This document shows positions 1 through 64,000 of a stretch of DNA of 64,000 nucleotides, one piece after another. Each line of letters opens with the position of its first letter. The stretch's first letter is position 1. Origin of the DNA: Actinomyces sp. (GTDB lineage Bacteria; Actinomycetota; Actinomycetes; Actinomycetales; Actinomycetaceae). The stretch is taken from NCBI RefSeq assembly GCF_030524025.1, contig NZ_JAUNHI010000003.1, positions 27,294-91,293 on the forward strand, given 5' to 3'. The translations under genes and the position numbers were made by a program. Under the pieces are notes generated by a model. The model saw nothing but the letters and a program-made list of their open reading frames with translations, had not been told where the DNA came from and made no database searches.

Positions 1-641
1 ACCGCCCCGACGGCGGCGCCTGGCTCTACGCCGAGACCGCCCGCCAGATCCATGCCCGGGTGCCCGGCTGCGGAGTCGAACTGCTCATCCCCGACTTCCG
101 GGTCCGCCCCGAGGCGCTGGCCGAGGTCTTCTCCTCGCGCCCCGAGGTCCTGGCCCATAACCTCGAGACGGTGCCGAGGATCTTCAGGGGCATCCGCCCG
201 GCCTTCTCCTACGAGGGCAGCCTGGAGGTGCTGGCCGCGGCCTCGCGGGCGGGGCTGCTCACCAAGTCCAACCTCATCCTGGGCATGGGCGAGACCCGCC
301 AGGAGGTCGAGGAGGCCATCGACGACCTCGTGGCAGCCGAGGTCGACATCCTGACAATCACCCAGTACATGCGCCCCTCCCCCCTGCACCACCCGGTGGA
401 CCGCTGGGTCAAGCCCGAGGAGTTCATCGAGCTCGCCGCCCTGGCCCAGGACCGGGGGGTGCGCGCCGTCATGAGCGGACCGATGGTGCGCTCCTCCTAC
501 CGCTCGGGGATGCTGTGGGCCCGGGCGATGCGCGCGGCGGGCCGGCCGATCCCCGCCGACATGAGCGACCTGGCCGAGCCCGTGACGGCCCGCCAGGAGG
601 CCAGTGCGGTCCTGGAGCGCCACGGGCCCAGCAAGTCCTGA
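1..641 (+). CDS. lipA: lipoyl synthase, C-terminal part (5' end outside window)
   Basis: In-frame from position 3: [32 protein letters not shown]...[13 protein letters not shown]. It is colinear with the radical-SAM LipA C-terminus. A DUF4191 gene follows, as in Mtb Rv2218-Rv2219. Confidence 0.85.
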
Positions 642-698
642 TCCCGGGCGCGGCCACGGGGCCGGGCGCGGCGCCGTCGTCGGCTATCGTGGTGGACC

Positions 699-1415
699 GT
701 GAGCACAGACCCCGCCCCCAGCCGGAAGCGGCGCCTCGCGCGGTACTTCCAGAACATCAAGGACTCCTACACGATCTCGCGGCGCTCCTACCCGTGGGTC
801 GGGTGGGCGCTGCTCGGAGCCCCGCTCCTCATCATCGGCGTGGCCGTCCTGCTGGCCACCGCCACTGGACAAGCGCTGTGGTACTGGCTGTTCATCGCCG
901 TCCTGCTGGCCCTCGTGGTCGACATGGTCATCCTGTCGCTGACGGTACGCCGCGCCTCCCTGACCCAGATCGAGGGGCACCCGGGGGCGGCCAAGGCTGC
1001 GCTCGACCAGATCGGGCGCGGCTGGTACGTCGAGTCCGAGCCGGCGGCGTTCAACCCCAAGACCCGGGACATCGTGTGGCGGGTCATCGGCCGCCCGGGC
1101 ATCGTCCTGGTCGTCGAGGGCCCCACCGGCCGGACCCAGTCCCTCGTGGCCGATGAGCGCAAGACGCTCAAGCGCTTCTTGTCGACGGTGCCCGTCCACG
1201 TCATCCACGTCGGGGCCGGTGAGGGCCAGACCCGGCTCGCCGACCTGCAGTCCACGATGCGCAAGCTTCCCACCAAGCCGACCAGGCTCACCGACGCCGA
1301 GATCTCCCAGGTCACCAAGCGCCTGACCTCACTGCCGGGCCGTGGTCCGGGCATCCCCAAGGGCATCGACCCGACTAAGGTCCGCCCCGACCGGCGGGCG
1401 ATGCGCGGTCGCTGA
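699..1415 (+). CDS. DUF4191 domain membrane protein (Rv2219-like)
   Basis: GTG start. There are two TM helices after a basic N-terminus (RKRRLARYFQNIKDSY). It holds the conserved position between lipA and glnA1. Confidence 0.7.
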   Translation: MSTDPAPSRKRRLARYFQNIKDSYTISRRSYPWVGWALLGAPLLIIGVAVLLATATGQALWYWLFIAVLLALVVDMVILSLTVRRASLTQIEGHPGAAKAALDQIGRGWYVESEPAAFNPKTRDIVWRVIGRPGIVLVVEGPTGRTQSLVADERKTLKRFLSTVPVHVIHVGAGEGQTRLADLQSTMRKLPTKPTRLTDAEISQVTKRLTSLPGRGPGIPKGIDPTKVRPDRRAMRGR

Positions 1416-1430
1416 GGCGCCTCCGGCGTG

Positions 1431-1468
1431 AAACACCGAGGACATCCCGGTGGCACGCCTGCGTCACG
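1431..1468 (+). promoter_or_regulatory. GlnR-box-like array GAAAC-n6-GACAT-n6-GGCAC-n6-GTCAC upstream of glnA1
   Basis: Four 5-nt half-sites with exact 6-nt spacers (5-6-5-6-5-6-5), about 80 bp upstream of the glnA1 ATG. This resembles the actinobacterial GlnR a-site/b-site layout (gTnAc-n6-GaAAc). Confidence 0.35.
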
Positions 1469-1546
1469 GCGGCGCCCTAGGGTTGATCCCGGTGCACGGC
1501 CCACGCCGGGCGCCGCAGATCACGGACACCCCGTTGGAGGAACCTC

Positions 1547-2971
1547 ATGTTCAAGGACGCTTCGGAGGCACTGGCCTATATCGAGCAGGAGGGGGTCGAG
1601 CTCGTTGACGTGCGATTCTGCGACCTTCCCGGCGTCATGCAGCACTTCACCATCCCGGTGGCGGCCTTCAAGGACGGCGCGCTGACCGACGGGCTCATGT
1701 TCGACGGTTCCTCGATCCGCGGGTTCCAGGCGATTCACGAGTCCGACATGAAGCTCATTCCGGACGTCACGACCGCCTTCCTCGACCCCTTCCGCGCACG
1801 CAAGACCCTGGTCATCAACTTCTCGATCGTCGACCCCTTCACCGACGAGGTCTACTCGCGCGACCCGCGCTCGATCGCCGCCAAGGCCGAGGAGTACCTG
1901 CGCTCGACCGGCATCGCCGACACCTGCTACATCGGGGCCGAGGCGGAGTTCTACCTCTTCGACTCCATCCAGTACGAGACGACCCCCGCCTCGACCCGCT
2001 ACGCGATCGACTCCGCCGAGGCGGCGTGGAACACCGGCCGGGAGGAGGAGGGCGGCAACAAGGGCTACAAGACCGCCTTCAAGGCGGGGTACTTCCCGGT
2101 GTCCCCCAGCGACCAGATGGCCGACATCCGTGACGCCATGGTCGCCACCTGTCTGGACGCGGGCCTTGTCATCGAGCGCGCCCACCACGAAGTGGGCACC
2201 GCCGGCCAGCAGGAGATCAACTACCGGTTCAACTCCCTGCTGGCCGCGGGCGACGACATGATGAAGTTCAAGTACATCGTCAAGAACGAGGCCTGGCGCC
2301 AGGGGCGGACCGCGACCTTCATGCCCAAGCCGATCTTCGGCGACAACGGCTCGGGCATGCACTGCCACCACTCCCTGTGGAAGGACGGCAAGCCGCTGTT
2401 CTTCGATGAGCGCGGCTACGGCCAGCTCTCCGACATCGCGCGCTGGTACATCGGTGGCATCCTCGCCCACGCCCCGAGCCTGCTGGCCTTCACCAACCCG
2501 TCGGTCAACTCCTTCCGCCGCCTCGTCCCCGGTTTCGAGGCCCCCGTCAACCTCGTGTACTCCGCGCGCAACCGCTCGGCCTGCATCCGCATCCCGGTGA
2601 CGGGCTCATCGCCCAACGCCAAGCGCGTCGAGTACCGGGTGCCCGACCCCTCGAGCAACCCCTACCTGTGCTTCTCCGCGGTGCTCATGGCGGGCATCGA
2701 CGGCATCCGCAACCGCATCGAGCCGCGCGAGCCCATCGACAAGGACCTCTACGAGCTCGCCCCCGAGGAGTACCACGACATCGACAAGCTGCCCTTCTCC
2801 CTGGACCAGGCCCTTGACGCCCTTGAAGCCGACCACGACTACCTCACCGAGGGCGACGTGTTCACCCCGGACCTCATCGAGACCTGGATCGACTACAAGC
2901 GGACCAACGAGATCGCTCCCCTGCGCCTGCGCCCGCACCCCTACGAGTTCGAGCTCTACTACGGCCTGTGA
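1547..2971 (+). CDS. glnA: glutamine synthetase type I
   Basis: 474 aa. RBS GGAGGA precedes the ATG. The sequence is full-length GSI with its conserved catalytic motifs, followed by a terminator hairpin. Confidence 0.95.
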
Positions 2972-2997
2972 GCCGGCCCCCGGCCCGGCACACGGCC

Positions 2998-3032
2998 CCG
3001 TGGCCCGGCGAGCAGCCCTCGCCGGGCCACGG
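2998..3032 (+). terminator. glnA1 terminator hairpin, with a second GC hairpin at about 3040-3064
   Basis: Perfect 15-bp stem CCGTGGCCCGGCGAG / CTCGCCGGGCCACGG with a 5-nt loop, followed by CTGTTGGG. A second near-perfect inverted repeat, GCCCCGGGGCG..CGCCCCGGGC, follows. Confidence 0.6.
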
Positions 3033-3202
3033 CTGTTGGGCCCCGGGGCGGCGTCGCCCCGGGCAGGCGCACCACCTTGCCCAGGACGATGACGCAATCC
3101 GCTTGACTTGACCCGCTATCCTTCACACCTGGGCAACCCGGATCGCGTATCCCGCCTATCTCGCCCACTGAAGTGCCTGCCCTCATCGACACAGGAGTCC
3201 CC

Positions 3203-4132
3203 ATGAAGCGCACGACATCGCTCATCCTGGGCATGGTCATCGCCTCCACCCTGACCGTGACCGGCTGCACGACCGCAGCTGACATCGAGGGCAATGCCGC
3301 GGCCTCGGGGGCGGCGAGCATCCCCGCCTACGACACCTCCGGCATCACCAAGCAGGAGGAGATCGCAGCCCTCCTGCCGGAGTCCGTGGCGGGCGACGGC
3401 AAGCTGACGGTTGCGGCCTCGACGGACTATCCGCCGGCCGAGTTCCGCAACGCCCAGGGCACCCCGGTGGGCTATGACGTCGACCTGACCAAGGCGATCG
3501 CCGCGGTGCTGGGCCTCGAGCCGGTCACCGTGCACGCCGAGTTCGACTCGATCATCCCGGCGGTCGGCAGCACCTACGACCTGGGGATCTCCTCCTTCAC
3601 GATCACCGCGGAGCGGATCGATGCGGCGACGATGATCTCGTACATCAATGTCGGCTCCCAGTTCAACGTCCCGCGCGGCAACCCCGAGGGCATCGACCCC
3701 TCCAACCCCCTCAACCTGTGCGGCCTGGCCATCGGCGTCCAGACCGGCACCTCCCAGCACGAGGCCCTGAACGGCTACTCGGCCGACTGCGTCGCCGCGG
3801 GCAAGCCCGCCATCTCCCCCAGGCCCTACACGAAGAACACCGACGCCTCGGCCGCCCTGGCGGGCAACACCATCGACGCGGTGTTCGCCGACGCCACCGT
3901 GGCCGGCTACGCCCAGATCCAGACCAACGGCGGCGTCGAGACCGTCGGAGAGGTCATCGACTCCGCACCGCAGGGCATCGTCGTGGCCAAGGACGACGAG
4001 GCCACCGCCCAGGCGGTCCAGCAGGCCGTCCAGTACCTCATGGACAACGGCTACTGGAACGAGATCCTGGAGACCTGGAGCATCGACACCTCACAGGCCC
4101 TGACGACCGCCGAGATCAACCCCGCCGTCTGA
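3203..4132 (+). CDS. polar amino-acid ABC transporter substrate-binding lipoprotein
   Basis: RBS AGGAG precedes ATG 3203. Signal peptide with lipobox LTVTGC. Family-3 SBP fold motifs. Permease and ATPase genes follow. Confidence 0.85.
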   Translation: MKRTTSLILGMVIASTLTVTGCTTAADIEGNAAASGAASIPAYDTSGITKQEEIAALLPESVAGDGKLTVAASTDYPPAEFRNAQGTPVGYDVDLTKAIAAVLGLEPVTVHAEFDSIIPAVGSTYDLGISSFTITAERIDAATMISYINVGSQFNVPRGNPEGIDPSNPLNLCGLAIGVQTGTSQHEALNGYSADCVAAGKPAISPRPYTKNTDASAALAGNTIDAVFADATVAGYAQIQTNGGVETVGEVIDSAPQGIVVAKDDEATAQAVQQAVQYLMDNGYWNEILETWSIDTSQALTTAEINPAV

Positions 4133-4172
4133 CCCGGCCCGCGACCACCGACCACCACCCTGAGGAGGCCCC

Positions 4173-5138
4173 ATGCTCTCCGACCTGCCCGACAAGGACA
4201 TGCCCATCGAGCTCAACAAGGTGCGTCCCGTGCCCCGTCCGGGACGCTGGATCTCCGCGTTCATCGTCGCCGTGCTGGCCACCATGTTCCTGCACGCGCT
4301 CGTGACCAACCCGAACCTGCGCTGGGACACCGTGTGGTTCTACTTCCGCTACGACGAGGTGGCCCGCGCCGTGGGGTGGACGCTCATCCTGACGGTGGCG
4401 GCAATGACGATGGGCATCGTTCTGGCCTCGGTCACCGCCGTCATGCGCCAGAGCGAGAACCCGGTGCTGCGGGTGGTGTCCTACTTCTACGTGTGGTTCT
4501 TCCGCGGCACCCCGATCTACACCCAGCTCGTGTTCTGGGGGCTCATGCCCGCGCTGTACAACCGGCTGAGCCTGGGCATCCCCTTCGGCCCGGAGTTCTT
4601 CACCTTCTCGACCCGGGAGCTGTTCACCGGGGCATTCGCCGCCATCCTGGGACTGGGCCTCAACGAGGGGGCCTACCTGTCGGAGATCATGCGCTCGGGC
4701 CTCAACTCGGTGGACCCCGGCCAGAGGGAGGCCGCCCATGCACTGGGGATGAGCAAGGGGCGCATCCTGTGGCGCATCATCCTGCCCCAGGCGATGCGGG
4801 TGATCGTCCCGCCCACCGGCAACGAGACGATCTCCATGCTCAAAACCACCTCCCTGGTCCTGGCGGTTCCCTTCACCAAGGAGCTGACCTTCGTGGCCAA
4901 CTCCGCCGGCAACCGCCTCTTCCAGCCGGTGCCGCTGCTCATCGTCGCCGCGCTGTGGTACCTCATCATCACCTCGGTGCTCATGGTCGGCCAGCACTAC
5001 ATCGAGCGCTACTACGGGCGCGGCTTCGACGGGGCCTCGACCACGGGCAAGAAGCGCCGGGGCATGTCGTCGCGCCAGCAGGCCATCCTCGACTCCCACA
5101 CGACCAAGGTCGACCCGTTCCAGGAGGTCACACCGTGA
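4173..5138 (+). CDS. amino-acid ABC transporter permease
   Basis: RBS GAGGAGG. Multiple TM helices and an EAA-like loop ([26 protein letters not shown]). Confidence 0.9.
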
Positions 5139-5920
5139 GCCCCAGCACCACAGCCAAGGTCGAGATCACCGGCCTGCACAAGTTCTTCGGCGAGAACCAC
5201 GTCCTGCGGGGCGTGGACCTGACCGTGCCCCCTGGCAGCGTCACGGTCCTCGTGGGCCCCTCGGGCTCGGGCAAGTCGACGCTCCTGCGCTGCATCAACG
5301 AGCTGGAGTCCATCGACGCCGGGCGCGTCCATGTCGACGGCGAGCTGATCGGCATGCGGGAAGTCGTCCGCAACGGCCGCACCGAGCTCCACGCGTTGAG
5401 CGACCGGCAGCGGGCCGCTCAGCGCTCCAAGATCGGCATGGTCTTCCAGCGATTCAACCTCTTCCCCCACATGACGGCGATCCAGAACGTCATGGAGGCG
5501 CCGGTGCAGGTGCGCCGGATGCCCAAGAACGAGGCCAAGACCAGGGGCCTGGAGCTGCTCGAGCGCGTCGGCCTGGCCGATCGTGTCGACTTCTACCCCT
5601 CCCAGCTCTCCGGGGGCCAGCAGCAGCGCGTGGCCATCGCCCGGGCACTGGCGATGGACCCCGAGCTCATGCTCTTCGACGAGCCGACCTCCGCCCTCGA
5701 CCCCGAGCTCGTCGGCGAGGTGCTGCGCGTCATGAAGGACCTGGCGGCCTCGGGCATGACGATGGTCGTTGTCACCCACGAGATGGGCTTCGCCCGTGAG
5801 GTCGGCGACCAGCTCGTCTTCATGGACGGTGGTGTCATCCGCGAGGCCGGCAACCCCGCCGAGGTCATCGACAACCCCCAGGACCCGCGCACCCAGGCCT
5901 TCCTCAACTCGGTGCTCTGA
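5135..5920 (+). CDS. amino-acid ABC transporter ATP-binding protein
   Basis: GTG start overlaps the permease stop (GTGA). Walker [10 protein letters not shown], signature [15 protein letters not shown], Walker [13 protein letters not shown]. Confidence 0.9.
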
Positions 5921-5943
5921 GCCCGGCGGTCCCGGTCCCGCGC

Positions 5944-6591
5944 TCAGGCGCTCCAGTCGCCCTCGTTCCAGCTCGTTAGGCGCCAGCCGCCCTGCGGGTC
6001 TCCGTGGACGACCGTGATGCCGGTGTTGCGCATGGGGTGCTCGGCCACCCAGGCGGGATCGGCCCCCGCGGCCCGGGCGGCTGCCAGGGCCACCCACAGG
6101 CGAAGCACCGTGCCATGGGCGACGAGCAGCGCGGAGGAGTCGGGGTCCTCCGCGTCGGTGGCGGCCGCGATCTCCTCGACGACGCCGTTGAATCGCTCGA
6201 AGGTGTCGGCGCCGTCCTCGGGGCTGCCCGGGATCCGGGCACCGGTGCGGCCCACCATCCAGGAGCGAGTCGTGTCGGTGTAGCAGCGCACCGAGCGGGC
6301 GTCGGTGTTCATCTCGATGTCCCCGGCCAGGACCTCCCGCAGCCCCGAGCGCACCTGTGCCGTCAGCCCGGTGGCCGCCTCGATGGGAGCGATCGTCTCG
6401 CGGGCGCGCAGGATCGGGGAGACCCACAGCGAGGTGATCGCCGTAAGGTGACCGTCGGCGGTCAGACGGCCCGGCAGGGAGGCAGCCTGCTCGAGACCGA
6501 CGGCGTCGAGGGGCAGACCGGGCAGGGAGGTGTCGAGGGCGCCGGCGACATTGGCCAGGGTGCGCCCGTGGCGCACGAGGAGGAGCTTCAC
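5944..6591 (-). CDS. histidine phosphatase family protein (phosphoglycerate-mutase-like)
   Basis: MKLLLVRHGRTLAN with the RHG catalytic motif. GTG start. Lies downstream of glnE on the same strand. Confidence 0.8.
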   Translation of the reverse strand: MKLLLVRHGRTLANVAGALDTSLPGLPLDAVGLEQAASLPGRLTADGHLTAITSLWVSPILRARETIAPIEAATGLTAQVRSGLREVLAGDIEMNTDARSVRCYTDTTRSWMVGRTGARIPGSPEDGADTFERFNGVVEEIAAATDAEDPDSSALLVAHGTVLRLWVALAAARAAGADPAWVAEHPMRNTGITVVHGDPQGGWRLTSWNEGDWSA

Positions 6592-6695
6592 GCCCTCATC
6601 CTGCCAGCAGCGCGCCCCGGGGGCACATGGAGCCCTGGATGACTGATTCCGCGGTATCGGCTGGAGGACACAGGTCCGGGCCCCACCCCTTTCGC

Positions 6696-6738
6696 GAGAT
6701 CGGGACTAATGACACCTCGAGATCGGTACATATGACAC
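6696..6738 (-). repeat. two 20-nt direct repeats in the promoter region of the phosphatase gene
   Basis: GAGATCGGGACTAATGACAC (6696-6715) and GAGATCGGTACATATGACAC (6719-6738) match at 17 of 20 positions and sit 23 nt apart centre to centre. Located between the glnE stop and the phosphatase start. Confidence 0.5.
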
Positions 6739-6764
6739 GCAGGGGTGCCGCCACCCCGGGGAGC

Positions 6765-9700
6765 TCAGGACCACGGGTAGGGCCCGGAGGCCTGGCGCCT
6801 CGGGGGGCGGCGCTGGGGACCGGAGGAGGCGCCGGCCGCTGCCCCCGAGGCCGTCCTCGTACCGGCCGGACGCCCCCGGGATGAACCCGGGGAGGCGCCC
6901 GGACCGACCGCCGGGGACGCCGCCGGCAAGCGGCCGGAGGATCCCCGGTCCGCCGTCGGTGGAACGGCGGGCCCGGGCTGCTCCTCGCCGAACAGGACCC
7001 GCTCGGCCACGTGCCGGGCGTGCCGCGCCGTGCGGCGGTAGACGTCCTCAAGGTCCCGCTCCCGACCCGGCTCCATGCCCAGAAGCCTGCCGACGAGCCG
7101 GATCTCGCGCAGCCGCGAGGGCAGCACGTCCACTTTGGCCCCGCGGTCCCGTCCGGTGCTCAGCACGTTGGCGGCCCGTATCCGGGAGGCCAGGACCCAG
7201 GCCGCCACGAGGCGACCGGCGTCGTCGGCGCTCATGAGCCCCTCCCCCGCGGCCGCCTCCAGGACCCCGACGGTCGAGGTGGAGCGCAGCGCGGGCACGG
7301 TCGCGGCGTGGGCGAGCTGGAGGAGCTGGACGCACCACTCGACGTCGGACAAGCCTCCCGGCCCGAGCTTGAGGTGACGGACGGGGGCGGTCCCCCGCGG
7401 GAGGCGCTCGGCCTCCATGCGCGCCTTGAGACGGCGTATCTCCCGCACACCGGCCCCATCGAGGCCCTGCGGGCTCCAACGCAGGGGAGCGACCACCGCG
7501 ACGAAGGCGCGCCCGAGCCGCTCGTCCCCGGCACAGGGACGCGCCCGCAGCAGCGCCTGGCGCTCCCACACGGCGCCCCATCGCCGGTAGTACTGGGCGT
7601 AGGAGCCCAGGGACCGGCTCATCGGCCCCTGGCGGCCCTCGGGACGCAGGTCGGCGTCGACATCGAGGGCGTGGGGGCGGGCCTGGGCCAGCAGGCGCAC
7701 CGTCCACCGGGCCACGGCCTCGGCCTCCGCGGCGGCCGTGTCGGGATCGGCCCCGCCGACGGGCTCGTGGACGAAGAGCACGTCGGCGTCCGAGGCGTAG
7801 GTGACCTCCTGTCCACCCAGACGGCCCATGGCCACGAGGGCGTGGCGGGCCGCGGCGCCCTCGACGCCACCGGGCACCGCCGGGGTGCCGTCGCGCTGGG
7901 CCACGACCAGGGCGAGGGCCACGTCAAGGGTCCCTCCGAGGACGGCGTCGGTGGCGTCGGTGAGGATCCGTGCGGTGCGCATCGGGTCGATGCCGTCCAG
8001 GGAGTCGGCCAGGGCGGCCCGGATCAGCTCGCGGGTCCGCACCCCGGCCAGGGCCCGCACCGCCTCGACCGCCTGCTCCTCCAGGCCGGCGGCATCCGGG
8101 GCGTCCAGGACGCGGCGGCTCAGGATGTGCTCGACCTCGGAGCGCAGGCCGGCCGCCGGGCGCGGGACCAGCTCGGCATCGTCGTCGAGCCAGGTGACCG
8201 ACTCCGGCAGCTCGGCCACGAGGTCGGAGGTCCATGGCGCCCCCGACAGCACCTGGCACAGTCGGCGCGCAGCCGAGGAGGAGTCGCGCAGCATGCCCAG
8301 GTACCAGTGGGACCCGCCGATGGACTCCGACAGGCGGCGGAAGGACAACAGCCCGTTGTCCGTGTCCGGGCCCTGACCGAGCCAGCCGATGATGACCGGC
8401 AGGAGCTGACGCTGAATGGCCGCGCGCCGGCTGACCCCCTCGGTCAGGGCGTGGATGTGGTGCATGGCGCCGTCGGGGTCGAGGTAGCCCACTGCGGCCA
8501 GGCGGGCCCGGGCCGCCTCGGGGCTCAGGGTCATCTCCTCGTTGGTCAGGTCGGCCGCCGCGGTGAGCACGGGGCGGTAGTAGATCTCCTCGTGCAGGGC
8601 CCGCACCTGGCGGCGTACCGCGGTGAAGGTCGCCCACAGCGCCTCGGGGTCGCCCAGGGTGTGGCGGTCGATGCCGCGGCCGAGCCGGCGCAGGGCCGCG
8701 GGCGAGGAGGGCAGCTCGTGGGTGCGGCGCAGGCCGTGAAGCTGGCAGCGGTGCTCCAGGAGCCGCAGCGTGCGGTAGCAGTCGCCGAGCACGCCCGCGG
8801 CGCTGCGTCCCACATATCCCCCGGCTGTCAGCTCGGCCAGGGCATCGAGGGTCGAGCGCACGTGGAGGCGGGTGTCGCCGCGCCCGTGGACCAGCTGGAG
8901 CAGCTGGACGGTGAACTCCACGTCGCGCAGCCCGCCGGGGCCGAGCTTGATGCGCCTGTCGTCGGCGCCCAGGCGCCGCGACTCGTTCTCCACCCGTCGT
9001 CTCATGGCGCGGGCGTCATCGACGAAGTGCTCCCGGGTCGAGGCCGACCAGATGTAGGGCGAGACCCCCTCCTCGTAGGCGGCGCCGAGAGCCGCGTCGC
9101 CCGCGCAGGCGCGCGCCTTGAGCAGGGCCTGGAACTCCCAGGACGAGGCCCAGCGCTCGTAGTAGGCCAGGTGGGAGGCCAGGGTGCGCACGAGGGCGCC
9201 GTCCTTGCCCTCGGGCCGCAGCGCTGTGTCCAGCGGCCACAGCGGTGGCTCGATCGAGGTCGCCGAGGTCACCCGGGCCAGCTCGGTGGCCAGCTCGGTA
9301 CCCACCGAGACGAGCTCGTCCTCGGGCACCTGCGTTTGGCCGGCCGGTCCCACGACGTAGACGACGTCGACGTCCGAGACATAGTTGAGCTCGCGCGCCC
9401 CGGCCTTGCCCATGGCGATGACGGCCAGGGCCGTGCGGTCACCGGCCGGGCCGACGACGGCACGGGCCACCTGCAGGCCCGCCTCGATGGCGGCGTCGGC
9501 CAGCTGGGTCATGCGCTCACCGACGACGGGCATGTGGGCCGCTGGGTCGGCGCTGGTCAGGTCGTCGGCTGCCACGGCCAGCAGCCGCTCGCGGTAGGCC
9601 ACCCGGACGGCCGCCGTCGCCTCCTCGGCCGCCCGCCGCACCGGCAGGTCCCCGGCGCGGGCCAGGGCCCGCCGGGCCGCCTCGCCCAGGGCCTGGGCGA

Positions 9701-10277
9701 TGGTCGGCTCGCCCGGGGCGTCGACGGCGTGCCGTGGGGACAGGGAGCCGAGGCACTCGGGGTGGGACACGAGGAAGTCGCCCAGGGCCCGTGAGGTTCC
9801 CAGGACGGCCAGAAGACGACGCAGATGGGTCAGCTCGACCGGCTCATCGCCCGACTCATCCTGCTCGGTGCCGGCCTGCTCGCCCGCTCCCGGCCCGGCA
9901 CCGTTGTCCTGCGGCCGGTGGGCCAGGGAGCCGAGGACCTCACCGAGCAGGCGGCAAGGAGCACCCCCGGCGCCGTGGGCGGCCCCGGCGAGCCTGACCA
10001 GGGTGAGCAGCGCGAGATCGGGATCGGCGGTGGCGGCGAGCTCCTCGACGAGGCGCGAGCGCAGCGGGTCGACGGCGGGGCCGGGCTGAGGACCGGGTAC
10101 CCCGGAGAGCTCCCGCTCCTCGGGGTCCCCGGCGGCGGGCAGCCAGGGGACGAGGGCCGGGTCTGCCAGGCAGGCACGTGCCCGGTCGACCTCGGTGAAA
10201 CCGGCACGCGCCAGGCGGCTGCGCAGGCTGCCCCGCCGTCGGCCGGGCCCGGACCAGGGGTCGATGTGCTCAGCCAT
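6765..10277 (-). CDS. glnE: bifunctional glutamine synthetase adenylyltransferase / adenylyl-removing enzyme
   Basis: 1170 aa. Two nucleotidyltransferase halves (AVIAMGKAGARELNYVSDVDVVYV and LVAMGRLGGQEVTYASDADVLFV). Colinear with Mtb GlnE. Carries a P/G/S-rich C-terminal tail of about 90 aa. Confidence 0.9.
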   Translation of the reverse strand: MAEHIDPWSGPGRRRGSLRSRLARAGFTEVDRARACLADPALVPWLPAAGDPEERELSGVPGPQPGPAVDPLRSRLVEELAATADPDLALLTLVRLAGAAHGAGGAPCRLLGEVLGSLAHRPQDNGAGPGAGEQAGTEQDESGDEPVELTHLRRLLAVLGTSRALGDFLVSHPECLGSLSPRHAVDAPGEPTIAQALGEAARRALARAGDLPVRRAAEEATAAVRVAYRERLLAVAADDLTSADPAAHMPVVGERMTQLADAAIEAGLQVARAVVGPAGDRTALAVIAMGKAGARELNYVSDVDVVYVVGPAGQTQVPEDELVSVGTELATELARVTSATSIEPPLWPLDTALRPEGKDGALVRTLASHLAYYERWASSWEFQALLKARACAGDAALGAAYEEGVSPYIWSASTREHFVDDARAMRRRVENESRRLGADDRRIKLGPGGLRDVEFTVQLLQLVHGRGDTRLHVRSTLDALAELTAGGYVGRSAAGVLGDCYRTLRLLEHRCQLHGLRRTHELPSSPAALRRLGRGIDRHTLGDPEALWATFTAVRRQVRALHEEIYYRPVLTAAADLTNEEMTLSPEAARARLAAVGYLDPDGAMHHIHALTEGVSRRAAIQRQLLPVIIGWLGQGPDTDNGLLSFRRLSESIGGSHWYLGMLRDSSSAARRLCQVLSGAPWTSDLVAELPESVTWLDDDAELVPRPAAGLRSEVEHILSRRVLDAPDAAGLEEQAVEAVRALAGVRTRELIRAALADSLDGIDPMRTARILTDATDAVLGGTLDVALALVVAQRDGTPAVPGGVEGAAARHALVAMGRLGGQEVTYASDADVLFVHEPVGGADPDTAAAEAEAVARWTVRLLAQARPHALDVDADLRPEGRQGPMSRSLGSYAQYYRRWGAVWERQALLRARPCAGDERLGRAFVAVVAPLRWSPQGLDGAGVREIRRLKARMEAERLPRGTAPVRHLKLGPGGLSDVEWCVQLLQLAHAATVPALRSTSTVGVLEAAAGEGLMSADDAGRLVAAWVLASRIRAANVLSTGRDRGAKVDVLPSRLREIRLVGRLLGMEPGRERDLEDVYRRTARHARHVAERVLFGEEQPGPAVPPTADRGSSGRLPAASPAVGPGASPGSSRGRPAGTRTASGAAAGASSGPQRRPPRRQASGPYPWS

Positions 10278-10305
10278 GCCGCCGTCCCCCTCGCCTCACT
10301 GTCCC

Positions 10306-11637
10306 TCAGGACCGGGGAAAGAACTGGTTGATCTCGTAGTCGGTCACCTGGGCGTCGTAAGCCGTGTACTCCCGCCGCTTGTTGCGCATGAAGTACTCGA
10401 AGGCCGCCTCCCCCAGGGTGTCGGCCACGAGGTCCGAGCCGCTCATCGCAGCCACGGCGCTCTTGAGGGAGGTCGGCAGGGCTCCGATGCCCAGGGCCTG
10501 GCGCTCGCCCTCGGTCAGCGCCCACACGTCGTCCTCGGCCTCGGGGGGCAGCTCGTAGCCCTCCTCAATGCCCTTGAGGCCAGCGGCCAGGATGACGGCA
10601 TAGGCCAGGTAGGGGTTGGCCGCCGGGTCCAGCGAGCGGTACTCGACACGCACCGACTGGCCCTTGCCGGGCTTGTGCATGGGCACCCGGACGAGGGCCG
10701 AGCGGTTGTTGTGGCCCCAGCACACATAGCTGGGAGCCTCGCCGCCTCCCCACAGCCGCTTGTAGGAGTTGACGTGCTGGTTGGTGACCGCCGAGATCTC
10801 GTTGGCGTGGTGCAGCAGGCCGGCAATGAAGGACCGGCCGGTGGTGGAGAGCTGGTACTGGCCGGAGGGGTCGTAGAAGGCGTTGCGGTCGCCCTCGAAC
10901 AACGAGAAGTGGGTGTGCATGCCCGACCCGGGGTGGTCGACGAAGGGCTTGGGCATGAAGGTGGCCAGGCAGTCCTCCTGGAGGGCGACCTCCTCGACGA
11001 CGGCGCGGAAGGTCATGATGTTGTCGGCCATCGACAGGGCGTCGGCGAAGCGCAGGTCGATCTCGTTCTGGCCCGGGCCGCCCTCGTGGTGGGAGAACTC
11101 CACGGAGATGCCCATCTGCTCGAGCATGAGGCAGGCCCGACGGCGGAACTCGTGGGCGGTGCCCCCCGGCACGTGGTCGAAGTAGCCCGCGTAGTCGGTG
11201 GGCAGGATCCTGCCGGCCTCGTCACGCTTGACGAGGTAGAACTCGATCTCGGGGTGGACGTAGCAGGTGAAGCCCGCATCGGCCACGCGCGCCAGCTGTC
11301 GCTCGAGCACCGCCCGGGGGTCGGTGCGGGCGGGTTCGCCGTCGGGTGTCAGGACGTCGCAGAACATGCGGGCCACGCCGTTGGTGCCGTTGCGCCACGG
11401 CAGCATCTGGAAGGTCGAGGGGTCCGGGGACAGGAGCATGTCGGCCTCGAAGACGCGGGTGAGGCCCTCGATCGCCGAGCCGTCGAAACCGATACCCTCC
11501 TCGAAGGCGCCCTCGACCTCGGCAGGTGCGATCGCCACGGACTTGAGCTGGCCCAGGACATCGGTGAACCACAGGCGGATGAACCGGATGTCGCGCTCCT
11601 CGATCGCGCGGAACACGTACTCCTGCTGCTTGTCCAT
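10306..11637 (-). CDS. glnA2: glutamine synthetase (GlnA2-like)
   Basis: Start taken at MDKQQEYVFRAIEERDIRFIRLWFTDVLG. GS catalytic domain. Sits immediately upstream of glnE on the same strand, as Mtb glnA2-glnE does. Confidence 0.9.
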   Translation of the reverse strand: MDKQQEYVFRAIEERDIRFIRLWFTDVLGQLKSVAIAPAEVEGAFEEGIGFDGSAIEGLTRVFEADMLLSPDPSTFQMLPWRNGTNGVARMFCDVLTPDGEPARTDPRAVLERQLARVADAGFTCYVHPEIEFYLVKRDEAGRILPTDYAGYFDHVPGGTAHEFRRRACLMLEQMGISVEFSHHEGGPGQNEIDLRFADALSMADNIMTFRAVVEEVALQEDCLATFMPKPFVDHPGSGMHTHFSLFEGDRNAFYDPSGQYQLSTTGRSFIAGLLHHANEISAVTNQHVNSYKRLWGGGEAPSYVCWGHNNRSALVRVPMHKPGKGQSVRVEYRSLDPAANPYLAYAVILAAGLKGIEEGYELPPEAEDDVWALTEGERQALGIGALPTSLKSAVAAMSGSDLVADTLGEAAFEYFMRNKRREYTAYDAQVTDYEINQFFPRS

Positions 11638-11766
11638 CAGTGATGCCCTCCCGGTCCGTGGCGCCGCCTGCCCGCGCCCTGCCCCCATCATGCACCCTCG
11701 CGCGTGTCACGTGCGTTGCGCCACCGCCCGGCCGGGGCTGGGAGCCGATCATCTAGGCTGGAGGGC

Positions 11767-12615
11767 ATGTCGACCACCGACTCTTCACACGCCGGCGCCC
11801 CCGCCACGCTGGCAGGACAACGCCGGGTGCGGGTCCACCACCTCTCGCAGGCCAAGGCCCGCGGCGAGCAGATCGTCATGCTCACCGCTTACGACGCCGT
11901 CACCGCACGGATCCTGGACGAGGCGGGCACCGACGTGCTCCTGGTCGGGGACTCGATGGGCAATGTCATGCTCGGCCACGGCTCCACGCTGCCGGTGACC
12001 CTGGAGGAGATGCTCGTGGCCACCCGGTCGGTGGCCCGCGCCACCGACCGGGCGTTGGTGCTGGCCGACCTGCCCTTCGGCAGCTACGAGGCGGGCCCGG
12101 AGCAGGCCCTGGCCAGCGCCGTCAGCCTGGTCAAGGCCGGCGCCCACGCCGTCAAGATCGAGGGCGGAGCGGTGCGCGCGGCCTCGGTGCGTCTCATCAC
12201 CGAGGCGGGCATCCCGGTCTTCGGGCACATCGGGTTCACGCCGCAGTCGGTCAACGCCCTCGGCGGCTACCGGGTGCAGGGCCGCGGCGAGGGCGCCGCC
12301 GACGCGCTGGTGGCCGACGCCCTGGCCCTGACGGAGGCCGGTGCGGTGGCCTTCATCGTCGAGATGGTCCCCGAGTCCGTCGGCGCCCGGATCACCCACG
12401 AGTGCCCCGTGCCCGTCATCGGCATCGGGGCCGGCGCCCGGTGCGACGGCCAGGTCCTCGTGTGGACGGACATGGCCGGCATGTCCCAGTGGTCGCCGCG
12501 CTTCGCCGCGCGTTTCGGTCAGGTGGGGCAGGCGCTGCGCGAGGCCGCCCAGTCCTACGGGGAGGCGGTCCGGGAGGGCTCCTTCCCCGCCCAGGAGCAC
12601 TGGTTCGACTCCTGA
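11767..12615 (+). CDS. panB: 3-methyl-2-oxobutanoate hydroxymethyltransferase
   Basis: RBS GGAGGG then ATG. MLTAYDAVTARILDEAGTDVLLVGDSMGNVMLGH matches the PanB core. An alternative upstream start lies at 11704. Confidence 0.9.
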   Translation: MSTTDSSHAGAPATLAGQRRVRVHHLSQAKARGEQIVMLTAYDAVTARILDEAGTDVLLVGDSMGNVMLGHGSTLPVTLEEMLVATRSVARATDRALVLADLPFGSYEAGPEQALASAVSLVKAGAHAVKIEGGAVRAASVRLITEAGIPVFGHIGFTPQSVNALGGYRVQGRGEGAADALVADALALTEAGAVAFIVEMVPESVGARITHECPVPVIGIGAGARCDGQVLVWTDMAGMSQWSPRFAARFGQVGQALREAAQSYGEAVREGSFPAQEHWFDS

Positions 12616-12655
12616 GGCCCGCCACGACGACGGGCAAGGGCCCTCCCGGACCGGG

Positions 12656-13387
12656 TCACAGGCCCTCGGGGTGGTCCCAGTCGATCGGGACGGGGACGAC
12701 GCCCTCGAAGGCGGAGGTGATGTCCTTGGAGGGGAAGGTCACCCCCTGGTCCGCGGGGTCGTGGGCCCAGCGGATGAGTGTGGGCGCCCCGTCGGGGGCG
12801 GTGGGGTCGACCTCGACGCTCGTGATCGCGCAGTTGGCCATCGGGGCCCAGCCATAGACCTCCAGGCCGATCCAGCGGCTCATGATCGTCATGATCGTCA
12901 TGCCGTGGGAGACGATGAGCACCTCCTCGTCGTCTCCGCGCCCCTCGGCCACCGCCGCACGCAGGTCCGCCATGACCCGGGCGATGGCGCCGTCGATGTC
13001 GGCCAGGTAGTCGCGGGCGTGGATCCCCTCGGGCGCCCCGGGATGGGTCCCGGCCAGGACCGGCGGCAGGTGCTCCTCAGCGGGCAGGGCGGCGTGCATC
13101 TCGGGGTCCGGCCCACCGTCGTAGATGCCGTAGTTGTACTCCCGCAGGCCGATGAGGTTGACCGGCACGACCTCCGGGTGGGGCTCCAGGAGGATCGAGC
13201 CCGTCTCCTGGACCCTGCCCTGGGGGCTGAGGTAGGCCCGCGTCAAGGGGGTGCCGGCCAGGTAGTCGCGGCAGATCTCGACCCCTTTGCGTCCGTCCGG
13301 GGTCAGGGGGGAGTCGGCGGCGCCCTGGGTGCGACGCTGCTCGTTGAGGACGGTGCGACCGTGTCGCACAAAGTGCATCTTCGCCAT
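12656..13387 (-). CDS. histidine phosphatase family protein
   Basis: Start taken at [22 protein letters not shown] (RHG motif). The upstream part of the 292-aa ORF is Arg/Pro-rich and was judged non-coding. Confidence 0.75.
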
Positions 13388-13494
13388 GTGGTCATCGTAT
13401 GACAGGTCCTGCGCCGAGGGGCGCGATCGGCGGCGCCGGACCGGGGCGGGGCGGCGCGGGGCGGGCACCGCCCGCACGCTCCTATGCTGTGGCC

Positions 13495-14385
13495 ATGAGT
13501 TCCTCGATCCGAGCCCTGGCCGACCGTGCACCACGTGGGACCCTGACCAAGGGGGAGCTGGGGCCGCCGCGGCGCGTGCCCGGCTCGATCCCGCGCCCCG
13601 AGTACATGTTCCACGACGGGCCCGAACGGGTGACCGCCTCCGACGTCAAGAACGCCGAGACCATTGAGCGCATCCGGGCCGCGGGGCGGCTGGCGGCCCG
13701 TGCCCTGGCCGAGGCTGCCGCGGCGATCGCACCGGGGGTGACCACCGATGAGCTCGACCGCATCGCCCACGAGTACCTGTGCGACCACGGCGCCTACCCC
13801 TCGTGCCTGGGCTACATGGGTTACCCCAAGTCGATCTGCACCTCGGTCAACGAGGTCATCTGCCACGGCATCCCGGACTCCACCGTGCTCAATGAGGGCG
13901 ACCTCATCAACATCGACGTCACCGCCTACCTCGACGGCGTACACGGGGACACCAACGCCACCTTCCCCGTCGGTGAGGTCGACGAGGAGACGGCCCTGCT
14001 CATCTCCCGTACCCGCACCGCCATGGAGCGCGGCATCCGCGCTGTGCGGCCGGGGCGGGAGGTCAACGTCATCGGACGGGTCATCGAGGCCTACGCCCGG
14101 CGCTTCGACTACGGAGTCGTGCGCGACTACACCGGCCACGGAGTGGGTGAGGCCTTCCACTCCGGTCTCATCATCCCCCACTACGACGCCGCCCCCCTGC
14201 ACGACGAGATCATGGAGGTGGGCATGGTCTTCACCATCGAGCCGATGCTCACCCTGGGCGGCATCGACTGGGAGCAGTGGGACGACGGGTGGACGGTGGT
14301 GACGCGGGACCGCTCCCGCACCGCACAGTTCGAGCACACCCTCGTGGTCACCGAGGACGGCGCCGAGGTGCTCACCGTGCCCTGA
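13495..14385 (+). CDS. map: type I methionine aminopeptidase (MapB-like, with N-terminal extension)
   Basis: Pita-bread fold motifs ([10 protein letters not shown], metal-ligand Asp/His/Glu pattern). An N-terminal extension [11 protein letters not shown] resembles MapB. Start chosen at MSSSIRAL. Confidence 0.9.
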
Positions 14386-14501
14386 GCGCGCGCAACCGTC
14401 ATGTCACCGAGTGGGACATGACGGCTCCCACCGTATACATTCAGTCGCTGGAGGGCGCTTGTCGCCGCATCCGCTCCCGTCCACCCATCCCGGAGGCCCT
14501 C

Positions 14502-15530
14502 ATGGCTCTGCGTTTCAACCCACCGCCGAACTGGCCCGCCCCGCCCGAGGGCTTCACGCCTCCGGCCGGATGGCAGCCCGACCCCGAGTGGGGCCCCGCA
14601 CCCGACGGATGGCAGTTGTGGGTGGAGGACTCCTCCCCCGGCGCCACTGCCGGTTCCGCGCCCCAGGTGCCCTCCGCCCCCGACACGGGCTGGGCCCCCA
14701 CGCAGGCCGTGCCGACTCAGCCCTCGGCACCGTCGGTGGGATCGGCGGCGGCTGCGGGCGCCTACGCAGCCTCCGGCTATGCCCAGCCCCAGCAGCCGGC
14801 GTATCAGGCCCAGGCCGCGTCCTACCCCCAGTCACCGACTCCCTACCAGGCCCAGGCCGCGTCCTACCCGTCCCAGGGGCAGTGGCAGCAGGTCGGCGGG
14901 GGCGCCGCGGCGGCCGCCCCCACTCCGGTGACCAAGCAGTGGTGGTTCTGGGCGATCATCGTCGGACTGGTCGTCATCCTGGTCGTCAGCCTCGTCGTCG
15001 TGCTGGCCAACTCCGGCTCCGACCCGACTGCGGGACCCACGGAGTCGACCACGCCGGACAGTGTTGTCACCGAGGAGCCGACTAAGACGCCGACGGGGGG
15101 CGGCCTGGGGACCAAGACCGCCAACCCGACGCCCCCAGCCCCGGCGCCGACGACTGCGGGTACGACGACGTTCACGACGGACCTGCAGCTCGAAGACTGC
15201 TTCACCCTCGAGGACCCGAACGCCACGCAGGTCTCGACCGTCATCGTGGTCGACTGCGCCGAGCCCCATCACTTCGAGGTCTTCCTGCTCCACACCCTGA
15301 CCGATGCCGCGCTGCCCGACAGCACGACGTTTGACCAGTACGCCAAGGACATATGCGTCCCCGCCTTCAATGAGTACGTCGGGCGCGACTACTCCACCTC
15401 GATCTACGGCATTACGACGCTCACTCCCACGAATGAGTCGTGGAACTCGGGCGACCGCATACTCAAGTGCCTGATAACCAGCCTCGATGACTCCGAGCTG
15501 ACCGGCTCGGCCAAGGGCACGGGCCAGTAG
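14502..15530 (+). CDS. single-pass membrane protein paralog A: DUF2510-like N-term motif, Pro/Ala/Gln-rich linker, TM, C-terminal septum-formation-family-like domain
   Basis: GGAGG RBS then ATG. The N-terminus MALRFNPPPNWPAPPEGFTPPAGWQPDPEWGPAPDGWQLWVEDS matches the downstream paralog. TM is WWFWAIIVGLVVILVVSLVVVLA. The C-terminal DCFTLED..VVDCAEPHHFEVF pattern resembles the Septum_form family; this is inference from memory. Confidence 0.7.
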   Translation: MALRFNPPPNWPAPPEGFTPPAGWQPDPEWGPAPDGWQLWVEDSSPGATAGSAPQVPSAPDTGWAPTQAVPTQPSAPSVGSAAAAGAYAASGYAQPQQPAYQAQAASYPQSPTPYQAQAASYPSQGQWQQVGGGAAAAAPTPVTKQWWFWAIIVGLVVILVVSLVVVLANSGSDPTAGPTESTTPDSVVTEEPTKTPTGGGLGTKTANPTPPAPAPTTAGTTTFTTDLQLEDCFTLEDPNATQVSTVIVVDCAEPHHFEVFLLHTLTDAALPDSTTFDQYAKDICVPAFNEYVGRDYSTSIYGITTLTPTNESWNSGDRILKCLITSLDDSELTGSAKGTGQ

Positions 15531-15696
15531 GCGCCCCCGGTGCGCGAGCCCACGCCCGAGGACGCGCGCACCGGGAAGCACTCCCCATCCATGCCGCCCG
15601 TCAGGCGTGTGCCACTGCCCCCATGGCGTGTACATTCGTGACCGGACTGCATGACGCGTCACAACCGTTCGCCTCGTCGTCTCCCGGAGGTTCCAC

Positions 15697-16869
15697 ATGG
15701 CTCTGCGTTTCAACCCACCGCCGAACTGGCCCACTCCGCCTGACGGCTTCAACCCCCCGGCAGGCTGGCAGCCGGATCCGGCATGGGGGCCAGCGCCGGA
15801 GGGCTGGCAGCTGTGGGTCGAGGACTCGGGCACCGCTCCGGGCACGGGATCCGCTCCTCAGGCCGCCTCGGCTCCCGACGCCGGGTGGGCGCCGACGCGG
15901 GCGGTGTCGACGGGGTCCTCCCCGGTGGCCGACCCTACCGGGCAGTCCGCTGCAGCGCCGGCGGGAGACTACTCGGCGACTCCCATGGGCGGCATGGGCG
16001 GCTCGGCCCCGGTCGCGGGTTCGGCTCCTGTGGGCGGCTCCGCCCCCATGGTCGGCTCGGCCGCCTCCTCCGCGCCCTATGTGGGAGCCGACTACGCGCA
16101 GTCGCCGACCCCGTACCACAGCATGCCCGCCGGTGGTGGGCAGGTGCCGCCTCCGGGCAGTTGGCAGGCCGGAGCTCCGGTGCCCGGTGGCCCGGGAGCC
16201 TCCAAGCCTTTGGCCAAGCAGTGGTGGGTGTGGGCAATCATCGTCGGCATCGTGCTCGTCCTGGTCATCGGCATCGTGGCGCTCCTGGCCCGGGGTGGTT
16301 CGGACAGCAGCTCCAGTGGTGCGACGACGCGCAGCGCGACGCGGCAGACCTCCTCCGCCGAGGATCCCACCACCGACGCCGAAGCCCCGGAGGATGGGGA
16401 GGGCCTGTCGGAGTCCAACCCCATCGACCCCTCTCAGAGGGTCCTGACTTTCGCCGCGGACAAGTATGCGACCGACCCGAACGCCTCGATCGATGTCAAC
16501 TTCGGGGAAGTCAACTGGAACGGTGCGCAGTCCCTCAAGGACAGCTTCGCCGCTGACGGCTTGGAGACGTGGTATGAGGATCCGCCCGCCGGCAAGGTCT
16601 ATCTCCGCCTCTATGTCGAGGTCACCTACCACGGATCGGGACAGTTCAGCTCCTACGACCTGAGCATTGACTACGTCAACGGGGGCAACACCGTCGAGGC
16701 GGAGTACAGCCTCGCCTCGGACGAGTTCCGCAACCAGGACATGCCGCGTGACGGCGGCAAGGCTGCCGGCTTCGTCACCTTCGTCGTCGACGAGAGCCTG
16801 GCCAACTCCGGGGCGTTTGCCGTCACGGCCTTCTACGACTCCGAGGAGTACTACGTGTCGGCGGAGTGA
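15697..16869 (+). CDS. single-pass membrane protein paralog B: same N-terminal motif, TM, C-terminal DUF4352-like domain
   Basis: GGAGG RBS. The first 36 nt of the CDS are identical to paralog A. TM is WWVWAIIVGIVLVLVIGIVALLA. The C-terminal beta-rich domain (YLRLYVEVTYHGSG..AGFVTFVVDESLANSGAFAVTAFYD) is DUF4352-like. Confidence 0.7.
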   Translation: MALRFNPPPNWPTPPDGFNPPAGWQPDPAWGPAPEGWQLWVEDSGTAPGTGSAPQAASAPDAGWAPTRAVSTGSSPVADPTGQSAAAPAGDYSATPMGGMGGSAPVAGSAPVGGSAPMVGSAASSAPYVGADYAQSPTPYHSMPAGGGQVPPPGSWQAGAPVPGGPGASKPLAKQWWVWAIIVGIVLVLVIGIVALLARGGSDSSSSGATTRSATRQTSSAEDPTTDAEAPEDGEGLSESNPIDPSQRVLTFAADKYATDPNASIDVNFGEVNWNGAQSLKDSFAADGLETWYEDPPAGKVYLRLYVEVTYHGSGQFSSYDLSIDYVNGGNTVEAEYSLASDEFRNQDMPRDGGKAAGFVTFVVDESLANSGAFAVTAFYDSEEYYVSAE

Positions 16870-16890
16870 CCTGACGCTCACCCAACACAG

Positions 16891-16933
16891 ATGATGGCGC
16901 CCTCCCGGTTTGTTCTGGGGAGGGCGCCATCAT
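16891..16933 (+). terminator. bidirectional terminator hairpin
   Basis: Perfect 16-bp stem ATGATGGCGCCCTCCC / GGGAGGGCGCCATCAT with an 11-nt loop. Located between the paralog B stop (16869) and the 3' end of rnpB on the opposite strand. Confidence 0.6.
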
Positions 16934-16952
16934 GTGGTGGCCGGGCAGACGT

Positions 16953-17344
<392 letters not shown>

Positions 17345-17412
17345 TACCGATCCTAACGCACCCACGGAACGGCCATCGTCCTGGCACCGGTGCAGCCGCG
17401 TAGCATCGGGCC

Positions 17413-18216
17413 GTGCTCATCCTCATCCCGCCTTCCGAGGGCAAGAGCCCGCCGAGCTGCGGGCCGTCGCTCGACCTGTACCGGCTGCTGGGCGCCGACC
17501 GGCTGACCGAGGGGCGCCGTCTGGTCATCGACGAGCTGTCGCAGGTCAGTGCCGGACCGCGGGCCGCCGAGGTGCTGGGACTGGGACCCAGGAGCGCGGC
17601 CGAGGCGCGGCTCAACCTCGTGCTGGGCTCGGCCCCCTGCGCACCGGCGCACGAGCTGTTCAGCGGTGTCCTCTACGACGCGGCCGGGCTGGCGGTCCTG
17701 GCGGCCGAGCCGGCGACGCGAGAGGTGCTCGAGGGCCACGTCGTCATCTTCTCGGGATTGTGGGGGGCGCTGCGCCCCACTGACCCGGTCCCGGACCACC
17801 GGCTGTCGATGGCGGTGTCCTTGCCGAGCACCGGCAGGCTGTCATCTTTCTGGCGTGCTCCCCTCGCACCGCTCCTCAACGACCGGGCACGGCGGGCAGG
17901 GCTGGTCGTCGACTGCCGCTCGGGGGCCTACACGCCTGCGTGGACGCCGCCCGGCACCGGGGAGGTCGAGCGGGTGACCGTCCGGGTGATGGCACTGCGA
18001 GCCGACGGATCCCGGGTGGTGGTGTCGCACGCGGCCAAGCACACGCGCGGCCTGCTCGTCGGGATGCTGGTCCGGGCCCTGGGATGCGGGGATCTCGAGA
18101 CGGGCGCCTCGGTCGAGGATGTCGCGGCCTTGGCGCGGGAGGTGCCGGGGCTGCGCGGTGCCGAGCTCGGCGAGCCCGACCGCCGGGGAGGACGGGTCCT
18201 CACGCTCGTCGTCTGA
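17413..18216 (+). CDS. yaaA: peroxide stress protein YaaA (UPF0246/DUF328)
   Basis: GTG start. MLILIPPSEGK is a typical YaaA N-terminus. About 267 aa. Confidence 0.8.
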   Translation: MLILIPPSEGKSPPSCGPSLDLYRLLGADRLTEGRRLVIDELSQVSAGPRAAEVLGLGPRSAAEARLNLVLGSAPCAPAHELFSGVLYDAAGLAVLAAEPATREVLEGHVVIFSGLWGALRPTDPVPDHRLSMAVSLPSTGRLSSFWRAPLAPLLNDRARRAGLVVDCRSGAYTPAWTPPGTGEVERVTVRVMALRADGSRVVVSHAAKHTRGLLVGMLVRALGCGDLETGASVEDVAALAREVPGLRGAELGEPDRRGGRVLTLVV

Positions 18217-18239
18217 CCGTCGGGCTCTCCGGCGGGGTC

Positions 18240-18974
18240 TCAGAGGTCCATGCGCACGATGATGACGTCGTTCTCCTCGGCGTGGAGGACCGTGTCGGCG
18301 GGCGCCGCGGCGATCCTGGCGTGCTCGGCCGGACTGATCTCGATGGTGGCACCCTCGAGGCGACGGCCGTGCAGCGCCACCGCACCCAGGCCTCCGGTGC
18401 GCGCTCGGACCGCGTCATACTCCCCCAGGAGCGCGGGGCTGATCCGGGCGACGAGCTCGTCCCGCCTGGCGCGCAGCCCGGCGGTCTCCTGGTCGATGCG
18501 GGCGAACTCGGCGTCCCGGACCGTGGTCAGCTCCCGGCCCGCAGCCCGGATCTCCTGCTCCTGGGCGGCCAGTGCCTCGACCCGGTCCTGGGCGGCCTCG
18601 ACGGCCTCGATCGCGGTGATCTGCTTGTCCTCCAGCACCGCCTGCCGACGGCCGAGCTGGTCGATCTCGCCCTGGATGGCCGACAGGTCGCGGGCGGCGG
18701 CTGTGCCGGCGCTCAGCCGCTCGCGCAGGGTCTGTGCCCGGCGCACGACCTGGTCCACCTCGGTCTCGCAGTGGGTGGCCTCCGCCTTGGCGTCGGTCAG
18801 GGCCGCTGCGGCGAGCACGGCCTCGCGCTTGTTGTCCTTGAGGCGCTTGATCGTGTGCTCGATGTGGGACAGCGCGGGCAGGTGGGCGCGCTCATGACCC
18901 AGCCGGGCCAGCTGGGAGTCGAGCTGCTGGAGGTCGATGAGCAGTCGCTGCTCGGTGATGGGTGCGCTCGTCAC
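18240..18974 (-). CDS. coiled-coil protein of the DUF164 / Rv2229c family (zinc-ribbon cysteines absent)
   Basis: Long heptad-like coiled coil (LQQLDSQLARLGHERAHL...). Position is syntenic with Mtb Rv2229c, next to Nif3. The C-terminus lacks CxxC pairs. Confidence 0.65.
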   Translation of the reverse strand: MTSAPITEQRLLIDLQQLDSQLARLGHERAHLPALSHIEHTIKRLKDNKREAVLAAAALTDAKAEATHCETEVDQVVRRAQTLRERLSAGTAAARDLSAIQGEIDQLGRRQAVLEDKQITAIEAVEAAQDRVEALAAQEQEIRAAGRELTTVRDAEFARIDQETAGLRARRDELVARISPALLGEYDAVRARTGGLGAVALHGRRLEGATIEISPAEHARIAAAPADTVLHAEENDVIIVRMDL

Positions 18975-19033
18975 GGCGGGAGTCCTTCACTGGCTGTGTG
19001 CTGGCTGTCGGGTGGCGGTCTGGTTCGGCCGGG

Positions 19034-19918
19034 TCATGTGGTGCCGGTGCTCAGGCGCAGCGCCCAGGGGTCGGTAACGACCCGGGAGACGTGCACCTGG
19101 AGTCTATGCCCGCAGGCTGCGGCTGCGGCCTCCAGTGCGCGGGCCAGGGGCTCCAGCCCTACCCACTCGGTTGCCCAGTGCGTGCCGCACAGCAGGTAGG
19201 GCCGGCCGGCCTCAAGGTGTTCACCGGCCGGGTGGTGGCGCAGGTCGGCGGTGAGGAAGACGTCGGCGCCGGCTTGACGGGCGGCACCGAGGAGTGAGTC
19301 ACCGGCGCCTCCGCTGACCGCGACCCGATCCACGGTGGCCTGCGGGTCTCCGCCGACGAGCAGGCCGGGGACGGAGTCGGGCAGGGCACGGGCCACGGTC
19401 TGCGCGAACTGGGCCAGGGTGGTGGGAGCCGGCAGGCGGCCGAGACGGCCGATGCCCTGGGAGGGGTCGGCCGCATGGGGCACGAGGGGTACGACGTCGT
19501 CGAGCCCGACCACCTGGGCCAGGGCGTCGGCGACGCCTCCGTGGGCCGAGTCGAGTGTCGTGTGCGCGTTGGCCAGGGCGATGCCGGCGCGCACGAGGCG
19601 GTGGACGACCCGCCCCTTGGGGTCGGCGGCGCTGACATGGTCGGTGCCGCGCAGGTAGAGGGGGTGGTGGGTGATGACCATGTCGGCACCGCGCTCGATG
19701 GCCTCGTCGACGACGGCGGCCACCGGGTCGACGGCCAGGAGCAGGACGCTCACGGGCTCGGCGGGGTCGCCGCAGATAAGGCGGTTGGAGTCCCAGGGCT
19801 CAGCGAGCTCCGGCGGCGCCACGCCGCGCAGGAGGGTCTCGACCCCGCCGACGGTCAGGGCGGCCTGCGGGACCGACCCGGTGCTCTCGGGCGCGACCGC
19901 GCCTCCGGTCTGGCTCAT
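19034..19918 (-). CDS. Nif3-like dinuclear metal center protein (Rv2230c-like)
   Basis: Start at MSQTGG. MVITHHPLYLRG and the C-terminal histidine/glutamate ligands are typical of the NIF3/YqfO family. Confidence 0.8.
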   Translation of the reverse strand: MSQTGGAVAPESTGSVPQAALTVGGVETLLRGVAPPELAEPWDSNRLICGDPAEPVSVLLLAVDPVAAVVDEAIERGADMVITHHPLYLRGTDHVSAADPKGRVVHRLVRAGIALANAHTTLDSAHGGVADALAQVVGLDDVVPLVPHAADPSQGIGRLGRLPAPTTLAQFAQTVARALPDSVPGLLVGGDPQATVDRVAVSGGAGDSLLGAARQAGADVFLTADLRHHPAGEHLEAGRPYLLCGTHWATEWVGLEPLARALEAAAAACGHRLQVHVSRVVTDPWALRLSTGTT

Positions 19919-20122
19919 GGGGCCAAGGTTAATAGGCGTCGCCGACCGGCGGCGACGAGTAGGCAGTGACGGACCGCGCGGCCGCCGGATCATCTAATAG
20001 GTCACAAAATGGCTACGAAATGGCTTCGATTCTCATAGGCTGGGAGCATAGGTCGAGGACTCACGTCTCCCACCGACCTGCGCGAGCTCCTCATCGAGCA
20101 CCGTGCTGCGATCACGCCGTTC

Positions 20123-20800
20123 ATGGCGGGCCTGCCCGGGGTCAGCCCGCGACGCCGTCGCATCCCCGGCCTGCGCCGCGACGAGCTCGCCCGGCTCCTG
20201 GGCGTTGACACCCAGTACTACACGGACCTGGAGCAGGGCCTGCTGGCCCAGGCTCCCGAGGCGCGGCTGCGAGACCTGGTGGCCGACGTGCTCGCCCTGA
20301 CGCGTGAGGAGCGCGAGCGTCTGGCCGAGCTGCTCGAGGACTCCTACCCCGCCAACCTCCCGTGCCGGCTCCTCTATGCCCCCGTTCTGGAGTGGGGAGG
20401 GCGTTTCAACCATCAGCCCAAGCTCCTGGAGTTCGCCTTCCTCGATGAGGAGACGGCGCGCGGGTTCTGGCCGGACTGGAAGGCGGTGACCACCCGCGCG
20501 CTGGCCGACCTGAGGGCCGCCGTCAGCGACCGCCCGGACGACCCCGAGCCGCTCAGCGTCGTGGGCAACCTGACCGCACGCAGCCGTTCCTTCTGCCGGA
20601 TGTGGCTCGATGAGGATCTTCCGCCTCGCTCCTCCCACAGTGAGGAGACCATCTTCAACCCCTTCATCGGGGTGGTCACCGTGCCGTTCCGGATGCTGGA
20701 GGACGACGACGGCGCACAGGCCGTCGCCTTCGCCCCCTCCCCGGGATCCGCCGCCCACACGGCCATGCAGCGCCTGGAGGTGTGGGCGAACGCGGGATGA
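20123..20800 (+). CDS. MmyB-like helix-turn-helix transcriptional regulator (XRE-type HTH); true start unresolved
   Basis: [27 protein letters not shown] followed by an MmyB-like C-terminal domain. In-frame homology (DLRELLIEHRAAITPF) continues upstream of the ATG to a stop at 20036-20038, with no ATG, GTG or TTG in that stretch. Confidence 0.7.
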
Positions 20801-20801
20801 G

Positions 20802-20886
20802 TGGTGCCTCCGGCGGGACTCGAACCCGCACGCCCGCAGGCAGCGACTTTTAAGGTCGCGGTGTCTACCCATTCCACCACGGAGGC
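20802..20886 (-). tRNA. tRNA-Leu (anticodon TAA), class II, CCA encoded
   Basis: Cloverleaf: acceptor GCCTCCG/CGGAGGC, anticodon stem GCGAC/GTCGC with loop CTTAAAA, 13-nt variable arm, T-arm GCGGG-TTCGAGT-CCCGC, then ACCA. Confidence 0.85.
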
Positions 20887-20989
20887 TCGTGCCCTTCGAG
20901 CCTACCGCCGCGCCCCCAGGCCGTGGCCGACCGGAGCGCCAGCCCTCGCCGGAGCGCGCCCCGTGCGATGGCGGGCATCACATTTCCCC

Positions 20990-21014
20990 TAGCGAGACGA
21001 CGCCGCGTCTGCTA
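20990..21014 (+). promoter_or_regulatory. imperfect dyad TAGCGAGACG-n6-CGTCTGCTA overlapping a TAACAT -10-like hexamer upstream of katA
   Basis: The 9-10-nt arms are reverse-complementary apart from one inserted G. Located about 35-55 nt upstream of the catalase start. Confidence 0.25.
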
Positions 21015-21047
21015 ACATGGCCTATAAGCCACGAGAGGATGAGAGTC

Positions 21048-22589
21048 ATGTCTGATGAAACCTCCAACGACGTCAAACGCTGCCCTGTGAGCCATCTCAC
21101 CACTGACTTCGGCGCCCCGGTGCCGACCAACCGCGACTCACTGACCGCCGGGCCCCGCGGCCCCCTGCTCGCCCAGGACGTCTGGCTCAACGAGAAGCTC
21201 GCGTCCTTCGTCCGCGAGGTCATCCCCGAGCGCCGGATGCACGCCAAGGGTTCGGGCGCCTTCGGCACCTTCACGGTCACCCATGACATCACCCGCTACA
21301 CCCGGGCCGCGATCTTCAGCGAGGTCGGCAAGCGCACCGAGATGTTCGCGCGCTTCACGACGGTGGCGGGCGAGCGGGGGGCGGCGGATGCCGAGCGCGA
21401 CATCCGCGGCTTCGCCCTGAAGTTCTACACCGAGGAGGGCAACTGGGACATGGTGGGGAACAACACCCCCGTGTTCTTCATCCGGGACCCCCGCCAGTTC
21501 CCCGACCTCAACAAGGCGGTCAAGCGGGACCCGCGCACCAATATGCGCAGCGCCCTCAACAACTGGGACTACTGGACGCTCCTGCCCGAGGCGCTCCACC
21601 AGGTCACCATCGTCATGAGCGACCGCGGCATCCCGGCGAGCTACCGCCACATGCACGGCTTCGGCTCCCACACCTACAGCTTCTGGAACGCCGACGGCGA
21701 GCGCTTCTGGGTGAAGTTCCACTTCAAAACCCAGCAGGGCATCAAGAACCTCACCGACGCCGAGGCGGCCGAGCTCGTCGGTCGGGACCGTGAGAGCCAC
21801 CAGCGCGACCTCTACGAGGCGATCGAGCGCGGCGACTTCCCCAAGTGGACGATGTACGTCCAGATCATGCCGGAGACGGACGCCGAGAAGGTGCCCTACC
21901 ACCCCTTCGACCTGACCAAGGTGTGGCCCAAGGCCGACTACCCGCTCATCGAGGTCGGCGAGTTCGAGCTCAACCGGAACCCGGAGAACTTCTTCCTCGA
22001 CGTCGAGCAGAGCGCCTTCGCCCCGAGCAACCTCGTGCCCGGCATCGGAGTGAGCCCCGACAAGATGCTCCAGGCGCGTCTGTTCAACTACGCCGACGCC
22101 CAGCGCTACCGGCTCGGCGGAAACTACCAGCAGATCCCGGTCAACCAGCCGCGCTGCCCCGTCCACTCCAACCACCGTGACGGCATGGGCCGGGTGGACT
22201 CCAACTACGGTGGCCTGCCCCACTACGAGCCGAACAGCTTCGGCCAGTGGCAGGCCCAGCCGGAGTTCATGGAGCCTCCGCTGCGCATCAACGGGGACGC
22301 CGCCTTCTGGGACGCCCACGCCGACGATGACAACTACTTCGAGCAGCCGCGGGCGCTGTTCCAGCTGATGACCCCTGAGCAGCAGGAGGCGCTGTTCGGC
22401 AACACGGCCCGGGCGATGGGCGACGCCCCGACCTTCGTCAAGTTCCGCCACATCCGCAACTGCCACGCCGCCGACCCCGCCTACGGCGCGGGCGTGGCCG
22501 CAGCCCTGGGACTGGACCTGGAGGAGGCGCTGGCCTCCCGCAAGGACGACCCGATGTACGGCAGCCCCCTCGTGCCACTGCCTGCGTGA
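21048..22589 (+). CDS. katA: monofunctional heme catalase
   Basis: RBS GAGAGGA. Full catalase core (RERIPERVVHAKG-like [22 protein letters not shown], distal His, proximal Tyr region [14 protein letters not shown]). An alternative ATG lies at 21039. Confidence 0.95.
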
Positions 22590-22737
22590 GCGCTCCCCCG
22601 CGCCCGGTCAGGCACGCATGCGGTGGCTGACCGGGCCCGTCGTCGGCCTGGCTGCTCGCCATCGCCGATCGCATTGGTGAGGATCGAGGCTGACGACACG
22701 GCACCTCAGGGCGGATCCGGCTCTGGCCGCCCAGGAG

Positions 22738-23432
22738 GTGCCCGCGCTGGCCATGCTCGCCGGTGCCGCCGGCGCCCGGGGATTCGACGACTGCCGCGTC
22801 ATCAACATTCTGAGCATGGCGCGCACGGCGAGATACATCGGCGACGACGACCTCGCCCAGCTGCTGGGCCACCACGCCCGGCGCACCGTGCTGCGCTACG
22901 TGGGATGGGGCCAGTACCTAGACTCGGTCCTCGTCGGCAAGGCCGTCTTCCAGGCCGCCTTCGCCGAGCCGGGCAGCGCGGCGATCATCGACCCCCGGCA
23001 GTTCATCGATGCCGTCCACCTCCTGGCGCTAAGCGCCGGTCACCCTGTTCCGCGCCACGCTGTGGCCCGGGGAGGACCTTCTGGACCGGCGTCAACCCCG
23101 ATCGCTCCCACTGGACGGGGGTGCCCTTCCTGCGGATCAGCAACATGGGCCGGTTGACCGCGGTGCTGAGCGAGGAGGCCTGCGTGCTGGTCCGCGGCAC
23201 GGGGCGGAAACGTCCGTGGACGCCCGTGCCCTGGCAGGAGGCGAGGATCCAGGCGCAGGTCATGCCCGGCGACCGGATCTCCTTCACGATCGGCGACACC
23301 AGGCTCGGCGATCTCTTCCCGGACTGGACCGCGCCGCAGATGGCCGACCCCGGCCTGCCTGACAGGCGCGACGCGTTCCTGGCCGGTCTGGGCCCGCGCG
23401 TCCGCTCCTTCACGGCCGCCAACCCCCTGTAG
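22738..23432 (+). pseudogene. hypothetical protein gene interrupted by a frameshift near 23040-23085
   Basis: High GC3 coding signal runs in frame 1 from 22738 to about 23040, then continues in frame 0 from about 23085 to the stop at 23432. The junction CCCGGGGAGGACC contains short homopolymers. No family recognised. Confidence 0.45.
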
Positions 23433-23470
23433 CCGGGCTCCGGGGCGGTCCCGCAAGGACGTCGGTGCGG

Positions 23471-23561
23471 TACCCCCACTGGGATTCGAACCCAGGACCA
23501 CGTGTTTATCAGACACTGACGAGGTATAAGCTCGCTGCTCTAACCACTGAGCTATGGGGGC
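23471..23561 (-). tRNA. atypical 91-nt tRNA-like gene, candidate anticodon UAU, with a 23-nt variable arm carrying a second anticodon-like loop CUGAUAA
   Basis: Minus-strand sequence GCCCCCA-TA-GCTC-AGTGGTTA-GAGC-A-GCGAG-CTTATAC-CTCGT-CAGTGTCTGATAAACACGTGGTC-CTGGG-TTCGAAT-CCCAG-TGGGGGT-A(CC). The D- and T-arms and acceptor are canonical. The region between them holds two stem-loops where one is expected. Confidence 0.5.
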
Positions 23562-23783
23562 GCGGCTCCGCCCACTGCCCCACCGGTGCGGGGCGGTGGA
23601 CTCCAGCACGGTGCCGGCGGACGTGCCGCGGGCTCCGGTACCGGGCCGATGACGCGACCATACCGCAGCGGCGCGGGCCACTGGGCGGCACTGGGCGCTT
23701 GCGCGCCACGCCGGTGCCCGCCAGGACCTACCCTGTGTGCCGCGGGTCGCGTCCGGGCCCGGCCGTCCACCAGGGAAGCGTCC

Positions 23784-24961
23784 ATGAAGATCACCCAGCG
23801 CGCCGTCGGCGTCCAGCCCTTCCACGCCATGAGCATCGGCGCGCGAGCGCGGCAGATCGAGGCCGATGGCGTCACCGTGTCCAAGCTGAGCCTGGGCGAG
23901 CCGAGCTTCGGCGCTCCCCCGGCGGTGCGCGAGGCCGCCCGCCGGGTGATGGACGGGCGCGAGCTGGCCTACACCGCCGCGGCGGGCCTGCCCGCCCTGC
24001 GCCAGACGATCGCCGACTTCTACCACCTGCGCCACGGCGTGACGGTGTCGCCCGACCGTATCCTCATCACCTCCGGCGCCTCGGCGGGCCTGCTGCTCGT
24101 CACGGCACTGACCACCGAGCCCGGCGACGAGGTGGTCATGGGCGATCCCTGCTACCCGTGCAACCGGGCGCTGGTGGAGACCTTCGGGGGGCGAGTGGTG
24201 CTGGCGCCGACCTCGGCGTCGTCGCGCTACCAGCTCGACCTGCCCTCGATGGAGGCGGCGTGGAGCCCGGCAACCACGGCGGTCATGCTGGCCACCCCCT
24301 CGAACCCGACGGGCACCTCGATCCCCCCCCGGCGGAGATGGCACGGATCTGTGCCGCGGCCCGCAGCTGGGACGCCTGGCGGGTGGTCGACGAGATCTAC
24401 CTGGGCCTGTCCGACCCCGACCCCACGGGTCGGCCCGCGCGCACCGTCCTGGAGACCGACCCGCAGGCCATTGTCGTGTCGAGCTTCTCGAAGTACTTCG
24501 GCATGACGGGATGGCGGCTCGGCTGGGTGGTCCTGCCCGAGGAGCTCGTCTCCTGTGCTCAGGACCTGGCGGTCAACTACTTCCTGTGCGCCTCGACCCC
24601 GGCGCAGATCGCCGCCCTTGAGGCCTTCACCCCCGCGTCCCTCGCCGTGTGCGAGGAACGGCGCCTCGAGCTGTTGGCCCGTCGCCGCCTGGCCCTGGAG
24701 GGGCTGGCGCGCCTGAGGCTGGACGTGCCCGTGGAGCCCGATGGCGCCTTCTACGTCTACTTCGACGTGACGGCAACGGGCATGGGCGCCTGGGAGTTCT
24801 GCACCCGCGCCCTGGAGGAGGCGCATGTCGCGCTCACCCCCGGCCGCGACTTCGGGGTCTCCACCGCCGAGTCCCACGTGCGCCTGTCCTACGCCGCCTC
24901 TCGGGAGGAGATCGGCCAGGGACTCGAACGCCTGGCTGCGTTCCTGCGGTCCGTGGCCTGA
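23784..24961 (+). pseudogene. class I/II PLP-dependent aminotransferase with a frameshift in a C8 homopolymer (24321-24328)
   Basis: The N-terminal 180 aa (MKITQRAVGVQPFHAMSIG ... SNPTGTSIPP) are in one frame. The C-terminal part (AEMARICAAARSWDAWRVVDEIY ... SFSKYFGMTGWRLGWVV ...) is in the +1 frame. The switch is exactly at CCCCCCCC. Confidence 0.8.
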
Positions 24962-24973
24962 CCGGTGGGCGCA

Positions 24974-25582
24974 TCAGCCCCGCCGCCTCCCACGCGGGCC
25001 GCCGTGCCGCGGCCCCGGGAGGTGGTGGGCACGGATGAGGTCGGCGAGCCCGAGCGCGGCGGTGGGCAGCTTGAGCAGGAGGTCCTCCCCCAGGCGGTGG
25101 TCGTCGGCCGGTGCCAGGCGCGCGGCGAGGTCGGGGCGCTGCAGGCGCAGGTAGTAACGTGCCTTGGCCGCGTGAACGGCGTCGGAGACGACGACGATCC
25201 TCTGGGCGCCTTCGATGAGCGGGATGACGTTGCGGATGTTCTCCCATGTCGAGCCGCTGGCCGGTTCGGTGACCAGCGCTCCGCCGTAGCCCAGGGCGCG
25301 CGCGTGGGCGGCCAGCAGCTCGGCCTCCGGGACCGGCCCGGCAACCGCTCCACCGCTGGCGATCAGCGTGGAGCGCCTGCCTCGCTGGGACCGCAGGGCA
25401 TAGGCGACGCGTCGGCGGTTGACGAAACCGGCCGTTGCGCCGGGATCGGCGAAGCCCAGGACGACGACGGCCTCGACCGCGTCGTCCTCCATGGCCGCTC
25501 CCCGGCCGAGATAGGCCCGGGAGGCCAGGCGGTGGGTCACCTCGGCAGCGACGACGGCGGCGATCACCGTCGCCAGGCTCAT
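24974..25582 (-). CDS. DUF218 / YdcF (ElyC/SanA-like) family protein
   Basis: Start at MSLATVIAAVV (TM helix). VVLGFADPG..LIASGG..VVVSDAVHAAKARYY is the DUF218 core. Confidence 0.7.
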   Translation of the reverse strand: MSLATVIAAVVAAEVTHRLASRAYLGRGAAMEDDAVEAVVVLGFADPGATAGFVNRRRVAYALRSQRGRRSTLIASGGAVAGPVPEAELLAAHARALGYGGALVTEPASGSTWENIRNVIPLIEGAQRIVVVSDAVHAAKARYYLRLQRPDLAARLAPADDHRLGEDLLLKLPTAALGLADLIRAHHLPGPRHGGPRGRRRG

Positions 25583-25678
25583 GCCGACCGCCTGCCGTCC
25601 CCAAGGCCTCTCGCAGCACCGGCCCGGTGACGCCTCACGCGCCCGGCCGGCACGACGGGGCCCGCGCGCTCGGCTGCG

Positions 25679-26542
25679 GTGGATGCGTTTCCGGATCGTC
25701 ATGCTCCCAGGCTACTGATCCCCTTGTCCCCTCGGGCCAGGTCCCCGCCCGGCCGGACTCGAGGAGCCTGCACGGGACGCCGGGTGGGGTGCATCGGTGC
25801 CTGCACCGCACCGATCCCGGCGGCTACCGCCCGGGCTCTCGCCGCAGGCGGGACCTGGCGGCGCCTGGTCACCGACCCACTCAGTGGAACCGTTGTCGAT
25901 GTCGGCCGCACCCGCTGCCGGCCGCCGACCGCCCTGCGCGATCTGACCCGCGCACGCGATGCCGCCTGCACTCACCCCGGCTGCCACGTCCCCACACGCC
26001 GGTGCGACCTGGACCACATCACGCCGTGGGCTGTTGGGGGAACAACCAGCCTGGACAATCTCACCACCTTGTGCGAGGCGCACCATCGGCTCAAGCACAC
26101 TCCAGGTTGGGCACTGTCCCGCACCAGTGAGGGCGCGCTGACATGGCGCACCCCCAGCGGCGCCCGCTACCTCCGTGATCCTGACGGCACCGTCGTCATG
26201 CTCCCCCGCAGGGTCGGCCCCCGGCAACTGGCCGCGCCCGCTCGTCCAGTTCCCCGGCGGCTTGCAGGCGCAGTCGACACGGCGATCGTCGCCAGGCTGG
26301 AGCGCGGCCTCGAACCCTCCGGTCACGGGGACCAGGAGCACGGGGACCAGGAGCTGACCGCTCGCCGGCACCTGGCCGGGGACTACGAACCCAGTCCCCA
26401 CCCCCAGCCTCTCCACGACCTCGGCTTGGCCCCTCTGCTCGACGAGGTTCCCCCTTGTGAGGCGCCTCGCAGCTTCGGCACCCGCATGGTCACAGTGGCG
26501 TCTAAGGATCGGGACGACAATGCGCTGGATGGTCGGCTGTGA
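25679..26542 (+). pseudogene. N-terminally truncated DUF222/HNH endonuclease remnant (REP13E12-like C-terminal half)
   Basis: GTWRRLVTDPLSGTVVDVGRTRCRPPTALRDLTRARDAACTHPGCHVPTRRCDLDHITPWAVGGTTSLDNLTTLCEAHHRLKH is the conserved HNH C-terminus of DUF222 proteins. The expected roughly 200-aa N-terminal domain is missing; its position is occupied by the ydcF-like gene on the other strand. Confidence 0.65.
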
Positions 26543-26583
26543 GCCACCATCCGCGGGGATCCGGGCAGCAGCAGCCGTCATCG

Positions 26584-26656
26584 TGGACCCGGCCGGACTC
26601 GAACCGACGACCGACGCGGTGTAAACGCGTTGCTCTACCAGCTGAGCTACAGGTCC
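26584..26656 (-). tRNA. tRNA-Val (anticodon TAC)
   Basis: GGACCTG-TA-GCTC-AGCTGGTA-GAGC-A-ACGCG-TTTACAC-CGCGT-CGGTC-GTCGG-TTCGAGT-CCGGC-CGGGTCC-A. CCA is not encoded. Confidence 0.85.
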
Positions 26657-26679
26657 CTCACCGCACCGCGGACCGGGCC

Positions 26680-27084
26680 TCAGCGCTTGCGCGTCGAGAC
26701 CCGGATGCCACTCCAGCGCTCACCCATCGCCGCCACGGAGGTGGCATGCATGCCGGCGGTGCCTGCCGCCTCCTCGATCTCCGAGGTGGGCACGGCTCCC
26801 GCCGTGCGCGCCTTGGGGCTGAGCACCCAGATGACCCCGGCGCCGTCGAGGTTGGCCTGCGCGTCCACGAGCAGGTCGGTCAGGTCATCGACGTTCCCGT
26901 CGTCGTCACGCCACCACACGATCGCGCTGTCGGCCACATCCTCATAGGACTCGTCGACGAGCTCGGTGCCGGTCTGGGCCTCGATGGCACGGCGCAGGGC
27001 GTCGTCGACGTCGTCGTCGTACCCGAACTCCTGGATGATGAGTCCCGAGGCGAAGCCGAAGGCTCCTGCCGCTGTGCTCGTCAC
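26680..27084 (-). CDS. DUF3052 domain protein (Rv2239c-like)
   Basis: GTG start at VTSTAAGAFGFASGLIIQEFGYDDDVD. Conserved partner upstream of aceE, as in Mtb. Confidence 0.7.
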   Translation of the reverse strand: MTSTAAGAFGFASGLIIQEFGYDDDVDDALRRAIEAQTGTELVDESYEDVADSAIVWWRDDDGNVDDLTDLLVDAQANLDGAGVIWVLSPKARTAGAVPTSEIEEAAGTAGMHATSVAAMGERWSGIRVSTRKR

Positions 27085-27433
27085 TGTGGTCCACTCCGTC
27101 CTGGGGCGCCTGGCCCGTAGGTCCGACCCCTGGGGCGGGGCGTTCGGGGATAGCCCACAACACGGGACGTGCAACACGCAAGCGAAGGGTCCGCCTCGCC
27201 GAGCCCAGGCACCCGCACCGCCTCCGGTCGATCGGCGTGCTGCCGCCCCCGCCACAGCCATGGTGCCCCAGTTCACACGTGAGGTAGGACCTTCCTCCCC
27301 CTGCGGACGCCGCCCGGCCACGGCCAGGACCTAGATTAGGATCGTCGAAGACAGCCGGACGCCGATGTGCTCGGCCCGGGCCACCGCCCGAGCATCGACC
27401 ACCGGCCGCACCGCCGCGAGGAAAGAGGAATCC

Positions 27434-30187
27434 GTGAGCCCCACCAGCGACTCCACGCCGCTCATCGACGGCCTGCTGACCAAGGTCGCCGACAACGACC
27501 CCGAGGAGACCGGAGAGTGGCGCGACTCCCTCGACGCCCTCATCGCCGAGAAGGGCGGCCCGCGCGCCCGCTACATCCTGCTGTCGATGCTGGCGCAGGC
27601 TCGCAAGAAGAACGTCTCCCTGCCCTCCCAGACGACCACCCCTTACGTCAACACGATCGACGTGGCCGACGAGCCCTACTTCCCTGGCGACGAGGACGCC
27701 GAGCGCACCTACCGCCGCTGGCTGCGCTGGAACGCGGCTGTCATGGTCACCCGCGCCCAGCGGCCCGGCGTCGGGGTCGGCGGCCACATCTCCTCCTACG
27801 CCTCGACCGCCACCCTCGTGGAGATCGGCATGAACCACTTCTTCCGGGGCAAGGACCACCCCGGCGGCGGTGACCACATCTTCTTCCAGGGCCACGCCTC
27901 CCCCGGCAACTACGCCCGCGCCTTCATCGAGGGGCGCCTGACCGAGGCCGACCTCGACGGCTTCCGCCAGGAGTACTCCCACCCCGACGAGGGCCGCGGA
28001 CTGCCCTCTTACCCGCACCCGCGCCGCATGGAGGACTTCTGGGAGTTCCCCACCGTCTCCATGGGTCTGGGACCCGCCGAGGCCATCTACCAGGCATGGT
28101 TCGACAAGTACCTCGCCGGCGCCGGCATCAAGGACACCTCGGCCCAGCGCACCTGGGCCTTCCTGGGCGACGGCGAGATGGACGAGCCCGAGTCCCGCGG
28201 CATGCTCCAGCTCGCGGCCTCCCAGCAGCTGGACAACCTCACCTTCGTCATCAACTGCAACCTGCAGCGGCTCGACGGCCCGGTGCGGGGCAACGGCAAG
28301 ATCATCCAGGAGCTCGAGGCCTTCTTCAAGGGAGCCGGCTGGAACGTCATCAAGGTGATCTGGGGCCGGGGCTGGGACCAGCTGCTGGCGGCGGACAAGG
28401 ACCACGCCCTCGAGCACCTCATGATGGAGACGCTCGACGGGGACTACCAGACCTTCAAGGCCAACGACGGCGCCTACGTGCGTGAGCACTTCTTCGGCCG
28501 CGACCCGCGCACGGCCGAGCTCGTCAAGGACTGGACCGACGAGGAGATCTGGGCGCTGCAGCGCGGGGGCAACGACTACCGCAAGGTGTACGCCGCCTAC
28601 AAGGCGGCCACCGAGCACACCGGCCAGCCCACCGTCATCCTCGCCCACACCGTCAAGGGCTACCTCCTGGGCGAGCACTTCGCGGGCCGCAACGCCACCC
28701 ACCAGATGAAGAAGCTGACCCTGGACGATCTCAAGGGCCTGCGAGACCGCCTGCGCATCCCGATCTCGGACGAGGCCCTCGAGGCCGACCCGAAGATGCC
28801 GCCCTACTACAAGCCGGAGCCCGACGACCCGGCCCTGCTCTACATGCTCGAGCGGCGCCACAAGCTCGGCGGCTTCATCCCCGAGCGCCGCGACACCGGC
28901 AAGCAGCTCGAGCTGCCCGGGGACAAGACCTACGACATCCTCAAGGGCGGCTCGGGCAAGCAGGCGGTCGCCTCGACGATGGCCTTCGTCCGTCTGCTCA
29001 AGGAGATCCTCAAGGACAAGAACGTCGGCCGGCGCATCGTGCCGATCATCCCCGACGAGTCGCGGACCTTCGGGATGGAGTCGCTGTTCCCCACCAAGAA
29101 GATCTTCAACACCCAGGGTCAGCAGTACACCCCTGTCGACGCCGACATGATGCTGTCCTACCGGGAGTCCGACTCCGGGCAGATCATGCACACCGGCATC
29201 AACGAGGCCGGCTCGGCCGCCCTGTTCCAGGTCGTGGGCACCAGCTACGCCACCCACGACGAGCCGATGATCCCGGTCTACATCTTCTACTCGATGTTCG
29301 GCTTCCAGCGCACCGCCGACCAGTTCTGGGCCGCCGGCGACCAGCTGGCCCGCGGATTCATCATCGGCGCCACCGCCGGACGCACCACCCTGACCGGCGA
29401 GGGCACCCAGCACATGGACGGTCACTCCCCGCTCATCTCGGGCACCAACGAGGCGGTGGTCACCTACGATCCGGCCTACGCCTACGAGATGCGCCACATC
29501 GTGCGCGACGCCCTTGAGCGCTGGTACGGCCCTGACTCCGGGCGCAACCGCGACGTCATGTACTACCTGACCGTCTACAACGAGCCGATGGTCCAGCCTG
29601 CCGAGCCCGAGGATGTCGACGTCGAGGGGATCCTCCGGGGCATCCACCGGATCGAGGGCGCTCCCGACGGCGAGGGCCCCGAGGTCCAACTGCTCGCCTC
29701 CGGCGTGGGTCTGCCGTGGGTTCTTGAGGCCCGCCGGATCCTGTCCGAGCACTGGGGGGTGCGTGCCTCGGTGTGGTCGGTGACCAGCTGGAACGAGTTG
29801 CGCCGTCAGGCCCTGGAGGTCGAGCGGCACAACTTCCTCCACCCCGAGGCCGACCCGCGCGTCCCCTTCCTCACCGAGCGGCTCTCCGGTTCCCAGGGCC
29901 CATTCATTGCCACGAGCGACTACGATCACCTCGTGCCCGACCAGATCCGCCGCTGGGTGCCCGGCGCCTACCACACCCTGGGCGCGGATGGTTTCGGCTT
30001 CTCCGACACCCGCACCGCCGCACGCCGCCACTACCTCATCGACGCGGAGTCCGTGGTCGTCAAGTCCCTTCAGGCCCTGGCTGAGGAGGGGCGCGTTGAC
30101 CGCGGCGTCCTGCGAGAGGCGCTGGACCGCTACCGCCTGCTCGATGTTCGTGCGGGCAGATCGGGCGTGCAGGGCGGAGACGCCTGA
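27434..30187 (+). CDS. aceE: pyruvate dehydrogenase E1 component, homodimeric type
   Basis: RBS GAAAGAGGAA then GTG. 917 aa. ThDP-binding GDG..MDEPES motif. Colinear with E. coli and Mtb AceE. Confidence 0.95.
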
Positions 30188-30264
30188 CGCGGGTCTCCCC
30201 AGGTCCTGCCATCCCTGGGACACCGACCACCTTGTGAACACCGACAATTCGACTCAGGAACACC

Positions 30265-30912
30265 ATGCAACTCATCTCACGCACCGCCGCCACAGCCTGC
30301 GCCCTCCTGCTTCCCCTGACCGCTCTGACGGCCTGCTCGAGCTCGGTCGAGATCAACCCAGCCGGATCCTCGACGGATGCACAGGGAGCCTCGGCATCCG
30401 CCCAGGACACGACGGCGGATGGTGCCCAGGAGCAGAGCGCGCAGACTGAGGGGCCCTCCAGTGTGGAGACGGGTCAGTGCTCTCAGGAGGACCTTGCCCA
30501 GGAGACGACTCCGGACGACATCGACCAGTACACGAGTCGTGACGTGGCGCTGGGCCTCGTTGAGCAGGTCGTGCCCGCCACCGACGAGGTGGTCCTGGAC
30601 GATCCCGAGGGAGATGATGAGGGCTCCTCCGCGGCCGTCGTCCGCGTCGAGGCCGGATCACGTGCCGTACGGGTCGATGGTTCGGCGCTGACTGTCATCA
30701 TCGACGGTGACATCGAGAGCCTCACGGTCAACGGCATCGACAATACGGTGTGGGTCTCGACAGTCGGCACGGTGGACTTCGGTGAGGAGGCGGCCGAGAA
30801 CGAGGTGTTCTGGAATGGGCAGGCGCCGACCCTGGGGGCGGCGGGCTCCGGCTGGGACAACCACATCGCCAGTGATGAGTTCGCCGTGTACGTCCAGTAC
30901 TACTGCCCCTGA
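30265..30912 (+). CDS. secreted lipoprotein with DUF3060-like beta repeats
   Basis: Signal peptide with lipobox LTALTAC. Acidic low-complexity linker. C-terminal repeats TVIIDGDIESLTVNGIDNTVWVSTVGTVDFGEEA. Confidence 0.7.
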   Translation: MQLISRTAATACALLLPLTALTACSSSVEINPAGSSTDAQGASASAQDTTADGAQEQSAQTEGPSSVETGQCSQEDLAQETTPDDIDQYTSRDVALGLVEQVVPATDEVVLDDPEGDDEGSSAAVVRVEAGSRAVRVDGSALTVIIDGDIESLTVNGIDNTVWVSTVGTVDFGEEAAENEVFWNGQAPTLGAAGSGWDNHIASDEFAVYVQYYCP

Positions 30913-30949
30913 CAGTCGCAGGCACCTGCTCACAGGTCGGGGTCCAGCC

Positions 30950-32395
30950 TCACATGGCGTCGCTGGCCGGTCGCTCCGGTGAGCGCAAGTCGCGATAGCG
31001 CGGCCGCAAGAGGTTGTCGACACTGAGGAGCTCGTCGAGAGTCTGCTCGTCGACCAGCCCCATCTCCAGGACGACCTCACGCACATTGCGCCCCGAGCGG
31101 GCACACTCCCTGCCCACGAGGTCGCCGTTGTCGTGACCGATGACGTCGTTGAGGTAGGTGACGATGCCGATGGAGGTGAGCACATGGTTGCGGCACACCT
31201 CCTCATTCGCCTCAATACCGATGACGCACAGCTCGCGCAGGGTGCGCATGGCATTGATGAGCAGCCGGATCGACTCGAAGCTCGCCTGGGCGATGACCGG
31301 CTCCATGACGTTGAGCTGGAGCTGCCCCGCCTCGGCGGCGAAGGTGAGAGTGACGTCGTTGCCGATCACCTTGAAGCACACCTGGTTGACGACCTCGGGG
31401 ATGACGGGGTTGACCTTGGCCGGCATGATCGAGGATCCCGCCGCCCGCTCGGGCAGGCGGATCTCGCCCAGCCCCGCCCGCGGCCCCGAGGCCAGCAGCC
31501 GCAGGTCGTTGCAGGTCTTGGACAGCTTGACGGCCAGACGCTTGACCGCGGCGTGCATCGAGACATACGCCCCGGTGTCGCTCGTGGCCTCCATGAGGTT
31601 GGCGGCACCCTGGATCTCCAGCGCGGTGATTGCACGCAGGTGGCGCACGACGGTCTCCTGGTAGCCGTCGGGGGTGTTGAGCCCGGTACCGATGGCGGTC
31701 GCACCAAGATTGACCTCGAGGAGGAGCTCAGCGTTGTGGATGAGCCGCTGAACCTCCTCGTCGAGCAGGACCGCGAAGGCCTTGAACTCCTGCCCCAGGC
31801 TCATGGGGACCGCGTCCTGGAGCTGGGTGCGGCCCATCTTGAGCACGTCGGCGAACTCGCGCGACTTGGCGAGGAAGGCGTCGATGAGGTCGCACAGCTC
31901 GGCAACCAGCTCGTAGACCGCCGCGTACAGCCCCAGCCGCAGACCCGTGGGGTAGGCGTCGTTGGTCGACTGGGAGCGGTTGACATGGTCGTTGGGGTGG
32001 ACGACGTCGTAGCGACCCTTGGCGTAACCCAGGTGCTCCAGGGCGAGGTTGGCCACCACCTCGTTGGTGTTCATATTGACGCTCGTGCCCGCACCGCCCT
32101 GGAACACGTCGATGGGGAACTGGTCGAGGCACCGGCCCTTGGCCAGGATCTGGTCGCAGGCCCACACGATGGCCCGAGCGACCTCGGCATCCAGGGCCCC
32201 GAGCTCGGCATTGGCCAGCGCCGAGGCCTTCTTGACCTGGACCATCCCGCGCACAACGCTCGGCTCGTCGCCGATGGTCGCCCCCGAGATCCGGTAGTTT
32301 TCCTGGGCACGCAGGGTGTGGATGCCCCAGTAGGACTCCAAAGGCACCTCCCGCGGCCCCAGAAGGTCCTCCTCACGACGCGTCGCCTGCGCCAT
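30950..32395 (-). CDS. aspA: aspartate ammonia-lyase
   Basis: Start at [13 protein letters not shown], preceded by GGGAG. Fumarase/aspartase family with the [11 protein letters not shown] signature. Confidence 0.9.
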
Positions 32396-32610
32396 CTCCG
32401 CTCCCTTCATCCGCCTCGGGCGCCGCTCGAGGCCGCTCGTCGATCTGCGTTGTGCCGACCGTCCTACCACGATACCGGGTGACCGCAACCACATGCTGGT
32501 CCAGGCCACCCAGCATCCACAAGGTCACGTGTTGGTCACGCTCTGCAAGGAATGTGGTCCGCGTCCCGATTCTTGTCCTCGTCCTACAACGGCGTCGGTA
32601 GAATCCATGC

Positions 32611-33798
32611 ATGGATGAGTTGAGCGCACCGGCCGTCGCCGCCCTGCGGCAGGCGCAGAAGACCATCATCGAGCACTCCCTGGACCGCATCAGCGCCGCC
32701 CACCCCTGGTACCGCACCCTGCCCGAGGCCTCGCGCCGCCAGATCGAGAAGGTCGCGGGGCTGGGCGTGTCCATGTTCGTCGACTCGGTGGAGGACCCCG
32801 TCTCCGCGGCATCGCCCTCACAGATCTTCAACGTCGCCCCGGCGGCACTGACCGGCACGGTCACCCTGGGCCAGACCCTCAGCCTCGTGCGCACCGTCGT
32901 CGACGTCGTCGAGGAGGAGGCGCCCGACGCCGTCCCGGCCGAGGACCACGACGCCGTGCGGGTACGGGTACTCACCTTCGGCCGGGACGTCGGCTTCACC
33001 GCGGCGGAGGTGTACGCCCGGGCGGCCGAGGCCCGCGGCGCCTGGGACGCCCGCCTGGAGTCGGTGGCAGTGGACTCCATGCTCCACGACTCCCCCGACG
33101 AGGCGGCCACACGCGCGGGGACCGCCGGCTGGCGCGGCCAGGGGCCCGTGCTGGCCGTGGCCGCGCGCACCGCCCTGGACGCCCTGGCCACCTCCCGCCT
33201 GCGCCACGAGTGTCGCCAGCAGGTCAAGGACGCCCTGGTCTCGGTGCGCGGGGACTCGGTCATCGTCATCCTGGGCGGTGCCCGCCTCTCCGAGGGCGAC
33301 ACCGAGCGCGGCATCACCCCCGAACGCGCCCTGGACACCGCCGCCATGGAGCTGGCCGCCGGGCTCGACGGCGTCGCCGTCGTCGGACCTGTCGTCTCCA
33401 CAGTGTCCCAGGCCGGCAGGTCACTGCGCTCGGCCCTGGCCGGGCTGCGTGCCCTGCCCGGCTGGACCCAGGCGCCCAACCCCGTCCACGCCGACGACCT
33501 CCTGCCCGAGCGTCTCCTGTCGGGCGACCCCCTGGCCTCCGAGCAGCTCCGGGTGCTCGTCTCCGAGCCCCTGCACGCCATGGGGGACCCCTTCGAGGAG
33601 ACGGTGGCCACCTACCTGGCGCTGGGGGGCAGCCTGGAGAGCACGGCCCGCACCCTGTTCGTGCATGCCAACACGGTACGCTACCGGCTGGGCAGGGTCA
33701 GCGAGCAGGTGGGCTGGGACCCCACGGACGCCCGCGACGGCCTCATGCTCCACATGGCCGTCATCGTCGGACGCCTGGCGGCCGAGCGCCTCGAGTAA
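32611..33798 (+). CDS. PucR-family transcriptional regulator (Rv2242-like)
   Basis: C-terminal HTH TARTLFVHANTVRYRLGRV. Sits between aceE and the ACP-KAS pair, as Mtb Rv2242 does. Confidence 0.8.
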   Translation: MDELSAPAVAALRQAQKTIIEHSLDRISAAHPWYRTLPEASRRQIEKVAGLGVSMFVDSVEDPVSAASPSQIFNVAPAALTGTVTLGQTLSLVRTVVDVVEEEAPDAVPAEDHDAVRVRVLTFGRDVGFTAAEVYARAAEARGAWDARLESVAVDSMLHDSPDEAATRAGTAGWRGQGPVLAVAARTALDALATSRLRHECRQQVKDALVSVRGDSVIVILGGARLSEGDTERGITPERALDTAAMELAAGLDGVAVVGPVVSTVSQAGRSLRSALAGLRALPGWTQAPNPVHADDLLPERLLSGDPLASEQLRVLVSEPLHAMGDPFEETVATYLALGGSLESTARTLFVHANTVRYRLGRVSEQVGWDPTDARDGLMLHMAVIVGRLAAERLE

Positions 33799-33851
33799 CC
33801 GGCACGCGATCCGCCCAGCGCATCCATTCCGCACCCCAGGAGGTTTGACAC

Positions 33852-34097
33852 ATGGCACCGGCACCCGATGTCCTGGCCACCATCATCGAGATCACCGCCG
33901 AGGAGGCGGGCGTGGCCCCCGAGACCGTCACCCGCGCCACCCGCTTCGCCCTCGACCTCGACATCGACTCCCTGGGCTTGCTCACCATCGCCACCCAGGT
34001 CGAGGAGCGCTTCGGGGTCGTCCTCGACGACTCCCTCATCCCCAACCTGCCGACGGTGGGCGCGCTGGCCGACCTCGTCGCCGAGCAGACGAGCTGA
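33852..34097 (+). CDS. acpP: acyl carrier protein
   Basis: RBS AGGAGG. 81 aa. Phosphopantetheine site LDLDIDSLGLL. Confidence 0.85.
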   Translation: MAPAPDVLATIIEITAEEAGVAPETVTRATRFALDLDIDSLGLLTIATQVEERFGVVLDDSLIPNLPTVGALADLVAEQTS

Positions 34098-34103
34098 GGC
34101 CAC

Positions 34104-35348
34104 GTGGCAGCGCCCGAGCCGCGGGCGGTCGTCGTCACGGGCCTGGGGACCATCAACCCGCTCGGACCGAACACCGCGGGGACCTGGCAGGCCCTGCGTG
34201 AGGGCCGCTGCGCGGTGACCGGCCTGGATGGCACGGTACTGGGCGGTTTCGACCTGCCCGTGCGCATCGGGGCTTCCCTGGCTCTCGACCCCGGCGAGCA
34301 GCTCGAGCCCCGCCTGCGGCGCAGACTGGACCGTGCGAGCCAGTGCGCCCTGGTGGCCGCCCGCCAGGCCTGGGAACATGCGGGTGCGCCGCCGGTGGAC
34401 GCCGGCCGCTTGGCGGTGTCGGTCTCCCCGGGCATGGGTCCCGTGCTGTCGGTCATGGGCGCTTGGGATGCGCTGCGCTCCCACGGCCCGCGCCGGGTGC
34501 CGCCGACGGCGGTGCCCGCCCTCATGCCCAACGCCCCGGCCGCCGCCGTCGGCATCGAGCTGGGGGCACGGGCAGGTGTCCACGCACCAGTGTCCGCCTG
34601 CGCCTCGGGGGCCGAGGCGATCGCCTACGGCGCCGACCTCATCACCCTGGGGCGCGCCGACGTCGTCGTGGCCGGTGGGACCGATGCCGCCCTGCACCCC
34701 ATGACCATCGCGTCCTTCGCCGCGATGAGGGCGCTGTCGAGACGCAACGAGGAGCCCGCCACCGCCTCGCGGCCCTTCGCCCCCGACCGGGACGGCTTCG
34801 TCCTGGGCGAGGGGGCCGGCGTGCTCGTCCTGGAGGCCGCCGAGCACGCCCAAGCGCGGGGTGCCCGGACCCTGGCCGTGCTGGCGGGCGCGGCGGTCAC
34901 GGCCGACGCCTACGACGTCGCCCGTCCCGAGCCCGAGGGCACCGAGCAGGCCCGGGCACTGCACCTGGCCCTCGAGCGCGCCGGGCTGTCTGCCGAGCGA
35001 GTCGGGCACGTCAACGCCCACGCGACCTCCACCCCCGCCGGGGACATCGTCGAGGCGAGCGTCCTGGCGCGGACGCTTCCCTGCGCAGCGGTCTCGGCGA
35101 CCAAGTCGGCCACCGGCCACCTCCTGGGCGGCGCCGGGGGTCTCGAGGCGGTGCTGACCGTCATGGCGCTCGGATCGCGGTTCCTGCCCGGGACCCTCCT
35201 GCCCGGCGGCCTCGACCCGGACGTCGCCGCCCTCGGCCTCGACGTGGTCGGCCCCGGGGGGCGGCCGGCCCCTGACCTGGAGGCCGCCGTCTCCACCTCC
35301 TTCGGCTTCGGCGGCCACAACGTGGCCCTCGCCTTCACCCGCCCCTGA
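34104..35348 (+). CDS. beta-ketoacyl-ACP synthase II (KasA/FabF-like)
   Basis: GTG start 6 nt after the acp stop. Thiolase-fold KAS with active-site Cys (VSACASGAEA) and the His-His region. Confidence 0.9.
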   Translation: MAAPEPRAVVVTGLGTINPLGPNTAGTWQALREGRCAVTGLDGTVLGGFDLPVRIGASLALDPGEQLEPRLRRRLDRASQCALVAARQAWEHAGAPPVDAGRLAVSVSPGMGPVLSVMGAWDALRSHGPRRVPPTAVPALMPNAPAAAVGIELGARAGVHAPVSACASGAEAIAYGADLITLGRADVVVAGGTDAALHPMTIASFAAMRALSRRNEEPATASRPFAPDRDGFVLGEGAGVLVLEAAEHAQARGARTLAVLAGAAVTADAYDVARPEPEGTEQARALHLALERAGLSAERVGHVNAHATSTPAGDIVEASVLARTLPCAAVSATKSATGHLLGGAGGLEAVLTVMALGSRFLPGTLLPGGLDPDVAALGLDVVGPGGRPAPDLEAAVSTSFGFGGHNVALAFTRP

Positions 35349-35429
35349 CGCCTCCCCCACCACCGGCGAGATCGGGCCCTATGGCGCGCAGCCGGTCGCA
35401 GCCCTCCGATCAGCCGGCATCAGCCGACA

Positions 35430-35930
35430 TCAGCCGACACGGTGCAGCCAGCGCACGGGCGCGCCGGCGCCGGCGTAGCGGAAGGGCTCGAGCTCGTCGT
35501 CCCAGGCCTGGCCGAGGGCCAGGTCGAGCTGACGCTGCATGACCTCGGGATCGAGCGCGTGCCGCAGGGCCGCCCGGACGCGGTCCTCGGGAACGACGAC
35601 GTTGCCGTGCACGTCGGTCTGGGCGTGGAAGATCCCCAGGTCCGGCGTGTGGGACCAGCGCCCGCCATCGGTGCCTGGCGAGGCCTCCTCGGTCACCTCG
35701 TAACGCAGGTTGGCCCACCCCCGCAGTGCGGAGGTCAGCTGGGCGCCGGTACCCACGCGCCCCACCCAGCTCGTCTCGGCGCGCAGCATGCCGGGCGCCG
35801 CAGGCTGGTCGGTCCAGTCCAGGCGCACGCGACTGCCCAGCACCTCGGCCGCCGCCCACTCGATGTGCGGGCATAGGGCGCGGGGCGCTGAGTGCACGAA
35901 AAGTACACCGCGGGTGTAAGCACCGTTCAC
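35430..35930 (-). CDS. DUF3145 domain protein
   Basis: AGGAGG RBS 9 nt upstream of GTG. VNGAYTRGVLFVHSAPRALCPHIEWA. This family is typically found next to KAS genes in actinobacteria. Confidence 0.65.
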   Translation of the reverse strand: MNGAYTRGVLFVHSAPRALCPHIEWAAAEVLGSRVRLDWTDQPAAPGMLRAETSWVGRVGTGAQLTSALRGWANLRYEVTEEASPGTDGGRWSHTPDLGIFHAQTDVHGNVVVPEDRVRAALRHALDPEVMQRQLDLALGQAWDDELEPFRYAGAGAPVRWLHRVG

Positions 35931-36118
35931 GACGGATCGCCTCCTGGTTGTGTCGAGATTCGTCTTCCCCAACGGTCTCGACGCATGGAGCGGGCGGTCC
36001 TGGTGGATGCACGCGGCGTGCAGCGCCATCGTGCCAGATCCGGGGCGAGGAATCCAGGCCGGGCGGCGGCCGAGGCAACGACAGAGGCCCTGCCACGGTG
36101 GGCAGGGCCTCTACAGGG

Positions 36119-36190
<72 letters not shown>

Positions 36191-36281
36191 TCAGCGCTCG
36201 GCGCGGGTTGAACTCTAGCAACCCCCGGGTCCGACGTCGAATCGGCTCAAGGCAGCCCAGGCACGTCCTGGCGGCGCAAAG

Positions 36282-36821
36282 TCACGATGTGGGCAGACCC
36301 ACACCGTCACGGACACGGCGCTCCAGCACGACAAGTGCGGCGCGGTCGGCCTCGTCCAGCCCGTCGGGGGGCGCCGGAGTGCACACGGTGTAGAGCCCCC
36401 CGTCCTCGTCGCGGCGGGCACTGACGGTCACCCGCAGCCCCGAGGGCAGGGTGTCGCTGGCGGAGTGGACGAGGGCCGACTCGACCCGCTCGCGCAGGGC
36501 ACGGGCGAAGGGGGCGACATCGACCTCGCCGCCCTCAACCACGGTGGTCACCCGAAGGAGCAGCTCGGGCGCGGCGTCGATCCAGGTGATGGTGAAGGTC
36601 AGAGCGCCCGCGTCCCAGGCGCCCCGTGCCACCTCGTGCCAGGGCCGGGACAGCTCGGATCCGTCCTCCCCCAGCACCTCCAGGCCGCGGGCAGTGGCGG
36701 CCGCCCAGCGCCGGCCATCGGGTGCCAGCGGGACGGCGCCCAGGAGGGCCGCGCCGGGGCGGAGGTGTGCAGTGAGACCGGCGGGTAGGCGGGCGGGGCG
36801 ACGACGGGAGAACAAGGGCAT
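36282..36821 (-). CDS. hypothetical protein
   Basis: Start at [13 protein letters not shown]. 179 aa. Good GC3 bias. No family recognised. Confidence 0.5.
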
Positions 36822-36880
36822 GGCCCCACCGTACCGGGGCCCTCCGCCGGCTCGGTCCAGGTCCCAGGACGTGCGAGGAT

Positions 36881-37378
36881 GTGCCCATGGCATTCCGTGA
36901 CATCCGCATCATCGGCGACCCCGTGCTGCGCACCCCCTGCGACCCGATCACCGACCGTGACGCCACCGTCAAGGCGCTGGTCGAGGACCTGCTGGAGACG
37001 GTCGACGACGAGGGGCGGGCGGGCCTGGCCGCCAACCAGATCGGGGTGAGCCTGCGCGCCTTCTCCTGGAACATCGACGGGGAGATCGGCTACATCCTCA
37101 ACCCGGTGCTCGTGGAGGTCTCGGACGAGGAGTTCCAGGACGGCGACGAGGGCTGCCTGTCGGTGCCCGGCCTGTGGTACCCCACCGAGCGCGCCTGGTA
37201 CGCCCGGGCCGAGGGCATCGACCTCGACGGGCGCCCCGTGGTGGTCGAGGGCGAGGAGTTGATGGCCCGCTGCATCCAGCACGAGTGCGACCACCTCGAC
37301 GGCCGCCTCTACCTCGACCGTCTCAGCCGCGCCCACCGGGTCCAGGCGATGAAGGCACTGCGCGCCCAGGGGCTGTGA
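36881..37378 (+). CDS. def: peptide deformylase
   Basis: Motifs [16 protein letters not shown] and QHECDHLDG. Confidence 0.9.
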
Positions 37379-37391
37379 GGCCTCGAGGCGC

Positions 37392-38639
37392 TCAGGCGGT
37401 CAGCGCTCGGGTGACGGTGTCCGCCATGAGTCGGCCGCGCAGGGTCAGCACCGCACGCCCCTTCATGGCGGCGGCGGGCTCCAGCAGCCCATCGGCGACC
37501 AGTCCGGCCACGACCGGCACGAGGTGGGCGGGGGTGCCGGACTCCGGCCCCAGAGACGCCAGGTCGAGCCCGTGGCGCAGCCGGATGCCGAGCATGACCT
37601 GCTCGAGCCGACGCGACTCGGGGTCGATCACCTCGTGCCCGTCGACCGCCAGCCTCCCGGCCGAGACCCGACCGGCCCAGGCCAGCGGGTGCTTGACGTT
37701 CCACAGGCGCACGTCCCCCAGGTGGGAGTGCGCCCCGGGGCCGGCCCCCCACCAGTCCCAGTCGAGCCAGTAGGCCTGGTTGTGCCGGCACTCGAAGCCG
37801 GGCCTGGACCAGTTCGAGATCTCGTACCACCGGTAGCCCGCCCCGGCCAGCGCCGCATCGGCCATCTCGTACTTGGCGGCCTCGTCGTCATCCTCGGGCA
37901 TGGGCAGCTCGCCACGACGCACCTGCGTCCACATCCTCGTGCCCTCCTCGATGACCAGGGCGTAGGCGCTCAGGTGATCCGGCCCGGTCTCCACGGCCGC
38001 GTCCAGGGAGCGCCGCCAGTCCTCCATTGACTCCCCGGGGGTTCCGTAGATGAGGTCGAGTGAGGTGGCCAACCCCGCCCGGCGCGCCCAGCCGACCACC
38101 TGCGGCACCCGCTCGGGGGTGTGGGTCCGGTCGAGCACCCTGAGGACCTCAGGCACCGCGGACTGCATCCCCACCGACACCCGCGTGAAGCCCGCCTCGG
38201 CCAGTGCCGCCAGACCGCGCTCGTCCACCGTGTCCGGGTTGGCCTCCGTGGTCACCTCGGCCTCGTCATCGAGCCCGAAGGTATGGCGGACCAGGTCGAG
38301 CACGCGCGCGAGGTCGGCCACGGGCAGCATCGTCGGCGTGCCACCGCCCAGGAAGACGGTGCGGGCCGGCCGCGCGGGCAGGCCCGCGGCGTCCATAGCG
38401 GCCCGTGCTCGACGCATCTCACCGGCCAGGGTGCCCACATAGTCGCCCACCGACGCGCCGGAGCCCATCGCCAGGTTCGTGTAGGTGTTGAAGTCGCAGT
38501 ACCCGCAGCGCACCCGGCAGTAGGGCACGTGGACATACACCGAGAAGGGGCGCGGCCCGCCGCCACCGGGGGGCATCGAACCGACCCCCTCGGGCAGGAG
38601 GTCCTGCCCGGCTGTCGCCAGCTCCAGGGGCACGCTCAC
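37392..38639 (-). CDS. hemW: radical SAM heme chaperone HemW (HemN-like coproporphyrinogen III oxidase family)
   Basis: PFSVYVHVPYCRVRCGYCDFNTY CxxxCxxC motif plus the HemN C-terminal domain. The GTG start chosen overlaps the trmB stop (GTGA). The upstream 200 codons of the 624-aa ORF are Arg/Gly-rich junk. Confidence 0.85.
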   Translation of the reverse strand: MSVPLELATAGQDLLPEGVGSMPPGGGGPRPFSVYVHVPYCRVRCGYCDFNTYTNLAMGSGASVGDYVGTLAGEMRRARAAMDAAGLPARPARTVFLGGGTPTMLPVADLARVLDLVRHTFGLDDEAEVTTEANPDTVDERGLAALAEAGFTRVSVGMQSAVPEVLRVLDRTHTPERVPQVVGWARRAGLATSLDLIYGTPGESMEDWRRSLDAAVETGPDHLSAYALVIEEGTRMWTQVRRGELPMPEDDDEAAKYEMADAALAGAGYRWYEISNWSRPGFECRHNQAYWLDWDWWGAGPGAHSHLGDVRLWNVKHPLAWAGRVSAGRLAVDGHEVIDPESRRLEQVMLGIRLRHGLDLASLGPESGTPAHLVPVVAGLVADGLLEPAAAMKGRAVLTLRGRLMADTVTRALTA

Positions 38640-39691
38640 GGGCGCCCGGCCCCGTCGCCCGCCGGACGGTGCGTCCCGTGCCCCCTGTCTCCCGGGCCCG
38701 CCAGACCGCCGAAGGCGTCGGCCTCGCGCAGCCGCCAGGGCTCGTCCTCCAACCGGTCCCAGGCGGCCCCCTCGGCCTCCAGGCGCGCCAGCACGTCCTG
38801 GCCCCGCAGCGGCTCCCAGGGCGCCTCGGTTCGCACCGCTCGCAGGTCGCGGATCGTGCGACCCTCCTCGATGCCTCGCTGCTCGAAACGCGTCATCACC
38901 CGCCCGGGGTACCGCTCGGCCCACCCGCCGCGCCGGCCCGACGGCGAGCCGGGGTCCAGGCCGTTGCCCAGCGATCCCTCCTGGGCAGTGGGTGCACCGA
39001 GATCGGGCAACGCCCCGGCGTCGTCGTACCGGAAGTACGCCTCGGTCATATCCGCCTCGATCCCCGTGGGCAGCCCGGCGGCCTGCTCGACAACGTCGCG
39101 CATCTGCCAGGCGTAGTCCGACCAGTCGGTGGCCAGGCGCCACACGCCACCGGGCCGCAGCACCCGGGCCACGGAGTCGGCGAAGGTCGGCGTGACCAGA
39201 CGCCGCTTGCGGTGACGGGGCTTTCGCCACGGGTCGGGGAAGAACACCCACACCTCCGAGGCGCAACCCACCGGCAGGGCGGTCGACAGCAGCTGTGCGG
39301 CATCGGCGGGCGCCACCCTGAGGTTGGCCAGCCCCTGGCGCCCCGCCGCCGTCACGATCCGGGCGATCGCCGTGCGCCAGACCTCGACCGCCAGGTAGTC
39401 GATGCCCGGGTTGGCCCGGGCCGCCGCCAGGATCGCCTCGCCCGAGCCCGATCCCACCTCGACGACCAGCGGCCGGGTCTGACCGCCGCGCCCGAAGGCG
39501 ACCGTCGGGTCGAGGCGGAAGCCCGGAGCCACCGTACGCACCGCGTCGGCACGCGGCACGTCGAGAACATAAAAACCGCCGAAACGCTCCATGGCCCGCT
39601 CCTGCCCCGGGTGCAGGCGCCCGCCCGCACGGGAGAAGGAACGCACGCGCGCATGGATCGCATGCGATCGGGCGGGGTGCTGCTGCGCCAT
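38636..39691 (-). CDS. trmB: tRNA (guanine46-N7)-methyltransferase with C-terminal extension
   Basis: Start at MAQQHPARSHAIHARVRSF. SAM-binding VGSGSGE and FFPDPWRKPRHRKRRL motifs. About 70 extra C-terminal residues. Confidence 0.8.
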   Translation of the reverse strand: MAQQHPARSHAIHARVRSFSRAGGRLHPGQERAMERFGGFYVLDVPRADAVRTVAPGFRLDPTVAFGRGGQTRPLVVEVGSGSGEAILAAARANPGIDYLAVEVWRTAIARIVTAAGRQGLANLRVAPADAAQLLSTALPVGCASEVWVFFPDPWRKPRHRKRRLVTPTFADSVARVLRPGGVWRLATDWSDYAWQMRDVVEQAAGLPTGIEADMTEAYFRYDDAGALPDLGAPTAQEGSLGNGLDPGSPSGRRGGWAERYPGRVMTRFEQRGIEEGRTIRDLRAVRTEAPWEPLRGQDVLARLEAEGAAWDRLEDEPWRLREADAFGGLAGPGDRGHGTHRPAGDGAGRP

Positions 39692-39710
39692 CTCCTCGTA
39701 CCCCCTGGCT

Positions 39711-41591
39711 CTACCGGCTGTCCTTGCCCGAGGGCTGGTCCGCACCCAGGGCGGCGATGAAGGCCTCCTGGGGAACATCGACCCGCCCGATGGCCTTCAT
39801 GCGCTTCTTGCCCTCCTTCTGCTTCTCCAGCAGCTTGCGCTTGCGGGAGATGTCCCCGCCGTAGCACTTGGCGAGCATGTCCTTGCGCAGCGCCCGGATC
39901 GTCTCGCGGGCGATGACCCGGCTACCAATGGCCGCCTGGACCGGGACCTCGAACTGCTGGCGCGGGATGAGCTCCTTGAGGCGCTTGGTCATCATGACGC
40001 CGTAGGAGTAGGAGGAATCCCGGTGGACGATCGCCGAGAAGGCGTCGACCTTCTCGCCGTTGAGCAGGATGTCGACCTTGACCAGGTCGGCGCTCTGCTC
40101 GCCGTCGGGCTCATAGTCCAAGGAGGCGTATCCCCGGGTACGTGACTTCAGGGCGTCGAAGAAGTCGAAGACGATCTCGGCCAGGGGCAGGGTGTAATGC
40201 ATCTCGACCCGCGACTCCGACAGGTAGTCCATGCCCTGCATCGTGCCCCGCCGCGACTGGCACAGCTCCATCACCGTGCCGACGTACTCACTGGGGGTCA
40301 GGATCGTGGCGCGTACGACCGGCTCGCGCACGTCGAGCACCTTGCCCGAGGGGAGCTCACTGGGATTGGTCACCGTGTGGACGCTCTTGTCCTCCAGGGT
40401 GACCTCGTAAACCACCGAGGGCGCCGTGGAGATGATGTCGAGGTTGAACTCCCGCTCCAGGCGCTCACGGATGATCTCCAGGTGGAGCAGCCCCAGGTAC
40501 CCGCAACGGAAGCCGAAGCCCAGGGCCACCGAGGTCTCGGGCTCGTAGGTCAGAGCGGCGTCGTTGAGCTTGAGCTTGTCCAGGGCGTCGCGCAGCGCGG
40601 GGAAATCGGAGCCGTCCACGGGGAACAGCCCGGAGAAGACCATCGGCTTGGGGTCCTGGTAGCCCGACAGCGGCTCGGCCGCCGGGGCCAAGGCCCGCGT
40701 CACCGTGTCACCGACCCGGGACTGGCGCACGTCCTTGACCCCGGTGATGAGGTAGCCGACCTCCCCGGCGCCCAGGCCGGTCGTGGGCACCGGCTCGGGG
40801 CTGATGACGCCGATCTCCAGCAGGTCGTGGACCGCGCCGGTCGACAGCATCTCGATGCGCTCGCGGGCGGTCAGCGCCCCGTCGACGACACGCACGTAGG
40901 TGACCACGCCCCGGTAGGTGTCGTAGACCGAGTCGAAGATCATCGCGCGGGCGGCGCCCTCGGGCTGCCCCGAGGGGGGCGGGACCGCCTCGACGATGCG
41001 GTCGAGGAGCTCGGGCACCCCCTGGCCCGTCTTGCCCGAGACCCGCAGGACCTCCTCGGGGTCGCAGCCGATGATCGAGGCGATCTCGGCGGCATGCCGC
41101 TCCGGGTCGGCGGCGGGCAGATCGATCTTGTTGAGCACCGGGATGATCGTCAGGTCGCCCTCGATGGCCATGTAGAGGTTGGCCAGGGTCTGGGCCTGGA
41201 CCCCCTGGGCAGCGTCGACCAGGAGCACGGCGCCCTCGCAGGCGGCCAGCGACCGGCTGACCTCGTAGGAGAAGTCGACGTGGCCGGGGGTATCGATCAT
41301 ATTGAGGGCGTAGGCGGTGGTCGTGCCATCCGCCGCGGTGACGGCCCAGGGCATGCGCACCGCCTGGGACTTGATCGTGATCCCGCGCTCGCGCTCAATG
41401 TCCATGCGGTCCAGGTACTGGGCGCGCATGTCCCGGGGGGCAACGACGCCGGTGGCCTGGAGCATCCGGTCCGCCAGCGTCGACTTGCCGTGGTCGATAT
41501 GGGCGATGATCGAGAAGTTCCGGAGCTGGGCCTGGGCCGTGGCCGCCGGGGCGACGCCTTGGGCCTGCGCGGGCGTGGGGATGGGTGACAC
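39711..41591 (-). CDS. lepA: elongation factor 4
   Basis: GTP-binding [18 protein letters not shown] and NKID motifs. LepA C-terminal domain. 626 aa. Confidence 0.95.
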
Positions 41592-41807
41592 GTCGGCCTT
41601 CCGTCTGAGGTCTGCTCATGCTGGCGCCCGCCGGCGGCCTCGGCCTGGCGGGCGCGCAGCGGGCAGGATCTGCGCACAGTGTCCCATGAGCCGCACCCGG
41701 GGGACGACGGCGCACCCCGGCCACGGCACAAGGTCACACGGGCGCCGCTCCGGGGACCGTAGGCGGCGTCGCCCCGGCACCTACCGACTTAGGCTAGCCT
41801 GACCCGC

Positions 41808-42311
41808 ATGATGCACCGGATCGGAGACCTGCCCTACACCTGGGTGTTCCTGCTGTTCTGGTCGGGAGGGATGATGCGCTCCAACACGATCTACTGGATC
41901 GGCCGGAGCATCACGGCCGGAACCGCCCGCAGCAGGTGGTCCACGATGCTCGACTCCCCCATGTACCTGACCGCCCAGTCCTGGACCGCACGCTGGGGCG
42001 TCCTGGCCGTGCCCCTGTCCTTCCTGACCATCGGCCTCCAGAGCTTCATCCAGCTGTCGGCCGGTGTGGCGCGCATGCCCCTGCGCCGCTACGTCCCCGC
42101 CACCGCCGTGGGCGCCGTCGCCTGGGCCACCATTTACACGACCATCGGCATGGCGGTCCTGGCCGCCTGGTACTCCAGCCCGGCGGGCCGCGTGGTCTCC
42201 GTGGTCCTCGTGGGCGTCGTCATCGGGTCGGTCATCCTCCAGCGCCGTCGCGCCGAGGAGGCCGCCCGCGCCCGAGGGCATGCGAGCCCCGTGGGCTCGG
42301 GCGCCCGGTAG
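41808..42311 (+). CDS. short DedA/VTT-family membrane protein
   Basis: RSNTIYWIGR..AGVARMPLRRYVPATAVGAVAWATIYTTIG resembles the C-terminal half of DedA. 167 aa, shorter than canonical. Confidence 0.55.
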   Translation: MMHRIGDLPYTWVFLLFWSGGMMRSNTIYWIGRSITAGTARSRWSTMLDSPMYLTAQSWTARWGVLAVPLSFLTIGLQSFIQLSAGVARMPLRRYVPATAVGAVAWATIYTTIGMAVLAAWYSSPAGRVVSVVLVGVVIGSVILQRRRAEEAARARGHASPVGSGAR

Positions 42312-42395
42312 CCCGCAGCCCTGCCGAGGGTCCCGGCATACGGACATACGGGGGCCGATTGGGAGCTGGTGTCGGGCCCGGGCTACAGTGGGCCT

Positions 42396-42461
42396 ATGAC
42401 AGCGCGGCACCTCACCTGGTGGTGGCTCCCCTCAGGGCGAGCCACCTCATCGTCGCGCTAG
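42396..42461 (+). CDS. trpL: trp operon leader peptide (MTARHLTWWWLPSGRATSSSR)
   Basis: 21-codon ORF with three consecutive Trp codons TGG TGG TGG, about 95 nt upstream of trpE. The Trp codons lie inside mutually exclusive hairpins. Confidence 0.55.
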   Translation: MTARHLTWWWLPSGRATSSSR

Positions 42462-42516
42462 AACGCACCGGCTCGCTCACCGCGGGCCACCTCGGCACCA
42501 TGCGTGAACGGCCCGC
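42421..42516 (+). promoter_or_regulatory. trp attenuator alternative stem-loops
   Basis: GGTGGCTC (42421-28) pairs with GAGCCACC (42439-46). GCGGGCC (42482-88) pairs with GGCCCGC (42510-16). The GGTGG Trp-codon segment can alternatively pair with the CCACC in 42485-91. Confidence 0.45.
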
Positions 42517-42556
42517 CTGACCACCGATCTGTGGAAGATCTCAGGAAAGAGGCCCC

Positions 42557-44251
42557 ATGGCAACCACGCCACCCGCAGTGCTGACCCGCATTGTGGCCTA
42601 CCACGCCGACGGCGGCGCCCTCCTGCAATCCCTGGCCCGTCAGGGCGTCCTGCGCACCGTCGCCGCTCAGGGCCCCGCCGACCGCCCCGTCGACTGCCTC
42701 CTGCTGGAGAGCGCGGACATCACGACCAAGGCGTCGCGTACAACAATCGCCGTGCTTGAGGCCTCCACCCGCCTGACCTGCCAGGGTCAGGAGGTCCTCC
42801 TCGAGGCTCTGCCCGGGGCCCCGGCCGACGGCCTGGCGGCCCTGGCACGCGTCCGGGAGGCGCTGCCCGAGCACATCGTCGAGGACTCCCCCGGGTGCCT
42901 GCGCCTGGAGATCCCCGCGCCCCCGGAGGACAGCGGCCTGGAGGAGCGCGAACGGCTGAGGTCCGTGTCGACCATCGAGCCGCTGCGGGTGCTGGCGGCC
43001 GCCGACGTCGACCACCCCCACCTGCCCCTGGAGGCGGGCGTCGTCGCCTTCGACTACCTGGCGACCTTCGAGTCCCTGCCCGAGGTCGCCCGGGGCGCCA
43101 ACACCTGCCCCGACTACCTCTTCTACGACGCCCGCATCATCCTCGTGGTCGACCACCCCACCGCCGAGGCGACCCTCGTGGGCGCCTCGGCGGACCCCCA
43201 GGCGCTGGCGGCGCGCATGGAGGAACTGGCGAGCGCCATCGACTCGGCCGAGTCGGCCGACTCGACCCGATCCGTCCCGCCGGTCAGCGGCGATCCGGGC
43301 GATCGGACCGTACGGGCCCTCCCCACGGTCTCGGACGCCGGCTTCGAGGCGGTCGTGGAGCGGATGAAGGAGCACATCGCCGCCGGCGACGTCTACCAGG
43401 TCGTGCCCTCCCGGGGGTTCACCCTGCCCTGCCCCGACGCCCTGGCCGCCTACCACCGGCTGCGCGAGTCCAACCCCAGCCCCTACATGTTCTACCTCGC
43501 CGCCCCCGACTTCGAGCTGTTCGGTGCCTCCCCCGAGTCGGCGCTGCTGCACTCGGCAGTATCGGGCGAGGTCGCCATCCGTCCCATCGCCGGCACCCGA
43601 CCCCGGGGCCTGAGCCCCGACGGCTCGGTCGACCACGAGCGCGACACCCGCCTGGAGCTGGAGCTGCGCACCGACGACAAAGAGGTCGCCGAGCACGTCA
43701 TGCTCGTAGACCTGGCCCGCAACGACGTCGCCCGCGTCAGTGTGCCGGGCAGCCGCCGGGTGGGCGACCTGCTGCGCGTGGACCGCTACAGCCGGGTCAT
43801 GCACCTGGTCTCAGAGGTCTCCGGGCGCCTGGCCCCCGACCTCGACGCGCTCGACGCCTTCCGCGCCTCGATGACGATGGGCACGCTGACCGGCGCCCCC
43901 AAGCTGCGTGCCGCCGAGCTCATCCGCGACGTCGAGGGCGTGCGCCGCGGCTCCTACGGCGGGTCGGTGGGCTACTTCCGGCGCGACGGCGAGCTGGACA
44001 CCTGCATCGTCATCCGCGCGGCCTTCGTGCACGAGGGCACCGCCCTCGTCCAGGCCGGTGCGGGCGTCGTGTCGGACTCGGTACCCGCCGCCGAGGCGGC
44101 CGAGACCATCCACAAGGCCTCGGCGGTCCTCGAGGCCGTGGCGGCGGCCCAGGGCGCCAGGCTCGTCATCGGCCCCCGACCGGGCTGCGAGAACGCCGCC
44201 GGCAAGGACAGCACAGGCAGCACACACAGCACAGACAGCGAGGTGGCCTGA
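42557..44251 (+). CDS. trpE: anthranilate synthase component I
   Basis: 564 aa. Chorismate-binding C-terminal domain GTLTGAPKLRAAELI and GGSVGYF. N-terminal regulatory domain with an LLES motif. Confidence 0.95.
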   Translation: MATTPPAVLTRIVAYHADGGALLQSLARQGVLRTVAAQGPADRPVDCLLLESADITTKASRTTIAVLEASTRLTCQGQEVLLEALPGAPADGLAALARVREALPEHIVEDSPGCLRLEIPAPPEDSGLEERERLRSVSTIEPLRVLAAADVDHPHLPLEAGVVAFDYLATFESLPEVARGANTCPDYLFYDARIILVVDHPTAEATLVGASADPQALAARMEELASAIDSAESADSTRSVPPVSGDPGDRTVRALPTVSDAGFEAVVERMKEHIAAGDVYQVVPSRGFTLPCPDALAAYHRLRESNPSPYMFYLAAPDFELFGASPESALLHSAVSGEVAIRPIAGTRPRGLSPDGSVDHERDTRLELELRTDDKEVAEHVMLVDLARNDVARVSVPGSRRVGDLLRVDRYSRVMHLVSEVSGRLAPDLDALDAFRASMTMGTLTGAPKLRAAELIRDVEGVRRGSYGGSVGYFRRDGELDTCIVIRAAFVHEGTALVQAGAGVVSDSVPAAEAAETIHKASAVLEAVAAAQGARLVIGPRPGCENAAGKDSTGSTHSTDSEVA

Positions 44252-44252
44252 C

Positions 44253-44936
44253 ATGCGCGTCATCCTGCTCGACAACCGCGACTCCTTCGTCTACAACCTC
44301 GTCGACCAGTTCGCCTCCCTGGGCACGGGCATCGAGGTCTACCGCAACACGGTTGCTCCGGACACCGTGCTGACCGCGCTGGAGCCCACCGCCGAGGAGT
44401 CCGCCCAGGGGCTGCGCCCGGTGCTGTGCCTGTCGCCCGGGCCCGGACACCCCCAGGGCTCCGGATGCCTCATGGACCTGGTGGCCGCCGCCCTCGAGCG
44501 CTCGATCCCGACCCTGGGCATCTGCCTGGGCTTCCAGGCCATCGTCGAGGCCTGCGGCGCCAGGGTCGACCGTGTCGGCCCGGTCCACGGACGCTCGGTG
44601 CGCGTCGAGGTGACCGCCGCGGGCCGGACCGACCCCGCCTTCGAGGTGCTGGCCGGCGGGCCCCTGGACGTCGGCCGCTACCACTCCCTGGGCACCCGCG
44701 AGCTGCCCCGTGACCTGGTGCCCCTGGCACACACCCTCGACGGGGTCGTCATGGCCGCCCGTCACCGCAGCGCCCCGGTCGTGGGCCTGCAGTTCCATCC
44801 CGAGTCGGTGCTCACGCCCCAGGGCCCGGGGATCCTCAAGTCCCTGACCGCCGACCTCACCCGGGCCGCAGGCGCGCACTGCGCCCCGACCGGACCCAGC
44901 CCCATGCCGACCACCAGCCCCGGAGGATCACGATGA
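44253..44936 (+). CDS. trpG: anthranilate synthase component II (glutamine amidotransferase)
   Basis: Class I GATase triad (GICLGFQ, HPES). Starts 2 nt after the trpE stop. Confidence 0.9.
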   Translation: MRVILLDNRDSFVYNLVDQFASLGTGIEVYRNTVAPDTVLTALEPTAEESAQGLRPVLCLSPGPGHPQGSGCLMDLVAAALERSIPTLGICLGFQAIVEACGARVDRVGPVHGRSVRVEVTAAGRTDPAFEVLAGGPLDVGRYHSLGTRELPRDLVPLAHTLDGVVMAARHRSAPVVGLQFHPESVLTPQGPGILKSLTADLTRAAGAHCAPTGPSPMPTTSPGGSR

Positions 44937-46054
44937 CCGCCGACTCCACTGAGACCACCACGACCAACGGCACTGGGCAGTCCGGGCAGTCCGGGCGGCC
45001 GGGCCGATCCCCCGCCGTCGCCGACGCCCAGGACGCCCACCGACTCCTGCGCTCGGTCATCCAGGGTAGGCGCCTGACCCAGGAGGAGACCGGCGTCGTC
45101 TTCGCCGCCCTGGGTGCAGGGGACCTGTCCGAGGCGGAGACCGCCGCCCTCCTGGCCGCTCTGCACGCCCGCGGGGAGACTCCCGAGGAGCTGGCCGGCG
45201 CGGCCGGCGCCTTCCGCGCCGCCGCTAGGCCCTTCCCGGAGGTCACCTTCCCCCTGGTCGACGTCGTGGGCACGGGGGGCGACGGCGCCGGGACCATCAA
45301 CATCTCGACCGCCGCCGGGATCGTGGCCGCCTCGATGGGGGTGTCGGTAGCCAAGCACGGCAACCGGGCTGTGTCCTCGCGCACGGGGGCGGCCGACGTC
45401 GTCGCCGCACTGGGCCTGCCCCTGGACCTCGAACCCCAGCGGGCCGTCGAGATCCTCGCCCGCGACCACTTCACCTTCCTGTTCGCCCAGGCCTACCACC
45501 CGGCCATGCGCCACGTCGCGCCGGTGCGCCAGGCGCTCGCCACCCCGACGATCTTCAACGTCCTGGGCCCGCTGCTCAACCCGGCCCACCTGACCTACCA
45601 GCTCATGGGCGTGGCCGACCCCGCCATCCTCGACATGATCGCCGAGACGATGGTGTGCCTGGGCCGCAAGCGCGCGCTCATCGTCCACGGCGCCGGCACC
45701 GACGAGATCGCCGTCCACGGCACGACCCTCGTGCGCGAAGCCACTCCCCGCGGGGTCAAGGCCTACACGGTCGACCCCGAGGACCTGGGCGTGTCCCGCT
45801 ACGACCTGTCCGATCTCGAGGGCGGCGAGCCGCAGGACAACGCCCGCCTCCTGCGCGAGGTGTTCGCCGGAGGGGGCGCCCAGGCGCACCGCGACGCCAT
45901 CGCCGTCAACGCCGGAGCCCTGCTCTACCTGGCCGGTCCCGCCGACGACCTCGCCGACGGCACCCGCATGGCCCTCGAGCAGCTGGCCAGCGGCAGGGTC
46001 GGCGCCCACCTGGAGTCCATGACCACCGCCGCCCAGATCGAGGAGGAGCGATGA
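44933..46054 (+). CDS. trpD: anthranilate phosphoribosyltransferase
   Basis: Motifs [20 protein letters not shown] and [13 protein letters not shown] overlap with trpG. Confidence 0.9.
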
Positions 46055-48282
46055 GCCCCGTCACCAGGCCGCAGGACGGGGCACGCCCCGAGCGCCTGCC
46101 CGTCGAGGCCCGCCTCATCGCCACCGGCACGGTCCTGGACTCCATCGTCGAGGGGCGCCGCGCCCGCCTGCCCGAGCTGCGCGAGCGCTTCGGCCACCTG
46201 CGCGCCGCGGACCTGCCGCGCTCCGAGCGCTCACTGGCCCGGGCCCTGCGCACCCGCACGGGCCCGGGCGCCATCGAGCAGCCGGCGCTCATCATGGAGT
46301 GCAAGGCCGCCTCCCCCTCGCGCGGGACCCTGCGCACCGCCTACGACCCGGCCGAGCTGGCCCGCGCCTACGCGCCCCACGCCGCCGCCGTGTCCGTGCT
46401 CACCGAGCCTGACCGTTTCAACGGCTCCTTCGAGGACCTCGCGGCCGTGCGCGGCGAGGTCGACGTGCCCGTGCTGTGCAAGGACTTCATCGTCGATGAG
46501 GTCCAGGTGCTGGCCGCCCGCTCGCTGGGCGCCGACGCGATCCTGCTCATGCTCTCGGTCGTGCCCGACGACGTCTACCGCGAGCTGGCCGGGCTGGCCG
46601 AGTCCCTGGGCATGGACGTGCTCACCGAGGTGTCCACGCGCGAGGAGATGCGCCGCGCCGCCGCCCTGGGGGCACGGGTCATCGGCATCAACAACCGGGA
46701 CCTGCGCACCCTGGCCACCGACATCGCTCGCACCGAGGAGCTCGCACCCCTCGCACCGGCCGGTGTCGTGCTCGTCGGCGAGTCCGGTGTCCACGAGCCC
46801 CAGGACGTGCGCCGCCTGGCCGGGCTCGTCGATGCCCTGCTCGTGGGCTCGGCCCTGTCGAGCGCCCCCGACCCGGGCGCCGTCGCGCAGGCCCTGGCCG
46901 CGGCCGTCGAGCCCCGCCGCGAGCGGGGGGAGGCCGGGCGGGCCCACGGCGACCACCACCACCCGCGTCTGAGCGCCTACTACGGCCAGTACGGGGGCCA
47001 GTACGTCCCCGAGCTGCTCATCCCCGCCCTCGACCAGCTCGAGGACGCCTTCATCGAGGCCCAGGCCGACCCGTCCTTCGCCGCCGAGCTCAACGAGCTG
47101 CTCCACCGGTACCTGGGGCGGCCCACGCCGGTCACCGAGCTGCGCAACCTCCCCCGGGAGGGCAATGCCCGCATCTTCCTCAAGCGCGAGGATCTCGTCC
47201 ACGGCGGGGCCCACAAGGGCAACCAGGTCCTGGGACAGGCCCTCCTGGCCCGCCGCATGGGCAAGTCCCGGATCATCGCCGAGACCGGCGCCGGGCAGCA
47301 CGGCACGGCCACCGCCATGGTCTGCGCCCTGCTGGGGCTGGAGTGCACGATCTACATGGGCGCCACCGACGTCGTGCGGCAGGCCTCCAACGTCGAGCGC
47401 ATGGAGCTGATGGGGGCACGGGTCCTCCCCGTGGCCTCGGGGGCCGGCACCCTCAAGGACGCCGTCAACGAGGCCCTGCGGGACTGGTCGGCCTCCTTCC
47501 ACGACACCCACTACCTCCTGGGCACGGCCGCCGGCGCCCACCCCTTCCCCACCATCGTCCACGAGTACCACCGCTGCATCTCCGTGGAGGCGCGCGCCCA
47601 GATCCTTGAGATGACCGGACGCCTGCCTGACGAGGTCATCGCCTGCGTGGGCGGGGGCTCCAACGCCATCGGCATGTTCTCCGAGTTCGTCGCCGACCAG
47701 GGCGTGGGCCTCATCGGGGTCGAGCCGGCCGGCGAGGGCCTGGGCACCGCGCGCCACGGCGCCCCGATCAACCAGGGCACGGTCGGCATTCTCCACGGGG
47801 CCCGCAGTTATCTCATGCGCACCCCCGACGGCCAGGTCGAGGAGTCCTTCTCCGTCTCGGCGGGACTGGACTATCCCGGTGTGGGGCCCGAGCACGCCTG
47901 GCTGGCCGACACCGGCCGGGCCCGCTATGTCGGCGTCACCGACGCCCAGGCCCTCGAGGCCTTCGAGCTGCTGTCGCGGTGGGAGGGCATCGTCCCCGCC
48001 CTGGAGTCGGCCCACGCCCTGGCCCAGGCCCTCGCCATCGCCCGGCGAACCCCCGACCACCTCCCGGCACCGCACCTGCTCGTGTGCCTGTCGGGCCGCG
48101 GCGACAAGGACCTCGACCAGGTCCGGGCGCTGCGCGGGGGGAGCTTCAGCTCCGACTCCGCCGTCGCCCGCGCGGCCGTCATGGTCGAACAGATGGGCAA
48201 ACGCACGGAGTACCAGTCGATGACCCAGTCGATGACCCAGCCCGTGCAGCAGCCCGTGACCGGCGAGGAGCCCCGAGGATGA
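46051..48282 (+). CDS. trpCB: fused indole-3-glycerol-phosphate synthase / tryptophan synthase beta chain
   Basis: Single 743-codon frame. The N-terminal 280 aa are IGPS ([28 protein letters not shown]). The C-terminal 440 aa are PLP-dependent TrpB ([41 protein letters not shown]). No stop or start codon separates them. ATGA overlap with trpD. Confidence 0.85.
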
Positions 48283-49136
48283 CCCGTTACACCGCGATGT
48301 TCGACCGCCTGTCCCGCGACGGGCAGGGCGCCTTCGTCCCCTTCGTCATGGTCGGCGACCCGACCGCGGCCCTGTCGGAGGATGTCATCGAGGCGCTCAT
48401 CGAGGCCGGTGCCGACGCCCTCGAGCTCGGCGTGCCCTTCTCCGACCCGGTCGCCGACGGGCCGACCATCCAGCGCGCCCACATCCGCGCCCTGGAGGCC
48501 GGCTCGGACTTCGAGGCCTGCCTGCAGGTCGTGGGCCGTGTCCGGGGGCGCCACCCCGACCTGCCCATCGGCATGCTCATCTACGGCAACGTGCCCTTCG
48601 CCCGCGGCCTGGAGGCCTTCTACGCCGACTGCGCCGCCGCGGGCGTCGACTCGGTGCTCGTCCCCGACGTCCCGGTGCGCGAGTCCGCGCCCTTCTCCGC
48701 GGCGGCCGCGGCGGCCGGCGTCGACGCGGTCTACATCGCACCGCCGTCGTCATCGGCCCAGACCCTCGACGCGGTGGCCGAGGCCTCCCGGGGCTATGTC
48801 TACGCCGTCTCGCGGGTCGGTGTCACGGGCGCCGAGCACGCCTCGTCGACGGCCGGCCTGGCCGAGTCAGTGGCGCGCCTGCGGGCCGACGCCGCCGCGC
48901 CGGTCATGCTGGGCTTCGGGATCTCCCGGCCCGAGCAGGTTGCCGAGGCCATCGCCGCCGGGGCCGACGGCGCCATCTCCGGCTCGGCGACCGTGGCCAT
49001 CATCGAGCGCCACGCCCCGGCGCTCCTGTCGACGGCGCAGGGCGGGGACGACCGAGCCGCCGCCGTGGCGGCCATGGTCGATGAGCTCACGGAGTTCGTC
49101 GCAGCGATGAAGGCAGCGACCCTGCCGACCCCCTGA
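48279..49136 (+). CDS. trpA: tryptophan synthase alpha chain
   Basis: ATGA overlap with the trpB stop. [28 protein letters not shown] and GFGIS motifs. Confidence 0.9.
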
Positions 49137-49317
49137 ACCCGTCGTCAACAACACGGACCCACCGGCAGGGGCGCAGAGGGGGCGGAGGGGAGCAATACCC
49201 GGAGGCGGAACTTGCCCCGCGGTCCTCCGGCGTGTGATGCTGAATCCGGCGGAGTTCCGCATTTCTTGACATTGCTTGACCTGAGCGACAAACCTGACCT
49301 CCCTGGAAAGGCTCATC

Positions 49318-50880
49318 ATGCACATTGACACGCCCCGGCCGACTGCGCTGTGGCGCCGTACCCTCGCTTTTCTCCTCGCTACTCCCTTGGCCGCAGCCGC
49401 CCTGGCCGTCCCCGCCCAGGCCGACACCCAGCCGCAACCCGTCCCTCTTGACCAGATCAGCGCCTCCGGCTCCTACGACTCGACCTCCGAGGCGTGTCGC
49501 GGCTCGGAGGATGCCTCCGACTGCCTGACCTGGGCGGTGGTCGTGCCCGACTCCCTGGCGGCCGAGGACGGCTCGGTGACCGTCACCGTCGAGGCCGACT
49601 CGGCGCCGGGCCAGTGGAGCTGGGCCTGCCCGGCCGCCACCCGGGCGGCCGGCACCGCCAGCTTCCTCACCCCCGACAGTCAGACCGGCGGGGTCAGCGT
49701 CCTGGCCAGCGCCGAACTGTCCGAGCACTCGACACTCAACTACGGCCTGTACGGGGACTCGGTGGCCTCGATCGACACCGTCGAGTGCACCCCCGAGCAC
49801 CTGCGGCTGACCGTGAGCGCCGACTTCTCCTACCAGCCGGCGGGCTCTTATCTCACCCTGGACCTCGGCACGGCGGTCCACGCCCCGGGCACCGCCGAAC
49901 GCAGCTACGACTTCGCCCCGGAGGTCATCGCCTCGACCCGCACCGACTCGGTGACCCCGACGGCCACCGTCCAGAAGAAGGACGCGGCCGCCGCGCAGGT
50001 GTCGGTGACCACGAGCCGGGTCGATGATCCCGCCGCCCAGGCCGGCGCCGGGGCCATGGCTATTGAGGCGCGCAACGACTCGGCCTCCGCCCTGACTGAC
50101 TTCACCGTCTCGCCGGCGGTGACCACCGGGCCGGCCACGATCACCTCGCTGACCTGTGACCTGATCGCCTACGGTGGGCAGGTCGTCACCGACTCCGACC
50201 CGGCCGACGGTCTGAGCGTGGCCAGCGGCACCGCCTCAGTGCCCAGCGGGCAGGCCGTCAGCTGCCGGGCCGACCTGGCCGGCGTCGTGGGCCGCAACAC
50301 GGTGACCACCTCGGTGACGGCGGGCGGCGAGACCTTCACCGGCGCCTACACCGACGACCGCCCGGTCACGAGCACGGCCCTGACCACCGAGTCCCCCACG
50401 GTCCAGGTCGAGTCCCTGAGCCCCGGGGCCGATGGCAGCCCGCGCAACTACGTCGCCTTGACCTACACGGTCACCTTCACCAACACGACGGATGCGGCGG
50501 GCCGCACCCCCCAGGTGGTCCTCCACCCCCACACGCCCACCGGACTGAGCTTCGCCGGCGTGTGGGCCGCCTGGCAGTGGCAGGAGGGGACCTTCAAGCC
50601 CTACAGCGACTTCCTCGTCCCGGAGGCGGACGGCACCCTGCACCTGCCCAACGAGACCGCCCTGGGGGCCTACTCGACGCACACGGTCAGCCTGACCGCC
50701 TACTACGACATCGACGTCGCCGCTGTCACGGCGGCGGGAGGCTGGGACCAGCTCGGCGCCTGCGTGGCGGGCGACCCGACAACCGGCCTGACCACCGACG
50801 TCGAGGTCACCGCCGGCCCCGGCATCGAGGCCACGACCCACACGACCTGCACGGCCGTGACCCGTCCCGAGGGCCAGTAG
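49318..50880 (+). CDS. secreted Thr/Ser/Ala-rich protein of unknown function
   Basis: Signal peptide ending LAVPAQA|DT. 520 aa. No LPXTG or lipobox. Beta-rich low-complexity composition. Confidence 0.6.
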   Translation: MHIDTPRPTALWRRTLAFLLATPLAAAALAVPAQADTQPQPVPLDQISASGSYDSTSEACRGSEDASDCLTWAVVVPDSLAAEDGSVTVTVEADSAPGQWSWACPAATRAAGTASFLTPDSQTGGVSVLASAELSEHSTLNYGLYGDSVASIDTVECTPEHLRLTVSADFSYQPAGSYLTLDLGTAVHAPGTAERSYDFAPEVIASTRTDSVTPTATVQKKDAAAAQVSVTTSRVDDPAAQAGAGAMAIEARNDSASALTDFTVSPAVTTGPATITSLTCDLIAYGGQVVTDSDPADGLSVASGTASVPSGQAVSCRADLAGVVGRNTVTTSVTAGGETFTGAYTDDRPVTSTALTTESPTVQVESLSPGADGSPRNYVALTYTVTFTNTTDAAGRTPQVVLHPHTPTGLSFAGVWAAWQWQEGTFKPYSDFLVPEADGTLHLPNETALGAYSTHTVSLTAYYDIDVAAVTAAGGWDQLGACVAGDPTTGLTTDVEVTAGPGIEATTHTTCTAVTRPEGQ

Positions 50881-51005
50881 GTCCCCGCTCACGGAACCCC
50901 GCCACCGGCTCGCCGGCTGACCGCCCCAGGGGCGTCGGCCGGCGAGCCGCCGTTGGTGGCGGCCCCGCGCGGCAGGCTACGTGGCAGGCGCGGTAGGGTC
51001 GGGCC

Positions 51006-51512
51006 ATGGCTTCACTGCTCACCCGGGTGCTGGGCGCCCTGACACGCGCCCCCGCCTCTCCCCCCGCGACGGCCCGGCCCGCCTCGAAGCAGGGGGTGGC
51101 CGTCTACGACGTGGCGGCGCGAGGGCTGCCCGCCTTCACCTACGCCCCCGACCCCGACGGCCAGGCCGACCCCGGGGAGGTCGTGTGGACCTGGGTGCCC
51201 TACGAGGACGACCCCTCCCGCGGCAAGGACAGGCCCGTCCTCGTCCTGTCCCGCCTGCCCGAGGGGTTCGTCGTGGCCCAGATGACGAGCAAGGACCACG
51301 ACCGCGACGCCGCGCAGGAGGCCCGCTGGGGCAGGTACTGGGTCGATGTGGGCACCGGGGCCTGGGACAGCCGCGGCCGGCCCTCCGAGCTCCGCCTTGA
51401 CCGCCTCCTCATCGTCGCCCCGACGGCGGTGCGTCGTGAGGGGGCGACGATGAGCCGAGCCACCTTCGAGCGGGTCGTGGCGGCCCTGCGCTCCCACTGT
51501 GGAACGCTGTAA
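51006..51512 (+). CDS. PemK/MazF-fold toxin-like protein, solitary
   Basis: GEVVWTWVPYEDDPSRGKDRPVLVLS...GFVVAQMTSKD...LDRLLIV fits the PemK/MazF SH3-like barrel pattern, with a roughly 50-aa N-terminal extension. No adjacent antitoxin-sized ORF. Confidence 0.5.
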   Translation: MASLLTRVLGALTRAPASPPATARPASKQGVAVYDVAARGLPAFTYAPDPDGQADPGEVVWTWVPYEDDPSRGKDRPVLVLSRLPEGFVVAQMTSKDHDRDAAQEARWGRYWVDVGTGAWDSRGRPSELRLDRLLIVAPTAVRREGATMSRATFERVVAALRSHCGTL

Positions 51513-51597
51513 ACTAGGCAAGAGGCCCAGTCCCCGGTCGCATCATGACCCTGTCAACCGCCCCGCCAGGTCGCCACCCACACCTCTTCGATGGACC

Positions 51598-51750
51598 TGG
51601 GCAGTGGTCTGGTTCGGCCTTGTGGAGCGCCAGACCGTACGACGCGGGGTATTCAAGTCCGTCAAGGACCCCAACACCGAGCTCCGCGCCTACATCGATG
51701 GCTGGAACAAACGTTCCCGCCCCTTCACCTGGACCAAGACCGCAGAATAG
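51598..51750 (+). mobile_element. IS630-family (DDE_3) transposase C-terminal remnant
   Basis: WFGLVERQTVRRGVFKSVKDPNTELRAYIDGWNKRSRPFTWTKTAE matches the conserved C-terminal tail of IS630-like transposases (..RRGxFxSVxDL..I..yI..wN....PFxWTKTA). The DDE catalytic domain and inverted repeats are absent. Confidence 0.55.
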
Positions 51751-51946
51751 GTCTGGCCAATGTCAACAATCCCAGAATCGCCAGCTCTCGCCGTTAGCAA
51801 CGTCATGAAATGAACATCACTTAGAACCATGTTGCTAGCGACATCCGCACTAGTTTCCGTCTCCCACTGGACTGAGCGCCTCATAGCGCATAGAATGACG
51901 CCACGCGACACCGCCGTCGCACATGAACTCAAGGAAGGATAGCCTC

Positions 51947-52132
51947 ATGCCCAAACCATGGCTGAGGTACCTGGAAGTACGGGAGAAATTTGACCGTTGT
52001 ATGGTCCAAGTTCTACCACCCGACCCGGAGGCACGGCTCATCCGTGAAGAACGCGATAGTGACCGTTCGCTCTCCCCTGGTGGGCGCTGGCCAGTGGTCC
52101 GTCGCCCAGGTCCGCGCCACTCCAGGCAATAA
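51947..52132 (+). CDS. small basic hypothetical protein (61 aa)
   Basis: AAGGAAGGA RBS 7 nt upstream of the ATG. MPKPWLRYLEVREKFDRCMVQVLPPDPEARLIREERD... Lies in lower-GC DNA. No homology recognised. Confidence 0.25.
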   Translation: MPKPWLRYLEVREKFDRCMVQVLPPDPEARLIREERDSDRSLSPGGRWPVVRRPGPRHSRQ

Positions 52133-52163
52133 CCAAGCGTTCTACCGGTTCGGATAAGGTACG

Positions 52164-52197
52164 GGGGTGGTGAACTAGTGTACTGGCTCACCACCCC
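52164..52197 (+). other. perfect 10-bp hairpin GGGGTGGTGA-n14-TCACCACCCC, 22 nt upstream of the membrane-protein start
   Basis: Read directly from the sequence. Loop is ACTAGTGTACTGGC. Sits between the small ORF stop and ATG 52219. No U-run follows. Confidence 0.45.
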
Positions 52198-52218
52198 TAT
52201 CCCTGATACTGACAGATT

Positions 52219-54213
52219 GTGAACATGCAACACCTCGTGCGTCTGGTGCACGCCTTCAACCTGCTGCTGCTCATCGCATGCACCGTCATCATCCCCCAGC
52301 AGATCACCCCCACCTACTTCCCCGCGGAAGCCTCCGCCTACATCGCCATCGGTGCCAACGGCGTCACCAGCGCCGAGCTCATGAAGACGGCAACCGCCGA
52401 GAACGTCGTGCTCGCCCGCGCCCGACACGTCGGTGACAGCCAGACGCGCACCCTGACCATCGAAGTCGTCGGTGACGACCCGAACGCACAAGCGCTGGCC
52501 GAGCAGCCCCCGATCGGGCCGATCTTCACCCCGACACCCATCGCCTACGAGCATGTGGCGCCGACCACCGAACCTTATGGGGCCTGGTACGTCATCGGCG
52601 ACCCTCCCCAGGTGCGCACGTTCCTCACTCGTATCGTTAACACCTACGGCCCGGCAGTGATCGAAAGTGGACTGTTGTCACCAGCCTCCGTGTCCTCCCT
52701 CTGGGCCGCATTGCGTCAGTCGCCGCTGGGGATCAGCGCGCTGGCCTTGCAGCCCGCGATCGCGCTGACAGTCGTCCTCAGCGTGATGCGTCGGCCGCAG
52801 ATCGCACGGATTGCCCTGACCTGCGGTGCCTCACCCACGGCGATCACCGTTGGGACACTGGGCGCCCACCTCGCACGGGCTTCGCGCTGGACCATTCTTC
52901 CCGCCGCGGCCGTGCTGCTCATCATCGGTTACGACGTGTACCAGTCGGACGTTCTGAGCGTGCACCGTCTGATGGTCGGCATTCTCCTGACCCTGGTCAT
53001 CAGCACGGTTCTGGCCACCGCGCTCGCCGCACTACTGGCCTGTACAGTCGTGACCCGTCGCACCCAGGACATCGCGAGTACGGCGACGTCACATCTGACC
53101 TTCGCCCTTCTTTATCTCACCTCCCTGAGTCTGGTCTGGTCCTTCGCTCACGCAAGCCCAGCACTGGGCGCCACGATCACCGACGCAAGGGCCACTCACG
53201 ATCAAGCGCTCGCCCAAACCGAGATGCCCGGCTCCTACTCACCGACCATCTGGTACACGCATGAGGATGTCGTCCAGCAGATCATGCCCCGATGGACCAA
53301 GTTCATCAGAGATGAGGAACAGGCGGGCCACGTGCTTCTCGCATGGTCTTTGCCAGACCCCTCGGTCCGGGACGGAGGCACTCCGGCACTGTTTCTCAAC
53401 AACCAGGCAGCCGCCTTCTTCGGTATCCCGCCCACAGCGGATGACGCCGCCACCATCTACCTCCCGGAGCACCTGGGTGAGACGGATGATGCCGTGGCCG
53501 AGCGTGTCGAGTCGCTCTCGCAGTGGGAGCACGGCCTGGGCGCACAGAAAACAGTGGCGGCACATGTTGAGCGGAGTCCGGACGTCTTCACCCGTCTGCC
53601 AATGAACCTGCCGGCACTGAGCTATGCGGGGACCGTATCCGGACTGACCTCTCAAGACCATGTCCTGGTCGTCGTGCCCGACGGATTCTTCTCACCCGAC
53701 AACCAGTTCTCCGCAACCACTCTGGGGGGGCTAGTGCTTCTCGCGGAATCCGATGAGTCTCTGACGGACACCTTAACCTCCTATGGGCTGGACGGGATGG
53801 TCGCTGAAATCCGCCAGATCGGCGACGGCGACTCCGCGGTTCTGCGCGCATCGCGCACAACACTGGGCCTGCTGGCCGGGGTCGCGCTCCTGGCGGCCGT
53901 GTCTGCCGCAGTGACATCCGCTGTGGCAGCACGTGCGTGGGTGGAGGCCACCCGACGCGCCAGGCGCATCCGTCGCCTCCACGGCCGTGGTCGGGTGCGA
54001 GACGTCGTCGTCGGGGTCACCCTCTGTCTTCCACCCGGGCTGCTGCTGCTGCTCGTCGGAGTGACCGCCGACGACGTCACAAGGATGCTCTGTCTCACCA
54101 CAGCGCTCCTCCTGGCCGTCGTCACCGTGGCCTCGGCGGCCAGTGGTTCACCCGCCCGGTGGCACCACCGCCACACCCGCCAGTCGACTCTCACGCACCT
54201 GGATCCTTCATGA
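52219..54213 (+). CDS. 664-aa polytopic membrane protein, putative ABC transporter permease (two TM-bundle plus extracytoplasmic-domain halves, MacB/FtsX-like topology)
   Basis: N-terminal TM (LVHAFNLLLLIACTVII). A domain of about 160 aa. A cluster of 4 TM helices. A domain of about 220 aa. Then 2-3 C-terminal TM helices. The stop overlaps the ATPase start (ATGA). Codons are visibly more A/T-rich than in neighbouring genes. Confidence 0.6.
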   Translation: MNMQHLVRLVHAFNLLLLIACTVIIPQQITPTYFPAEASAYIAIGANGVTSAELMKTATAENVVLARARHVGDSQTRTLTIEVVGDDPNAQALAEQPPIGPIFTPTPIAYEHVAPTTEPYGAWYVIGDPPQVRTFLTRIVNTYGPAVIESGLLSPASVSSLWAALRQSPLGISALALQPAIALTVVLSVMRRPQIARIALTCGASPTAITVGTLGAHLARASRWTILPAAAVLLIIGYDVYQSDVLSVHRLMVGILLTLVISTVLATALAALLACTVVTRRTQDIASTATSHLTFALLYLTSLSLVWSFAHASPALGATITDARATHDQALAQTEMPGSYSPTIWYTHEDVVQQIMPRWTKFIRDEEQAGHVLLAWSLPDPSVRDGGTPALFLNNQAAAFFGIPPTADDAATIYLPEHLGETDDAVAERVESLSQWEHGLGAQKTVAAHVERSPDVFTRLPMNLPALSYAGTVSGLTSQDHVLVVVPDGFFSPDNQFSATTLGGLVLLAESDESLTDTLTSYGLDGMVAEIRQIGDGDSAVLRASRTTLGLLAGVALLAAVSAAVTSAVAARAWVEATRRARRIRRLHGRGRVRDVVVGVTLCLPPGLLLLLVGVTADDVTRMLCLTTALLLAVVTVASAASGSPARWHHRHTRQSTLTHLDPS

Positions 54214-54893
54214 CCGACATCGTCCTCGCTTCCGACCTGACCATCAGCAGAGGAGGTCGCACTCTTGTCAGCGGCCTGACCCTGGGCCTGTCGGCGGGCT
54301 CCGTCACCGCACTGACAGGCCCGAACGGATCGGGCAAAACCACGCTCGCCCGTTGTCTGGGCCTCTACGACCTCGACTTCAACGGGACGGTGAGGGTCGA
54401 TGACCGTGCCACCCAGACCATATCCGCACGCGAGCTCAGAGCCCTTCACCAAGGGACGATCGTCATCCAGCCCCAGGAACTCATGCTCGAGCCGTCCTGG
54501 AGTGCGCTGCGGAACCTGACCTACGCCGCCTGGGCCCTCGGCCTGCCCCGGCGCTGTCGGAAGCGCACGGCGCACGAGGTCCTGGAACGGGTTGGCGCCT
54601 CCCACCTGGCCAACACCACCGTTGAGCGCCTCAGCGGGGGCGAACAGGCCCGGATCGCGATCGCTCGCCTCCTGCTGTCCCCGGACCCACGGCTCATGAT
54701 CCTCGACGAGCCCACGGCCAGCGGCGATCGCGCGCTGCGGGATCTTGTCTCCGACGTCATCCGCTCCACCGTCGGACGCGGCGCAGCAGTCCTGCTCATC
54801 AGCCATGACCAGGCGCTAAGGTCCCTGACCGACGTGGAGATCCCTGTGGGGGCCGACGCCTCCGGAGCAGCCGACCGAACGCACCGGAGTTGA
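54210..54893 (+). CDS. ABC transporter ATP-binding protein
   Basis: Walker [11 protein letters not shown]-loop, signature [15 protein letters not shown], Walker [14 protein letters not shown]-loop ISHD. 227 aa. Confidence 0.85.
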
Positions 54894-55087
54894 CGCACCT
54901 CACGCCTCCGGCGGGAGGAGCCCCGGTCGGGCGTGATGCTACAGTCTCTCCTTGGACCTCTGGCCTGGCCGGCTGCGGGGTCTGGCGACCGGGCCCCGCC
55001 AGGTGCTTCCACCACCGTCCGTCGGCCCGCGACGCGAACCCTCTTTCCGGCCATCGACCATTCAGACACGAGAAAGCTTCACTCACC

Positions 55088-55348
55088 GTGGCGAACATCA
55101 AGTCCCAAATCAAGCGCATCAAGACCAACGAGAAGGCCCGCCTGCGCAACCAGTCCATCAAGTCCGAGCTCAAGACGCATGTGCGCCGCGTCCGCGAGGC
55201 CGTCGAGGCCGGCGACAAGGAGGCCGCCGCCGCGCTTCTCAAGACCGCGTGCCGCAAGCTCGACAAGGCCGTGTCCAAGGGCGTCATCCACAAGAACCAG
55301 GCCGCCAACCGCAAGTCCAAGCTGGCCAAGCGCGTCAACTCCCTGTGA
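55088..55348 (+). CDS. rpsT: 30S ribosomal protein S20
   Basis: GTG start. [30 protein letters not shown] is the canonical S20 N-terminus. 86 aa. Confidence 0.9.
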
Positions 55349-55536
55349 CCCCGCCCGGGGCCGCAAGCGGTCCACGAGCAGTCAAGGAGGGCGTCTCCCG
55401 CACGGGGAGGCGCCCTTCGTCACGCCATCGAGGGCCGGACTCGCCGCCGGCGGATGCGCCGAGGCCGGGGGCACGGGGCTACGATGCCCCGGGCCGGGGG
55501 ACCTCCCGGCCGCAGGAGAGAGGAGCAGGAGTGCCG

Positions 55537-57024
55537 ATGCGCATCGGATTCGACCGGGACAAGTACCTGACGATGCAGTCGGAGCACATCGCCGAGCGCC
55601 GCGCCCAGTTCGGGGGCACGCTCTACCTGGAGTTCGGCGGCAAGCTCGTCGACGACATGCACGCCTCGCGCGTCCTGCCCGGCTTCACCCCCGACAACAA
55701 GATCGTCATGCTCGCCGAGCTGGCCGACGACGTCGAGATCATCGTGGCGGTCAACGCCAAGGACTTCGCCCGCAACAAGGTCAGGGCCGACCTGGGGACC
55801 TCCTACGAGGACGAGGTGCTGCGCCACATCGACGCCTTCCGGTCCTATGGCCTGGAGGTGGGCGGCGTCGTCATCACCCAGTGGACCGATGACAGCCGCC
55901 AGGCCCTTGACGTCAAGCGCAAGCTCGACAAGCTCGGTCTGCGGACCTACCGCCACTACCCGATCGCCGGCTACCCCTCCGATGTCTCGCGGATCGTCTC
56001 CCCCGAGGGATTCGGGCGCAACGACTACATCGAGACCACCCGCGACCTCGTGGTCGTCACGGCACCGGGACCCGGCTCGGGCAAGATGGCCACCTGCCTG
56101 TCCCAGATCTACCACGACCACCTCCTGGGGCGGTCCTCGGGCTACGCCAAGTTCGAGACCTTCCCGATCTGGAACCTGCCGCTGGACCACCCGGTCAACG
56201 TCGCCTACGAGGCCGCCACCGCCGACCTCGACGACGTCAACATGATCGACCCCTTCCACCTGGCGGCCCACGGCGAGCAGACCGTCAACTACAACCGCGA
56301 CGTCGAGGTCTTCCCGGTCCTGTCCCGCCTGCTCGAGCAGATCCTGGGCGCCTCCCCCTACGCCTCCCCCACCGACATGGGCGTCAACATGGCCGGCCAC
56401 TGCATCAGCGACGACGAGGCCTGCCGCGCAGCCTCCCAGCAGGAGGTCATCCGCCGCTACTACAAGGCGCTGGTCACCGAGAAGCGCGAGATGCTCGAAC
56501 CGGTCCAGTCCGAGCGCATCGCCCTGCTCATGGGACGCTTGGGCATCTCCACCGAGGACCGTCCGGTCGTGCGCCCGGCCCTCGACCTGGCCGCCGCCAC
56601 CGATGCCCCCGCCTCGGCCATCGAGCTGCCCGACGGGCGGATCGTGACAGGCAAGACCTCCCCGCTCCTGGGCTGCTCCTCGGCGATGCTCCTCAACGCC
56701 CTCAAGGCGCTGGCGGGGATCGACGGCGAGGTCGACCTGCTGGCCAAGGCATCTATCGAGCCGATCCAGACCCTCAAGACCCAGCACCTGGGCTCACTCA
56801 ACCCCCGCCTGCACACCGACGAGGTGCTCATCGCCCTGGCCGTGTCGGCCAACGGCGACGACAACGCAGCCCGGGCCCTGGCCGAGCTGGCCAATCTGCG
56901 CGGCTGCGACGTGCACACCTCGACGATCCTGGGCAGCGTCGACGAGGGCATCTTCCGCTCCCTGGGCATTCAGGTGACCAACGAGCCGGTCTTCGCCACC
57001 AAGAGCCTGTACCGCAAGCGCTGA
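55537..57024 (+). CDS. DUF1846 / UPF0371 family protein
   Basis: RBS GAGAGGAGCAGGAG then [25 protein letters not shown]...[23 protein letters not shown] is typical of UPF0371. 495 aa. Confidence 0.8.
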
Positions 57025-57075
57025 GCCGGACCGCCAGGGCAGTGGCGGGGTGGGGTGGGGTGGGCTGGGGCCGCC

Positions 57076-58110
57076 TCAGGCCCGCCGGGACCCCCGCCGG
57101 CCGCGGCGAGCATCGCAGATCGTGATGACGGCCCGCTCGACGGCGTGGACCGGGTCGCGGCTCTCCCCCTTGACCTCGGCGTCGGCTCGGGCCACCGCGA
57201 TGATCGCCGCCGCCAGGGCGTCGTCGGACCAGCCCGCGAGCTCGCGCCGGGCGCGGTCGACCTGCCAGGGGGCCATGCCCACGTCCTGGGGGGTCATCCC
57301 CCGTCTGCCGCCCATGGCGGCCACGCGTGCGAGTTGGCGGACCTTGAGCGCCAGCGCCGCGACGATCGGCACGGGGTCGGTCCCGGTGGCCACGGCGTGG
57401 CGCAGCGCGGTGATCGCCGCGGCGACGTCGCCGGCCGTGGCGGCGTCGGCCACGGTGAAGCCGGTGGCCTCGATGCGCCCGGCGTAATAGGTGTTGACCT
57501 GGTCGACGGTGATCGTCCCGGTGGTGTCGGCAACGAGCTGGTCGACCGCCGAGCACAGCTCGCGCAGGTCGGCCCCCATAGCGTCGACCAGTGCGCCCAC
57601 GGCCTCGGCGTCGATGCGCCGCCCCGCGCGGCGCACATCGGAGTGCACGAGGGCGGCCTTGTCCTTGGGGGACTTGACGGCGGCGATCGAGACCACCGGG
57701 TGGGGTGAGGCGGCCAGGGCGTCGAGGAGCCGCTTGCCACGCTGCCCCCCGTTGTGGCGCAGCAGGACCACGACCTCCGGTGCCGGGGCCCCGACGTAGG
57801 CCAGCAGGTCGGTCAGGAGGGCGTCGGTCATCTGCTCCAGGTTGGGCACGACGACGACCTTCGGCTCGGCGAACAGCGAGGGTGACACGAGGGTGTCGAG
57901 CTGGTGGGACTGGTAGGCGGCCGCCTCGACCCGCACCACCTCGGTCCTGGCGTCCTGGGCCCGGGCCAGGCCGAGCAGCCGGGCCACCGCACGGTCACCC
58001 AGGACCTCCTCCCCCGAACGGATGAGCACCAGGGGCGCCAGATCGACCTCCTGCCAGGAGGGTCCTGTGGGTGCGCCGCGGCTCCTGCGCGCTGATCGGG
58101 GGCTCGCCAT
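57076..58110 (-). CDS. holA: DNA polymerase III subunit delta
   Basis: Delta-subunit AAA+-like fold. Conserved position next to comEC, as in many actinobacteria. Confidence 0.85.
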   Translation of the reverse strand: MASPRSARRSRGAPTGPSWQEVDLAPLVLIRSGEEVLGDRAVARLLGLARAQDARTEVVRVEAAAYQSHQLDTLVSPSLFAEPKVVVVPNLEQMTDALLTDLLAYVGAPAPEVVVLLRHNGGQRGKRLLDALAASPHPVVSIAAVKSPKDKAALVHSDVRRAGRRIDAEAVGALVDAMGADLRELCSAVDQLVADTTGTITVDQVNTYYAGRIEATGFTVADAATAGDVAAAITALRHAVATGTDPVPIVAALALKVRQLARVAAMGGRRGMTPQDVGMAPWQVDRARRELAGWSDDALAAAIIAVARADAEVKGESRDPVHAVERAVITICDARRGRRGSRRA

Positions 58111-58113
58111 GGG

Positions 58114-59745
58114 CTAAGCCTGCCACGGGCCGCCGGTCCTCGGGCCGGCGCGTCCCGAGCCCGCCCGCCGCCGCAGACCGAGCAGGACGGCCAGCGTGCC
58201 GGCCTCGCAGGCGGCCAGCACCAAGGCGCCTCCCGGGCCGGCCGGCCAGGGGACCAGCGCACCGGGCAGGTCGGCCAGGACCCGGGCGACCGTGACGATC
58301 CAGGAGCAGGCCGCGCCCGCAGGCCAGGCCAGGAGGCCGGCGCCCCAGGGCCACCAGGGAGCCACAAGCGCCGCGGCCATCCCCGCCAGGGTGATGAGGG
58401 GGACCACCGGGGCGGCCAGCAGGTTGGCGGGCACCGACCACACTCCGACCGTGGGCTGGAGGCCGATGAGGACTGGACCGCAGGCGGCTTGCGCGGCCAC
58501 GGGCAGGGCCACGGCGGCCGCCAGCGGCCGGGGCAGCCACCGGGGCAGGAGGCTCGTCAGCGGGCCCGTTCCCAGCAGGATGCCCGCCGTTGCCGCCACC
58601 GACAGCGTCAGGCCGAGGTCGCGGGCCTGTCGCGGGTCGACCAGGAGGAGGGCGATGACGGCGGCGCACAGGGCGGGCAGGCAGACCGAGCGTCTCCCGG
58701 CGGCCACGCCGACCAGGAGGACCGCCCCCATCGTCGCGGCGCGCAGCACCGAGCCGCTGGGCCGCACGAGCACGACGAGGGCGACCAGGAGCACCGCCCC
58801 GACGACGGCGCGCGGACGGTGGGGAACGGCGCCCAGCGCGGTCAGCGCCGTTCCCATGACGAGCGCGACGTGCTGGCCGGAGACCGCGGTCAGGTGGGTG
58901 AGGTTGACCGTCCGCATGTCCTGGCGCACGGAGGGATGCAGCGCGTGGTCGTCGCCCAGGGCGATCCCGGGCACGAGCTCCTCCGCCCCGGTGGACCAGG
59001 AGCCCGCCCCCGGGGCCGTGTCGACCGCCCGGGCGAGGGCCTCGCGCAGGCCAGTCACCCGGCCCAGCGTGCCGGTGGGTGGCTCGAGCACCCGCACACC
59101 CGCGTCCCGGCCGACGATCGCCGCGGTGCGCGCGCCCGCGGTGCTCGGCTCGAGGGTGGTGCGCACGCGCACGACCGCACCCATGGGAGCCTCCAGCCAG
59201 TCCTGGCCGCCGAGGACGGTCAGGCGCTCGGAGGAGTCGGCGCCGTCGACGGTGGAGACCTCGACCTCGGTGAGCACGGTCGTCGACCGGGCGGAGGTGG
59301 TCGTGCGCGGGGTGGCGGTCACGGTGCCCACCACGGTGACGGACCGGCCGTGGGCGACGGCGGCCGTGACGGGGTCGCGCTCCCGCGCCCAGCACGCGCC
59401 GGCCGAGACCACCAGGACGGCGCAGGCCGCCACGACGCACACGAGCAGGCCCGCGCATGCCGAGCCCGCGACGTCCCCCTGCGGCGGGCTCGCCCCGGGG
59501 CGCGGGTCGAGGCGGTGGCGAGGGATCCGGTGGCGGACCGCGGCCAGGCCCAGGGGCAGGGCCAGGGCGCCCAGCACGAGGGCCGCTGCCGCCGGGGCTC
59601 GCCACGATCCGGGGCCCGCCTGGCCGACCGCCCACCACGCCGCCGCCCAGGAGGCGGCCGCCGGCGCCGCCAGGCGCAGGTCGAGGGGCTCGGGTGCGGG
59701 CTCGCTCACGGCGTGGAGCGCGGCGGCGCGGCGTCGGTGGGTCAC
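58114..59745 (-). CDS. comEC: ComEC/Rec2 family competence membrane protein
   Basis: Multiple TM helices and the competence domain. LTHLTAVSGQHVALVMG motif. Confidence 0.85.
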   Translation of the reverse strand: MTHRRRAAALHAVSEPAPEPLDLRLAAPAAASWAAAWWAVGQAGPGSWRAPAAAALVLGALALPLGLAAVRHRIPRHRLDPRPGASPPQGDVAGSACAGLLVCVVAACAVLVVSAGACWARERDPVTAAVAHGRSVTVVGTVTATPRTTTSARSTTVLTEVEVSTVDGADSSERLTVLGGQDWLEAPMGAVVRVRTTLEPSTAGARTAAIVGRDAGVRVLEPPTGTLGRVTGLREALARAVDTAPGAGSWSTGAEELVPGIALGDDHALHPSVRQDMRTVNLTHLTAVSGQHVALVMGTALTALGAVPHRPRAVVGAVLLVALVVLVRPSGSVLRAATMGAVLLVGVAAGRRSVCLPALCAAVIALLLVDPRQARDLGLTLSVAATAGILLGTGPLTSLLPRWLPRPLAAAVALPVAAQAACGPVLIGLQPTVGVWSVPANLLAAPVVPLITLAGMAAALVAPWWPWGAGLLAWPAGAACSWIVTVARVLADLPGALVPWPAGPGGALVLAACEAGTLAVLLGLRRRAGSGRAGPRTGGPWQA

Positions 59746-60536
59746 AGGGTCACCGCCTCGCGCAGCGCCTCCATCCTCGTGCTACCGATGCCGGGGACGT
59801 CGGTGAGGTCCTCCACCGAGGTGAACGGGCCGTTGGCCTGACGGTGCTCGACGATCCGTGCGGCCAGGGCCGGACCGATCCCCGGCAGTGTCTCGAGCTC
59901 GGAGGCCGTGGCCGTGTTGATGTTGACCAGTCCGCCCGGCGCGGAGGAGACGTCCTGGGGCGCGTCCTGGGCCGCCTGGCCGGCGGCACCGGTCGCCCAG
60001 GCGCTCACGTCCTCCCCGTGGCGTGGCACCCGCACCTGCTCGCCGTCGGTGAGCACCCGGGCCAGGTTGAGCTGGTCGGTGTCGGCGTCGGCGGTGACTC
60101 CCCCCGCCTGCGCCAGGGCGTCGGCCACACGCGATCCCGTCGGCAGGGTCACGACGCCGGGTGCCGCCACCGCGCCGGCGACGTGGACGACGACCGTCCC
60201 CGTGCTCGGCACCACCGAGGCACCCGGCGCGGGGTCGACGACGACGGGCCCGGTGGCCTGGGCGCTAGGTGCCGCAGAGGGTGGGTCCTGGGCCTGCGGG
60301 GAGGGGTCGGGGCTGATCAGGACGGTGCGCAGGGCCAGCACGATGGCCGCCATGATGAGCAGCAGGCCGGCTCCGATGGCCGCTCGGGGCGCGACCGCAG
60401 CCCTGCGGGGGCGCTCGACGGGCTCGGCGGGGTCGGTGGAGCAGGCCAGGCGCACGAGCTCGTCCAGGGAGCGCCTCCCCGTTCTGCCCGCCACGCGCCT
60501 GCCCATGACAGCGACGTTAAGGTGGTCCGGGCCCAC
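59742..60536 (-). CDS. comEA: ComEA helix-hairpin-helix DNA-binding protein
   Basis: N-terminal TM. C-terminal tandem HhH LVNINTATASELETLPGIGPALAARIVEHRQANGPFTSVEDL. Overlaps the comEC start. An alternative start lies at 60506. Confidence 0.8.
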   Translation of the reverse strand: MGPDHLNVAVMGRRVAGRTGRRSLDELVRLACSTDPAEPVERPRRAAVAPRAAIGAGLLLIMAAIVLALRTVLISPDPSPQAQDPPSAAPSAQATGPVVVDPAPGASVVPSTGTVVVHVAGAVAAPGVVTLPTGSRVADALAQAGGVTADADTDQLNLARVLTDGEQVRVPRHGEDVSAWATGAAGQAAQDAPQDVSSAPGGLVNINTATASELETLPGIGPALAARIVEHRQANGPFTSVEDLTDVPGIGSTRMEALREAVTL

Positions 60537-60608
60537 CGTGCCGGGCGCCTGTGGACACGGCTGCGGCAGGGGTGCGTCAACGGCACCTGTGGAGCACCTG
60601 CCGGCCGA

Positions 60609-61436
60609 TCAGCGTGATGGCGCCAGGGCAGGTGCGACGACGATGCCCAGCGCCCCGGGGCCGAGGTGGACCCGGATCGCCTCGTCCACCGGGGACCGCA
60701 GAATCGAGTCGACGACCGCGCCGGCCTCGGCCATCGCCTCGGCCAGGTCGTTCTCCAGCGCCCTGCCCTGGGCGGGGTCATCGCCGTAGTGGACCGCCAG
60801 GCGCACGGGGGCCGCCGGCGGGCGGGGACCCGTCAGGGCCGTGCCGCCGGCGGCGTGCACCGCCTGGGCGATGAGATGGCGTCGGGAGCGTGCCGCGCCG
60901 CGGACGGTCTCGACCACCCGGATGCCGTCCGGGCTCGAGCCCAGCACCGGCCGGATGCCCAGGGCCGACCCCACCAGCGCGGTCGCCCGGTCGATCCGAC
61001 CCCCGCGGCGCAGGTGGGACAGGTCCTCGACGAGGAAGAACAGGTGGGAGCGGGAGGCCGACTCCCGGGCCAGTGCCGCGCCCGTGCGGGCGTCGCGGGC
61101 CTCGCAGGCCGCCAGGACCGCCAGCCCCAGGGCGCCTGCGGAGGCGCCCGAGTCCAGCACCGTGACCGCCTCGCCGACCCGTTCGGCGGCCAGCCGCGCG
61201 TTGTCCACGGTGCCCGACAGGACCGAGGCCAGATGCACGGCCAGGACCTCGTCGGCGCCGTCCAGGGCCCGGGCGTAGGCGCCGGCGAGCTCGTCGACCG
61301 ACGGCCGCGCCGTCGTGGCCGGCTGGGCGCCGTCGGCACCGGGCAGCGCGTGGAGCTCGACGACGCCGATCCCGTGGGCGCGGAGGAGCGCGGGCGGCAG
61401 GCAGGCCGCGGAGTCGGTGACAACGGCGAGGCTCAT
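60609..61436 (-). CDS. DegV family fatty-acid-binding protein
   Basis: MSLAVVTDSAACLP is the DegV N-terminus. 275 aa. Confidence 0.85.
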   Translation of the reverse strand: MSLAVVTDSAACLPPALLRAHGIGVVELHALPGADGAQPATTARPSVDELAGAYARALDGADEVLAVHLASVLSGTVDNARLAAERVGEAVTVLDSGASAGALGLAVLAACEARDARTGAALARESASRSHLFFLVEDLSHLRRGGRIDRATALVGSALGIRPVLGSSPDGIRVVETVRGAARSRRHLIAQAVHAAGGTALTGPRPPAAPVRLAVHYGDDPAQGRALENDLAEAMAEAGAVVDSILRSPVDEAIRVHLGPGALGIVVAPALAPSR

Positions 61437-61477
61437 GCCCGCAGCCTAGATCAACCGCTCCGGCAGGTCGGTGCGGC

Positions 61478-62035
61478 TCAGGCCGGTGAGGGCTGGGTGC
61501 GCGCCACACCGGCGCGCTCGGGGCTCGGGCACCGGCCGCGCGAGGCGGTCAGGGGCGAGGGACGATCGCGCAGGCGCAACGGGGCCACCCGTAGCAGGAC
61601 TCCGTCGACCTGGCCCGTGCGGTTGGTCGTCATCCTGCTCGGATCCGCCCCGCTGGTCAGGAGCAGGTCGACCGCCTCGAGGCCGAGGCTGTCGACCGCC
61701 ACGTGCAGTGGGGTGGCACCGTTCTTCCGGAGGGCGTCGACATCGGCGCCCAGGCGCAGCAGCAGGGGGATCTGTTGCCAGTAGCGCCAGATGGCCCGCG
61801 TGTGCAACGGCCTGCCGCCGCACCGGTCCGCCGCATTGACATCCTCACCGCGCCCGACGAGCCAGCGCACGATCGCATCGGAGCAGGGCGTGAGGTGGAG
61901 GACGGACTCCTTGAGCGCGGTCGGCATCCGGGCACCGGTCTCGCAGCGTGCCAGCGCCGCTGCGATCTCCTCGACATCTCCCCGCACCAGGAGCTCACCC
62001 ATCGTGGCCGGACGGGTCTTGCGGAGTCGTGGCAT
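61478..62035 (-). CDS. ankyrin-repeat protein
   Basis: GGAAG RBS then ATG (MPRLRK). Three or four ANK repeats: GRGEDVNAAD..GGRPLH, LRLGADVDALRKNGATPLHVAVDSLGLEAVDLLLTSGADP. No signal peptide. Confidence 0.65.
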   Translation of the reverse strand: MPRLRKTRPATMGELLVRGDVEEIAAALARCETGARMPTALKESVLHLTPCSDAIVRWLVGRGEDVNAADRCGGRPLHTRAIWRYWQQIPLLLRLGADVDALRKNGATPLHVAVDSLGLEAVDLLLTSGADPSRMTTNRTGQVDGVLLRVAPLRLRDRPSPLTASRGRCPSPERAGVARTQPSPA

Positions 62036-62151
62036 GAGAGCTTCCAAGGAGCATGGTTGCGTGTTGCGGTGCGGACGCCTCCAGGGTAAGGACGCCCCGG
62101 ACCGGTCGACGATGGGCAGCGCTGCCCCACCGCGGCACCTACGATGTGCCC

Positions 62152-63924
62152 ATGACTGACGCAGCCGACATCGCCAGGCTCAAGGCCGAGGCGGCCCAGG
62201 CGGCGGCCGATGCCGCCGCGGCCAAGGCCGCCGCCGCGCAGGCCGCGCTCGACGCGGCCCTGGCGGCGCAGGCCCCACCACCGCCCCAGAATCCCGTGGT
62301 CGAGGGCTACGCCGCCGTCGTGCGCCAGGGGTACTCCTTCGACGGGCCGAGCCTCCCGGTGGGCACCTACCTGTCCTTCCCCTCCCAGGAGGAGGGCGGC
62401 GAGCCCCACGCGGTGGCCGGGCTACGGGTCGGGCTCCCCCTGGGCCTGCTCAACCGTCACGCCCTCGTGGCCGGGGCCACCGGAACCGGCAAGACCCGCA
62501 CGCTCCAGCTCCTGGCCGAAGGACTGAGTGCGGCGGGCGTGCCCGTGTTCCTGTCCGACGTCAAGGGCGACCTGACCGGGCTGGCCGAGCCGGGGACCCC
62601 CTCCGACCGGCTCGCGGAGCGCACCAGTCAGACCGGCCAGCCGTGGTCCCCCGTGGGCTTCCCCGTCGAGCTGCTCAACCTGGGAGGAAGCGGCGTCGGC
62701 ACACCGGTGCGCACCACCGTCAGCGAGTTCGGGCCGGTGCTGCTCGCCCGCGTCCTGGGCCTCAACGACACCCAGACCTCGGCCCTTCAGCTCATCGTCC
62801 ACTGGGCCGACAGCCAGGGCCTGGCCCTGCTCGACCTGGCAGACCTGCGCGCCGTCGTCGACTACCTGACCGGCTCGGAGGCGGGCAAGGAGGAGCTGCG
62901 CTCCATCGGAGGAGTCTCCGCGGCAACCGCAGGGGTCATTCTGCGTGAGATCGCCGCCCTGTCGGCCGCTGGCGGCGACCGCTACTTCGGCGAGCCGGCC
63001 CTCGAGGTGGCCGACCTCATGCGCACCGTCGATGGCCGAGGGCTCATCAACGCCCTGGAGCTGGAGGACATCCAGAGCCAGGGCACCTTGTTCTCCACCT
63101 TCCTCATGTGGCTGCTCGGTGAGCTCTTCGAGAAGCTCCCGGAGGTCGGCGACCCCGACAAGCCCACCATGGTCTTCTTCTTCGACGAGGCGCACCTGCT
63201 CTTCGCCGACGCCTCCAAGGCCTTTCTCGAGGCCGTCACCCGCACGGTGCGACTCATCCGCTCCAAGGGGGTGGGGATCGTCTTCATCACCCAGTCGCCC
63301 ACCGATGTGCCGGAGGCCGTGCTGGCACAGCTGGGCTCGCGCATCCAGCACGCGCTGCGCGCCCACACGCCGGCGGACGCCGCCGACCTGCGCAAGGCCG
63401 TGTCGACCTACCCCACCTCACCCCTCGATCTCACGCAGGTCCTGCCGGCTCTGGGCACCGGCCAGGCGGTCGTCAGCGTGCTCGACGACAAGGGGCGGCC
63501 GACACCGGTGGCGCCGGTCATCGTCGACGCCCCGGCATCCGTCATGGGCCCAGCCCGCCAGGAGACGATCGATAAGCTGCTCGCCGGCTCCCAGCTGGCG
63601 CCCCGCTACGCCACCACCGTCGACAACGAGTCGGCCGCCGAGCTGCTCGCCCAGCGGCTGGAGGGCCATGCCCGGGCCAAGGAGCGCGCCGAGGCCGAGG
63701 CCGCCGCCGCCCGGGCCGCCCAGAAGGAGGCGGCGGCCCGCCAGCGCGAGGCCGAGCGCCTGGCCCGGCAGGCCGAGCGGGACGCCGAGCGCGAGCGCCG
63801 CGCGCAGGACAAGGCGGCCGAGCGCCGTCAGCGGGAGATCGACAAGACGATCGGCGCCGTGGGACGCCAGGTGACTCGCGAGATCACCCGCTCGATCCTT
63901 GGCAACATCCTGCGCCGCCGCTGA
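62152..63924 (+). CDS. HerA-like helicase C-terminal domain (DUF853) AAA ATPase with Lys/Glu/Ala/Arg-rich coiled-coil tail
   Basis: Walker A AGATGTGKT. Walker B MVFFFDEAHLLF. DUF853-like layout. The C-terminal 80 aa are ERAEAEAAAARAAQKEAAARQREAERLARQAERDAERERR. Confidence 0.8.
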   Translation: MTDAADIARLKAEAAQAAADAAAAKAAAAQAALDAALAAQAPPPPQNPVVEGYAAVVRQGYSFDGPSLPVGTYLSFPSQEEGGEPHAVAGLRVGLPLGLLNRHALVAGATGTGKTRTLQLLAEGLSAAGVPVFLSDVKGDLTGLAEPGTPSDRLAERTSQTGQPWSPVGFPVELLNLGGSGVGTPVRTTVSEFGPVLLARVLGLNDTQTSALQLIVHWADSQGLALLDLADLRAVVDYLTGSEAGKEELRSIGGVSAATAGVILREIAALSAAGGDRYFGEPALEVADLMRTVDGRGLINALELEDIQSQGTLFSTFLMWLLGELFEKLPEVGDPDKPTMVFFFDEAHLLFADASKAFLEAVTRTVRLIRSKGVGIVFITQSPTDVPEAVLAQLGSRIQHALRAHTPADAADLRKAVSTYPTSPLDLTQVLPALGTGQAVVSVLDDKGRPTPVAPVIVDAPASVMGPARQETIDKLLAGSQLAPRYATTVDNESAAELLAQRLEGHARAKERAEAEAAAARAAQKEAAARQREAERLARQAERDAERERRAQDKAAERRQREIDKTIGAVGRQVTREITRSILGNILRRR

Positions 63925-64000
63925 CCCGCGATCGGGACTGAGGGCGCCTCGAGATCACCCGGCGCCGCCACCGGCCTCACTCCGGGACGACGCTGACGAG

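Follow-up and report, generated by a model that had tools for sequence, protein, structure and literature searches.

Within the window, the 64-kb stretch of Actinomyces sp. DNA analysed here, two adjacent genes on the forward strand, called gene A and gene B below, encode predicted single-pass membrane proteins that begin alike and end differently (Table 1). The same block, CCCGGAGG, lies ahead of both genes, and, as the initial annotation had pointed out, their first 36 coding nucleotides are identical; the longest exact run common to the two extends to 37 nt (CATGGCTCTGCGTTTCAACCCACCGCCGAACTGGCCC, at 14501 and 15696), its copies lying 1,195 nt apart on one contig. Searches of 14300-17000 found neither sigma-70-like promoters nor T-tract terminators, and a six-frame HMM scan of the whole window found no copies of the N-terminal module beyond those of gene A and gene B.

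Table 1. Features of the gene A-gene B locus (positions in the window)
Feature	Coordinates	Strand	Basis
Shine-Dalgarno GGAGG, gene A	14492..14496	+	sequence reading; ATG at 14502, 5 nt on
Gene A	14502..15530	+	ORF, 342 aa; predicted bitopic membrane protein
Gene A, Trp/Pro-rich N-terminal module, residues 1-44	14502..14633	+	fit to unnamed-family module HMM, 81.8 bits
Gene A, TM helix, residues 147-169	14940..15008	+	hydrophobic stretch and alignment with gene B
Gene A, extracytoplasmic Septum_form domain, residues 232-333	15195..15500	+	Pfam PF13845
Shine-Dalgarno GGAGG, gene B	15686..15690	+	sequence reading; ATG at 15697, 6 nt on
Gene B	15697..16869	+	ORF, 390 aa; predicted bitopic membrane protein
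Gene B, N-terminal Trp/Pro-rich module, residues 1-44	15697..15828	+	fit to unnamed-family module HMM, 79.0 bits
Gene B, TM helix, residues 176-198	16222..16290	+	AF2 helix 176-198, hydrophobic stretch
Gene B, predicted extracytoplasmic Ig-like beta-sandwich, residues 232-390	16390..16866	+	AF2 model, Foldseek

The two proteins align at E=1e-42. Residues 1-44, where the initial annotation had seen about 45 residues in common, are identical at 39 of 44 positions, and the motifs GWAPTQAV, QSPTPY and KQWWFW are common to both proteins, the last of these being conserved ahead of the TM helix of gene A. Some 100-130 disordered residues separate the module from the TM helix, of which each protein has one, and after that helix the sequences are unrelated. 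No hydrophobic segment precedes the TM helix in either protein, Lys stands on its N-side, and Cys residues occur in the gene A ectodomain only; A and B are accordingly predicted from sequence to be N-in/C-out, with the gene A module (12 Pro, 5 Trp, net charge -5) in the cytoplasm. The picture of bitopic proteins that unite a common N-terminal module and TM helix with different ectodomains, drawn in the initial annotation, is thereby retained.

Two ectodomains at one conserved locus

Gene B was present and syntenic in all 29 Actinomyces loci examined, across which the order panB-map-B-rnpB-yaaA is kept; the map-rnpB interval holds gene B alone in 28 of the 29, and in A. oris one copy of the gene was seen, at the conserved panB-map position. 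Its protein is a 100% match to an NCBI protein from an Actinomyces sp. MAG (tag Q4C85_02225), with orthologues in A. oris, A. israelii, A. viscosus, A. naeslundii, A. bovis and others. Adjacency to map was considered as a functional link and rejected, being kept within Actinomyces only and not in other genera.

The AF2 model of the gene B ectodomain reaches a pLDDT of about 85-97 over most of the domain, with values above 90 for the greater part of its length, and its top Foldseek matches in the PDB are YxkC (9a4z), 4les, YcdA (4r4g), 5bxg, MPT63 (1lmi) and YjhA (3cfu), at E-values of 7e-5 to 7e-3 and probabilities of 0.99-1.00; we take all six structures to represent DUF4352 or its superfamily. 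The DUF4352 HMM (PF11611) gave no match to gene B, whether searched at full length (E<=1) or with the ectodomain (E<=10), and a profile of 15 gene B ectodomains returned nothing from PDB sequences at E<=10; four of 22 orthologues have weak DUF4352 matches (best E=0.0016), and some are named 'DUF4352 domain-containing' in UniRef. Thus, the beta domain of the initial DUF4352-like assignment stands as a modelled fold, while its family membership finds no HMM match in gene B itself, and the kinship to DUF4352 would rest mainly on the predicted fold, a YjhA/MPT63-type Ig-like beta-sandwich. The searchable literature yielded no papers on YxkC with DacA.

By contrast with gene B, the single occupant of most loci, gene A was seen in two assemblies only, that of the window and L001, which was assembled independently from SRR18693194; in both it is placed between map and gene B. 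Its proposed Septum_form domain is borne out by PF13845, for which the full protein scores 56.4 bits and the isolated ectodomain 59.5 bits (E=4e-15 to 5e-16), against a gathering threshold of 25 bits. The ectodomain is one four-Cys Septum_form unit (Cys233, 252, 285 and 323, in the pattern DC...VDC..PH..E); its match is limited to profile positions 3-112 of 227, short of the whole model, so that gene A has about half of what Pfam describes. The one full-length homologue found is an orthologue at 67% identity (P0126), also annotated PF13845, and the protein collection searched has no entry identical to the gene A protein; the search with the full-length protein returned mostly N-terminal matches and undersampled distant Septum_form relatives. 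A donor of the Septum_form segment was not found, a metagenome scan yielding one distant partial match, and comparison of the ectodomain with PDB sequences gave noise only. In the searchable literature there were no papers for PF13845 and no functional or experimental work on Septum_form; the family name is an annotation label rather than a tested function.

A large actinobacterial module family under purifying selection

The module profile, of 44-48 positions and built from 151 module copies, has conserved columns at N6, P8, P9, W11, P12, P15, G17, P20, W24, P26, D27, P28, W30, P34, G36, W37 and W40, with at least 90% conservation at W11, G17, W24, D27, W30, G36, W37 and W40. At E<=1e-3 it matches 2,059 protein clusters (50% identity), a number that falls to 473 at E<=1e-10; the genera represented include Actinomyces, Arthrobacter, Kocuria, Rothia, Brachybacterium, Mycobacterium, Nocardia, Actinoplanes and Kribbella. 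In 115 of the best 146 matches the module starts at residue 1-3, and a TM helix lies downstream in most matches; internal, C-terminal and 2-3 tandem copies also occur (P0145, P0244, P0288), as do fusions to soluble domains that have no TM helix (P0192, P0199). It is fused to a variety of membrane, envelope and enzymatic domains, among them Ltp, PASTA, Excalibur, DUF4190, DUF4352, Septum_form, TIR_2, HIRAN, SNase, GmrSD_C and WD40, and two module-bearing genes are adjacent in 20 of 84 loci. The combination of one anchoring module with swapped ectodomains, first proposed for this gene pair, therefore holds at a much larger scale.

Among 83 members there was no consistent Pfam-A match (three unrelated single-member matches, at E>=0.07) and no match in the NCBIfam copy searched, and the module motif strings had no match in the searchable literature; neither the Pfam nor the NCBIfam copy searched models this large actinobacterial family. 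DUF2510, to which the initial annotation had likened the module, is no exception. PF10708 (gathering threshold 24 bits) gave no match at E<=10 either to the 52-aa N-termini of A and B or to 83 diverse modules, whereas five DUF2510-type sequences used as a positive control scored 41.8-57.5 bits in the same HMM library. An hhalign comparison, its DUF2510 side made of five self-written sequences validated against Pfam and not of the Pfam seed alignment, paired module positions 20-29 with DUF2510 positions 4-13 (10 columns, 70% identity, probability 69%), and the similarity did not extend over the full-length profile (GWYPDP ... RYWDGxxWT). We reject the identification, the common core PxGWxPDP amounting to 10 residues only; DUF2510 itself returned no papers from the searchable literature. 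Two further candidates were set aside, namely a viral origin of the module, which is present in only 5 of 2.9 million viral contigs, and a defence or phage family, for which PADLOC and PHROGs matches are weak (E>=3.6e-4) and confined to the linker/TM region and hence no evidence of such a family.

The module is under very strong purifying selection, with a dN/dS of 0.04 for gene A (against its L001 orthologue) and 0.02 for gene B, compared with 0.5-0.57 for the two ectodomains; it is nearly invariant in 22 Actinomyces gene B orthologues, which over their full length share 49-74% identity with the window protein. Its AF2 model (83 sequences) is compact, with a pLDDT of 77 and paired strands at 3-5 and 40-42. 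As a model of moderate confidence that is almost without regular secondary structure, it could also describe a disordered array of linear motifs, and the module has no match in the PDB by sequence or by Foldseek. It is acidic (net charge -4 to -5) and polyproline-rich, a composition compatible with several roles.

An old duplication with identical 5' ends

Gene A and gene B differ at none of codons 1-12 and at 20 of the 32 codons from 13 to 44 (Fisher p=1.3e-4). Of 371 Actinomyces sequence pairs that differ at 12 or more downstream codons, just three are free of any difference in codons 1-12, namely the pairs among the window's A, the window's B and the A of L001, and the nucleotide identity of the 5' ends exceeds chance. 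Downstream, the two genes have long been apart: synonymous sites are saturated in codons 13-44 (pS 0.80), with a pS of 0.58 in the linker and 0.36 in the TM-proximal segment. Residues specific to gene A (E29, D35 and others in the linker) are common to the window and L001, and their presence in the orthologue of an independent assembly makes the duplication older than that split. The duplication is thus old, in place of the recent event that had been suspected; saturation after codon 12 and the grouping of A with its L001 orthologue indicate that the short identity reflects neither a recent duplication nor an assembly artefact.

It is accordingly very improbable that gene A is a recent, decaying or artificial copy. 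An exact repeat of this length on one contig, and a protein collection that lacks the exact gene A protein, might have suggested as much, but the identity stops after 37 nt, the A-B tandem recurs in L001 (and in L001 and the window only) with both ORFs intact in each, and the gene A module has a dN/dS of 0.04. Moreover, the start of a k-mer-based contig from another run (L085) coincides to the base with the start of the repeat, which is what the real presence of two copies would lead one to expect. Assembly duplication, which the initial annotation had named as a possible source of the N-terminal identity, is excluded.

It is possible that the identity of the first 36 nt is due to a short gene-conversion tract or to constraint at the nucleotide level. 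Conversion over some 37 bp, a concerted evolution of the 5' end only, would fit the abrupt change at codon 13, its limitation to three of the 371 divergent pairs and the lower pS of the TM-proximal segment relative to the linker. We nevertheless regard it as rather improbable. The A of L001, from a different organism, has the same 36 nt, while the B of L001 differs at 3 positions, a pattern explained equally well by conversion and by an ancestral sequence that has been kept; several other species (L014, L016, L018 and L021) are 35/36 identical to this sequence, which places it close to the genus consensus; and, for a product of RecA-mediated conversion, the tract is very short.

Proposed role of the module and related systems

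The data establish the architecture, evolutionary history and selection pattern of the pair. We consider the best explanation, with a probability of about 0.55, to be that the two proteins share a common cytoplasmic half headed by a docking module, gene B being ancestral and gene A a chimeric paralogue. The common half comprises the 44-residue Trp/Pro-rich mini-domain, a disordered Pro/Ala/Ser/Gln linker with short conserved motifs, and the KQWWFW-TM helix. Gene B, present throughout the Actinomyces loci examined, is predicted to display an Ig-like beta-sandwich of the DUF4352/MPT63 type on the outside of the cell; gene A arose within a single sublineage when the 5' two-thirds of gene B were duplicated in tandem and the ectodomain gave way to the four-cysteine Septum_form unit. 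A cytoplasmic docking module is the most likely role of the head, and we infer that each carrier is tethered through it to one conserved partner or site in the cytoplasm that the carriers share, at which A and B would set two different extracytoplasmic domains.

More tentatively, and with the odds against it, the head may be an undescribed, autonomously folding domain that acts as a shared address tag, directing its carriers to a single conserved hub in the cytoplasm, for example a cell-envelope or division scaffold. Its carriers would then range from envelope ectodomain proteins (DUF4352-like, Septum_form, PASTA, Ltp) to TIR, HIRAN and nuclease effectors, and the A/B pair would amount to a natural experiment, with two different ectodomains sent to one address.

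Other roles for the Trp/Pro-rich head seem unlikely. Polyproline translation depends on EF-P, and the Pro-rich stretch might act mainly in translation, with EF-P dependence throttling envelope proteins from the first codons and the 36-nt conservation reflecting constraint on the initiation region. A proline content of 12 in 44 residues, including PPP at codons 7-9 and several PP dipeptides besides, would suit such a role, as would the almost constant placement of the module at the extreme N-terminus and the lower synonymous change, genus-wide, in codons 1-12 than in codons 13-44 (0.33 and 0.48 codon differences per codon). Yet stalling gives no reason for Trp, Gly and Asp positions conserved to at least 90%, nor does it sit well with the internal, C-terminal and tandem copies; the 5' regions of A and B have no significant common RNA structure (z of -0.7 and -1.7), and synonymous variation between species is seen in the first 12 codons as well. 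Slightly less likely still is a peripheral anchor at the membrane interface, an indolicidin-like Trp/Pro segment on the cytoplasmic leaflet that would keep fusion partners which are otherwise soluble (TIR, HIRAN, nucleases) attached to the membrane and give the bitopic proteins their orientation. Trp prefers membrane interfaces, and the module's 5 to 7 Trp at 6-7-residue spacing, with Pro between, agree with this, as do the fusions that have no TM helix; the acidity of the module is unfavourable for anionic actinobacterial membranes, however, a long disordered linker lies between module and TM helix in A and B, and most carriers already have a TM helix.

To our knowledge, small N-terminal cytoplasmic modules are common in actinobacterial single-pass membrane proteins and have no known function. 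With more than 2,000 clusters at 50% identity in many genera, including Actinomyces, Mycobacterium and Nocardia, the module defined here offers a handle on what it binds and thereby on the positioning or regulation of a whole set of envelope proteins, in the form of a 44-residue bait usable in the genetically tractable A. oris. The A/B pair, furthermore, is a direct record of domain shuffling, in which an old duplication has kept its cytoplasmic half under constraint and exchanged its ectodomain. For annotation, the module should not be labelled DUF2510, gene B is DUF4352-like by fold only, and gene A carries half a Septum_form model.

Among known systems, DUF2510 is also a short Trp-containing N-terminal module of actinobacterial proteins; it is cytoplasmic and is followed by a TM helix and ectodomains of various kinds. 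The two have the core PxGWxPDP in common, but the module described here is longer (43-44 aa against about 30 aa) and consists of repeated PPxGW units without the RYWDGxxWT half of DUF2510. The gene A ectodomain resembles Septum_form, an actinobacterial Cys-rich extracytoplasmic domain, in its four Cys and the DC...VDC..PH..E pattern, and differs in covering about half of the 227-position model. The modelled gene B ectodomain has the fold of B. subtilis YjhA, YcdA and YxkC, B. anthracis 4les and M. tuberculosis MPT63, at 10-15% sequence identity to these DUF4352/MPT63-type neighbours. Finally, Mpr, the multicopy phage resistance protein of Mycobacterium smegmatis, is a membrane-anchored actinobacterial protein in which about 80 unstructured residues at the N-terminus are followed by a TM segment and, at the C-terminus, by a DUF4352 domain responsible for oligomerisation; nuclease and nucleotide-hydrolysis activities have been reported for it (PMC12596739). 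The likeness is one of overall layout, which is that of gene B; gene B differs in residing in a conserved housekeeping neighbourhood (panB-map-B-rnpB) rather than a defence island.

Layout of the gene pair and its ectodomains

The adjacent membrane-protein genes A and B each open on an ATG with a GGAGG 5-6 nt upstream, and their products align with E=1e-42, 39 of the 44 N-terminal residues (the module, or head) being identical. A longer gene A ORF, which begins with GTG at 14277, lacks such a site and reaches back over the end of map; the ATG was therefore taken as the start. Both proteins share the motifs GWAPTQAV, QSPTPY and KQWWFW, and in both a single TM helix (A residues 147-169; B residues 176-198) separates module from ectodomain; beyond a short spacer rich in Ser, Thr and Pro, the two proteins are unrelated in sequence. 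We infer a probable N-in/C-out topology because the helix is preceded by no hydrophobic segment and has Lys on its N-side, and because Cys is confined to the A ectodomain. The ORFs, the alignment and a shared 37-nt run thus confirm the initial annotation of a tandem pair with a common N-terminal part and different ectodomains, while the interpretation first placed on it holds in part; taken alone, the pair is a clean yet ordinary example of domain shuffling.

Coordinates of the gene pair and downstream features
Feature	Position	Strand	Details
Gene A	14502-15530	+	342 aa
Gene B	15697-16869	+	390 aa
GC-rich hairpin, near-perfect 17-18 bp	16890-16934		Between gene B stop and rnpB 3' end; -48 kcal/mol, z -6.1
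RNase P RNA gene	16958-17337	-	Rfam RNaseP_bact_a, 282.9 bits, full length

The gene B product is 100% identical to an NCBI Actinomyces sp. MAG protein tagged Q4C85_02225. The exact gene A protein is absent from a large protein collection that holds the same MAG's gene B, and gene A may be unannotated, or annotated otherwise, in the deposited record. Directly downstream, the RNase P RNA gene is convergent with gene B, and the intervening hairpin, which has no T-tract, is probably a bidirectional terminator. The + strand ORFs listed at 16891-17783 overlap the RNase P RNA gene and are spurious; the long antisense or out-of-frame ORFs in 12000-20000 (e.g., 15601-16881 on the - strand, 426 aa across gene B) have no supporting evidence and are typical artefacts of 71% G+C DNA, the composition of the window.

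Residues 232-333 of gene A, which hold all four of its cysteines, match Pfam Septum_form at 56-59 bits (cut-off 25), as initially proposed; the match is partial (model positions 3-112 of 227), and a search for functional literature on Septum_form found none. Gene B does not match the DUF4352 HMM, weak matches occur in 4 of 22 orthologues, and some orthologues carry DUF4352 in their UniRef names. AlphaFold2 (22 orthologues) models its residues 232-390 as a beta-sandwich (pLDDT about 85-97), whose best Foldseek PDB neighbours are YxkC (9a4z), 4les, YcdA (4r4g), 5bxg, MPT63 (1lmi) and YjhA (3cfu), at probability 0.99-1.00. The label DUF4352-like is therefore right for the fold and fails as HMM membership.

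Age of the duplication and the 5' identity

Gene B orthologues are found genus-wide (overall identity 41-66% among the 120 matches listed), with the N-terminal 44 residues almost invariant in a 22-sequence alignment and the gene order panB-map-B-(rnpB)-yaaA-CT398-like-NIF3 at 29 Actinomyces loci. Only L001 among these was found to have another gene with the module inside 3 kb; it is an independent Logan contig with the same map-A-B arrangement, and its gene A orthologue (P0126, 67% identity) is the sole full-length gene A homologue found. Because both gene A copies share E29, D35 and the QPSAPSVGSAA linker, the duplication is older than their split; it is old, with ectodomain exchange. Between A and B of the window, pS is 0.80 (saturated) in codons 13-44 and 0 in codons 1-12, while between the window and L001 orthologues dN/dS is 0.04 (A) and 0.02 (B) in the module against 0.57 and 0.51 in the ectodomain. 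The module is under extreme constraint; on this pattern of selection both genes are functional, and their most constrained part is the cytoplasmic head.

Besides the head, the otherwise disordered linker of the gene B cytoplasmic region (15697-16221) keeps near-invariant short motifs across orthologues (AWAPTQAV, PVADPTGQSASAPSGDY, SPY...YAQSPTPY, GWQP and KQWWFW); gene A retains all of these save the PVADPTGQSA block, which it has lost.

The exact run common to A and B is 37 nt, CATGGCTCTGCGTTTCAACCCACCGCCGAACTGGCCC. None of codons 1-12 differs, versus 20 of the next 32 (Fisher p=1.3e-4), and among 371 divergent Actinomyces pairs only three show zero difference in codons 1-12, namely the window's A and B and the L001 gene A among themselves; the identity is statistically unusual. 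It is no sign of the recent duplication originally proposed, since the L001 gene A carries the same 36 nt and four further species differ from it at a single position (35/36). Likewise, diverged flanks and the independent L001 assembly exclude an assembly duplication. Genus-wide, codons 1-12 change more slowly (0.33 vs 0.48 codon differences per codon), and no RNA structure common to both 5' regions was detected. The 36 nt are likely either a near-consensus start region that nucleotide-level constraint has preserved or a conversion tract of very short length; micro-conversion, as opposed to simple retention of ancestral sequence, seems to us rather unlikely. Separately, contig L085 from another run (Logan SRR24915803, short reads; 1-37) has its first base precisely where the shared stretch begins, as expected of a true repeat, where a k-mer assembler would break.

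A Trp/Pro-rich module family

More interesting than the pair is the large Trp/Pro-rich family to which its N-termini belong, for which neither Pfam nor NCBIfam has a model. An exhaustive search of 1.84 billion cluster representatives with a profile of six modules matched 2,059 proteins at E<=1e-3 (473 at E<=1e-10); an HMM scan of the window in all six frames finds no copies besides those of A and B. The initial DUF2510-like label does not hold: neither N-terminus, nor any of 83 diverse members, matched DUF2510 at E<=10, five DUF2510-type positive controls scored 42-57 bits with the same library, and when the two profiles are compared no more than 10 columns align (PPAGWQPDP vs PAGWYPDP, probability 69%).

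The module's distribution is promiscuous, N-terminal and largely in membrane proteins. It starts at residue 1-3 in 115 of the best 146 matches, and in most full-length members at least one TM helix follows it; in a few proteins it is present as a tandem of 2-3 copies, or sits internally or at the C-terminus (P0145, P0156, P0157, P0160, P0244, P0288), so the N-terminal position is preferred, not obligatory. Partner domains include Lipoprotein_Ltp, PASTA, Excalibur, DUF4190, DUF4352, Septum_form, TIR_2, HIRAN, SNase, GmrSD_C, WD40 and SHOCT, and many partners have no Pfam domain. Besides envelope domains, the module is fused to domains of the kinds usually seen in anti-phage defence or in superinfection exclusion: TIR_2 (P0199, P0264), HIRAN-like (P0192, P0288), a GmrSD_C-type nuclease (P0283) and Ltp repeats (P0165), assigned by reading sequences, the Pfam summary giving family counts.

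Scanning a single genome for each species confirmed at least 312 module loci, the best 80 of which fall in Actinomyces, Schaalia, Arthrobacter, Kocuria, Rothia, Brachybacterium, Cellulomonas, Mycobacterium, Nocardia, Actinoplanes, Kribbella, Catenulispora and others; viruses nearly lack it, 2.9 million viral contigs yielding 5 loci. At 20 of 84 loci two neighbouring genes both carry the module and differ in their C-terminal parts, making the A/B arrangement a recurring pattern. Beyond Actinomyces, tandem pairs occur at L019, L022, L029, L034-L037, L040, L042, L045, L046, L055 (Brachybacterium), L007 (Kocuria), L031 (Mycobacterium) and L038 (Nocardia), most partners lacking a Pfam domain; in the Brachybacterium pairs the first protein (540-700 aa) has a long acidic/Gly-rich linker and the second is a membrane protein of 170-185 aa.

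Possible role of the module and known systems

We propose, at a probability of roughly 0.55, that through the module each carrier docks to a conserved partner or site in the cytoplasm, where A and B would bring different ectodomains, a disulfide-type Septum_form unit and an Ig-like sandwich, respectively, to one place. P20, P26, W30 and P34 are invariant, and conservation is at least 90% at N6, P8, P9, W11, P12, P15, G17, W24, D27, P28, G36, W37 and W40; aromatic residues return at intervals of 6-7 positions, suggesting a build of repeated PPxGW units. The AlphaFold2 model (83 sequences; pLDDT 77) pairs residues 3-5 with 40-42 and leaves the rest without regular secondary structure, and the PDB holds no match by sequence or fold. 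That such a module instead serves as a membrane-interface anchor strikes us as improbable. Codons 7-9 of both genes encode PPP (14520-14528 in A; 15715-15723 in B), four more PP dipeptides lie inside the first 35 codons of each, and polyproline starts of this kind are expected to depend strongly on EF-P for translation; that the start acts in translation, linked to EF-P, is only slightly less doubtful than the anchor.

Among known systems, A and B are similar in layout to the DUF2510-TM-ectodomain proteins of Actinobacteria, while failing DUF2510 membership. The overall layout is also like that of Mpr of M. smegmatis, in which a disordered N-terminal region and a TM segment precede an oligomerising DUF4352 domain (PMC12596739), although gene B sits among housekeeping genes and not in a defence island, and gene B and DUF4352 are alike by fold only.

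Follow-up and report, generated by a model that had tools for sequence, protein, structure and literature searches.

A probable tryptophan-sensing leader-peptide attenuator ahead of the trpE operon of Actinomyces

A conserved leader ORF upstream of trpE

The 64,000-nt stretch of DNA analysed here (the window) belongs to a metagenome-assembled genome of Actinomyces sp. and carries a trpE-G-D-(C·B)-A operon that extends to position 49136. Its first gene encodes anthranilate synthase I (Pfam Chorismate_bind, 1.4e-77) of the proteobacterial type, with 520 bits against NCBIfam TIGR00565 trpE_proteo (cutoff 494.65), and is followed by trpG, trpD, trpC·B and trpA. On the same strand, a short ORF running from an ATG at 42396-42398 to a TAG at 42459-42461 encodes the 21-residue peptide MTARHLTWWWLPSGRATSSSR and ends 95 nt before trpE (Table 1). 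Both the 21-codon ORF with its WWW triplet and its spacing of about 95 nt from trpE agree with the original prediction, which had been made from the sequence alone; its core claim, that of a leader peptide with Trp codons and alternative hairpins as in ribosome-mediated attenuators, is borne out by the conserved ORF and pairing segments described below.

Table 1. Features of the trp leader region and the start of the operon (window coordinates)
Feature	Coordinates	Strand	Basis
Possible −35 hexamer TTGGGA, 19 nt 5′ of the −10 box	42359..42364	+	Read from sequence; tentative
−10-like hexamer TACAGT, 6 nt 5′ of the leader ATG	42384..42389	+	TANNNT recurrence in relatives
Leader ORF (trpL-like), MTARHLTWWWLPSGRATSSSR then stop	42396..42461	+	Read from sequence, ORF list; conserved in relatives
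Three tandem Trp codons, TGG TGG TGG	42417..42425	+	Pattern search; invariant in TrpE-derived leaders
Segment 1 (GGTGGCTCCCC), partner A	42421..42431	+	Pairing search; 97.5-98.4% paired across relatives
Segment A (GGCGAGCCACC), partner 1 or B	42436..42446	+	Pairing search
Segment B (GGCTCGC), partner A (antiterminator) or C (terminator homologue)	42470..42476	+	Pairing search, relatives
Segment C (GCGGGCC), partner B or D; followed by ACCTCGGC, without U-run	42482..42488	+	B:C energy, compensatory pair
Segment D (GGCCCGCC), fifth segment, pairs with C, less well with A	42510..42517	+	Pairing search, conservation
CCTGA...TCAGG hairpin with SD GGAAAGAGG (42544-42552) and GGCC (42551-42554)	42516..42556	+	Folding
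trpE	42557..44251	+	Pfam, NCBIfam TIGR00565

A TANNNT hexamer with variable middle bases lies 6-7 nt upstream of an in-frame ATG or GTG in 56 of 60 distinct upstream regions, a form that matches the actinobacterial sigma-A −10 motif TAnnnT (PMC3890552). Because this box sits so close to the start codon, the leader mRNA is probably leaderless, with a predicted start site near 42395-42396. The sequence GATTGGGAGCT is common to the window and to A. howellii (L081). A simple scan for terminators and promoters near the leader returned no match.

Lack of conservation in relatives had been named beforehand as part of what would refute the prediction, and the relatives do not refute it. The start codon, WWWLP and the RNA segments are kept 5′ of trpE in A. 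howellii, A. oris, A. ruminicola, A. succiniciruminis and Trueperella, and also in a third oral Actinomycetaceae lineage. The leader was present in 99 of 120 metagenome matches, with a trpE start 125-235 nt downstream on 78 contigs. Its peptide follows the pattern M-T-[AT]-[FR]-R-x-x-[QT]-WWWLP..., and one variant carries a 3-nt indel inside the ORF that keeps the frame. The Trp codons are invariant in every leader obtained via the TrpE protein, a set collected without use of the DNA pattern (L001, L081-L084, L205-L208). Among the window, A. howellii and the A. oris group, whose TrpE proteins share about 75-83% identity, the start codon, −10 box, WWWLP, segments A, B, C and D and the Shine-Dalgarno (SD) block are kept, while the sequence between these blocks and 5′ of the −10 box diverges. 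Because the ORF with its three Trp codons is conserved in relatives, we regard the locus as a real and fairly ordinary tryptophan sensor; what is unusual about it is that no U-run follows the stop hairpin and that there is an extra, fifth pairing segment.

Alternative helices in the leader RNA

The conserved helices form a chain, 1:A, A:B, B:C and C:D, of which the first three share segments and are mutually exclusive. Helix 1:A pairs GGTGGCTCCCC at 42421-31 with GGCGAGCCACC at 42436-46 (11 nt, 91%; hairpin of −20.7 kcal/mol), A:B joins GCGAGCC at 42437-43 to GGCTCGC at 42470-76, B:C joins GGCUCGC to GCGGGCC (−13.3 kcal/mol) and C:D joins GCGGGCC at 42482-88 to GGCCCGC at 42510-16. The region from D to the trpE ATG folds into a hairpin of −17.5 kcal/mol, in which the GGCC at 42551-42554 is able to pair with that of D, and an 11-nt insertion specific to the window creates a GATCT/AGATC stem at 42526-42540. 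The 171-nt leader as a whole folds at −78.6 kcal/mol, compared with −66.0 ± 4.5 for shuffled sequences (z −2.79; 0 of 200 shuffles as good).

Across relatives, A:B is paired at 93.8-94.5% and B:C at 93.6-96.2%, with 1:A as given in Table 1; sliding the 3′ partner by 1-3 columns lowered the paired share of these three helices to 26-62%. A compensatory pair supports B:C at columns 85-105 (GC in 27 rows, AU in 21), and a compensatory change in C:D occurs in L206, one of eight variants tabulated for segments A to D. Segment D stands out as a conserved island in the relatives' alignment. Changes in A:B are all one-sided, and covariation is thin, much of segments 1 and A being fixed by the search pattern. 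As read from the alignment, the fifth segment of the A. ruminicola-type (type II) leaders (CCTGGTGGC) and the apex of their B:C hairpin carry changes that compensate each other. Pairing of B with an extended D region, seen in the MFE fold, was judged by eye not to be kept in L096 or L085.

These comparisons modify several details of the original prediction, in which the Trp-codon segment paired either with the sequence just downstream or with GGCCACC further on. Pairing with the downstream GGCGAGCCACC stands. GGTGGC at 42421-26 can indeed pair with GCCACC at 42486-91 in the window, but GCCACC follows C only in the window and A. howellii, and the conserved choice is A:B. The predicted GCGGGCC/GGCCCGC stem also exists, not as a terminator but as the fifth-segment pairing C:D; we rejected C:D as a terminator because it has no U-run, would have the wrong regulatory sign and would hold the U-run of the relatives within its loop. 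As for the classic architecture, its alternative hairpins are present, but in the window both B:C and C:D lack a U-run behind them, and the leader mRNA probably has no 5′ untranslated leader. Two helices had been missed, GCGAGCC:GGCTCGC (A:B) and GGCUCGC:GCGGGCC (B:C).

We next consider how a translating ribosome would bias these folds. Given the general size of a ribosome footprint, stalling at the three Trp codons would place its 3′ edge at 42429-42435, and a ribosome at the stop codon would cover 42444-42471, between A and B. The fold without a ribosome gives P(1:A) 1.00. Once the footprint of a stalled ribosome is masked and the RNA extends as far as D, A:B and C:D each have a probability of 0.99 or more. 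Under the same mask with the RNA out only to C, B:C wins at equilibrium and P(A:B) is 0.02-0.10; therefore, A:B would have to be kinetically trapped, or the decision made after D. In these masked folds, the stall-dependent difference is visible only once D is transcribed. The combinations A:B + C:D and A:D + B:C are nearly iso-energetic, the predicted winner varies by lineage, and equilibrium folding gave no choice between them.

The output step and competing explanations

By sequence comparison, B:C is the terminator homologue. The 8 nt that follow it contain one U in the window and 0-1 across the group of the window, A. howellii and A. oris, as against 4 in the L206 lineage, 5 in T. pyogenes and 7 in L205, a B:C hairpin with a U-run being a feature of the lower-GC relatives. 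In the window, no U-run follows B:C or C:D, and no terminator-like site was detected in 41800-43000.

The cost of opening the trpE ribosome-binding site (RBS; 17 nt ending at AUG) was computed on a shorter B-to-AUG construct with spacer-shuffle controls. In the window, it amounts to 9.7 kcal/mol in the B:C state versus 2.9-5.2 in the C:D state, and in the window lineage to 7.9-9.7 versus 2.9-5.2, above shuffled spacers. For seven type I representatives, the values are 5.2-11.7 versus 0.1-3.3 kcal/mol. Opening costs exceeded those of the shuffles in all seven (z 0.85-3.6; fraction at least as high 0.000-0.167), with modest significance for L081, the nearest relative of the window (fraction 0.14). 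This modelling suggests that the B:C state masks the trpE RBS and that the C:D state leaves it open. The masking effect is absent in type II leaders, and the same calculation gave no support to their fifth segment (CCTGGTGGC) as an anti-RBS. Full-length partition-function folds (unconstrained, ribosome-masked or with forced helices) did not clearly separate SD accessibility by state, and D:SD pairing has no covariation in its support.

We propose, with a probability of about 0.78, that the leader is a leader-peptide attenuator that senses tryptophan and regulates the trpE-G-D-(C·B)-A operon of this Actinomyces, and that it is a diverged homologue of gammaproteobacterial trpL. Tryptophan sensing is well supported, although we infer the ribosome stalling through which it would operate. 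Transcription would start at or beside the leader ATG and yield a leaderless mRNA. When charged tRNA-Trp is scarce, the ribosome would stall on the UGG codons at 42417-42425, its footprint reaching to about 42429-42435 and covering segment 1 while A (from 42436) stays free. Segment A would then pair with the emerging B, leaving C unpaired until it is taken by D, which would give the read-through (ON) fold A:B + C:D. When tryptophan is plentiful, the ribosome would pass A to the stop codon at 42459, 1:A would re-form behind it and B:C would form, producing the OFF fold. In lower-GC relatives, B:C would act as a canonical terminator with its U-run. In the window lineage, where the U-run is gone, the OFF fold may cut expression by U-less or factor-assisted 3′-end formation at B:C, and may also mask the trpE RBS in read-through transcripts via the freed D and the spacer. 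More tentatively, the five segments may work as one chain: the trp attenuator of the Actinomycetaceae would have gained D, and in the high-GC Actinomyces lacking the U-run, stalling would decide after D between A:B + C:D, with the RBS open, and 1:A + B:C, with the RBS masked or Rho given access, rather than decide termination at B:C.

The step from OFF fold to reduced expression admits other explanations. It is possible, if doubtful, that the attenuator is purely translational, the polymerase always reading through and the sole output being the masking of the trpE RBS by D and the spacer (1:A + B:C) or the holding of D by C (A:B + C:D). Such control would fit a B:C hairpin that has no U-run behind it in the window, A. 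howellii and A. oris, the conserved island at D with its compensatory change in C:D, the costlier RBS opening of the B:C state in the window lineage (above shuffled spacers) and a fold difference that responds to stalling only after D is transcribed. However, relatives with the same D also carry clean U-run terminators, and D is therefore no general substitute for termination; the modest shuffle significance for L081, the similar SD accessibility of both states in full-length ensembles and the lack of covariation for D:SD pairing also speak against it. We consider it rather unlikely that Rho is responsible, the OFF fold freeing a C-rich untranslated spacer on which Rho would load and stop transcription before or early in trpE, with C:D hiding the site in the ON fold. 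This idea draws on the chance-level occurrence of canonical hairpin-plus-U terminators in 60 kb of the genome (10 found versus about 9 expected), on the observation that most structured 3′ ends in GC-rich Streptomyces are without U-rich tracts and may be Rho-related (PMC8269248), and on the proposal of Rho for actinobacterial leader peptides without terminators (PMC1262725). Yet the spacer is just 95 nt long and strongly structured, and stalling, by simple uncoupling, would make Rho more active, the opposite of what is needed unless structure masks the site.

Two further explanations question whether the leader regulates at all. The lost U-run and the lack of an Rfam match to the window leader would be expected of a decaying relic, inherited with the operon and deprived of its regulation when the U-run was lost in the high-GC lineage, but the start codon, −10 box, WWWLP, segments A to D and SD block have been kept while the intervening sequence diverged, and we find decay quite improbable. 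Hardly credible is a chance ORF in a GC-rich intergenic region, with the operon controlled by a protein or a T-box. Spurious ORFs are abundant in high-GC DNA, and TGGTGGTGG by itself is not enriched in the window (2 matches versus 0.99 expected); however, the ORF, its frame and its Trp codons are shared between genera and keep a fixed distance to trpE, and neither a T-box nor another Rfam family was found, T-box models matching nothing window-wide at gathering score and nothing in 42250-42650 with E values of up to 10 allowed. The comparative sequence data already contradict the chance explanation.

Relationship to known attenuators

Because TrpE is of the proteobacterial type and a covariance model built from these leaders (R1) matches gammaproteobacterial trp leaders at ten loci just 5′ of trpE (L002, L003, L005, L006, L008-L012 and L018; E 2e-5 to 0.01), the window leader appears to be homologous to the classical gammaproteobacterial trpL attenuator, though diverged from it. 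Against the Rfam model RF00513 (Trp_leader; gathering threshold 41 bits), the relatives L206 (24.9 bits, E 0.004) and L001 (17 bits) scored below threshold, and so did the Alteromonas leader L006, at only 32.9 bits. No Rfam family matched the leader in 42250-42650 even at E up to 10, and nothing relevant was found window-wide at gathering score. The leader lends support to the view that the Actinomycetaceae acquired a proteobacterial-type trp operon along with its leader; papers by Xie et al. reportedly deal with the lateral transfer of trp operons.

Actinomyces and Trueperella are oral, ruminal and veterinary bacteria, and this leader points to the way in which both probably switch tryptophan synthesis. 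U-tract terminators are scarce in high-GC Actinobacteria, and a homologous series of leaders that runs from canonical (hairpin and U-run) to U-less offers a means to test attenuation there. The fifth segment also suggests a further layer of control, open to test, that would act on the translation of trpE. Should no more than the basic reading hold, the gain is one of routine annotation, namely an unannotated 21-codon gene and a regulatory RNA.

Like gammaproteobacterial trpL (E. coli type, RF00513), the window leader combines a short ORF bearing tandem Trp codons directly 5′ of a proteobacterial-type trpE with hairpins 1:2, 2:3 and 3:4, which exclude one another and are based on a triple of the GGGC/GCCC type; in the Alteromonadales-type leaders examined, ...WWWH... 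comes from TGGTGGTGGCAC, followed by CGGGCG. It differs in that it has no U-run after the 3:4 homologue and no RF00513 match, carries D, a fifth segment that none of the gammaproteobacterial leaders examined has, is probably leaderless, and has an ORF that runs through segment 2 and ends 8 nt before segment 3.

Among Actinobacteria, C. glutamicum trpL is a known trp attenuator (PMC11802643, PMC3890552). Seliverstov et al. (2005; PMC1262725) included A. naeslundii in their survey and reported trp attenuators only for Corynebacterium and Streptomyces, in which antiterminator and terminator derive from a conserved triple gGCC-rGCy-GGCC. As described, this triple resembles GAGCC / GGCUC / GGGCC here, but all of their terminators were reported with poly-U tracts, unlike that of the window. 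The leuL1, metL and thrL leader ORFs of S. lividans (PMC8079986) are transcribed leaderless, as is probable for ours, and like ours have downstream hairpins without a uridine-rich tract. They sense other amino acids and regulate other genes, no homology is implied, and the window leader, unlike them, has terminator-bearing canonical homologues in sister lineages.

In B. subtilis, trpE is subject to TRAP-dependent transcription attenuation and to an SD-sequestering hairpin. There, the OFF conformation both terminates and hides the trpE Shine-Dalgarno in read-through transcripts, an idea that for our leader is a folding prediction. The sensor in that case is the TRAP protein and not a translating ribosome, and there is no sequence relationship. 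If the five-segment reading is true, the dual TRAP control of Bacillus would have a counterpart in the Actinomyces leader, with the ribosome as sensor.

The leader peptide and its conservation upstream of trpE

The short ORF with three consecutive Trp codons that the original prediction had placed ahead of trpE was located in the window, and in-frame short ORFs with WWW also precede trpE in relatives. The window ORF translates as MTARHLTWWWLPSGRATSSSR and ends 95 nt before trpE (564 aa), whose product carries a chorismate-binding domain (Pfam, 1.4e-77) and exceeds the equivalog cutoffs of two NCBIfam models for anthranilate synthase I of the proteobacterial type (TIGR00565, 520 bits against 494.65; NF010079, 600 against 471). 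The domain search revealed no PRA isomerase (trpF) domain within the trp operon. ORF 46051-48282 runs uninterrupted across both of its domains, an apparent TrpC-TrpB fusion; its best NCBIfam model, bifunctional IGPS/TrpB NF010375, scores 613 bits, below the cutoff of 1386. After the operon end at 49136, a CCGGAGG...CCTCCGG stem seen by eye is followed by CGTGTGATGC. At the start of some Actinomyces trpE genes (L091, L179, L187) stand GCCTAC(T/A)G(G/A)G repeats in tandem, which give TrpE a variable N-terminal tract. At gathering score, Rfam retrieved only RNase P RNA and four tRNA genes from the whole window.

Features of the trp leader, its operon and other RNA genes in the window
Feature	Position	Strand	Basis or remark
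RNase P RNA (bacterial class A)	16958-17337	-	Rfam, 282.9 bits
Four tRNA genes	20805-20886, 23471-23561, 26584-26656, 36119-36190 (-)		Rfam
DedA/VTT-domain protein gene	41808-42311		upstream neighbour of leader
-10 box TACAGT	42384-42389	+	TANNNT position conserved across relatives
Leader ORF	42396-42461	+	read from sequence; ATG ACA GCG CGG CAC CTC ACC TGG TGG TGG CTC CCC TCA GGG CGA GCC ACC TCA TCG TCG CGC TAG
Three Trp codons	42417-42425	+	sequence match
Segment 1, GGTGGCTCCCC	42421-31		overlaps Trp codons
Segment A, GGCGAGCCACC	42436-46
Segment B, GGCTCGC	42470-76
Segment C, GCGGGCC	42482-88
Segment D, GGCCCGCC	42510-17
trpE	42557-44251	+	Pfam, NCBIfam
trpG	44253-44936		operon, after trpE; domain search
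trpD	44933-46054		operon, after trpG; domain search
ORF with indole-glycerol-phosphate synthase and tryptophan synthase beta domains	46051-48282	+	domain search
trpA	48279-49136		operon, last gene; domain search

The motif TGGTGGTGG alone is not enriched in the window (2 matches, 0.99 expected). The 171-nt leader folds at -78.6 kcal/mol against -66.0 +/- 4.5 (z -2.79), beating 200 of 200 dinucleotide shuffles, and an inverted-repeat search recovered all the repeats originally named plus one overlooked, GCGAGCC (42437-43) with GGCTCGC (42470-76). What is decisive for considering the leader more than a chance arrangement is comparison with relatives. Their DNA upstream of trpE was obtained via their TrpE proteins, independently of any DNA search pattern, and every such locus (L001, L081-L084, L205-L208) contains an in-frame short ORF with WWW, the conservation that the original prediction had set as a test. 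The encoded peptides are MTARRITWWWLPSGRATSSSR in A. howellii (L081), MTTRHTTWWWLPLRRAAILTR in A. oris (L084), MTAFRTRQWWWLPNGRATNAA in A. ruminicola (L083), MTAFRTSQWWWLPNGRATHAA in A. succiniciruminis (L082), MKNMFGTSASQMWWWLP in Trueperella pyogenes (L001), ...QMWWWLS in a second Trueperella (L205) and MIRAWWWLP in an oral Actinomycetaceae lineage (L206-L208), each followed by a stop codon. A metagenome scan using TGGTGGTGGCTCCCCNNNNGGCG yielded 120 loci, 99 of them with the leader and 78 with a trpE N-terminus 125-235 nt downstream. The other 21 (L098, L103, L104, L107-L110, L114, L120, L121, L128 and others), without A, B or C segments, are unrelated chance matches; 21/120 is the chance-hit rate of this 19-base pattern in that collection. 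One leader variant carries an in-frame 3-nt insertion inside the ORF (RRAAIILTR versus RRAAILTR), as expected of a translated frame.

Of 60 distinct upstream regions, 56 have a TANNNT hexamer at a spacing of exactly 6 or 7 nt 5′ of an in-frame ATG/GTG that itself precedes WWW by 7-11 codons; the hexamer's T, A and T are constant and its middle varies (TACAGT, TAGAGT, TACCCT, TAGGCT, TAACCT, TAGTAT, others). In C. glutamicum, 97% of start sites are preceded by TAnnnT, the -10 motif of sigma-A (PMC3890552), and leader peptides with leaderless transcripts are known from Streptomyces lividans (PMC8079986). We infer that the window leader mRNA starts at or adjoining ATG 42396, so that the attenuator's leader mRNA is probably leaderless. 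A longer frame from GTG 42369 is disfavoured by the placement of the -10 box and start site before ATG 42396.

Leader RNA pairing and the sensing step

A chain of five pairing segments, 1, A, B, C and D, is visible both in 48 distinct aligned leaders (A1) and in a more diverse alignment of 18 (A2). Across these leaders, pairing reaches 97.5-98.4% for 1:A, 93.8-94.5% for A:B and 93.6-96.2% for B:C, and drops to 26-62% when the 3′ partner is slid by 1-3 columns. One B:C position is compensatory: 27 rows, of window-type leaders, have G-C, and 21 rows, of the A. ruminicola type, have A-U. Changes in A:B and 1:A are one-sided (wobble) only; the search pattern fixed part of segments 1 and A, and covariation support for these two helices is thin. 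The TrpE-seeded loci, found without the pattern, agree with the same picture.

A ribosome footprint spans P-12 to P+15. Depending on whether the A site holds the first, second or third UGG, its 3′ edge falls at ~42429, 42432 or 42435, and segment A starts just past it, at 42436. A ribosome awaiting Trp-tRNA at UGG would cover segment 1 and free A for pairing with B. A non-stalling ribosome would traverse A and, at the stop codon, occupy ~42444-42471, between A and B, letting 1 and A re-pair behind it and leaving B for C. The ORF ends directly after WWWLP in two Actinomyces lineages (L162, L171), in Trueperella and in the L206 lineage, and there the terminating ribosome would sit on A, as in E. 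coli. Constrained folding of the alternative structures, proposed as a check in the original prediction, gave P(1:A) of 1.00 for ribosome-free RNA, and P(A:B) and P(C:D) of at least 0.99 for RNA reaching D when the stalled ribosome's footprint was masked; these modelled folds agree with the stalling geometry. When the RNA reaches only to C under the same mask, B:C is favoured at equilibrium (P(A:B) 0.02-0.10), so either A:B would be kinetically trapped or the effective decision would come after D appears. Kinetic trapping of the antiterminator is an assumption of classical attenuation.

The terminator homologue and the fifth segment

In relatives of lower GC, B:C forms a textbook intrinsic terminator, as in T. 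pyogenes (AAGGCUCGCUC-AUGUG-GCGGGCCUUUUUCGUU), L205 (...GGCGGGCCUUUUUCUUUG) and L206 (AAGGCUCGCC-CUCGC-GGCGAGCCUUUUACGUU). The U count in the 8 nt 3′ of this stem declines with rising GC: 7 in L205, 5 in T. pyogenes, 4 in the L206 lineage, 2-4 in A. ruminicola-type leaders, 3 in L096 and 0-1 in the window, A. howellii and the A. oris group. A terminator scan around the window leader found no U-run after B:C or C:D. The original prediction was thus right about the kind of element, a Trp leader-peptide attenuator, but misassigned its helices: GCGGGCC/GGCCCGC, named as the stem that comes last, is C pairing with D, and the terminator homologue is B:C. C:D is rejected as the terminator because the relatives' U-run follows B:C and falls inside the C:D loop. 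Hairpin-plus-U sites show no excess in window positions 1-60000 (10 versus ~9 expected from shuffles; 3, 4 and 3 by portion versus 2.9, 3.5 and 2.7), and the U-less leader stems fit this chance-level genome style. Of 535 structured transcript 3′ ends in the GC-rich Streptomyces clavuligerus, 353 are without a U-rich tract, and read-through is higher at these (PMC8269248).

A resembles C and B resembles D, and in all of eight sequence variants A:B, B:C, C:D and A:D each keep at least 7/8 pairs. Compensatory changes keep C:D (C GGCGAGCC with D GGCUCGCC in L206, elsewhere GGCGGGCC with GGCCCGCC) and A:D (A GGUGGGCC with D GGCCCACC in L205), and A:B + C:D lies within ~4 kcal/mol of A:D + B:C in seven lineages. 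D is made only after the relatives' U-run and so cannot affect intrinsic termination at B:C; that it is conserved suggests a role at a later step.

Masking of the trpE ribosome-binding site (RBS) is one candidate for such a role. For RNA from B to the AUG, opening the 17 nt ending at the AUG costs 5.2-11.7 kcal/mol in the B:C state in seven representatives, and 0.1-3.3 (2.9-5.2 in the window lineage) when B is masked and C:D forms, a difference that is partly almost automatic because C:D leaves the SD fewer partners. The B:C-state cost exceeds that of dinucleotide spacer shuffles in 7/7 (z 0.85-3.6; fraction at least as high 0.000-0.167). The predicted masking pairs D's GGCC and CCUGA with UCAGG...GGCC flanking SD GGAAAGAGG in the window lineage, and a U-rich spacer with a purine-rich SD in lower-GC lineages. 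The D-to-SD hairpin reaches -17.5 kcal/mol in the window, whereas A. howellii and A. oris have -12; relative to A. howellii, the window carries an 11-nt insertion between D and SD that creates a 5-bp GATCT/AGATC stem (42526-42540) and takes the hairpin from about -12 to -17.5. Full-length ensemble folds do not separate the two states by SD accessibility, A. ruminicola-type leaders, where the apex of B:C is the pairing partner of the fifth segment, CCTGGTGGC, show no effect in the same opening test, and D:SD pairing shows no covariation. Together with the near-automatic component, these results make RBS masking a plausible but rather unlikely second output layer and not a finding.

Kinship with known trp attenuators

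Outside Actinomycetaceae the nearest TrpE proteins are gammaproteobacterial (Motilimonas, Vibrio, Glaciecola, Alteromonas, others; 42-51% identity), and these closest relatives (L002-L018) are not other Actinobacteria. Their trpE upstream regions encode WWW or WW leaders (...AAWWWHSLT in Alteromonas, ...NWWWHIPNGRV in Rheinheimera) in the same layout as the Actinomycetaceae leaders, with the order TGGTGGTGGCAC, CGGGCG, GGCCCG-loop-CGGGCC-T7-8; D, present in Actinomycetaceae, is absent from those examined. Pseudoalteromonas L008 has, ahead of trpE, two tandem WWW leader ORFs (2622-2714, MTNTQKTTMTLVWWWHS; 2769-2862, MLNNAMTTSWWWCP), both matched by R1, a covariance model built from 18 Actinomycetaceae leaders. 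R1 scores the window leader at 72 bits and, with rough calibration but consistent placement, matches ten gammaproteobacterial loci (L002, L003, L005, L006, L008-L012, L018; E 2e-5 to 0.01) on the correct strand directly upstream of trpE, and L017 (0.085) and L004 (0.11) more weakly. Rfam Trp_leader RF00513 scores below its gathering score of 41 in Alteromonas (32.9 bits), L206 (24.9 bits, E 0.004) and T. pyogenes (17 bits), and gave no match to the window leader at E up to 10. Sequence comparison leads us to conclude that the window element and the classical trpL attenuator are homologous, the former being diverged. TrpE type and relatives suggest lateral acquisition, the leader having probably arrived together with the proteobacterial-type operon; Xie, Jensen and co-workers reportedly proposed such acquisition for the Corynebacterium whole-pathway trp operon.

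Full-text literature searches found no paper describing an Actinomyces trp leader. Seliverstov et al. (2005), whose genome set included A. naeslundii, reported classical trp attenuators for Corynebacterium and Streptomyces only, 'all followed by poly-U tracts' and with a gGCC-rGCy-GGCC triple (PMC1262725), the same kind of triple as in the window leader. Judged by sequence, the element is a conserved Trp-sensing leader-peptide attenuator homologous to the classical trpL system; sequence and comparison support the sensing step well, and the output step is what we infer. The terminator U-run that belongs to the family's definition is absent and segment D is extra, so the element is a trpL variant and not a canonical member.

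Follow-up and report, generated by a model that had tools for sequence, protein, structure and literature searches.

The trp operon in a 64-kb stretch of Actinomyces sp. DNA (the window, meaning the whole of the sequence analysed) raises the question of how IGPS (TrpC) and TrpB came to be encoded by a single reading frame in an operon that has no trpF, and of what the resulting protein might do.

A fused trpC·trpB gene in a translationally coupled operon

From the ATG at 46051 to the TGA at 48280-48282, the gene runs for 743 codons with zero in-frame stops in 2229 nt (Table 1). This agrees with an earlier note on this DNA, which had described an in-frame trpC-trpB fusion: the coordinates are those given in that note, both domains are intact, and the junction peptide matches its reading exactly, with no stop between the domains. 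The PF00218 match of 264 bits covers profile positions 1-252 of 254 and represents a full-length IGPS domain. By motif reading, the IGPS catalytic motifs are all present in the fused protein, including ESG; the residues checked were those which we take to be the equivalents of Glu51/Lys53, Lys110, Glu159, Asn180 and Ser211 in S. solfataricus IGPS numbering. For aa 309-693, the 568.6 bits obtained with TIGR00263 (trpB, TrpB1) exceed the curated cutoff of 392.45, making this half a member of that family. The Pfam PALP/TrpB match corresponds to aa 355-668, and the PLP lysine, catalytic, phosphate-binding and COMM-domain motifs of TrpB were all found. A tblastn search over the 64-kb window returned a single TrpB-like region and a single IGPS-like region. 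The TrpB domain is followed by a C-terminal extension, for which AF2 predicts helices at residues 703-715 and 718-726 with low confidence. This extension was found in every Actinomycetaceae fusion compared, whereas CF-type TrpBs lack it and end 10-36 aa past GRGDKD, Dermabacteraceae beta-alpha fusions excepted.

The fused gene comes fourth in a translationally coupled trpE-G-D-(C·B)-A set behind a Trp-rich leader. The order trpL-E-G-D-(C+B)-A, as proposed earlier, is borne out by the gene calls between 42396 and 49136. The accompanying description of ATGA or TGA-ATG coupling at every junction is essentially right, with TGAcATG (1-nt spacer) at trpE/trpG and ATGA overlaps at trpG/trpD, trpD/trpC·B and trpC·B/trpA. 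The active-site motif of TrpA is intact. As looked for in trpL attenuation, a conserved tandem-Trp ORF is located just before trpE: homologous leaders (MTAFRxRQWWWLP...) precede trpE in nearly all Actinomycetaceae loci, and CF-type operons have WWWLA/WWWRA leaders upstream of trpE. The leader region has a fold z of -2.15. Rfam, run on the whole window, gave no trp leader or attenuator family and only identified RNase P RNA and four tRNAs. A promoter and terminator pattern scan of 42250-49400 returned nothing, no intrinsic terminator included, and is uninformative at 71% GC. Many Actinomyces have an additional free-standing trpB adjoining the operon.

Table 1 Features of the trp operon in the window, with positions counted from its first nucleotide
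Feature	Position	Strand	Evidence and remarks
trpL leader peptide ORF MTARHLTWWWLPSGRATSSSR, three tandem Trp codons	42396..42461	+	95 nt upstream of trpE
trpE, anthranilate synthase component I, 564 aa	42557..44251	+	Pfam Chorismate_bind, E 1.4e-77
trpG, glutamine amidotransferase, 227 aa	44253..44936	+	Pfam GATase, E 2e-38
trpD, anthranilate phosphoribosyltransferase, 373 aa	44933..46054	+	Pfam Glycos_transf_3, E 3.8e-91
trpC·trpB fused gene, 743 codons + stop	46051..48282	+	Single ORF; identical protein P0001 in NCBI
IGPS (TrpC) domain, aa 29-280	46135..46890	+	Pfam PF00218, E 1.2e-78; motifs including VGSAL
Inter-domain linker, ~aa 284-308, ~25 aa	46900..46974	+	Low-complexity; the family's shortest; no in-frame ATG, GTG or TTG
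TrpB domain, aa 309-693	46975..48129	+	TIGR00263, 568.6 bits; motifs GAHKGN (PLP lysine), SGRGDKD
C-terminal extension	48130..48279	+	Conserved part, then variable tail; confined to the fused lineage
trpA, tryptophan synthase alpha, 285 aa	48279..49136	+	Pfam Trp_syntA, E 1.8e-82

Conservation across the Actinomycetaceae

Of 52 Actinomycetaceae loci, 51 encode IGPS and TrpB in one ORF, with the gene order trpE-G-D-(C·B)-A; the comparison loci were seeded with six query peptide patterns and are hence biased towards similar operons. The fused ORF is present in Actinomyces spp., Boudabousia, Trueperella, Buchananella and Pauljensenia, and more than 100 protein clusters of 726-782 aa have the IGPS and TrpB domains together. 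About 24 different linker lengths were observed, ranging from 25 to about 90 aa, with the frame kept in every one, implying selection for retention of the fusion.

The window is probably MAG-derived, as an identical 743-aa protein in NCBI is labelled 'MAG: Actinomyces sp.', and the single exception among the loci, that of A. ruminis (L063), has split ORFs. Both observations might point to a sequencing or assembly artefact, in which a missed indel near 46880-46990 wrongly merges separate trpC and trpB genes, but this is hardly credible. The two domains share a frame without a stop over its full length, and the single ORF recurs in the other 51 loci, which are independent assemblies that include scaffolds and chromosomes of 2.4-3.8 Mb. 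The split in L063 reflects an error-prone assembly, since its trpE, trpD and trpB are likewise fragmented. The missed indel, raised earlier as a point to be checked, is therefore ruled out by the relatives. Bar L063, the 52 loci contained no split trpC/trpB locus, nor was any trpC·F-trpB intermediate found among them. Judged from sequence, the 743-codon ORF is almost certainly a real, functional and conserved bifunctional IGPS-TrpB gene, and the fused gene is a trait characteristic of the family Actinomycetaceae.

Affinity to trpC·F operons and relation to the Bifidobacterium fusion

The fusion had been presented as noteworthy with no precedent mentioned, but its kind is already annotated and described for Bifidobacterium. 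The bifidobacterial TrpB has been reported as 'a chimeric polypeptide with TrpC' (PMC11085991), and the RefSeq/NCBIfam model NF010375 (PRK13802) already names a bifunctional IGPS/TrpB in this genus (e.g. P0348, 695 aa). In the literature on TrpC-TrpB or IGPS-TrpB fusions, no description of the Actinomyces fusion was found. PMC11872490 was considered as a report of a trpC-trpB fusion and rejected, as it merely holds an E. coli trpC-trpB-trpA gene list.

The closest matches of the window IGPS, TrpB, TrpA and TrpE are of the enteric/Corynebacterium type (NF006945; 1pii, 7etx). Against PDB entries, the IGPS half scores 235 bits with 7etx, designated TrpCF from the depositor's molecule name only, 195 with E. 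coli 1pii and 150 with M. tuberculosis 3qja. TrpB reaches about 540 bits with E. coli/Salmonella versus 452 with M. tuberculosis, TrpA 255-275 with Vibrio/E. coli/Salmonella versus 120, and TrpE 445 with Salmonella 1i1q versus 248 with M. tuberculosis 5cwa. The M. tuberculosis identity of the PDB codes is confirmed by PMC7609029. Among the NCBIfam models, the best one for the IGPS part alone is the TrpCF type NF006945, which aligns through model positions 6-253 of 461 and scores 296.9 bits; the whole-protein cutoff of 380 is not reached, as half of the model has no counterpart in the window protein, which has no PF00697 domain C-terminal to IGPS. Homology to the CF proteins stops exactly at the start of PRAI beta-1 (NKVCGL). 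According to Pfam, in each of the nearest non-fused relatives a single ORF carries IGPS and PRAI, and trpB comes next as a gene of its own. Gene order, translational coupling and a WWW leader peptide are shared with the enteric/Corynebacterium trpL-trpE-G-D-(C·F)-B-A operon. In contrast to such C·F operons, the lineage of the window gene lacks the PRAI domain and the trpC·F stop codon, the trpB start codon is gone in the window gene itself, and the Actinomycetaceae have a 25-90 aa linker between IGPS and TrpB as well as the conserved C-terminal extension of TrpB.

Neighbour-joining trees (200 bootstraps; 220 columns for IGPS and 381 for TrpB) recover the Actinomycetaceae C·B proteins as monophyletic in 199/200 replicates for both domains. 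Together with the CF-type operons, they are split from Bifidobacterium C·B, M. tuberculosis and others in 198/200 (IGPS) and 200/200 (TrpB), in a sampling where typical actinobacterial genes are represented solely by M. tuberculosis and Bifidobacterium. The fusion clade is nested within CF-bearing lineages in 200/200 replicates of the TrpB tree, and in just 131-141/200 of the IGPS tree.

The Actinomycetaceae gene might nevertheless be the same fusion as that of NF010375, inherited from a shared ancestor of Bifidobacteriaceae and Actinomycetaceae, two families that are neighbours in actinobacterial taxonomy. Both proteins carry IGPS N-terminal and TrpB C-terminal on one polypeptide, with linkers of similar length and trpA after the gene, and Bifidobacterium, too, lacks trpF and uses PriA. 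In addition, NF010375 aligns to the window protein in a single stretch across the junction. The resulting 613.2 bits are, however, far below the curated equivalog cutoff of 1386; an Actinomyces representative (P0121) obtains 623.6 and a Bifidobacterium protein (P0123) 1559. The PDB affinities of both halves are opposite as well. Bifidobacterium IGPS scores 273 bits with M. tuberculosis versus 138 with E. coli, and its TrpB 519 with M. tuberculosis versus 440 with Salmonella, so that its halves are nearest to M. tuberculosis TrpC and TrpB, while those of the window protein are nearest to TrpCF-type IGPS and enteric TrpB. The trees part the two fusions at the 198-200/200 given above, and together with the reciprocal PDB comparisons they argue against common descent. 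The genomic contexts also differ, with (C·B)-trpA-lgt-...-hisG and no trpEGD in Bifidobacterium, and the bifidobacterial C-terminal region is unlike the extension of the Actinomyces lineage. Shared ancestry is consequently very improbable, and the Actinomycetaceae fusion is, with high confidence, an independent and convergent lineage. The Bifidobacterium fusion would be a separate event, built from native actinobacterial trpC and trpB.

The missing trpF and the origin of the fusion

The earlier note had also stated that the operon lacks a PRAI (trpF) domain, and indeed PF00697 has no match above cutoff in any of the operon proteins. Neither PF00697 nor His_biosynth matched above the curated cutoff in these proteins or in ten other ORFs of 170-290 aa; TrpA has a sub-threshold His_biosynth match of 21 bits against a cutoff of 23.6. 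With a PRAI profile derived from 28 CF-type proteins (hmmsearch --max), the window linker and the linkers of the Actinomycetaceae fusions all had negative scores. No priA or trpF was found elsewhere in the 64-kb window in the profile scan of the operon and the ten ORFs, the remaining ORFs being judged by eye from their translations.

The missing step can be accounted for by PriA, a dual-substrate HisA/TrpF isomerase that in Actinomyces comprises the PriA and SubTrpF subfamilies. That PriA supplies the TrpF step, as suggested earlier for actinobacteria, has been shown experimentally in close Actinomyces relatives (PMC5404923). According to this study, an E. coli trpF mutant is complemented by PriA from each of A. 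urogenitalis, A. oris and oral taxon 171, these enzymes are active as PRA isomerases, and the PriA/SubTrpF role was demonstrated for these three taxa as well as for A. graevenitzii and A. odontolyticus. Deletion of priA renders A. oris auxotrophic for Trp (PMC5404923), indicating that wild-type A. oris synthesises it. Both A. oris and A. urogenitalis have the fused gene (loci L004, L017 and L064). As priA does not lie within the 64-kb window, we infer its presence in this particular genome from these relatives.

Given that the operon belongs with the enteric/Corynebacterium C·F operons, a single deletion probably accounts for both the lack of trpF and the fusion. The ancestral operon would have been a whole-pathway enteric/Corynebacterium operon, with trpC fused to trpF and a separate trpB behind it. 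In an ancestor of the Actinomycetaceae, an in-frame deletion would have removed the trpF (PRAI) module and, with it, the stop codon of trpC·F, joining the last IGPS helix to TrpB via the former intergenic region and the N-terminal tail of TrpB. Such a loss would have been tolerable since the actinobacterial PriA, a HisA homologue, already isomerised PRA. Since none of the linkers retains a detectable trace of PRAI, the deletion is deduced from phylogeny and breakpoints. The linkers offer some further hints on their origin. At their C-terminal end they read EHxGHxHPRL, similar to the N-terminal tail of TrpB in Corynebacterium, where this protein is free-standing. Two of about 50 Actinomyces linkers contain an in-frame SD-like GGGAGAA followed by ATG-Thr/Asn-Asp, as at real Corynebacterium trpB starts, although a 'fossil' of SD and ATG in so few linkers could be due to chance. 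The linker of the window gene has an SD-like GGGGGGAGG, yet no in-frame ATG, GTG or TTG after it from which TrpB could start internally.

Another possibility might be an origin in two steps, with trpF lost first or never present, and a later stop-codon loss or small deletion fusing the adjacent trpC and trpB. This would fit the read-through of an intergenic region suggested by the fossil SD and ATG, as well as the lack of any PRAI remnant. Moreover, C·B fusions recur where trpF is absent between the two genes, namely in Bifidobacterium, P0122 (L082) and P0125 (L083), and the Bifidobacterium fusion presumably arose in just this way. All sampled sister lineages of the Actinomycetaceae fusion have C·F, however, and separate trpC and trpB genes are absent from the 52 Actinomycetaceae loci. 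A single in-frame deletion is more parsimonious, though the data fit both, and the two-step origin seems rather unlikely. Taken with the affinities and trees above, a derivation of the fusion from a C·F-type operon via loss of trpF is quite likely.

Linker and possible role of the fusion

In the AF2 model, the IGPS and TrpB domains are both folded (pTM 0.49, mean pLDDT 72), and in the linker region, residues 289-322 have a pLDDT below 50 and no secondary structure. The underlying alignment is shallow (24 sequences sharing 47-91% identity with the window protein, most of them 78-91%), making the model suited to domain folding and linker disorder and too shallow for domain packing. Within the protein, the TrpB moiety would dimerise and bind TrpA canonically, giving an (IGPS-beta)2-alpha2 assembly. 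IGPS would be held on a flexible, disordered tether, with a 1:1 IGPS:TrpB stoichiometry and IGP made near TrpA. Since the linker is variable, of low complexity and predicted to be disordered, it points to proximity and stoichiometry and not to a sealed channel; we consider the chances of such a tether role to be about even.

IGP is the substrate of TrpA, and IGPS and TrpA catalyse consecutive steps. As the covalent link to TrpB places IGPS beside TrpA, a true substrate channel might be envisaged, with IGP going straight from IGPS to TrpA and the route continuing along the alpha-beta tunnel. The fusion has been retained despite many linker indels, and the conserved, lineage-specific C-terminal extension could in principle be a docking element. 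On the other hand, the linker varies about fourfold in length besides its low complexity and predicted disorder, the AF2 model (pTM 0.49, from a shallow alignment) has no confident packing between the domains, and the free-standing trpB adjoining the operon in many Actinomyces implies a system not strictly built around the fusion. A channel is therefore unlikely, and the earlier suggestion that the fusion delivers IGP directly to the TrpA/TrpB channel finds no support in linkers of about 25 to about 90 aa. It is likewise doubtful that a convergent fusion, following the PriA-enabled in-frame excision of the trpF part from an acquired trpC·F gene of enteric type, was elaborated into an IGP-handover machine. 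There is only a slim chance that the conserved ends of the linker ('AVPxP' and 'HPRL') and the lineage-specific C-terminal helical extension would serve a trifunctional (IGPS-beta)2-alpha2 complex of this kind, and it is no more probable that IGPS would dock near TrpA and pass on IGP without release. If this combined reading were true, the classic tryptophan synthase channel would be extended by one step.

Other trp fusions and implications

Several other fusions involve the same enzymes, and those included in the trees fall outside the clade of the window protein. The IGPS-PRAI-TrpB triple fusions (P0124, P0126 from a Chloroflexota MAG, and P0128) and the PRAI-TrpB fusions (NF010376) retain PRAI, unlike the window protein, and in the TrpB-TrpA fusions of Dermabacteraceae (L051/L053) the partner is TrpA. 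The fungal tryptophan synthase fusion has the alpha-beta order. These examples indicate that TrpB tolerates N-terminal partners from preceding pathway steps. From the protein comparisons made here, the IGPS-TrpB architecture is shown to have at least two origins, in Bifidobacterium and in the Actinomycetaceae, and probably four when P0122 and P0125 are added.

Both an IGPS/TrpB fusion and the replacement of TrpF by PriA are already known in kind, and nothing known of the Trp pathway is overturned. In evolutionary terms, the locus would be a case where the redundancy of one gene (trpF, via PriA) led to its two neighbours being fused. To biochemists, the fusion provides a system from nature in which to ask whether tethering IGPS to tryptophan synthase improves flux; A. 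oris MG-1 is genetically tractable, with allelic exchange established in this strain (PMC5404923). For the family itself, the consequences concern annotation. In RefSeq/UniRef, the Actinomyces proteins of about 750 aa are named only 'tryptophan synthase subunit beta', since their scores do not reach the NF010375 cutoff. As a result, automated metabolic reconstructions may score trpC as missing in Actinomycetaceae, which bears on work on oral and gut Actinomyces that deals with amino-acid auxotrophy and genome decay.

The fused frame and its operon

Re-reading of the window confirmed the exact coordinates of the 743-codon trpC-trpB frame claimed in an earlier note, with no in-frame stop, and translation returned the junction peptide as given there. 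The frame lies in an operon of the order trpL-E-G-D-(C+B)-A, and the coupling described for it was seen at all four junctions, as TGAcATG between trpE and trpG and as ATGA overlaps at trpG/trpD, trpD/fused gene and fused gene/trpA. A tblastn search across the 64 kb found one IGPS-like and one TrpB-like region and no more. The reported absence of trpF from the operon also held, as no PRAI or HisA-type domain scored above its curated cutoff among the operon proteins or in ten further mid-sized window ORFs.

Positions of the features discussed (window positions unless a locus, L, of another genome is given)
Feature	Position	Strand	Basis
trpL leader ORF, 21 codons, three tandem Trp codons, MTARHLTWWWLPSGRATSSSR	42396-42461	+	
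trpE	42557-44251	+	Pfam
trpG	44253-44936	+	Pfam
trpD	44933-46054	+	Pfam
Fused trpC-trpB frame, 743 sense codons	ATG 46051 to TGA 48280-48282	+	
IGPS domain of fused protein	aa 29-280	+	Pfam, E 1.2e-78
PLP-enzyme domain of fused protein	aa 355-668	+	Pfam
TrpB part of fused protein	aa 309-693	+	TIGR00263, 568.6 bits vs cutoff 392
C-terminal extension of fused protein	48130-48279 (aa 694-743)	+	
trpA	48279-49136	+	Pfam
Free-standing trpB	L001:1951-3387, L005:2518-4095, L019:1791-3314, L021:2915-4408, L043:1679-3097		
Free-standing trpB, further loci	L006, L024, L041, L044, L049; L056, L060 (Corynebacterium)		
Free-standing trpB, alone (Schaalia MAG)	L073:3252-4604		
RNase P RNA and four tRNA genes	16958-17337, 20805-20886, 23471-23561, 26584-26656, 36119-36190	-	

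Every expected motif is kept in the IGPS half, VGSAL among them, and the TrpB half retains its own, including GAHKGN with the PLP lysine and SGRGDKD. Judged by these motifs, both halves look functional; the active-site motif of TrpA is likewise kept. The dual-substrate HisA/TrpF isomerase PriA, which the earlier note had named as the usual source of this step, accounts for the missing trpF. Deletion of priA turns A. oris MG-1 into a tryptophan auxotroph; an E. coli trpF mutant is rescued by the PriA proteins of A. oris, A. urogenitalis and oral taxon 171, whose isomerase activity on PRA is measurable (PMC5404923). Since this deletion causes auxotrophy, wild-type A. oris makes tryptophan. The fused gene is present in the A. 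oris and A. urogenitalis loci (L017, L064, L004), and we infer that it supports tryptophan synthesis in vivo.

Conservation of the fusion

An identical 743-aa protein is deposited at NCBI under 'MAG: Actinomyces sp.', and more than 100 clusters at 90% identity, with lengths of 726-782 aa, contain the two Pfam domains together, including those of A. naeslundii, A. urogenitalis, A. dentalis, A. procaprae and oral taxon 448. For comparison, one genome per species was scanned with patterns from the query protein, giving 79 loci, which were classified by mapping IGPS and TrpB matches onto stop-to-stop ORFs. In 51 of the 52 Actinomycetaceae loci (Actinomyces, Boudabousia, Trueperella, Buchananella and Pauljensenia), IGPS and TrpB share a single ORF, and the gene order is trpE-G-D-(C·B)-A. 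One locus departs from this, that of the closest named species, Actinomyces ruminis CtC72 (L063, 88% identity), in which trpE, trpD and the fused gene are each split over several ORFs. Because trpE, trpD and trpB are all fragmented, this breakage probably reflects indel errors in a poor assembly rather than biology. A missed indel, which the earlier note had proposed checking against relatives, and any other sequencing or assembly artefact are thus ruled out by the identical NCBI protein, the clusters and the 51 intact loci.

The linker occurs in about 24 distinct lengths, from about 25 aa in the window, the shortest, to about 90 aa, and is in frame every time. As many independent linker indels have accumulated, none of them frame-breaking, there is strong evidence that the fused state is held by selection. 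Some linkers (L030-L038, L040, L042, L046 and L047 of Trueperella/Pauljensenia/Schaalia-like genomes, plus L026-L029 and L039) contain a semi-conserved segment, '...SAGHxFLEEAALHTSW(R/K)PYSSERLGA...' (W-x-P-(Y/F/H/R)-S), which is missing from Actinomyces sensu stricto. It has no match to the PRAI profile and may be a short element that is structured or serves in docking.

Relation to the Bifidobacterium fusion and origin

A direct IGPS-TrpB fusion has been described and annotated before, in Bifidobacterium, where RefSeq names 695-aa proteins after the NCBIfam equivalog NF010375, 'bifunctional indole-3-glycerol phosphate synthase/tryptophan synthase subunit beta'. Bifidobacterial TrpB has also been called 'a chimeric polypeptide with TrpC' in print (PMC11085991). 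With this NF010375 model the window protein reaches 613 bits against a cutoff of 1386, and the Bifidobacterium protein P0123 scores 1559. Among IGPS-only models the window fits best to NF006945, of the E. coli TrpC·F type with IGPS and PRAI in one ORF (297 bits; monofunctional TrpC models reach at most 219), whereas the Bifidobacterium IGPS half passes the monofunctional model NF001369 with 367 bits. Comparison with PDB structures, for which the identity of the M. tuberculosis codes was checked (PMC7609029), gave the same division. The remainder of the operon follows the fused gene in this, since TrpA and TrpE also lean towards the enteric type.

Bit scores against PDB structures
Protein	Enteric / TrpCF type	M. 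tuberculosis
Window IGPS	TrpCF 7etx 235, E. coli 1pii 195	150
Window TrpB	E. coli/Salmonella ~540	452
Window TrpA	255-275	120
Window TrpE	445	248
Bifidobacterium IGPS	E. coli 138, 7etx 126	273
Bifidobacterium TrpB	Salmonella 440	519

Neighbour-joining trees (200 bootstraps, short alignments, one per domain), with M. tuberculosis and Bifidobacterium as the only typical actinobacterial genes, recovered the Actinomycetaceae fusions as monophyletic in 199/200 replicates per domain. Together with all C·F-type operons they are separated from Bifidobacterium plus M. tuberculosis in 198/200 (IGPS) and 200/200 (TrpB); the latter two pair in 171/200 and 192/200 in the two domain trees. Gene order differs too: Bifidobacterium has the classic actinobacterial neighbourhood (C·B)-trpA-lgt-rpe-hisE-hisG and lacks trpEGD close by, unlike the whole-pathway operon with leader peptide of the window. 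By these scores and trees, the Actinomyces fusion is a lineage other than that of Bifidobacterium. No account of it as an independent, convergent event was found in the searchable literature.

In all of the closest non-fused relatives (Dermabacteraceae, Corynebacterium, Deinococcus, Sutterella, Photobacterium and Providencia), a single ORF encodes IGPS together with PRAI and a separate trpB comes next, with the operon order as in the window; this layout was verified by Pfam in five of them, and many C·F-type relatives carry a WWW leader peptide. In two Dermabacteraceae genomes (TAE3-ERU5, L051:9453-11585, and ERU27, L053), trpB and trpA instead form one 711-aa ORF (Pfam PALP and Trp_syntA, ~60-aa linker), a naturally occurring bacterial beta-alpha fusion of tryptophan synthase, with trpC·F still in the operon.

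Because the fused TrpB clade nests inside the C·F-bearing lineages (200/200), parsimony points to a trpC·F-trpB ancestor from which the Actinomycetaceae fusion would have arisen through loss of the trpF module. The breakpoints agree with such a loss. Homology between CF proteins (...PDIDRAARELVYGxNKVCGL...) and fusions (...PDPAEAARELATAVPLP...) stops at the start of PRAI strand beta-1, and the conserved EHxGHxHPRLxAYFG at the other end of the linker is similar to the native N-tail of free-standing Corynebacterium TrpB (L066/L067, MTDYSHGGHTLLPAYYG). The linkers of L025 and L048 contain in-frame CGG GAG AAG ACC ATG ACT/AAC GAC, in which an SD-like GGGAGAA stands 6 nt ahead of ATG-Thr/Asn-Asp, parallel to the Corynebacterium trpB start at L066/L067. 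This may be a relic of where trpB began in the ancestor and might allow internal initiation of free TrpB in those species. The module may have gone in a single in-frame deletion, or in two steps, with trpF lost first and the stop codon later; none of the 52 Actinomycetaceae loci is an intermediate between C·F-trpB and C·B, and no PRAI residues are left in any linker. The searchable literature held no account of a derivation from an enteric/Corynebacterium-type trpC·F-trpB by trpF module loss.

Proposed arrangement of the fused enzyme

The fusion combines two intact active sites in one polypeptide, joined by a linker that is variable and of low complexity; the trpA that follows is intact and translationally coupled to it. 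After SGRGDKD follows a conserved extension, 'L(D/E)...', present in all Actinomycetaceae fusions and missing from C·F-type TrpBs. In an AlphaFold2 model (24 sequences, mean pLDDT 72, pTM 0.49), the IGPS and TrpB domains fold as expected, residues 289-322 have a pLDDT below 50 and no secondary structure, and the extension contains two helices at low confidence. The TrpB part would form the usual beta2 core with two TrpA subunits bound, each beta N-terminus carrying an IGPS barrel on a tether. Such an arrangement would hold IGPS and TrpB at a 1:1 ratio and let IGP be made close to TrpA.

In many Actinomyces genomes a second, unfused trpB immediately precedes trpL-trpE in the same orientation; tblastn found none in the window's 64 kb. 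These copies (76-90% identical to each other across Actinomyces and Schaalia loci) are 63-67% identical to the window TrpB domain versus 53-57% to M. tuberculosis TrpB, and are therefore taken as paralogues within the C·F-operon lineage. They may serve indole salvage or supply a non-fused beta subunit. Direct delivery of IGP into the TrpA/TrpB channel, as the earlier note had it, is unsupported in the sense of a sealed channel, because the tether is about four times longer in some fusions than in others, prediction gives no fixed interface and many Actinomyces carry this free-standing paralogue.

Other features of the window

Two adjacent paralogous ORFs (14151-15527 and 15655-16866, both +) have in common an N-terminus rich in proline and tryptophan, MALRFNPPPNWPxPPxGFxPPAGWQPDPxWGPAPxGWQLWVEDS.... 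Behind it come a stretch of low complexity, a transmembrane segment and a C-terminal domain that diverges between the two. The stretch 51500-54900, with a GC3 of ~0.6-0.77 versus ~0.9 in the rest of the window, may be horizontally acquired; inspection by eye suggests an FtsX-like permease at 52213-54210 and an ABC ATPase at 53808-54890, and a PemK/MazF-like toxin ORF (50997-51509) adjoins it. The RNase P RNA is of class A (283 bits). A 208-aa ORF with good coding statistics, 36285-36908 (-), has no Pfam match at E <= 0.01.

Occurrence and naming of IGPS-TrpB fusions

Among 1.84 billion representatives at 50% identity, few clusters are direct IGPS-TrpB fusions, namely P0121 (Actinomyces type), P0123 (Bifidobacterium), P0122 and P0125. 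Triple IGPS-PRAI-TrpB fusions also occur naturally: P0124 (818 aa), P0126 (893 aa, Chloroflexota MAG) and P0128 (967 aa). Both P0122 (L082:4703-6706) and P0125 (L083:6001-7797) lie in operons of the order trpD-(C·B)-trpA without trpF, and L083 has a TrpR (Trp_repressor) gene upstream of trpE. Since these lineages too lack trpF between trpD and trpA, the pattern in which trpF is missing between C and B and the two are fused recurs in the operon layouts. The ~750-aa Actinomyces fusions (P0001-P0120) are labelled only 'tryptophan synthase subunit beta' in NCBI/UniRef, because the cutoff of NF010375 is tuned to Bifidobacterium, and this label hides their IGPS function.

Follow-up and report, generated by a model that had tools for sequence, protein, structure and literature searches.

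Bacteriocins of the lactococcin 972 (Lcn972) type are encoded by loci that 'classically' comprise three genes, in which immunity and transport proteins are presumed to accompany the toxin; Lcn972 itself binds lipid II (PMC11796350). No dedicated exporter is needed, because toxins of this type carry Sec signal peptides (PMC11796350, PMC12345188). In the founding plasmid pBL1 of Lactococcus lactis (NC_004955), the operon lcn972-orf2-orf3 encodes a toxin of 91 aa and then, after a hairpin-containing spacer of 55 nt, the 648-aa ORF2 and the 207-aa ORF3. The orf2-orf3 pair is regarded as a putative ABC transporter for immunity, and an MIC of 12.5 AU/mL increases to 800-1600 AU/mL in cluster-bearing cells (PMC4055356). 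The pneumococcal scbABC (streptococcin B) is also a three-gene locus of the Lcn972 type; approximately 25 % of pneumococci are without a functional scb toxin, of which the D39-type strains at least have retained scbBC. In no Lcn972 locus, founding members included, have experiments told apart what the B and the C gene do (PMC11796350). Membrane proteins of approximately 650-680 aa in this operon context are classified as DUF1430 (PF07242) or TIGR01654 ('bacteriocin-associated integral membrane protein'), and DUF1430 shares a Pfam clan with FtsX (PMC6588880).

The stretch of Actinomyces sp. DNA analysed here (NZ_JAUNHI010000003.1:27294-91293; 64,000 nucleotides, hereafter the window) contains a locus which the initial annotation had assigned to no described family. 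This was not borne out: the locus is a divergent member of the known Lcn972 kind, with a membrane protein related to DUF1430/TIGR01654, and not a new system. Its features are presented in Table 1. Order, sizes and spacing are similar to those of pBL1: a toxin remnant is followed, after 61 nt that include a hairpin, by a 664-aa membrane protein and a 227-aa ABC ATPase. Both toxins have the PF09683 domain, the membrane proteins are homologous in profile-profile comparison and the ATPases are 30 % identical (E 1e-22). The ATPase gene begins at the end of the membrane gene in both, overlapping it by ATGA in the window and starting just after it in pBL1. The two also differ: pBL1 is a plasmid of a Firmicute, whereas the locus in the window belongs to the chromosome of a high-G+C actinobacterium, has a toxin pseudogene and encodes a membrane protein that has diverged beyond the reach of the Pfam and NCBIfam models. 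Compared with pBL1, its actinobacterial relatives have longer toxin precursors (109-141 aa, with a pro-region). Concerning scbABC, the toxin-less D39-type strains are in the same 'immunity-only' state as the window and the related loci L001, L005/L093 and L087; however, scbABC is under ComE/ComR regulation specific to streptococci, no regulator adjoins the window locus, and the proteins of the two are only remotely related.

Table 1. Features of the Lcn972-type locus and its flanks; positions are counted from the first nucleotide of the window
Feature	Position	Strand	Evidence and remarks
PemK/MazF-fold gene, 168 aa	51006..51512	+	PF02452 E 2e-9; flanking core gene, outside the island
Inserted low-G+C island	51513..54885	.	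~3.37 kb; homology borders and lowest-G+C 3.4-kb stretch
IS630-family transposase remnant, last ~60 residues	51577..51756	+	tblastn to Dietzia IS630 transposase
Promoter-like site TGGACT-17-TAGAAT	51868..51896	+	Consensus match upstream of the bacteriocin remnant
Lactococcin_972-family bacteriocin pseudogene	51930..52157	+	PF09683 match; mature domain 51,966-52,154
61-codon 'basic ORF'	51947..52132	+	Out-of-frame overlap of the bacteriocin pseudogene
Stem-loop between bacteriocin and transporter genes	52163..52198	+	11-bp perfect outer stem; dG -32.2 kcal/mol, z -3.95
664-aa polytopic membrane protein	52219..54213	+	Remote DUF1430/TIGR01654 homologue; fused-double type VII (MacB/FtsX-fold) ABC permease by predicted fold
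227-aa ABC ATPase	54210..54893	+	PF00005 E 5e-26; ATGA overlap with the membrane gene
rpsT leader and rpsT gene	54936..55348	+	Leader 54,936-55,087, GTG 55,088 to 55,348; core flank, right border

The bacteriocin gene lies directly 5' of the membrane-protein gene. It is a pseudogene that has kept a complete mature domain; an in-frame TGA (51,963-51,965) and more stops precede this domain, the signal peptide is absent and the IS630 stump lies upstream. The 63-aa translation, which ends at a TAA (52,155-52,157), scores 56.9 bits against PF09683 (cutoff 22; E 3.2e-15) and covers profile positions 3-62 of 62. It is 53 % identical to the bacteriocin of the related locus L090, 50 % to that of L091, 48 % to that of L082 and 26 % to Lcn972 of pBL1. 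None of the frames contains a signal-peptide-like sequence, and the leader region cannot be recognised as homologous to those of L082, L086, L090 or L091; an intact structural gene with an N-terminal Sec signal peptide is therefore not present, and an independent assembly has the same sequence. The 61-codon basic ORF pointed out initially does exist, but it is probably a wrong-frame reading of this pseudogene and not a gene: among the three frames, GC3 peaks in that of Lactococcin_972 (0.67-0.75, against 0.59 for the ORF frame), and the ORF had no family match in Pfam and NCBIfam searches. Upstream, the consensus scan returned one promoter-like site, with 0.5 expected by chance; the match is weak and gives no indication of function.

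The IS630 stump corresponds, with 66 % identity, to residues 292-352 of an IS630 transposase of 365 aa from Dietzia (tblastn, E 9e-21), in agreement with the C-terminal remnant proposed initially. It is matched by 350 plasmid records, and the annotated features under the listed matches are IS630 family transposases. A complete insertion sequence was rejected, as only these residues remain of a DDE transposase with a full length of approximately 340-370 aa; a search for the terminal inverted repeats of the element found no pair.

The perfect hairpin was recovered, and a stem-loop between the bacteriocin and transporter genes is found in four of the five related loci folded, pBL1 among them. The one in L091 is the strongest (-44 kcal/mol, z -7.1) and shares the GGGGTGGTGAAC core, those of L086 and pBL1 have z about -3.7 to -3.8, and that of L082 is weaker (z -2.1); the L090 spacer gave no significant stem-loop on folding (z -0.17). 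The element is likely an intra-operon attenuator or mRNA stabiliser.

The open reading frame of the membrane protein was confirmed together with its stop overlapping the ATPase start; a start at ATG 52,225, as annotated by NCBI, gives a 662-aa product. By remote homology the protein is a very divergent homologue of pBL1 ORF2/DUF1430. When A4 was compared by hhalign with aligned DUF1430 proteins of Lactococcus plus pBL1 ORF2, the probability was 96.6 % (E 5e-10) over 544 collinear columns, pairing positions 4-597 with 3-590, i.e. along the full length; against pBL1 ORF2 alone it was 92.4 %. The window protein itself has no match to PF07242 or TIGR01654 at E <= 0.1 and stays far below the curated cutoffs of the family (189 bits for TIGR01654; the PF07242 gathering score). 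Collinear TIGR01654 matches are found in five of its 12 family members; members score 10-41 bits (P0013, P0014, P0016 and P0017: 21-41 bits) against that cutoff. Pfam FtsX (PF02687) was matched at E <= 1 neither by the window protein nor by the 12 members. The family is a described one, although its function is experimentally uncharacterised (PMC11796350), so that the match to a well-characterised permease family, which would have refuted the initial reading, is only partial.

Concerning its architecture, the AF2 model has eight TM helices and two extracytoplasmic domains (the annotated TM count for DUF1430/TIGR01654 is seven), predicted to be arranged as a four-TM bundle in which an extracytoplasmic domain separates TM1 from TM2, a unit that occurs twice in one chain. 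The best structural matches of the model are YbbAP and BceAB, with sequence identities to type VII members of 7-14 %. Based on this predicted structure, the protein is a fused-double MacB/FtsX (type VII ABC) permease: the four-TM bundles, the TM1-TM2 ectodomain and the separate cytoplasmic ATPase are like those of YbbAP, BceAB, MacB, LolCDE, HrtBA and FtsEX, and YbbP likewise has the unit twice in one chain. Unlike in those transporters, the ectodomains are not recognisable in sequence as Sabre or Porter domains, and a folded protein toxin of ~7 kDa is the presumed substrate. Of the two alternatives named initially, the MacB/FtsX fold is therefore predicted, whereas the BceB architecture is not: a BceB-type permease has one large ectodomain, inserted between the seventh and eighth of its 10 TM helices. 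A BceAB-type module was rejected on this difference and on the lack of a BceRS-type two-component system adjoining the pair.

The ATPase completes the combination of a ~650-aa polytopic protein and a coupled ABC ATPase, the ATGA overlap indicating translational coupling. Walker A (GPNGSGKTT), LSGGEQ, Walker B (LMILDEPT) and the H-loop (SHD) are all readable in its translation. Its identity to ATPases encoded in related loci is 43-61 %. TIGR03608 (Lcn972-group ABC) is its third-best NCBIfam match, behind heme and CcmA ATPase models, at 106.3 bits and under the cutoff of 254.85.

The locus lies in an accessory, compositionally atypical, horizontally acquired insertion between two core genes. The shift towards A/T, initially judged by eye at ~51.5-54.3 kb, was confirmed by computation: G+C is 0.643 over 51,500-54,893 against a window mean of 0.715, a value lower than in any other of the 606 sliding 3.4-kb windows across the whole stretch (~2.7 sd under the mean), with a minimum of 0.54-0.60 at 51.45-52.35 kb and 0.60-0.67 at 52.2-54.0 kb. 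GC3 is 0.77 in the membrane gene and 0.82 in the ATPase gene, as compared with 0.92-0.96 in the flanking genes. In insert-free Actinomyces loci, nucleotide homology extends up to ~51,491 and resumes from ~54,886; the transporter pair is missing between the PemK-like gene and rpsT in seven related Actinomyces genomes, as expected of the foreign module proposed initially and not of the core genome. A Logan contig, assembled independently, agrees with the window at every position over 49,225-55,305, so the features do not stem from a single assembler. The neighbours of the pair in the window are PemK-like, secreted protein, trpA, rpsT, DUF1846 and holA genes.

The PemK-like gene is a conserved core gene adjoining rpsT across Actinomycetota. 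Its composition is host-like (G+C 0.75, GC3 0.92), its protein has at least 358 relatives in GTDB genomes, and in 41 of the 81 Actinomycetota loci fetched rpsT follows it directly in the same orientation, after 139-598 nt. The rpsT leader/rpsT region has 82-91 % nucleotide identity to other Actinomyces species and the protein is 80-89 % identical. The solitary MazF-like toxin initially reported is thus present, and no cognate antitoxin ORF was seen upstream of it in the window translation, but it is not part of the island. A type II toxin-antitoxin (MazF/PemK) module within the island was rejected, as no antitoxin ORF was seen upstream of the gene, which is conserved instead of patchy and lies outside the borders.

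Relatives of the 664-aa protein are found directly 3' of intact Lactococcin_972 genes in L082/L083, L086, L090 and L091 (n=4); an ABC ATPase gene follows the permease gene in L082/L083, L090 and L091, and in L086 the contig end cuts it. Full-length pairs that lack a toxin gene directly upstream are found in at least four further loci, L001, A. dentalis L005/L093 and L087. L084 also carries the pair, on a contig that begins at the permease gene, so that its upstream region lies outside the contig.

We consider it likely that the island is an inserted Lcn972-type locus which has lost its toxin and kept its transporter as orphan immunity. The ancestral unit would have comprised a bacteriocin precursor gene, a stem-loop normally setting the toxin:transporter transcript ratio, a ~660-aa membrane protein and an ABC ATPase. 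The single-chain permease would bind two ATPase copies, as YbbP and BceB do, and cytoplasmic ATP hydrolysis would drive movement of the outer domains, a mechanotransmission likely shared with type VII ABC transporters. Such movement may clear Lcn972-like bacteriocins, which bind lipid II, from the outer face of the cell membrane or keep them away from it, and without its own toxin the pair would protect against bacteriocins of neighbouring strains. Within the export, immunity or defence role suggested initially, immunity is most likely, whereas defence is not indicated: PADLOC models gave no match for the permease or the PemK-like protein, and those of the ATPase were of ABC/P-loop type only.

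That the pair is instead a functionless relic, which served bacteriocin processing, export or self-immunity and has been decaying since the toxin was lost, seems unlikely to us. The dead toxin gene and the IS remnant would agree with decay, the relative P0008 is frameshifted, the consensus scan found no convincing promoter, and the permease dN/dS of 0.51, which is based on only 21 substitutions between two near-identical A. dentalis-type loci, is indistinguishable from relaxed constraint. However, both ORFs are full-length, the permease being within the family-typical 654-672 aa, the ATPase motifs are intact, and at least three other lineages hold intact toxin-less pairs despite permease divergence to 32-36 % identity; the A. 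dentalis pair has a fully host-like GC3 of 0.94 and would therefore have resided for long without decay. The dN/dS value, the frameshift and a weak site as the sole promoter evidence also count against orphan immunity, as do the missed PF07242/TIGR01654 models and an ATPase no closer to TIGR03608 than to the heme and CcmA models.

Even less probable is a general envelope module for detoxification or sensing of antimicrobial peptides (BceAB or YbbAP kind), not specific to Lcn972 and only secondarily linked to bacteriocins. Its structural matches would fit, and response-regulator or histidine-kinase genes occur within a few kb in L001 and L087; nevertheless, neither the helix and ectodomain count nor the immediate surroundings of the pair in the window are those of BceAB, the family is homologous to pBL1 ORF2, and an intact toxin gene immediately precedes four members and a remnant the window pair (L001, L005/L093 and L087 being without one there). 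A novel defence or addiction island formed by the PemK-like toxin and the transporter, close to the initial annotation, is highly improbable. The order PemK, permease, ATPase, rpsT is indeed common to the window, L001, L005 and L093, but the distribution already contradicts this reading: PemK before rpsT without the pair is the common state in many actinobacterial families, the L091 cluster directly follows trpA, and the contexts of L082, L086, L087 and L090 contain no PemK. Orphan immunity thus remains the preferred reading. The clade of the window membrane protein, with ~21 cluster representatives among 1.84e9, is small and probably actinobacterial.

The island belongs to the known lactococcin 972 (Lcn972) type of bacteriocin/immunity locus, as a decayed and very divergent representative. 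Five unexplained features are thereby reduced to one ordinary story: a bacteriocin locus in which the toxin is gone and the presumed immunity pump remains. The initial annotation had named it the best candidate for an uncharacterised export, immunity or defence system; the locus type is known, and neither the permease nor the PemK-like protein matches a defence model in PADLOC. In this neighbourhood, trpA is followed by genes for a 520-aa secreted protein and a PemK-like protein, the island, rpsT, a DUF1846 gene and holA. The coordinates of the features are presented in the table.

Features of the island and its surroundings in the window and in related loci (L numbers)
Sequence	Feature	Position	Remark
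Window	520-aa secreted protein gene	49,318-50,880	Between trpA and PemK; no Pfam or NCBIfam match
Window	PemK/MazF-fold gene	51,006-51,512	No visible antitoxin
Window	IS630 transposase stump	51,577-51,756	Upstream of toxin remnant; last ~60 residues of ~365-aa protein
Window	61-codon basic ORF	51,947-52,132	Wrong-frame reading of toxin-pseudogene DNA
Window	In-frame TGA	51,963-51,965	Immediately 5' of first glycine
Window	Toxin remnant	51,966-52,154	Lactococcin_972 domain
Window	Hairpin		Begins 6 nt past toxin stop codon
Window	664-aa permease gene		Stop overlaps ATPase start (ATGA)
Window	ABC ATPase gene
Window	rpsT upstream region	54,936-55,090	GTG start of rpsT at 55,088
Window	rpsT-leader stem-loop	54,952-54,985	3' of -10-like TGnTAnnnT
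L002 (A. acetigenes)	520-aa protein genes	6,665-9,826	Two tandem copies
L007 (A. timonensis)	520-aa protein gene	8,193-9,701	One copy
L005 (A. dentalis)	619-aa FtsX-type-like permease	8,010-9,869	Just upstream of PemK; by eye, from translation
L001	HisKA_3/GerE two-component system and ABC-2 transporter	2,414-6,487	Just upstream of PemK
L006 (Actinomyces massiliensis)	~2.7 kb extra DNA	10,993-13,703	rpsT to DUF1846 gene

The window is that of a high-G+C actinobacterium (mean G+C 0.715). Within it the G+C drops to 0.54-0.60 at 51.45-52.35 kb, and values of 0.60-0.67 persist up to ~54.0 kb; the segment 51,500-54,893 has a G+C of 0.643, and no other of the 606 sliding windows of 3.4 kb is as low (mean of all 0.7145, sd 0.027). 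GC3 is also lower in the membrane gene (0.77) and the ATPase gene (0.82) than in trpA, PemK, rpsT and the DUF1846 gene (0.92-0.96). The A/T-ward shift described initially is thus confirmed by windowed computation. A separately assembled Logan contig, which may stem from the same reads as the window assembly, agrees with the window at every position of 49,225-55,305 (6,081 nt). No Rfam family is matched in 51,400-55,400.

The 664-aa ORF and its overlapping ABC ATPase gene are both present as annotated, and the former is identical to an annotated protein of an Actinomyces sp. metagenome-assembled genome. The protein has no match in Pfam or NCBIfam. Its family is recoverable only by a full HMMER scan: a word-indexed search of 5.8e9 proteins returned only the query and one relative (34 %), and the exhaustive scan, run over 1.84e9 cluster representatives, gave 21 proteins at E <= 1e-3, ~12 of them full-length (654-672 aa). 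Four of the relatives (P0013 in L082/L083, P0014 in L086, P0005 in L090 and P0009 in L091) are located directly 3' of a gene whose product matches Pfam Lactococcin_972 significantly, and 5' of an ABC ATPase gene, which in L086 is cut by the contig end. The founding operon of the Lactococcus lactis plasmid pBL1 has the same layout, with lcn972 (91 aa), ORF2 (648 aa, annotated as ‘bacteriocin-associated integral membrane family protein’) and ORF3 (a 207-aa ABC ATPase) in succession. This genomic context identifies the system as Lcn972-type.

Concerning the permease sequence, weak, collinear matches to TIGR01654 are found in five of 12 family members (best P0017, E 7e-11; its residues 170-618 align with positions 182-630 of the 681-position profile) and matches to PF07242 (DUF1430) in four of 12, all of them far beneath the curated cutoffs. 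A search seeded with P0017 for a bridge to DUF1430 yielded three close relatives only, and the bridge was built via pBL1 instead: in profile-profile comparison the family alignment matches ORF2 alone with a probability of 92.4 %, and an alignment of ORF2 with Lactococcus DUF1430 proteins with 96.6 % (E 5e-10, 544 columns end to end). The permease, initially assigned to no described family, is therefore remotely homologous to those of Lcn972 loci. Pfam and NCBIfam models miss this clade of Lcn972-associated permeases, which is probably actinobacterial, so Lcn972-type loci in Actinomyces and relatives are likely under-annotated.

The AlphaFold2 model of the 664-aa protein (pLDDT 78, pTM 0.72) contains TM1, a mixed alpha/beta ectodomain, TM2-4, TM5, a larger ectodomain and TM6-8, with the basic loops on the cytoplasmic side. 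Foldseek against the PDB ranks YbbAP on top (E 4.5e-8), followed by BceAB, LolCDE, HrtBA and MacB. A type VII ABC permease, as guessed early on, is supported by model and ranking; DUF1430 shares its Pfam clan with FtsX, which already implies a type VII fold (PMC6588880). The window ATPase carries all catalytic motifs; its identity is 30 % to pBL1 ORF3 and 43-61 % to its counterparts in related loci. Its PADLOC matches are of ABC/P-loop type only (mad3 from the ‘mads’ system ranks first, E 6e-24) and were not counted in favour of a defence system. P0008, a 569-aa relative of the A. dentalis permease, aligns up to ~residue 390 and then diverges like a frameshifted copy, which suggests permease decay in at least one strain.

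The window keeps an Lcn972-type toxin gene as a pseudogene. With the L082 bacteriocin as tblastn query, one match is found at 51,966-52,118 (E 4.6e-8), and the 64 kb contain no second match better than E about 1. The translated remnant of 63 aa, GTWKYGRNLTVVWSKFYHPTRRHGSSVKNAIVTVRSPLVGAGQWSVAQVRATPGNNQAFYRFG, scores 56.9 bits against PF09683 (cutoff 22; E 3.2e-15), the match spanning positions 3-62 of the 62 in the profile; its identity is 53 % with the toxin of L090, 50 % with that of L091 and 26 % with Lcn972 itself. Its frame has the highest GC3 among the three frames; the small basic ORF pointed out initially does exist, but in the wrong frame of the same DNA. Further stops lie upstream of the in-frame TGA. 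Neither a frameshift nor an assembly error was accepted as the origin of this TGA, given the identical (if possibly not independent) Logan contig. No leader or signal peptide of a bacteriocin is recognisable, and no frame of 51,757-51,962 shows homology to a bacteriocin leader. The IS630 remnant was correctly recognised.

The hairpin, also correctly noted, is strong (dG -32.2 kcal/mol, z -3.95) and is an element of the operon architecture. At the same position, stem-loops are found in L091 (-44 kcal/mol, z -7.1; the core GGGGTGGTGAAC is common with the window), pBL1 (strong, -20.9 kcal/mol, z -3.7), L086 (strong) and L082 (weaker, z -2.1), and L090 has no significant one (z -0.17). An intrinsic-terminator scan did not flag the window hairpin, which has no U-tract.

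Between PemK and rpsT the pair is absent in seven Actinomyces genomes (L002-L004 and L006-L009), which have the empty site; nucleotide homology to them ends at ~51,491 and returns at ~54,886. Empty sites and atypical G+C bear out horizontal acquisition. A GTDB genome scan with the PemK-like query gave at least 358 relatives, and in 41 of the 81 Actinomycetota loci fetched, including Actinomyces, Schaalia, Cellulomonas, Isoptericola, Georgenia and others, the PemK-like gene is directly followed by rpsT on the same strand (gap 139-598 nt). From this and the homology borders, the PemK-like gene is a conserved core flank. The annotated PemK-fold ORF is real (PF02452, E 2e-9) but lies outside the insertion, and a classical mobile toxin-antitoxin toxin is unlikely; with ‘solitary MazF toxin’ and ‘small basic ORF’, two false leads are removed. 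In Promicromonospora (L061, L064, L071-L073) the PemK-like gene is tandemly duplicated.

The arrangement PemK-pair-rpsT is found only in the window, L001 and the A. dentalis loci L005/L093, the latter recovered indirectly through the PemK query; in L084, whose contig begins at the permease gene, the pair is followed by rpsT. A GTDB genome search with a two-sequence alignment, whose patterns were too narrow, gave no match. Between these genomes, core flanking proteins are 72-89 % identical, ATPases 48-61 % and permeases 32-36 %. In the window and in L084 the GC3 of the pair is atypical; in A. dentalis it is host-like (0.94). Divergence and GC3 fit either old residence with fast ectodomain evolution or cassette replacement at one site. 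Between the near-identical L005 and L093, permease dN/dS is 0.51, from 21 substitutions (9 synonymous, 12 non-synonymous), too few to tell constraint from neutrality.

Lcn972 is a lipid II binder that prevents septum formation (literature; lipid II: PMC11796350), and toxins of its family are exported with Sec signal peptides (PMC11796350, PMC12345188). Intact pairs at toxin-less loci are found in the window, L001, L005/L093 and L087, and possibly L084, where the upstream region is off the contig. The pneumococcal streptococcin B locus (scb) is similar: about a quarter of pneumococci are without a functional toxin of this locus, and of these at least the D39-type strains keep scbBC (PMC11796350). 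Such recurrence supports a toxin-independent role for the B/C genes (membrane protein and ATPase), which would most simply be immunity against neighbouring strains' toxins. The fused-double MacB/FtsX fold predicted for the permease points to a concrete mechanism: by analogy with BceAB and other type VII transporters, one permease and two ATPase copies would assemble, and ATP-driven ectodomain movement might strip the toxin off lipid II or the membrane surface. Two short cytoplasmic coupling helices of the permease, at about residues 193-201 and 575-590, would be the docking sites for the nucleotide-binding domains. Doubt has been published about DUF1430 proteins binding nucleotide-binding domains (bioRxiv 10.1101/2022.07.08.499254). 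Tentatively, and with the odds somewhat against it, the Actinomyces DUF1430-like permeases may form their own lineage of orphan immunity pumps at a variable trpA-rpsT spot on the chromosome, swapped or replaced as divergent cassettes and using type-VII mechanotransmission to shield lipid II against folded protein toxins of the Lcn972 type. If so, BceAB-like target protection would extend to a protein bacteriocin, and the pair would be a tractable toxin-free system for assigning function to Lcn972 B/C genes.

The 520-aa protein is variably present, being absent from L008 and L009, where trpA abuts PemK, so the trpA-rpsT interval looks like a variable region. L091 has an intact Lcn972 cluster immediately 3' of trpA. 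In Actinomyces loci other than L006, rpsT and the DUF1846 gene are adjacent. Among Actinomyces species, the non-coding region upstream of rpsT shows 82-91 % identity, and it is alignable across 29 Actinomycetota loci. Its stem-loop has no Rfam match at E <= 1; it contains a conserved GGUCGG-type loop and compensatory changes in five of nine predicted pairs (AU<->GC in seven sequences, CG<->UA in six, CG<->GC in five), and the element is a candidate S20 ribosomal-protein leader.
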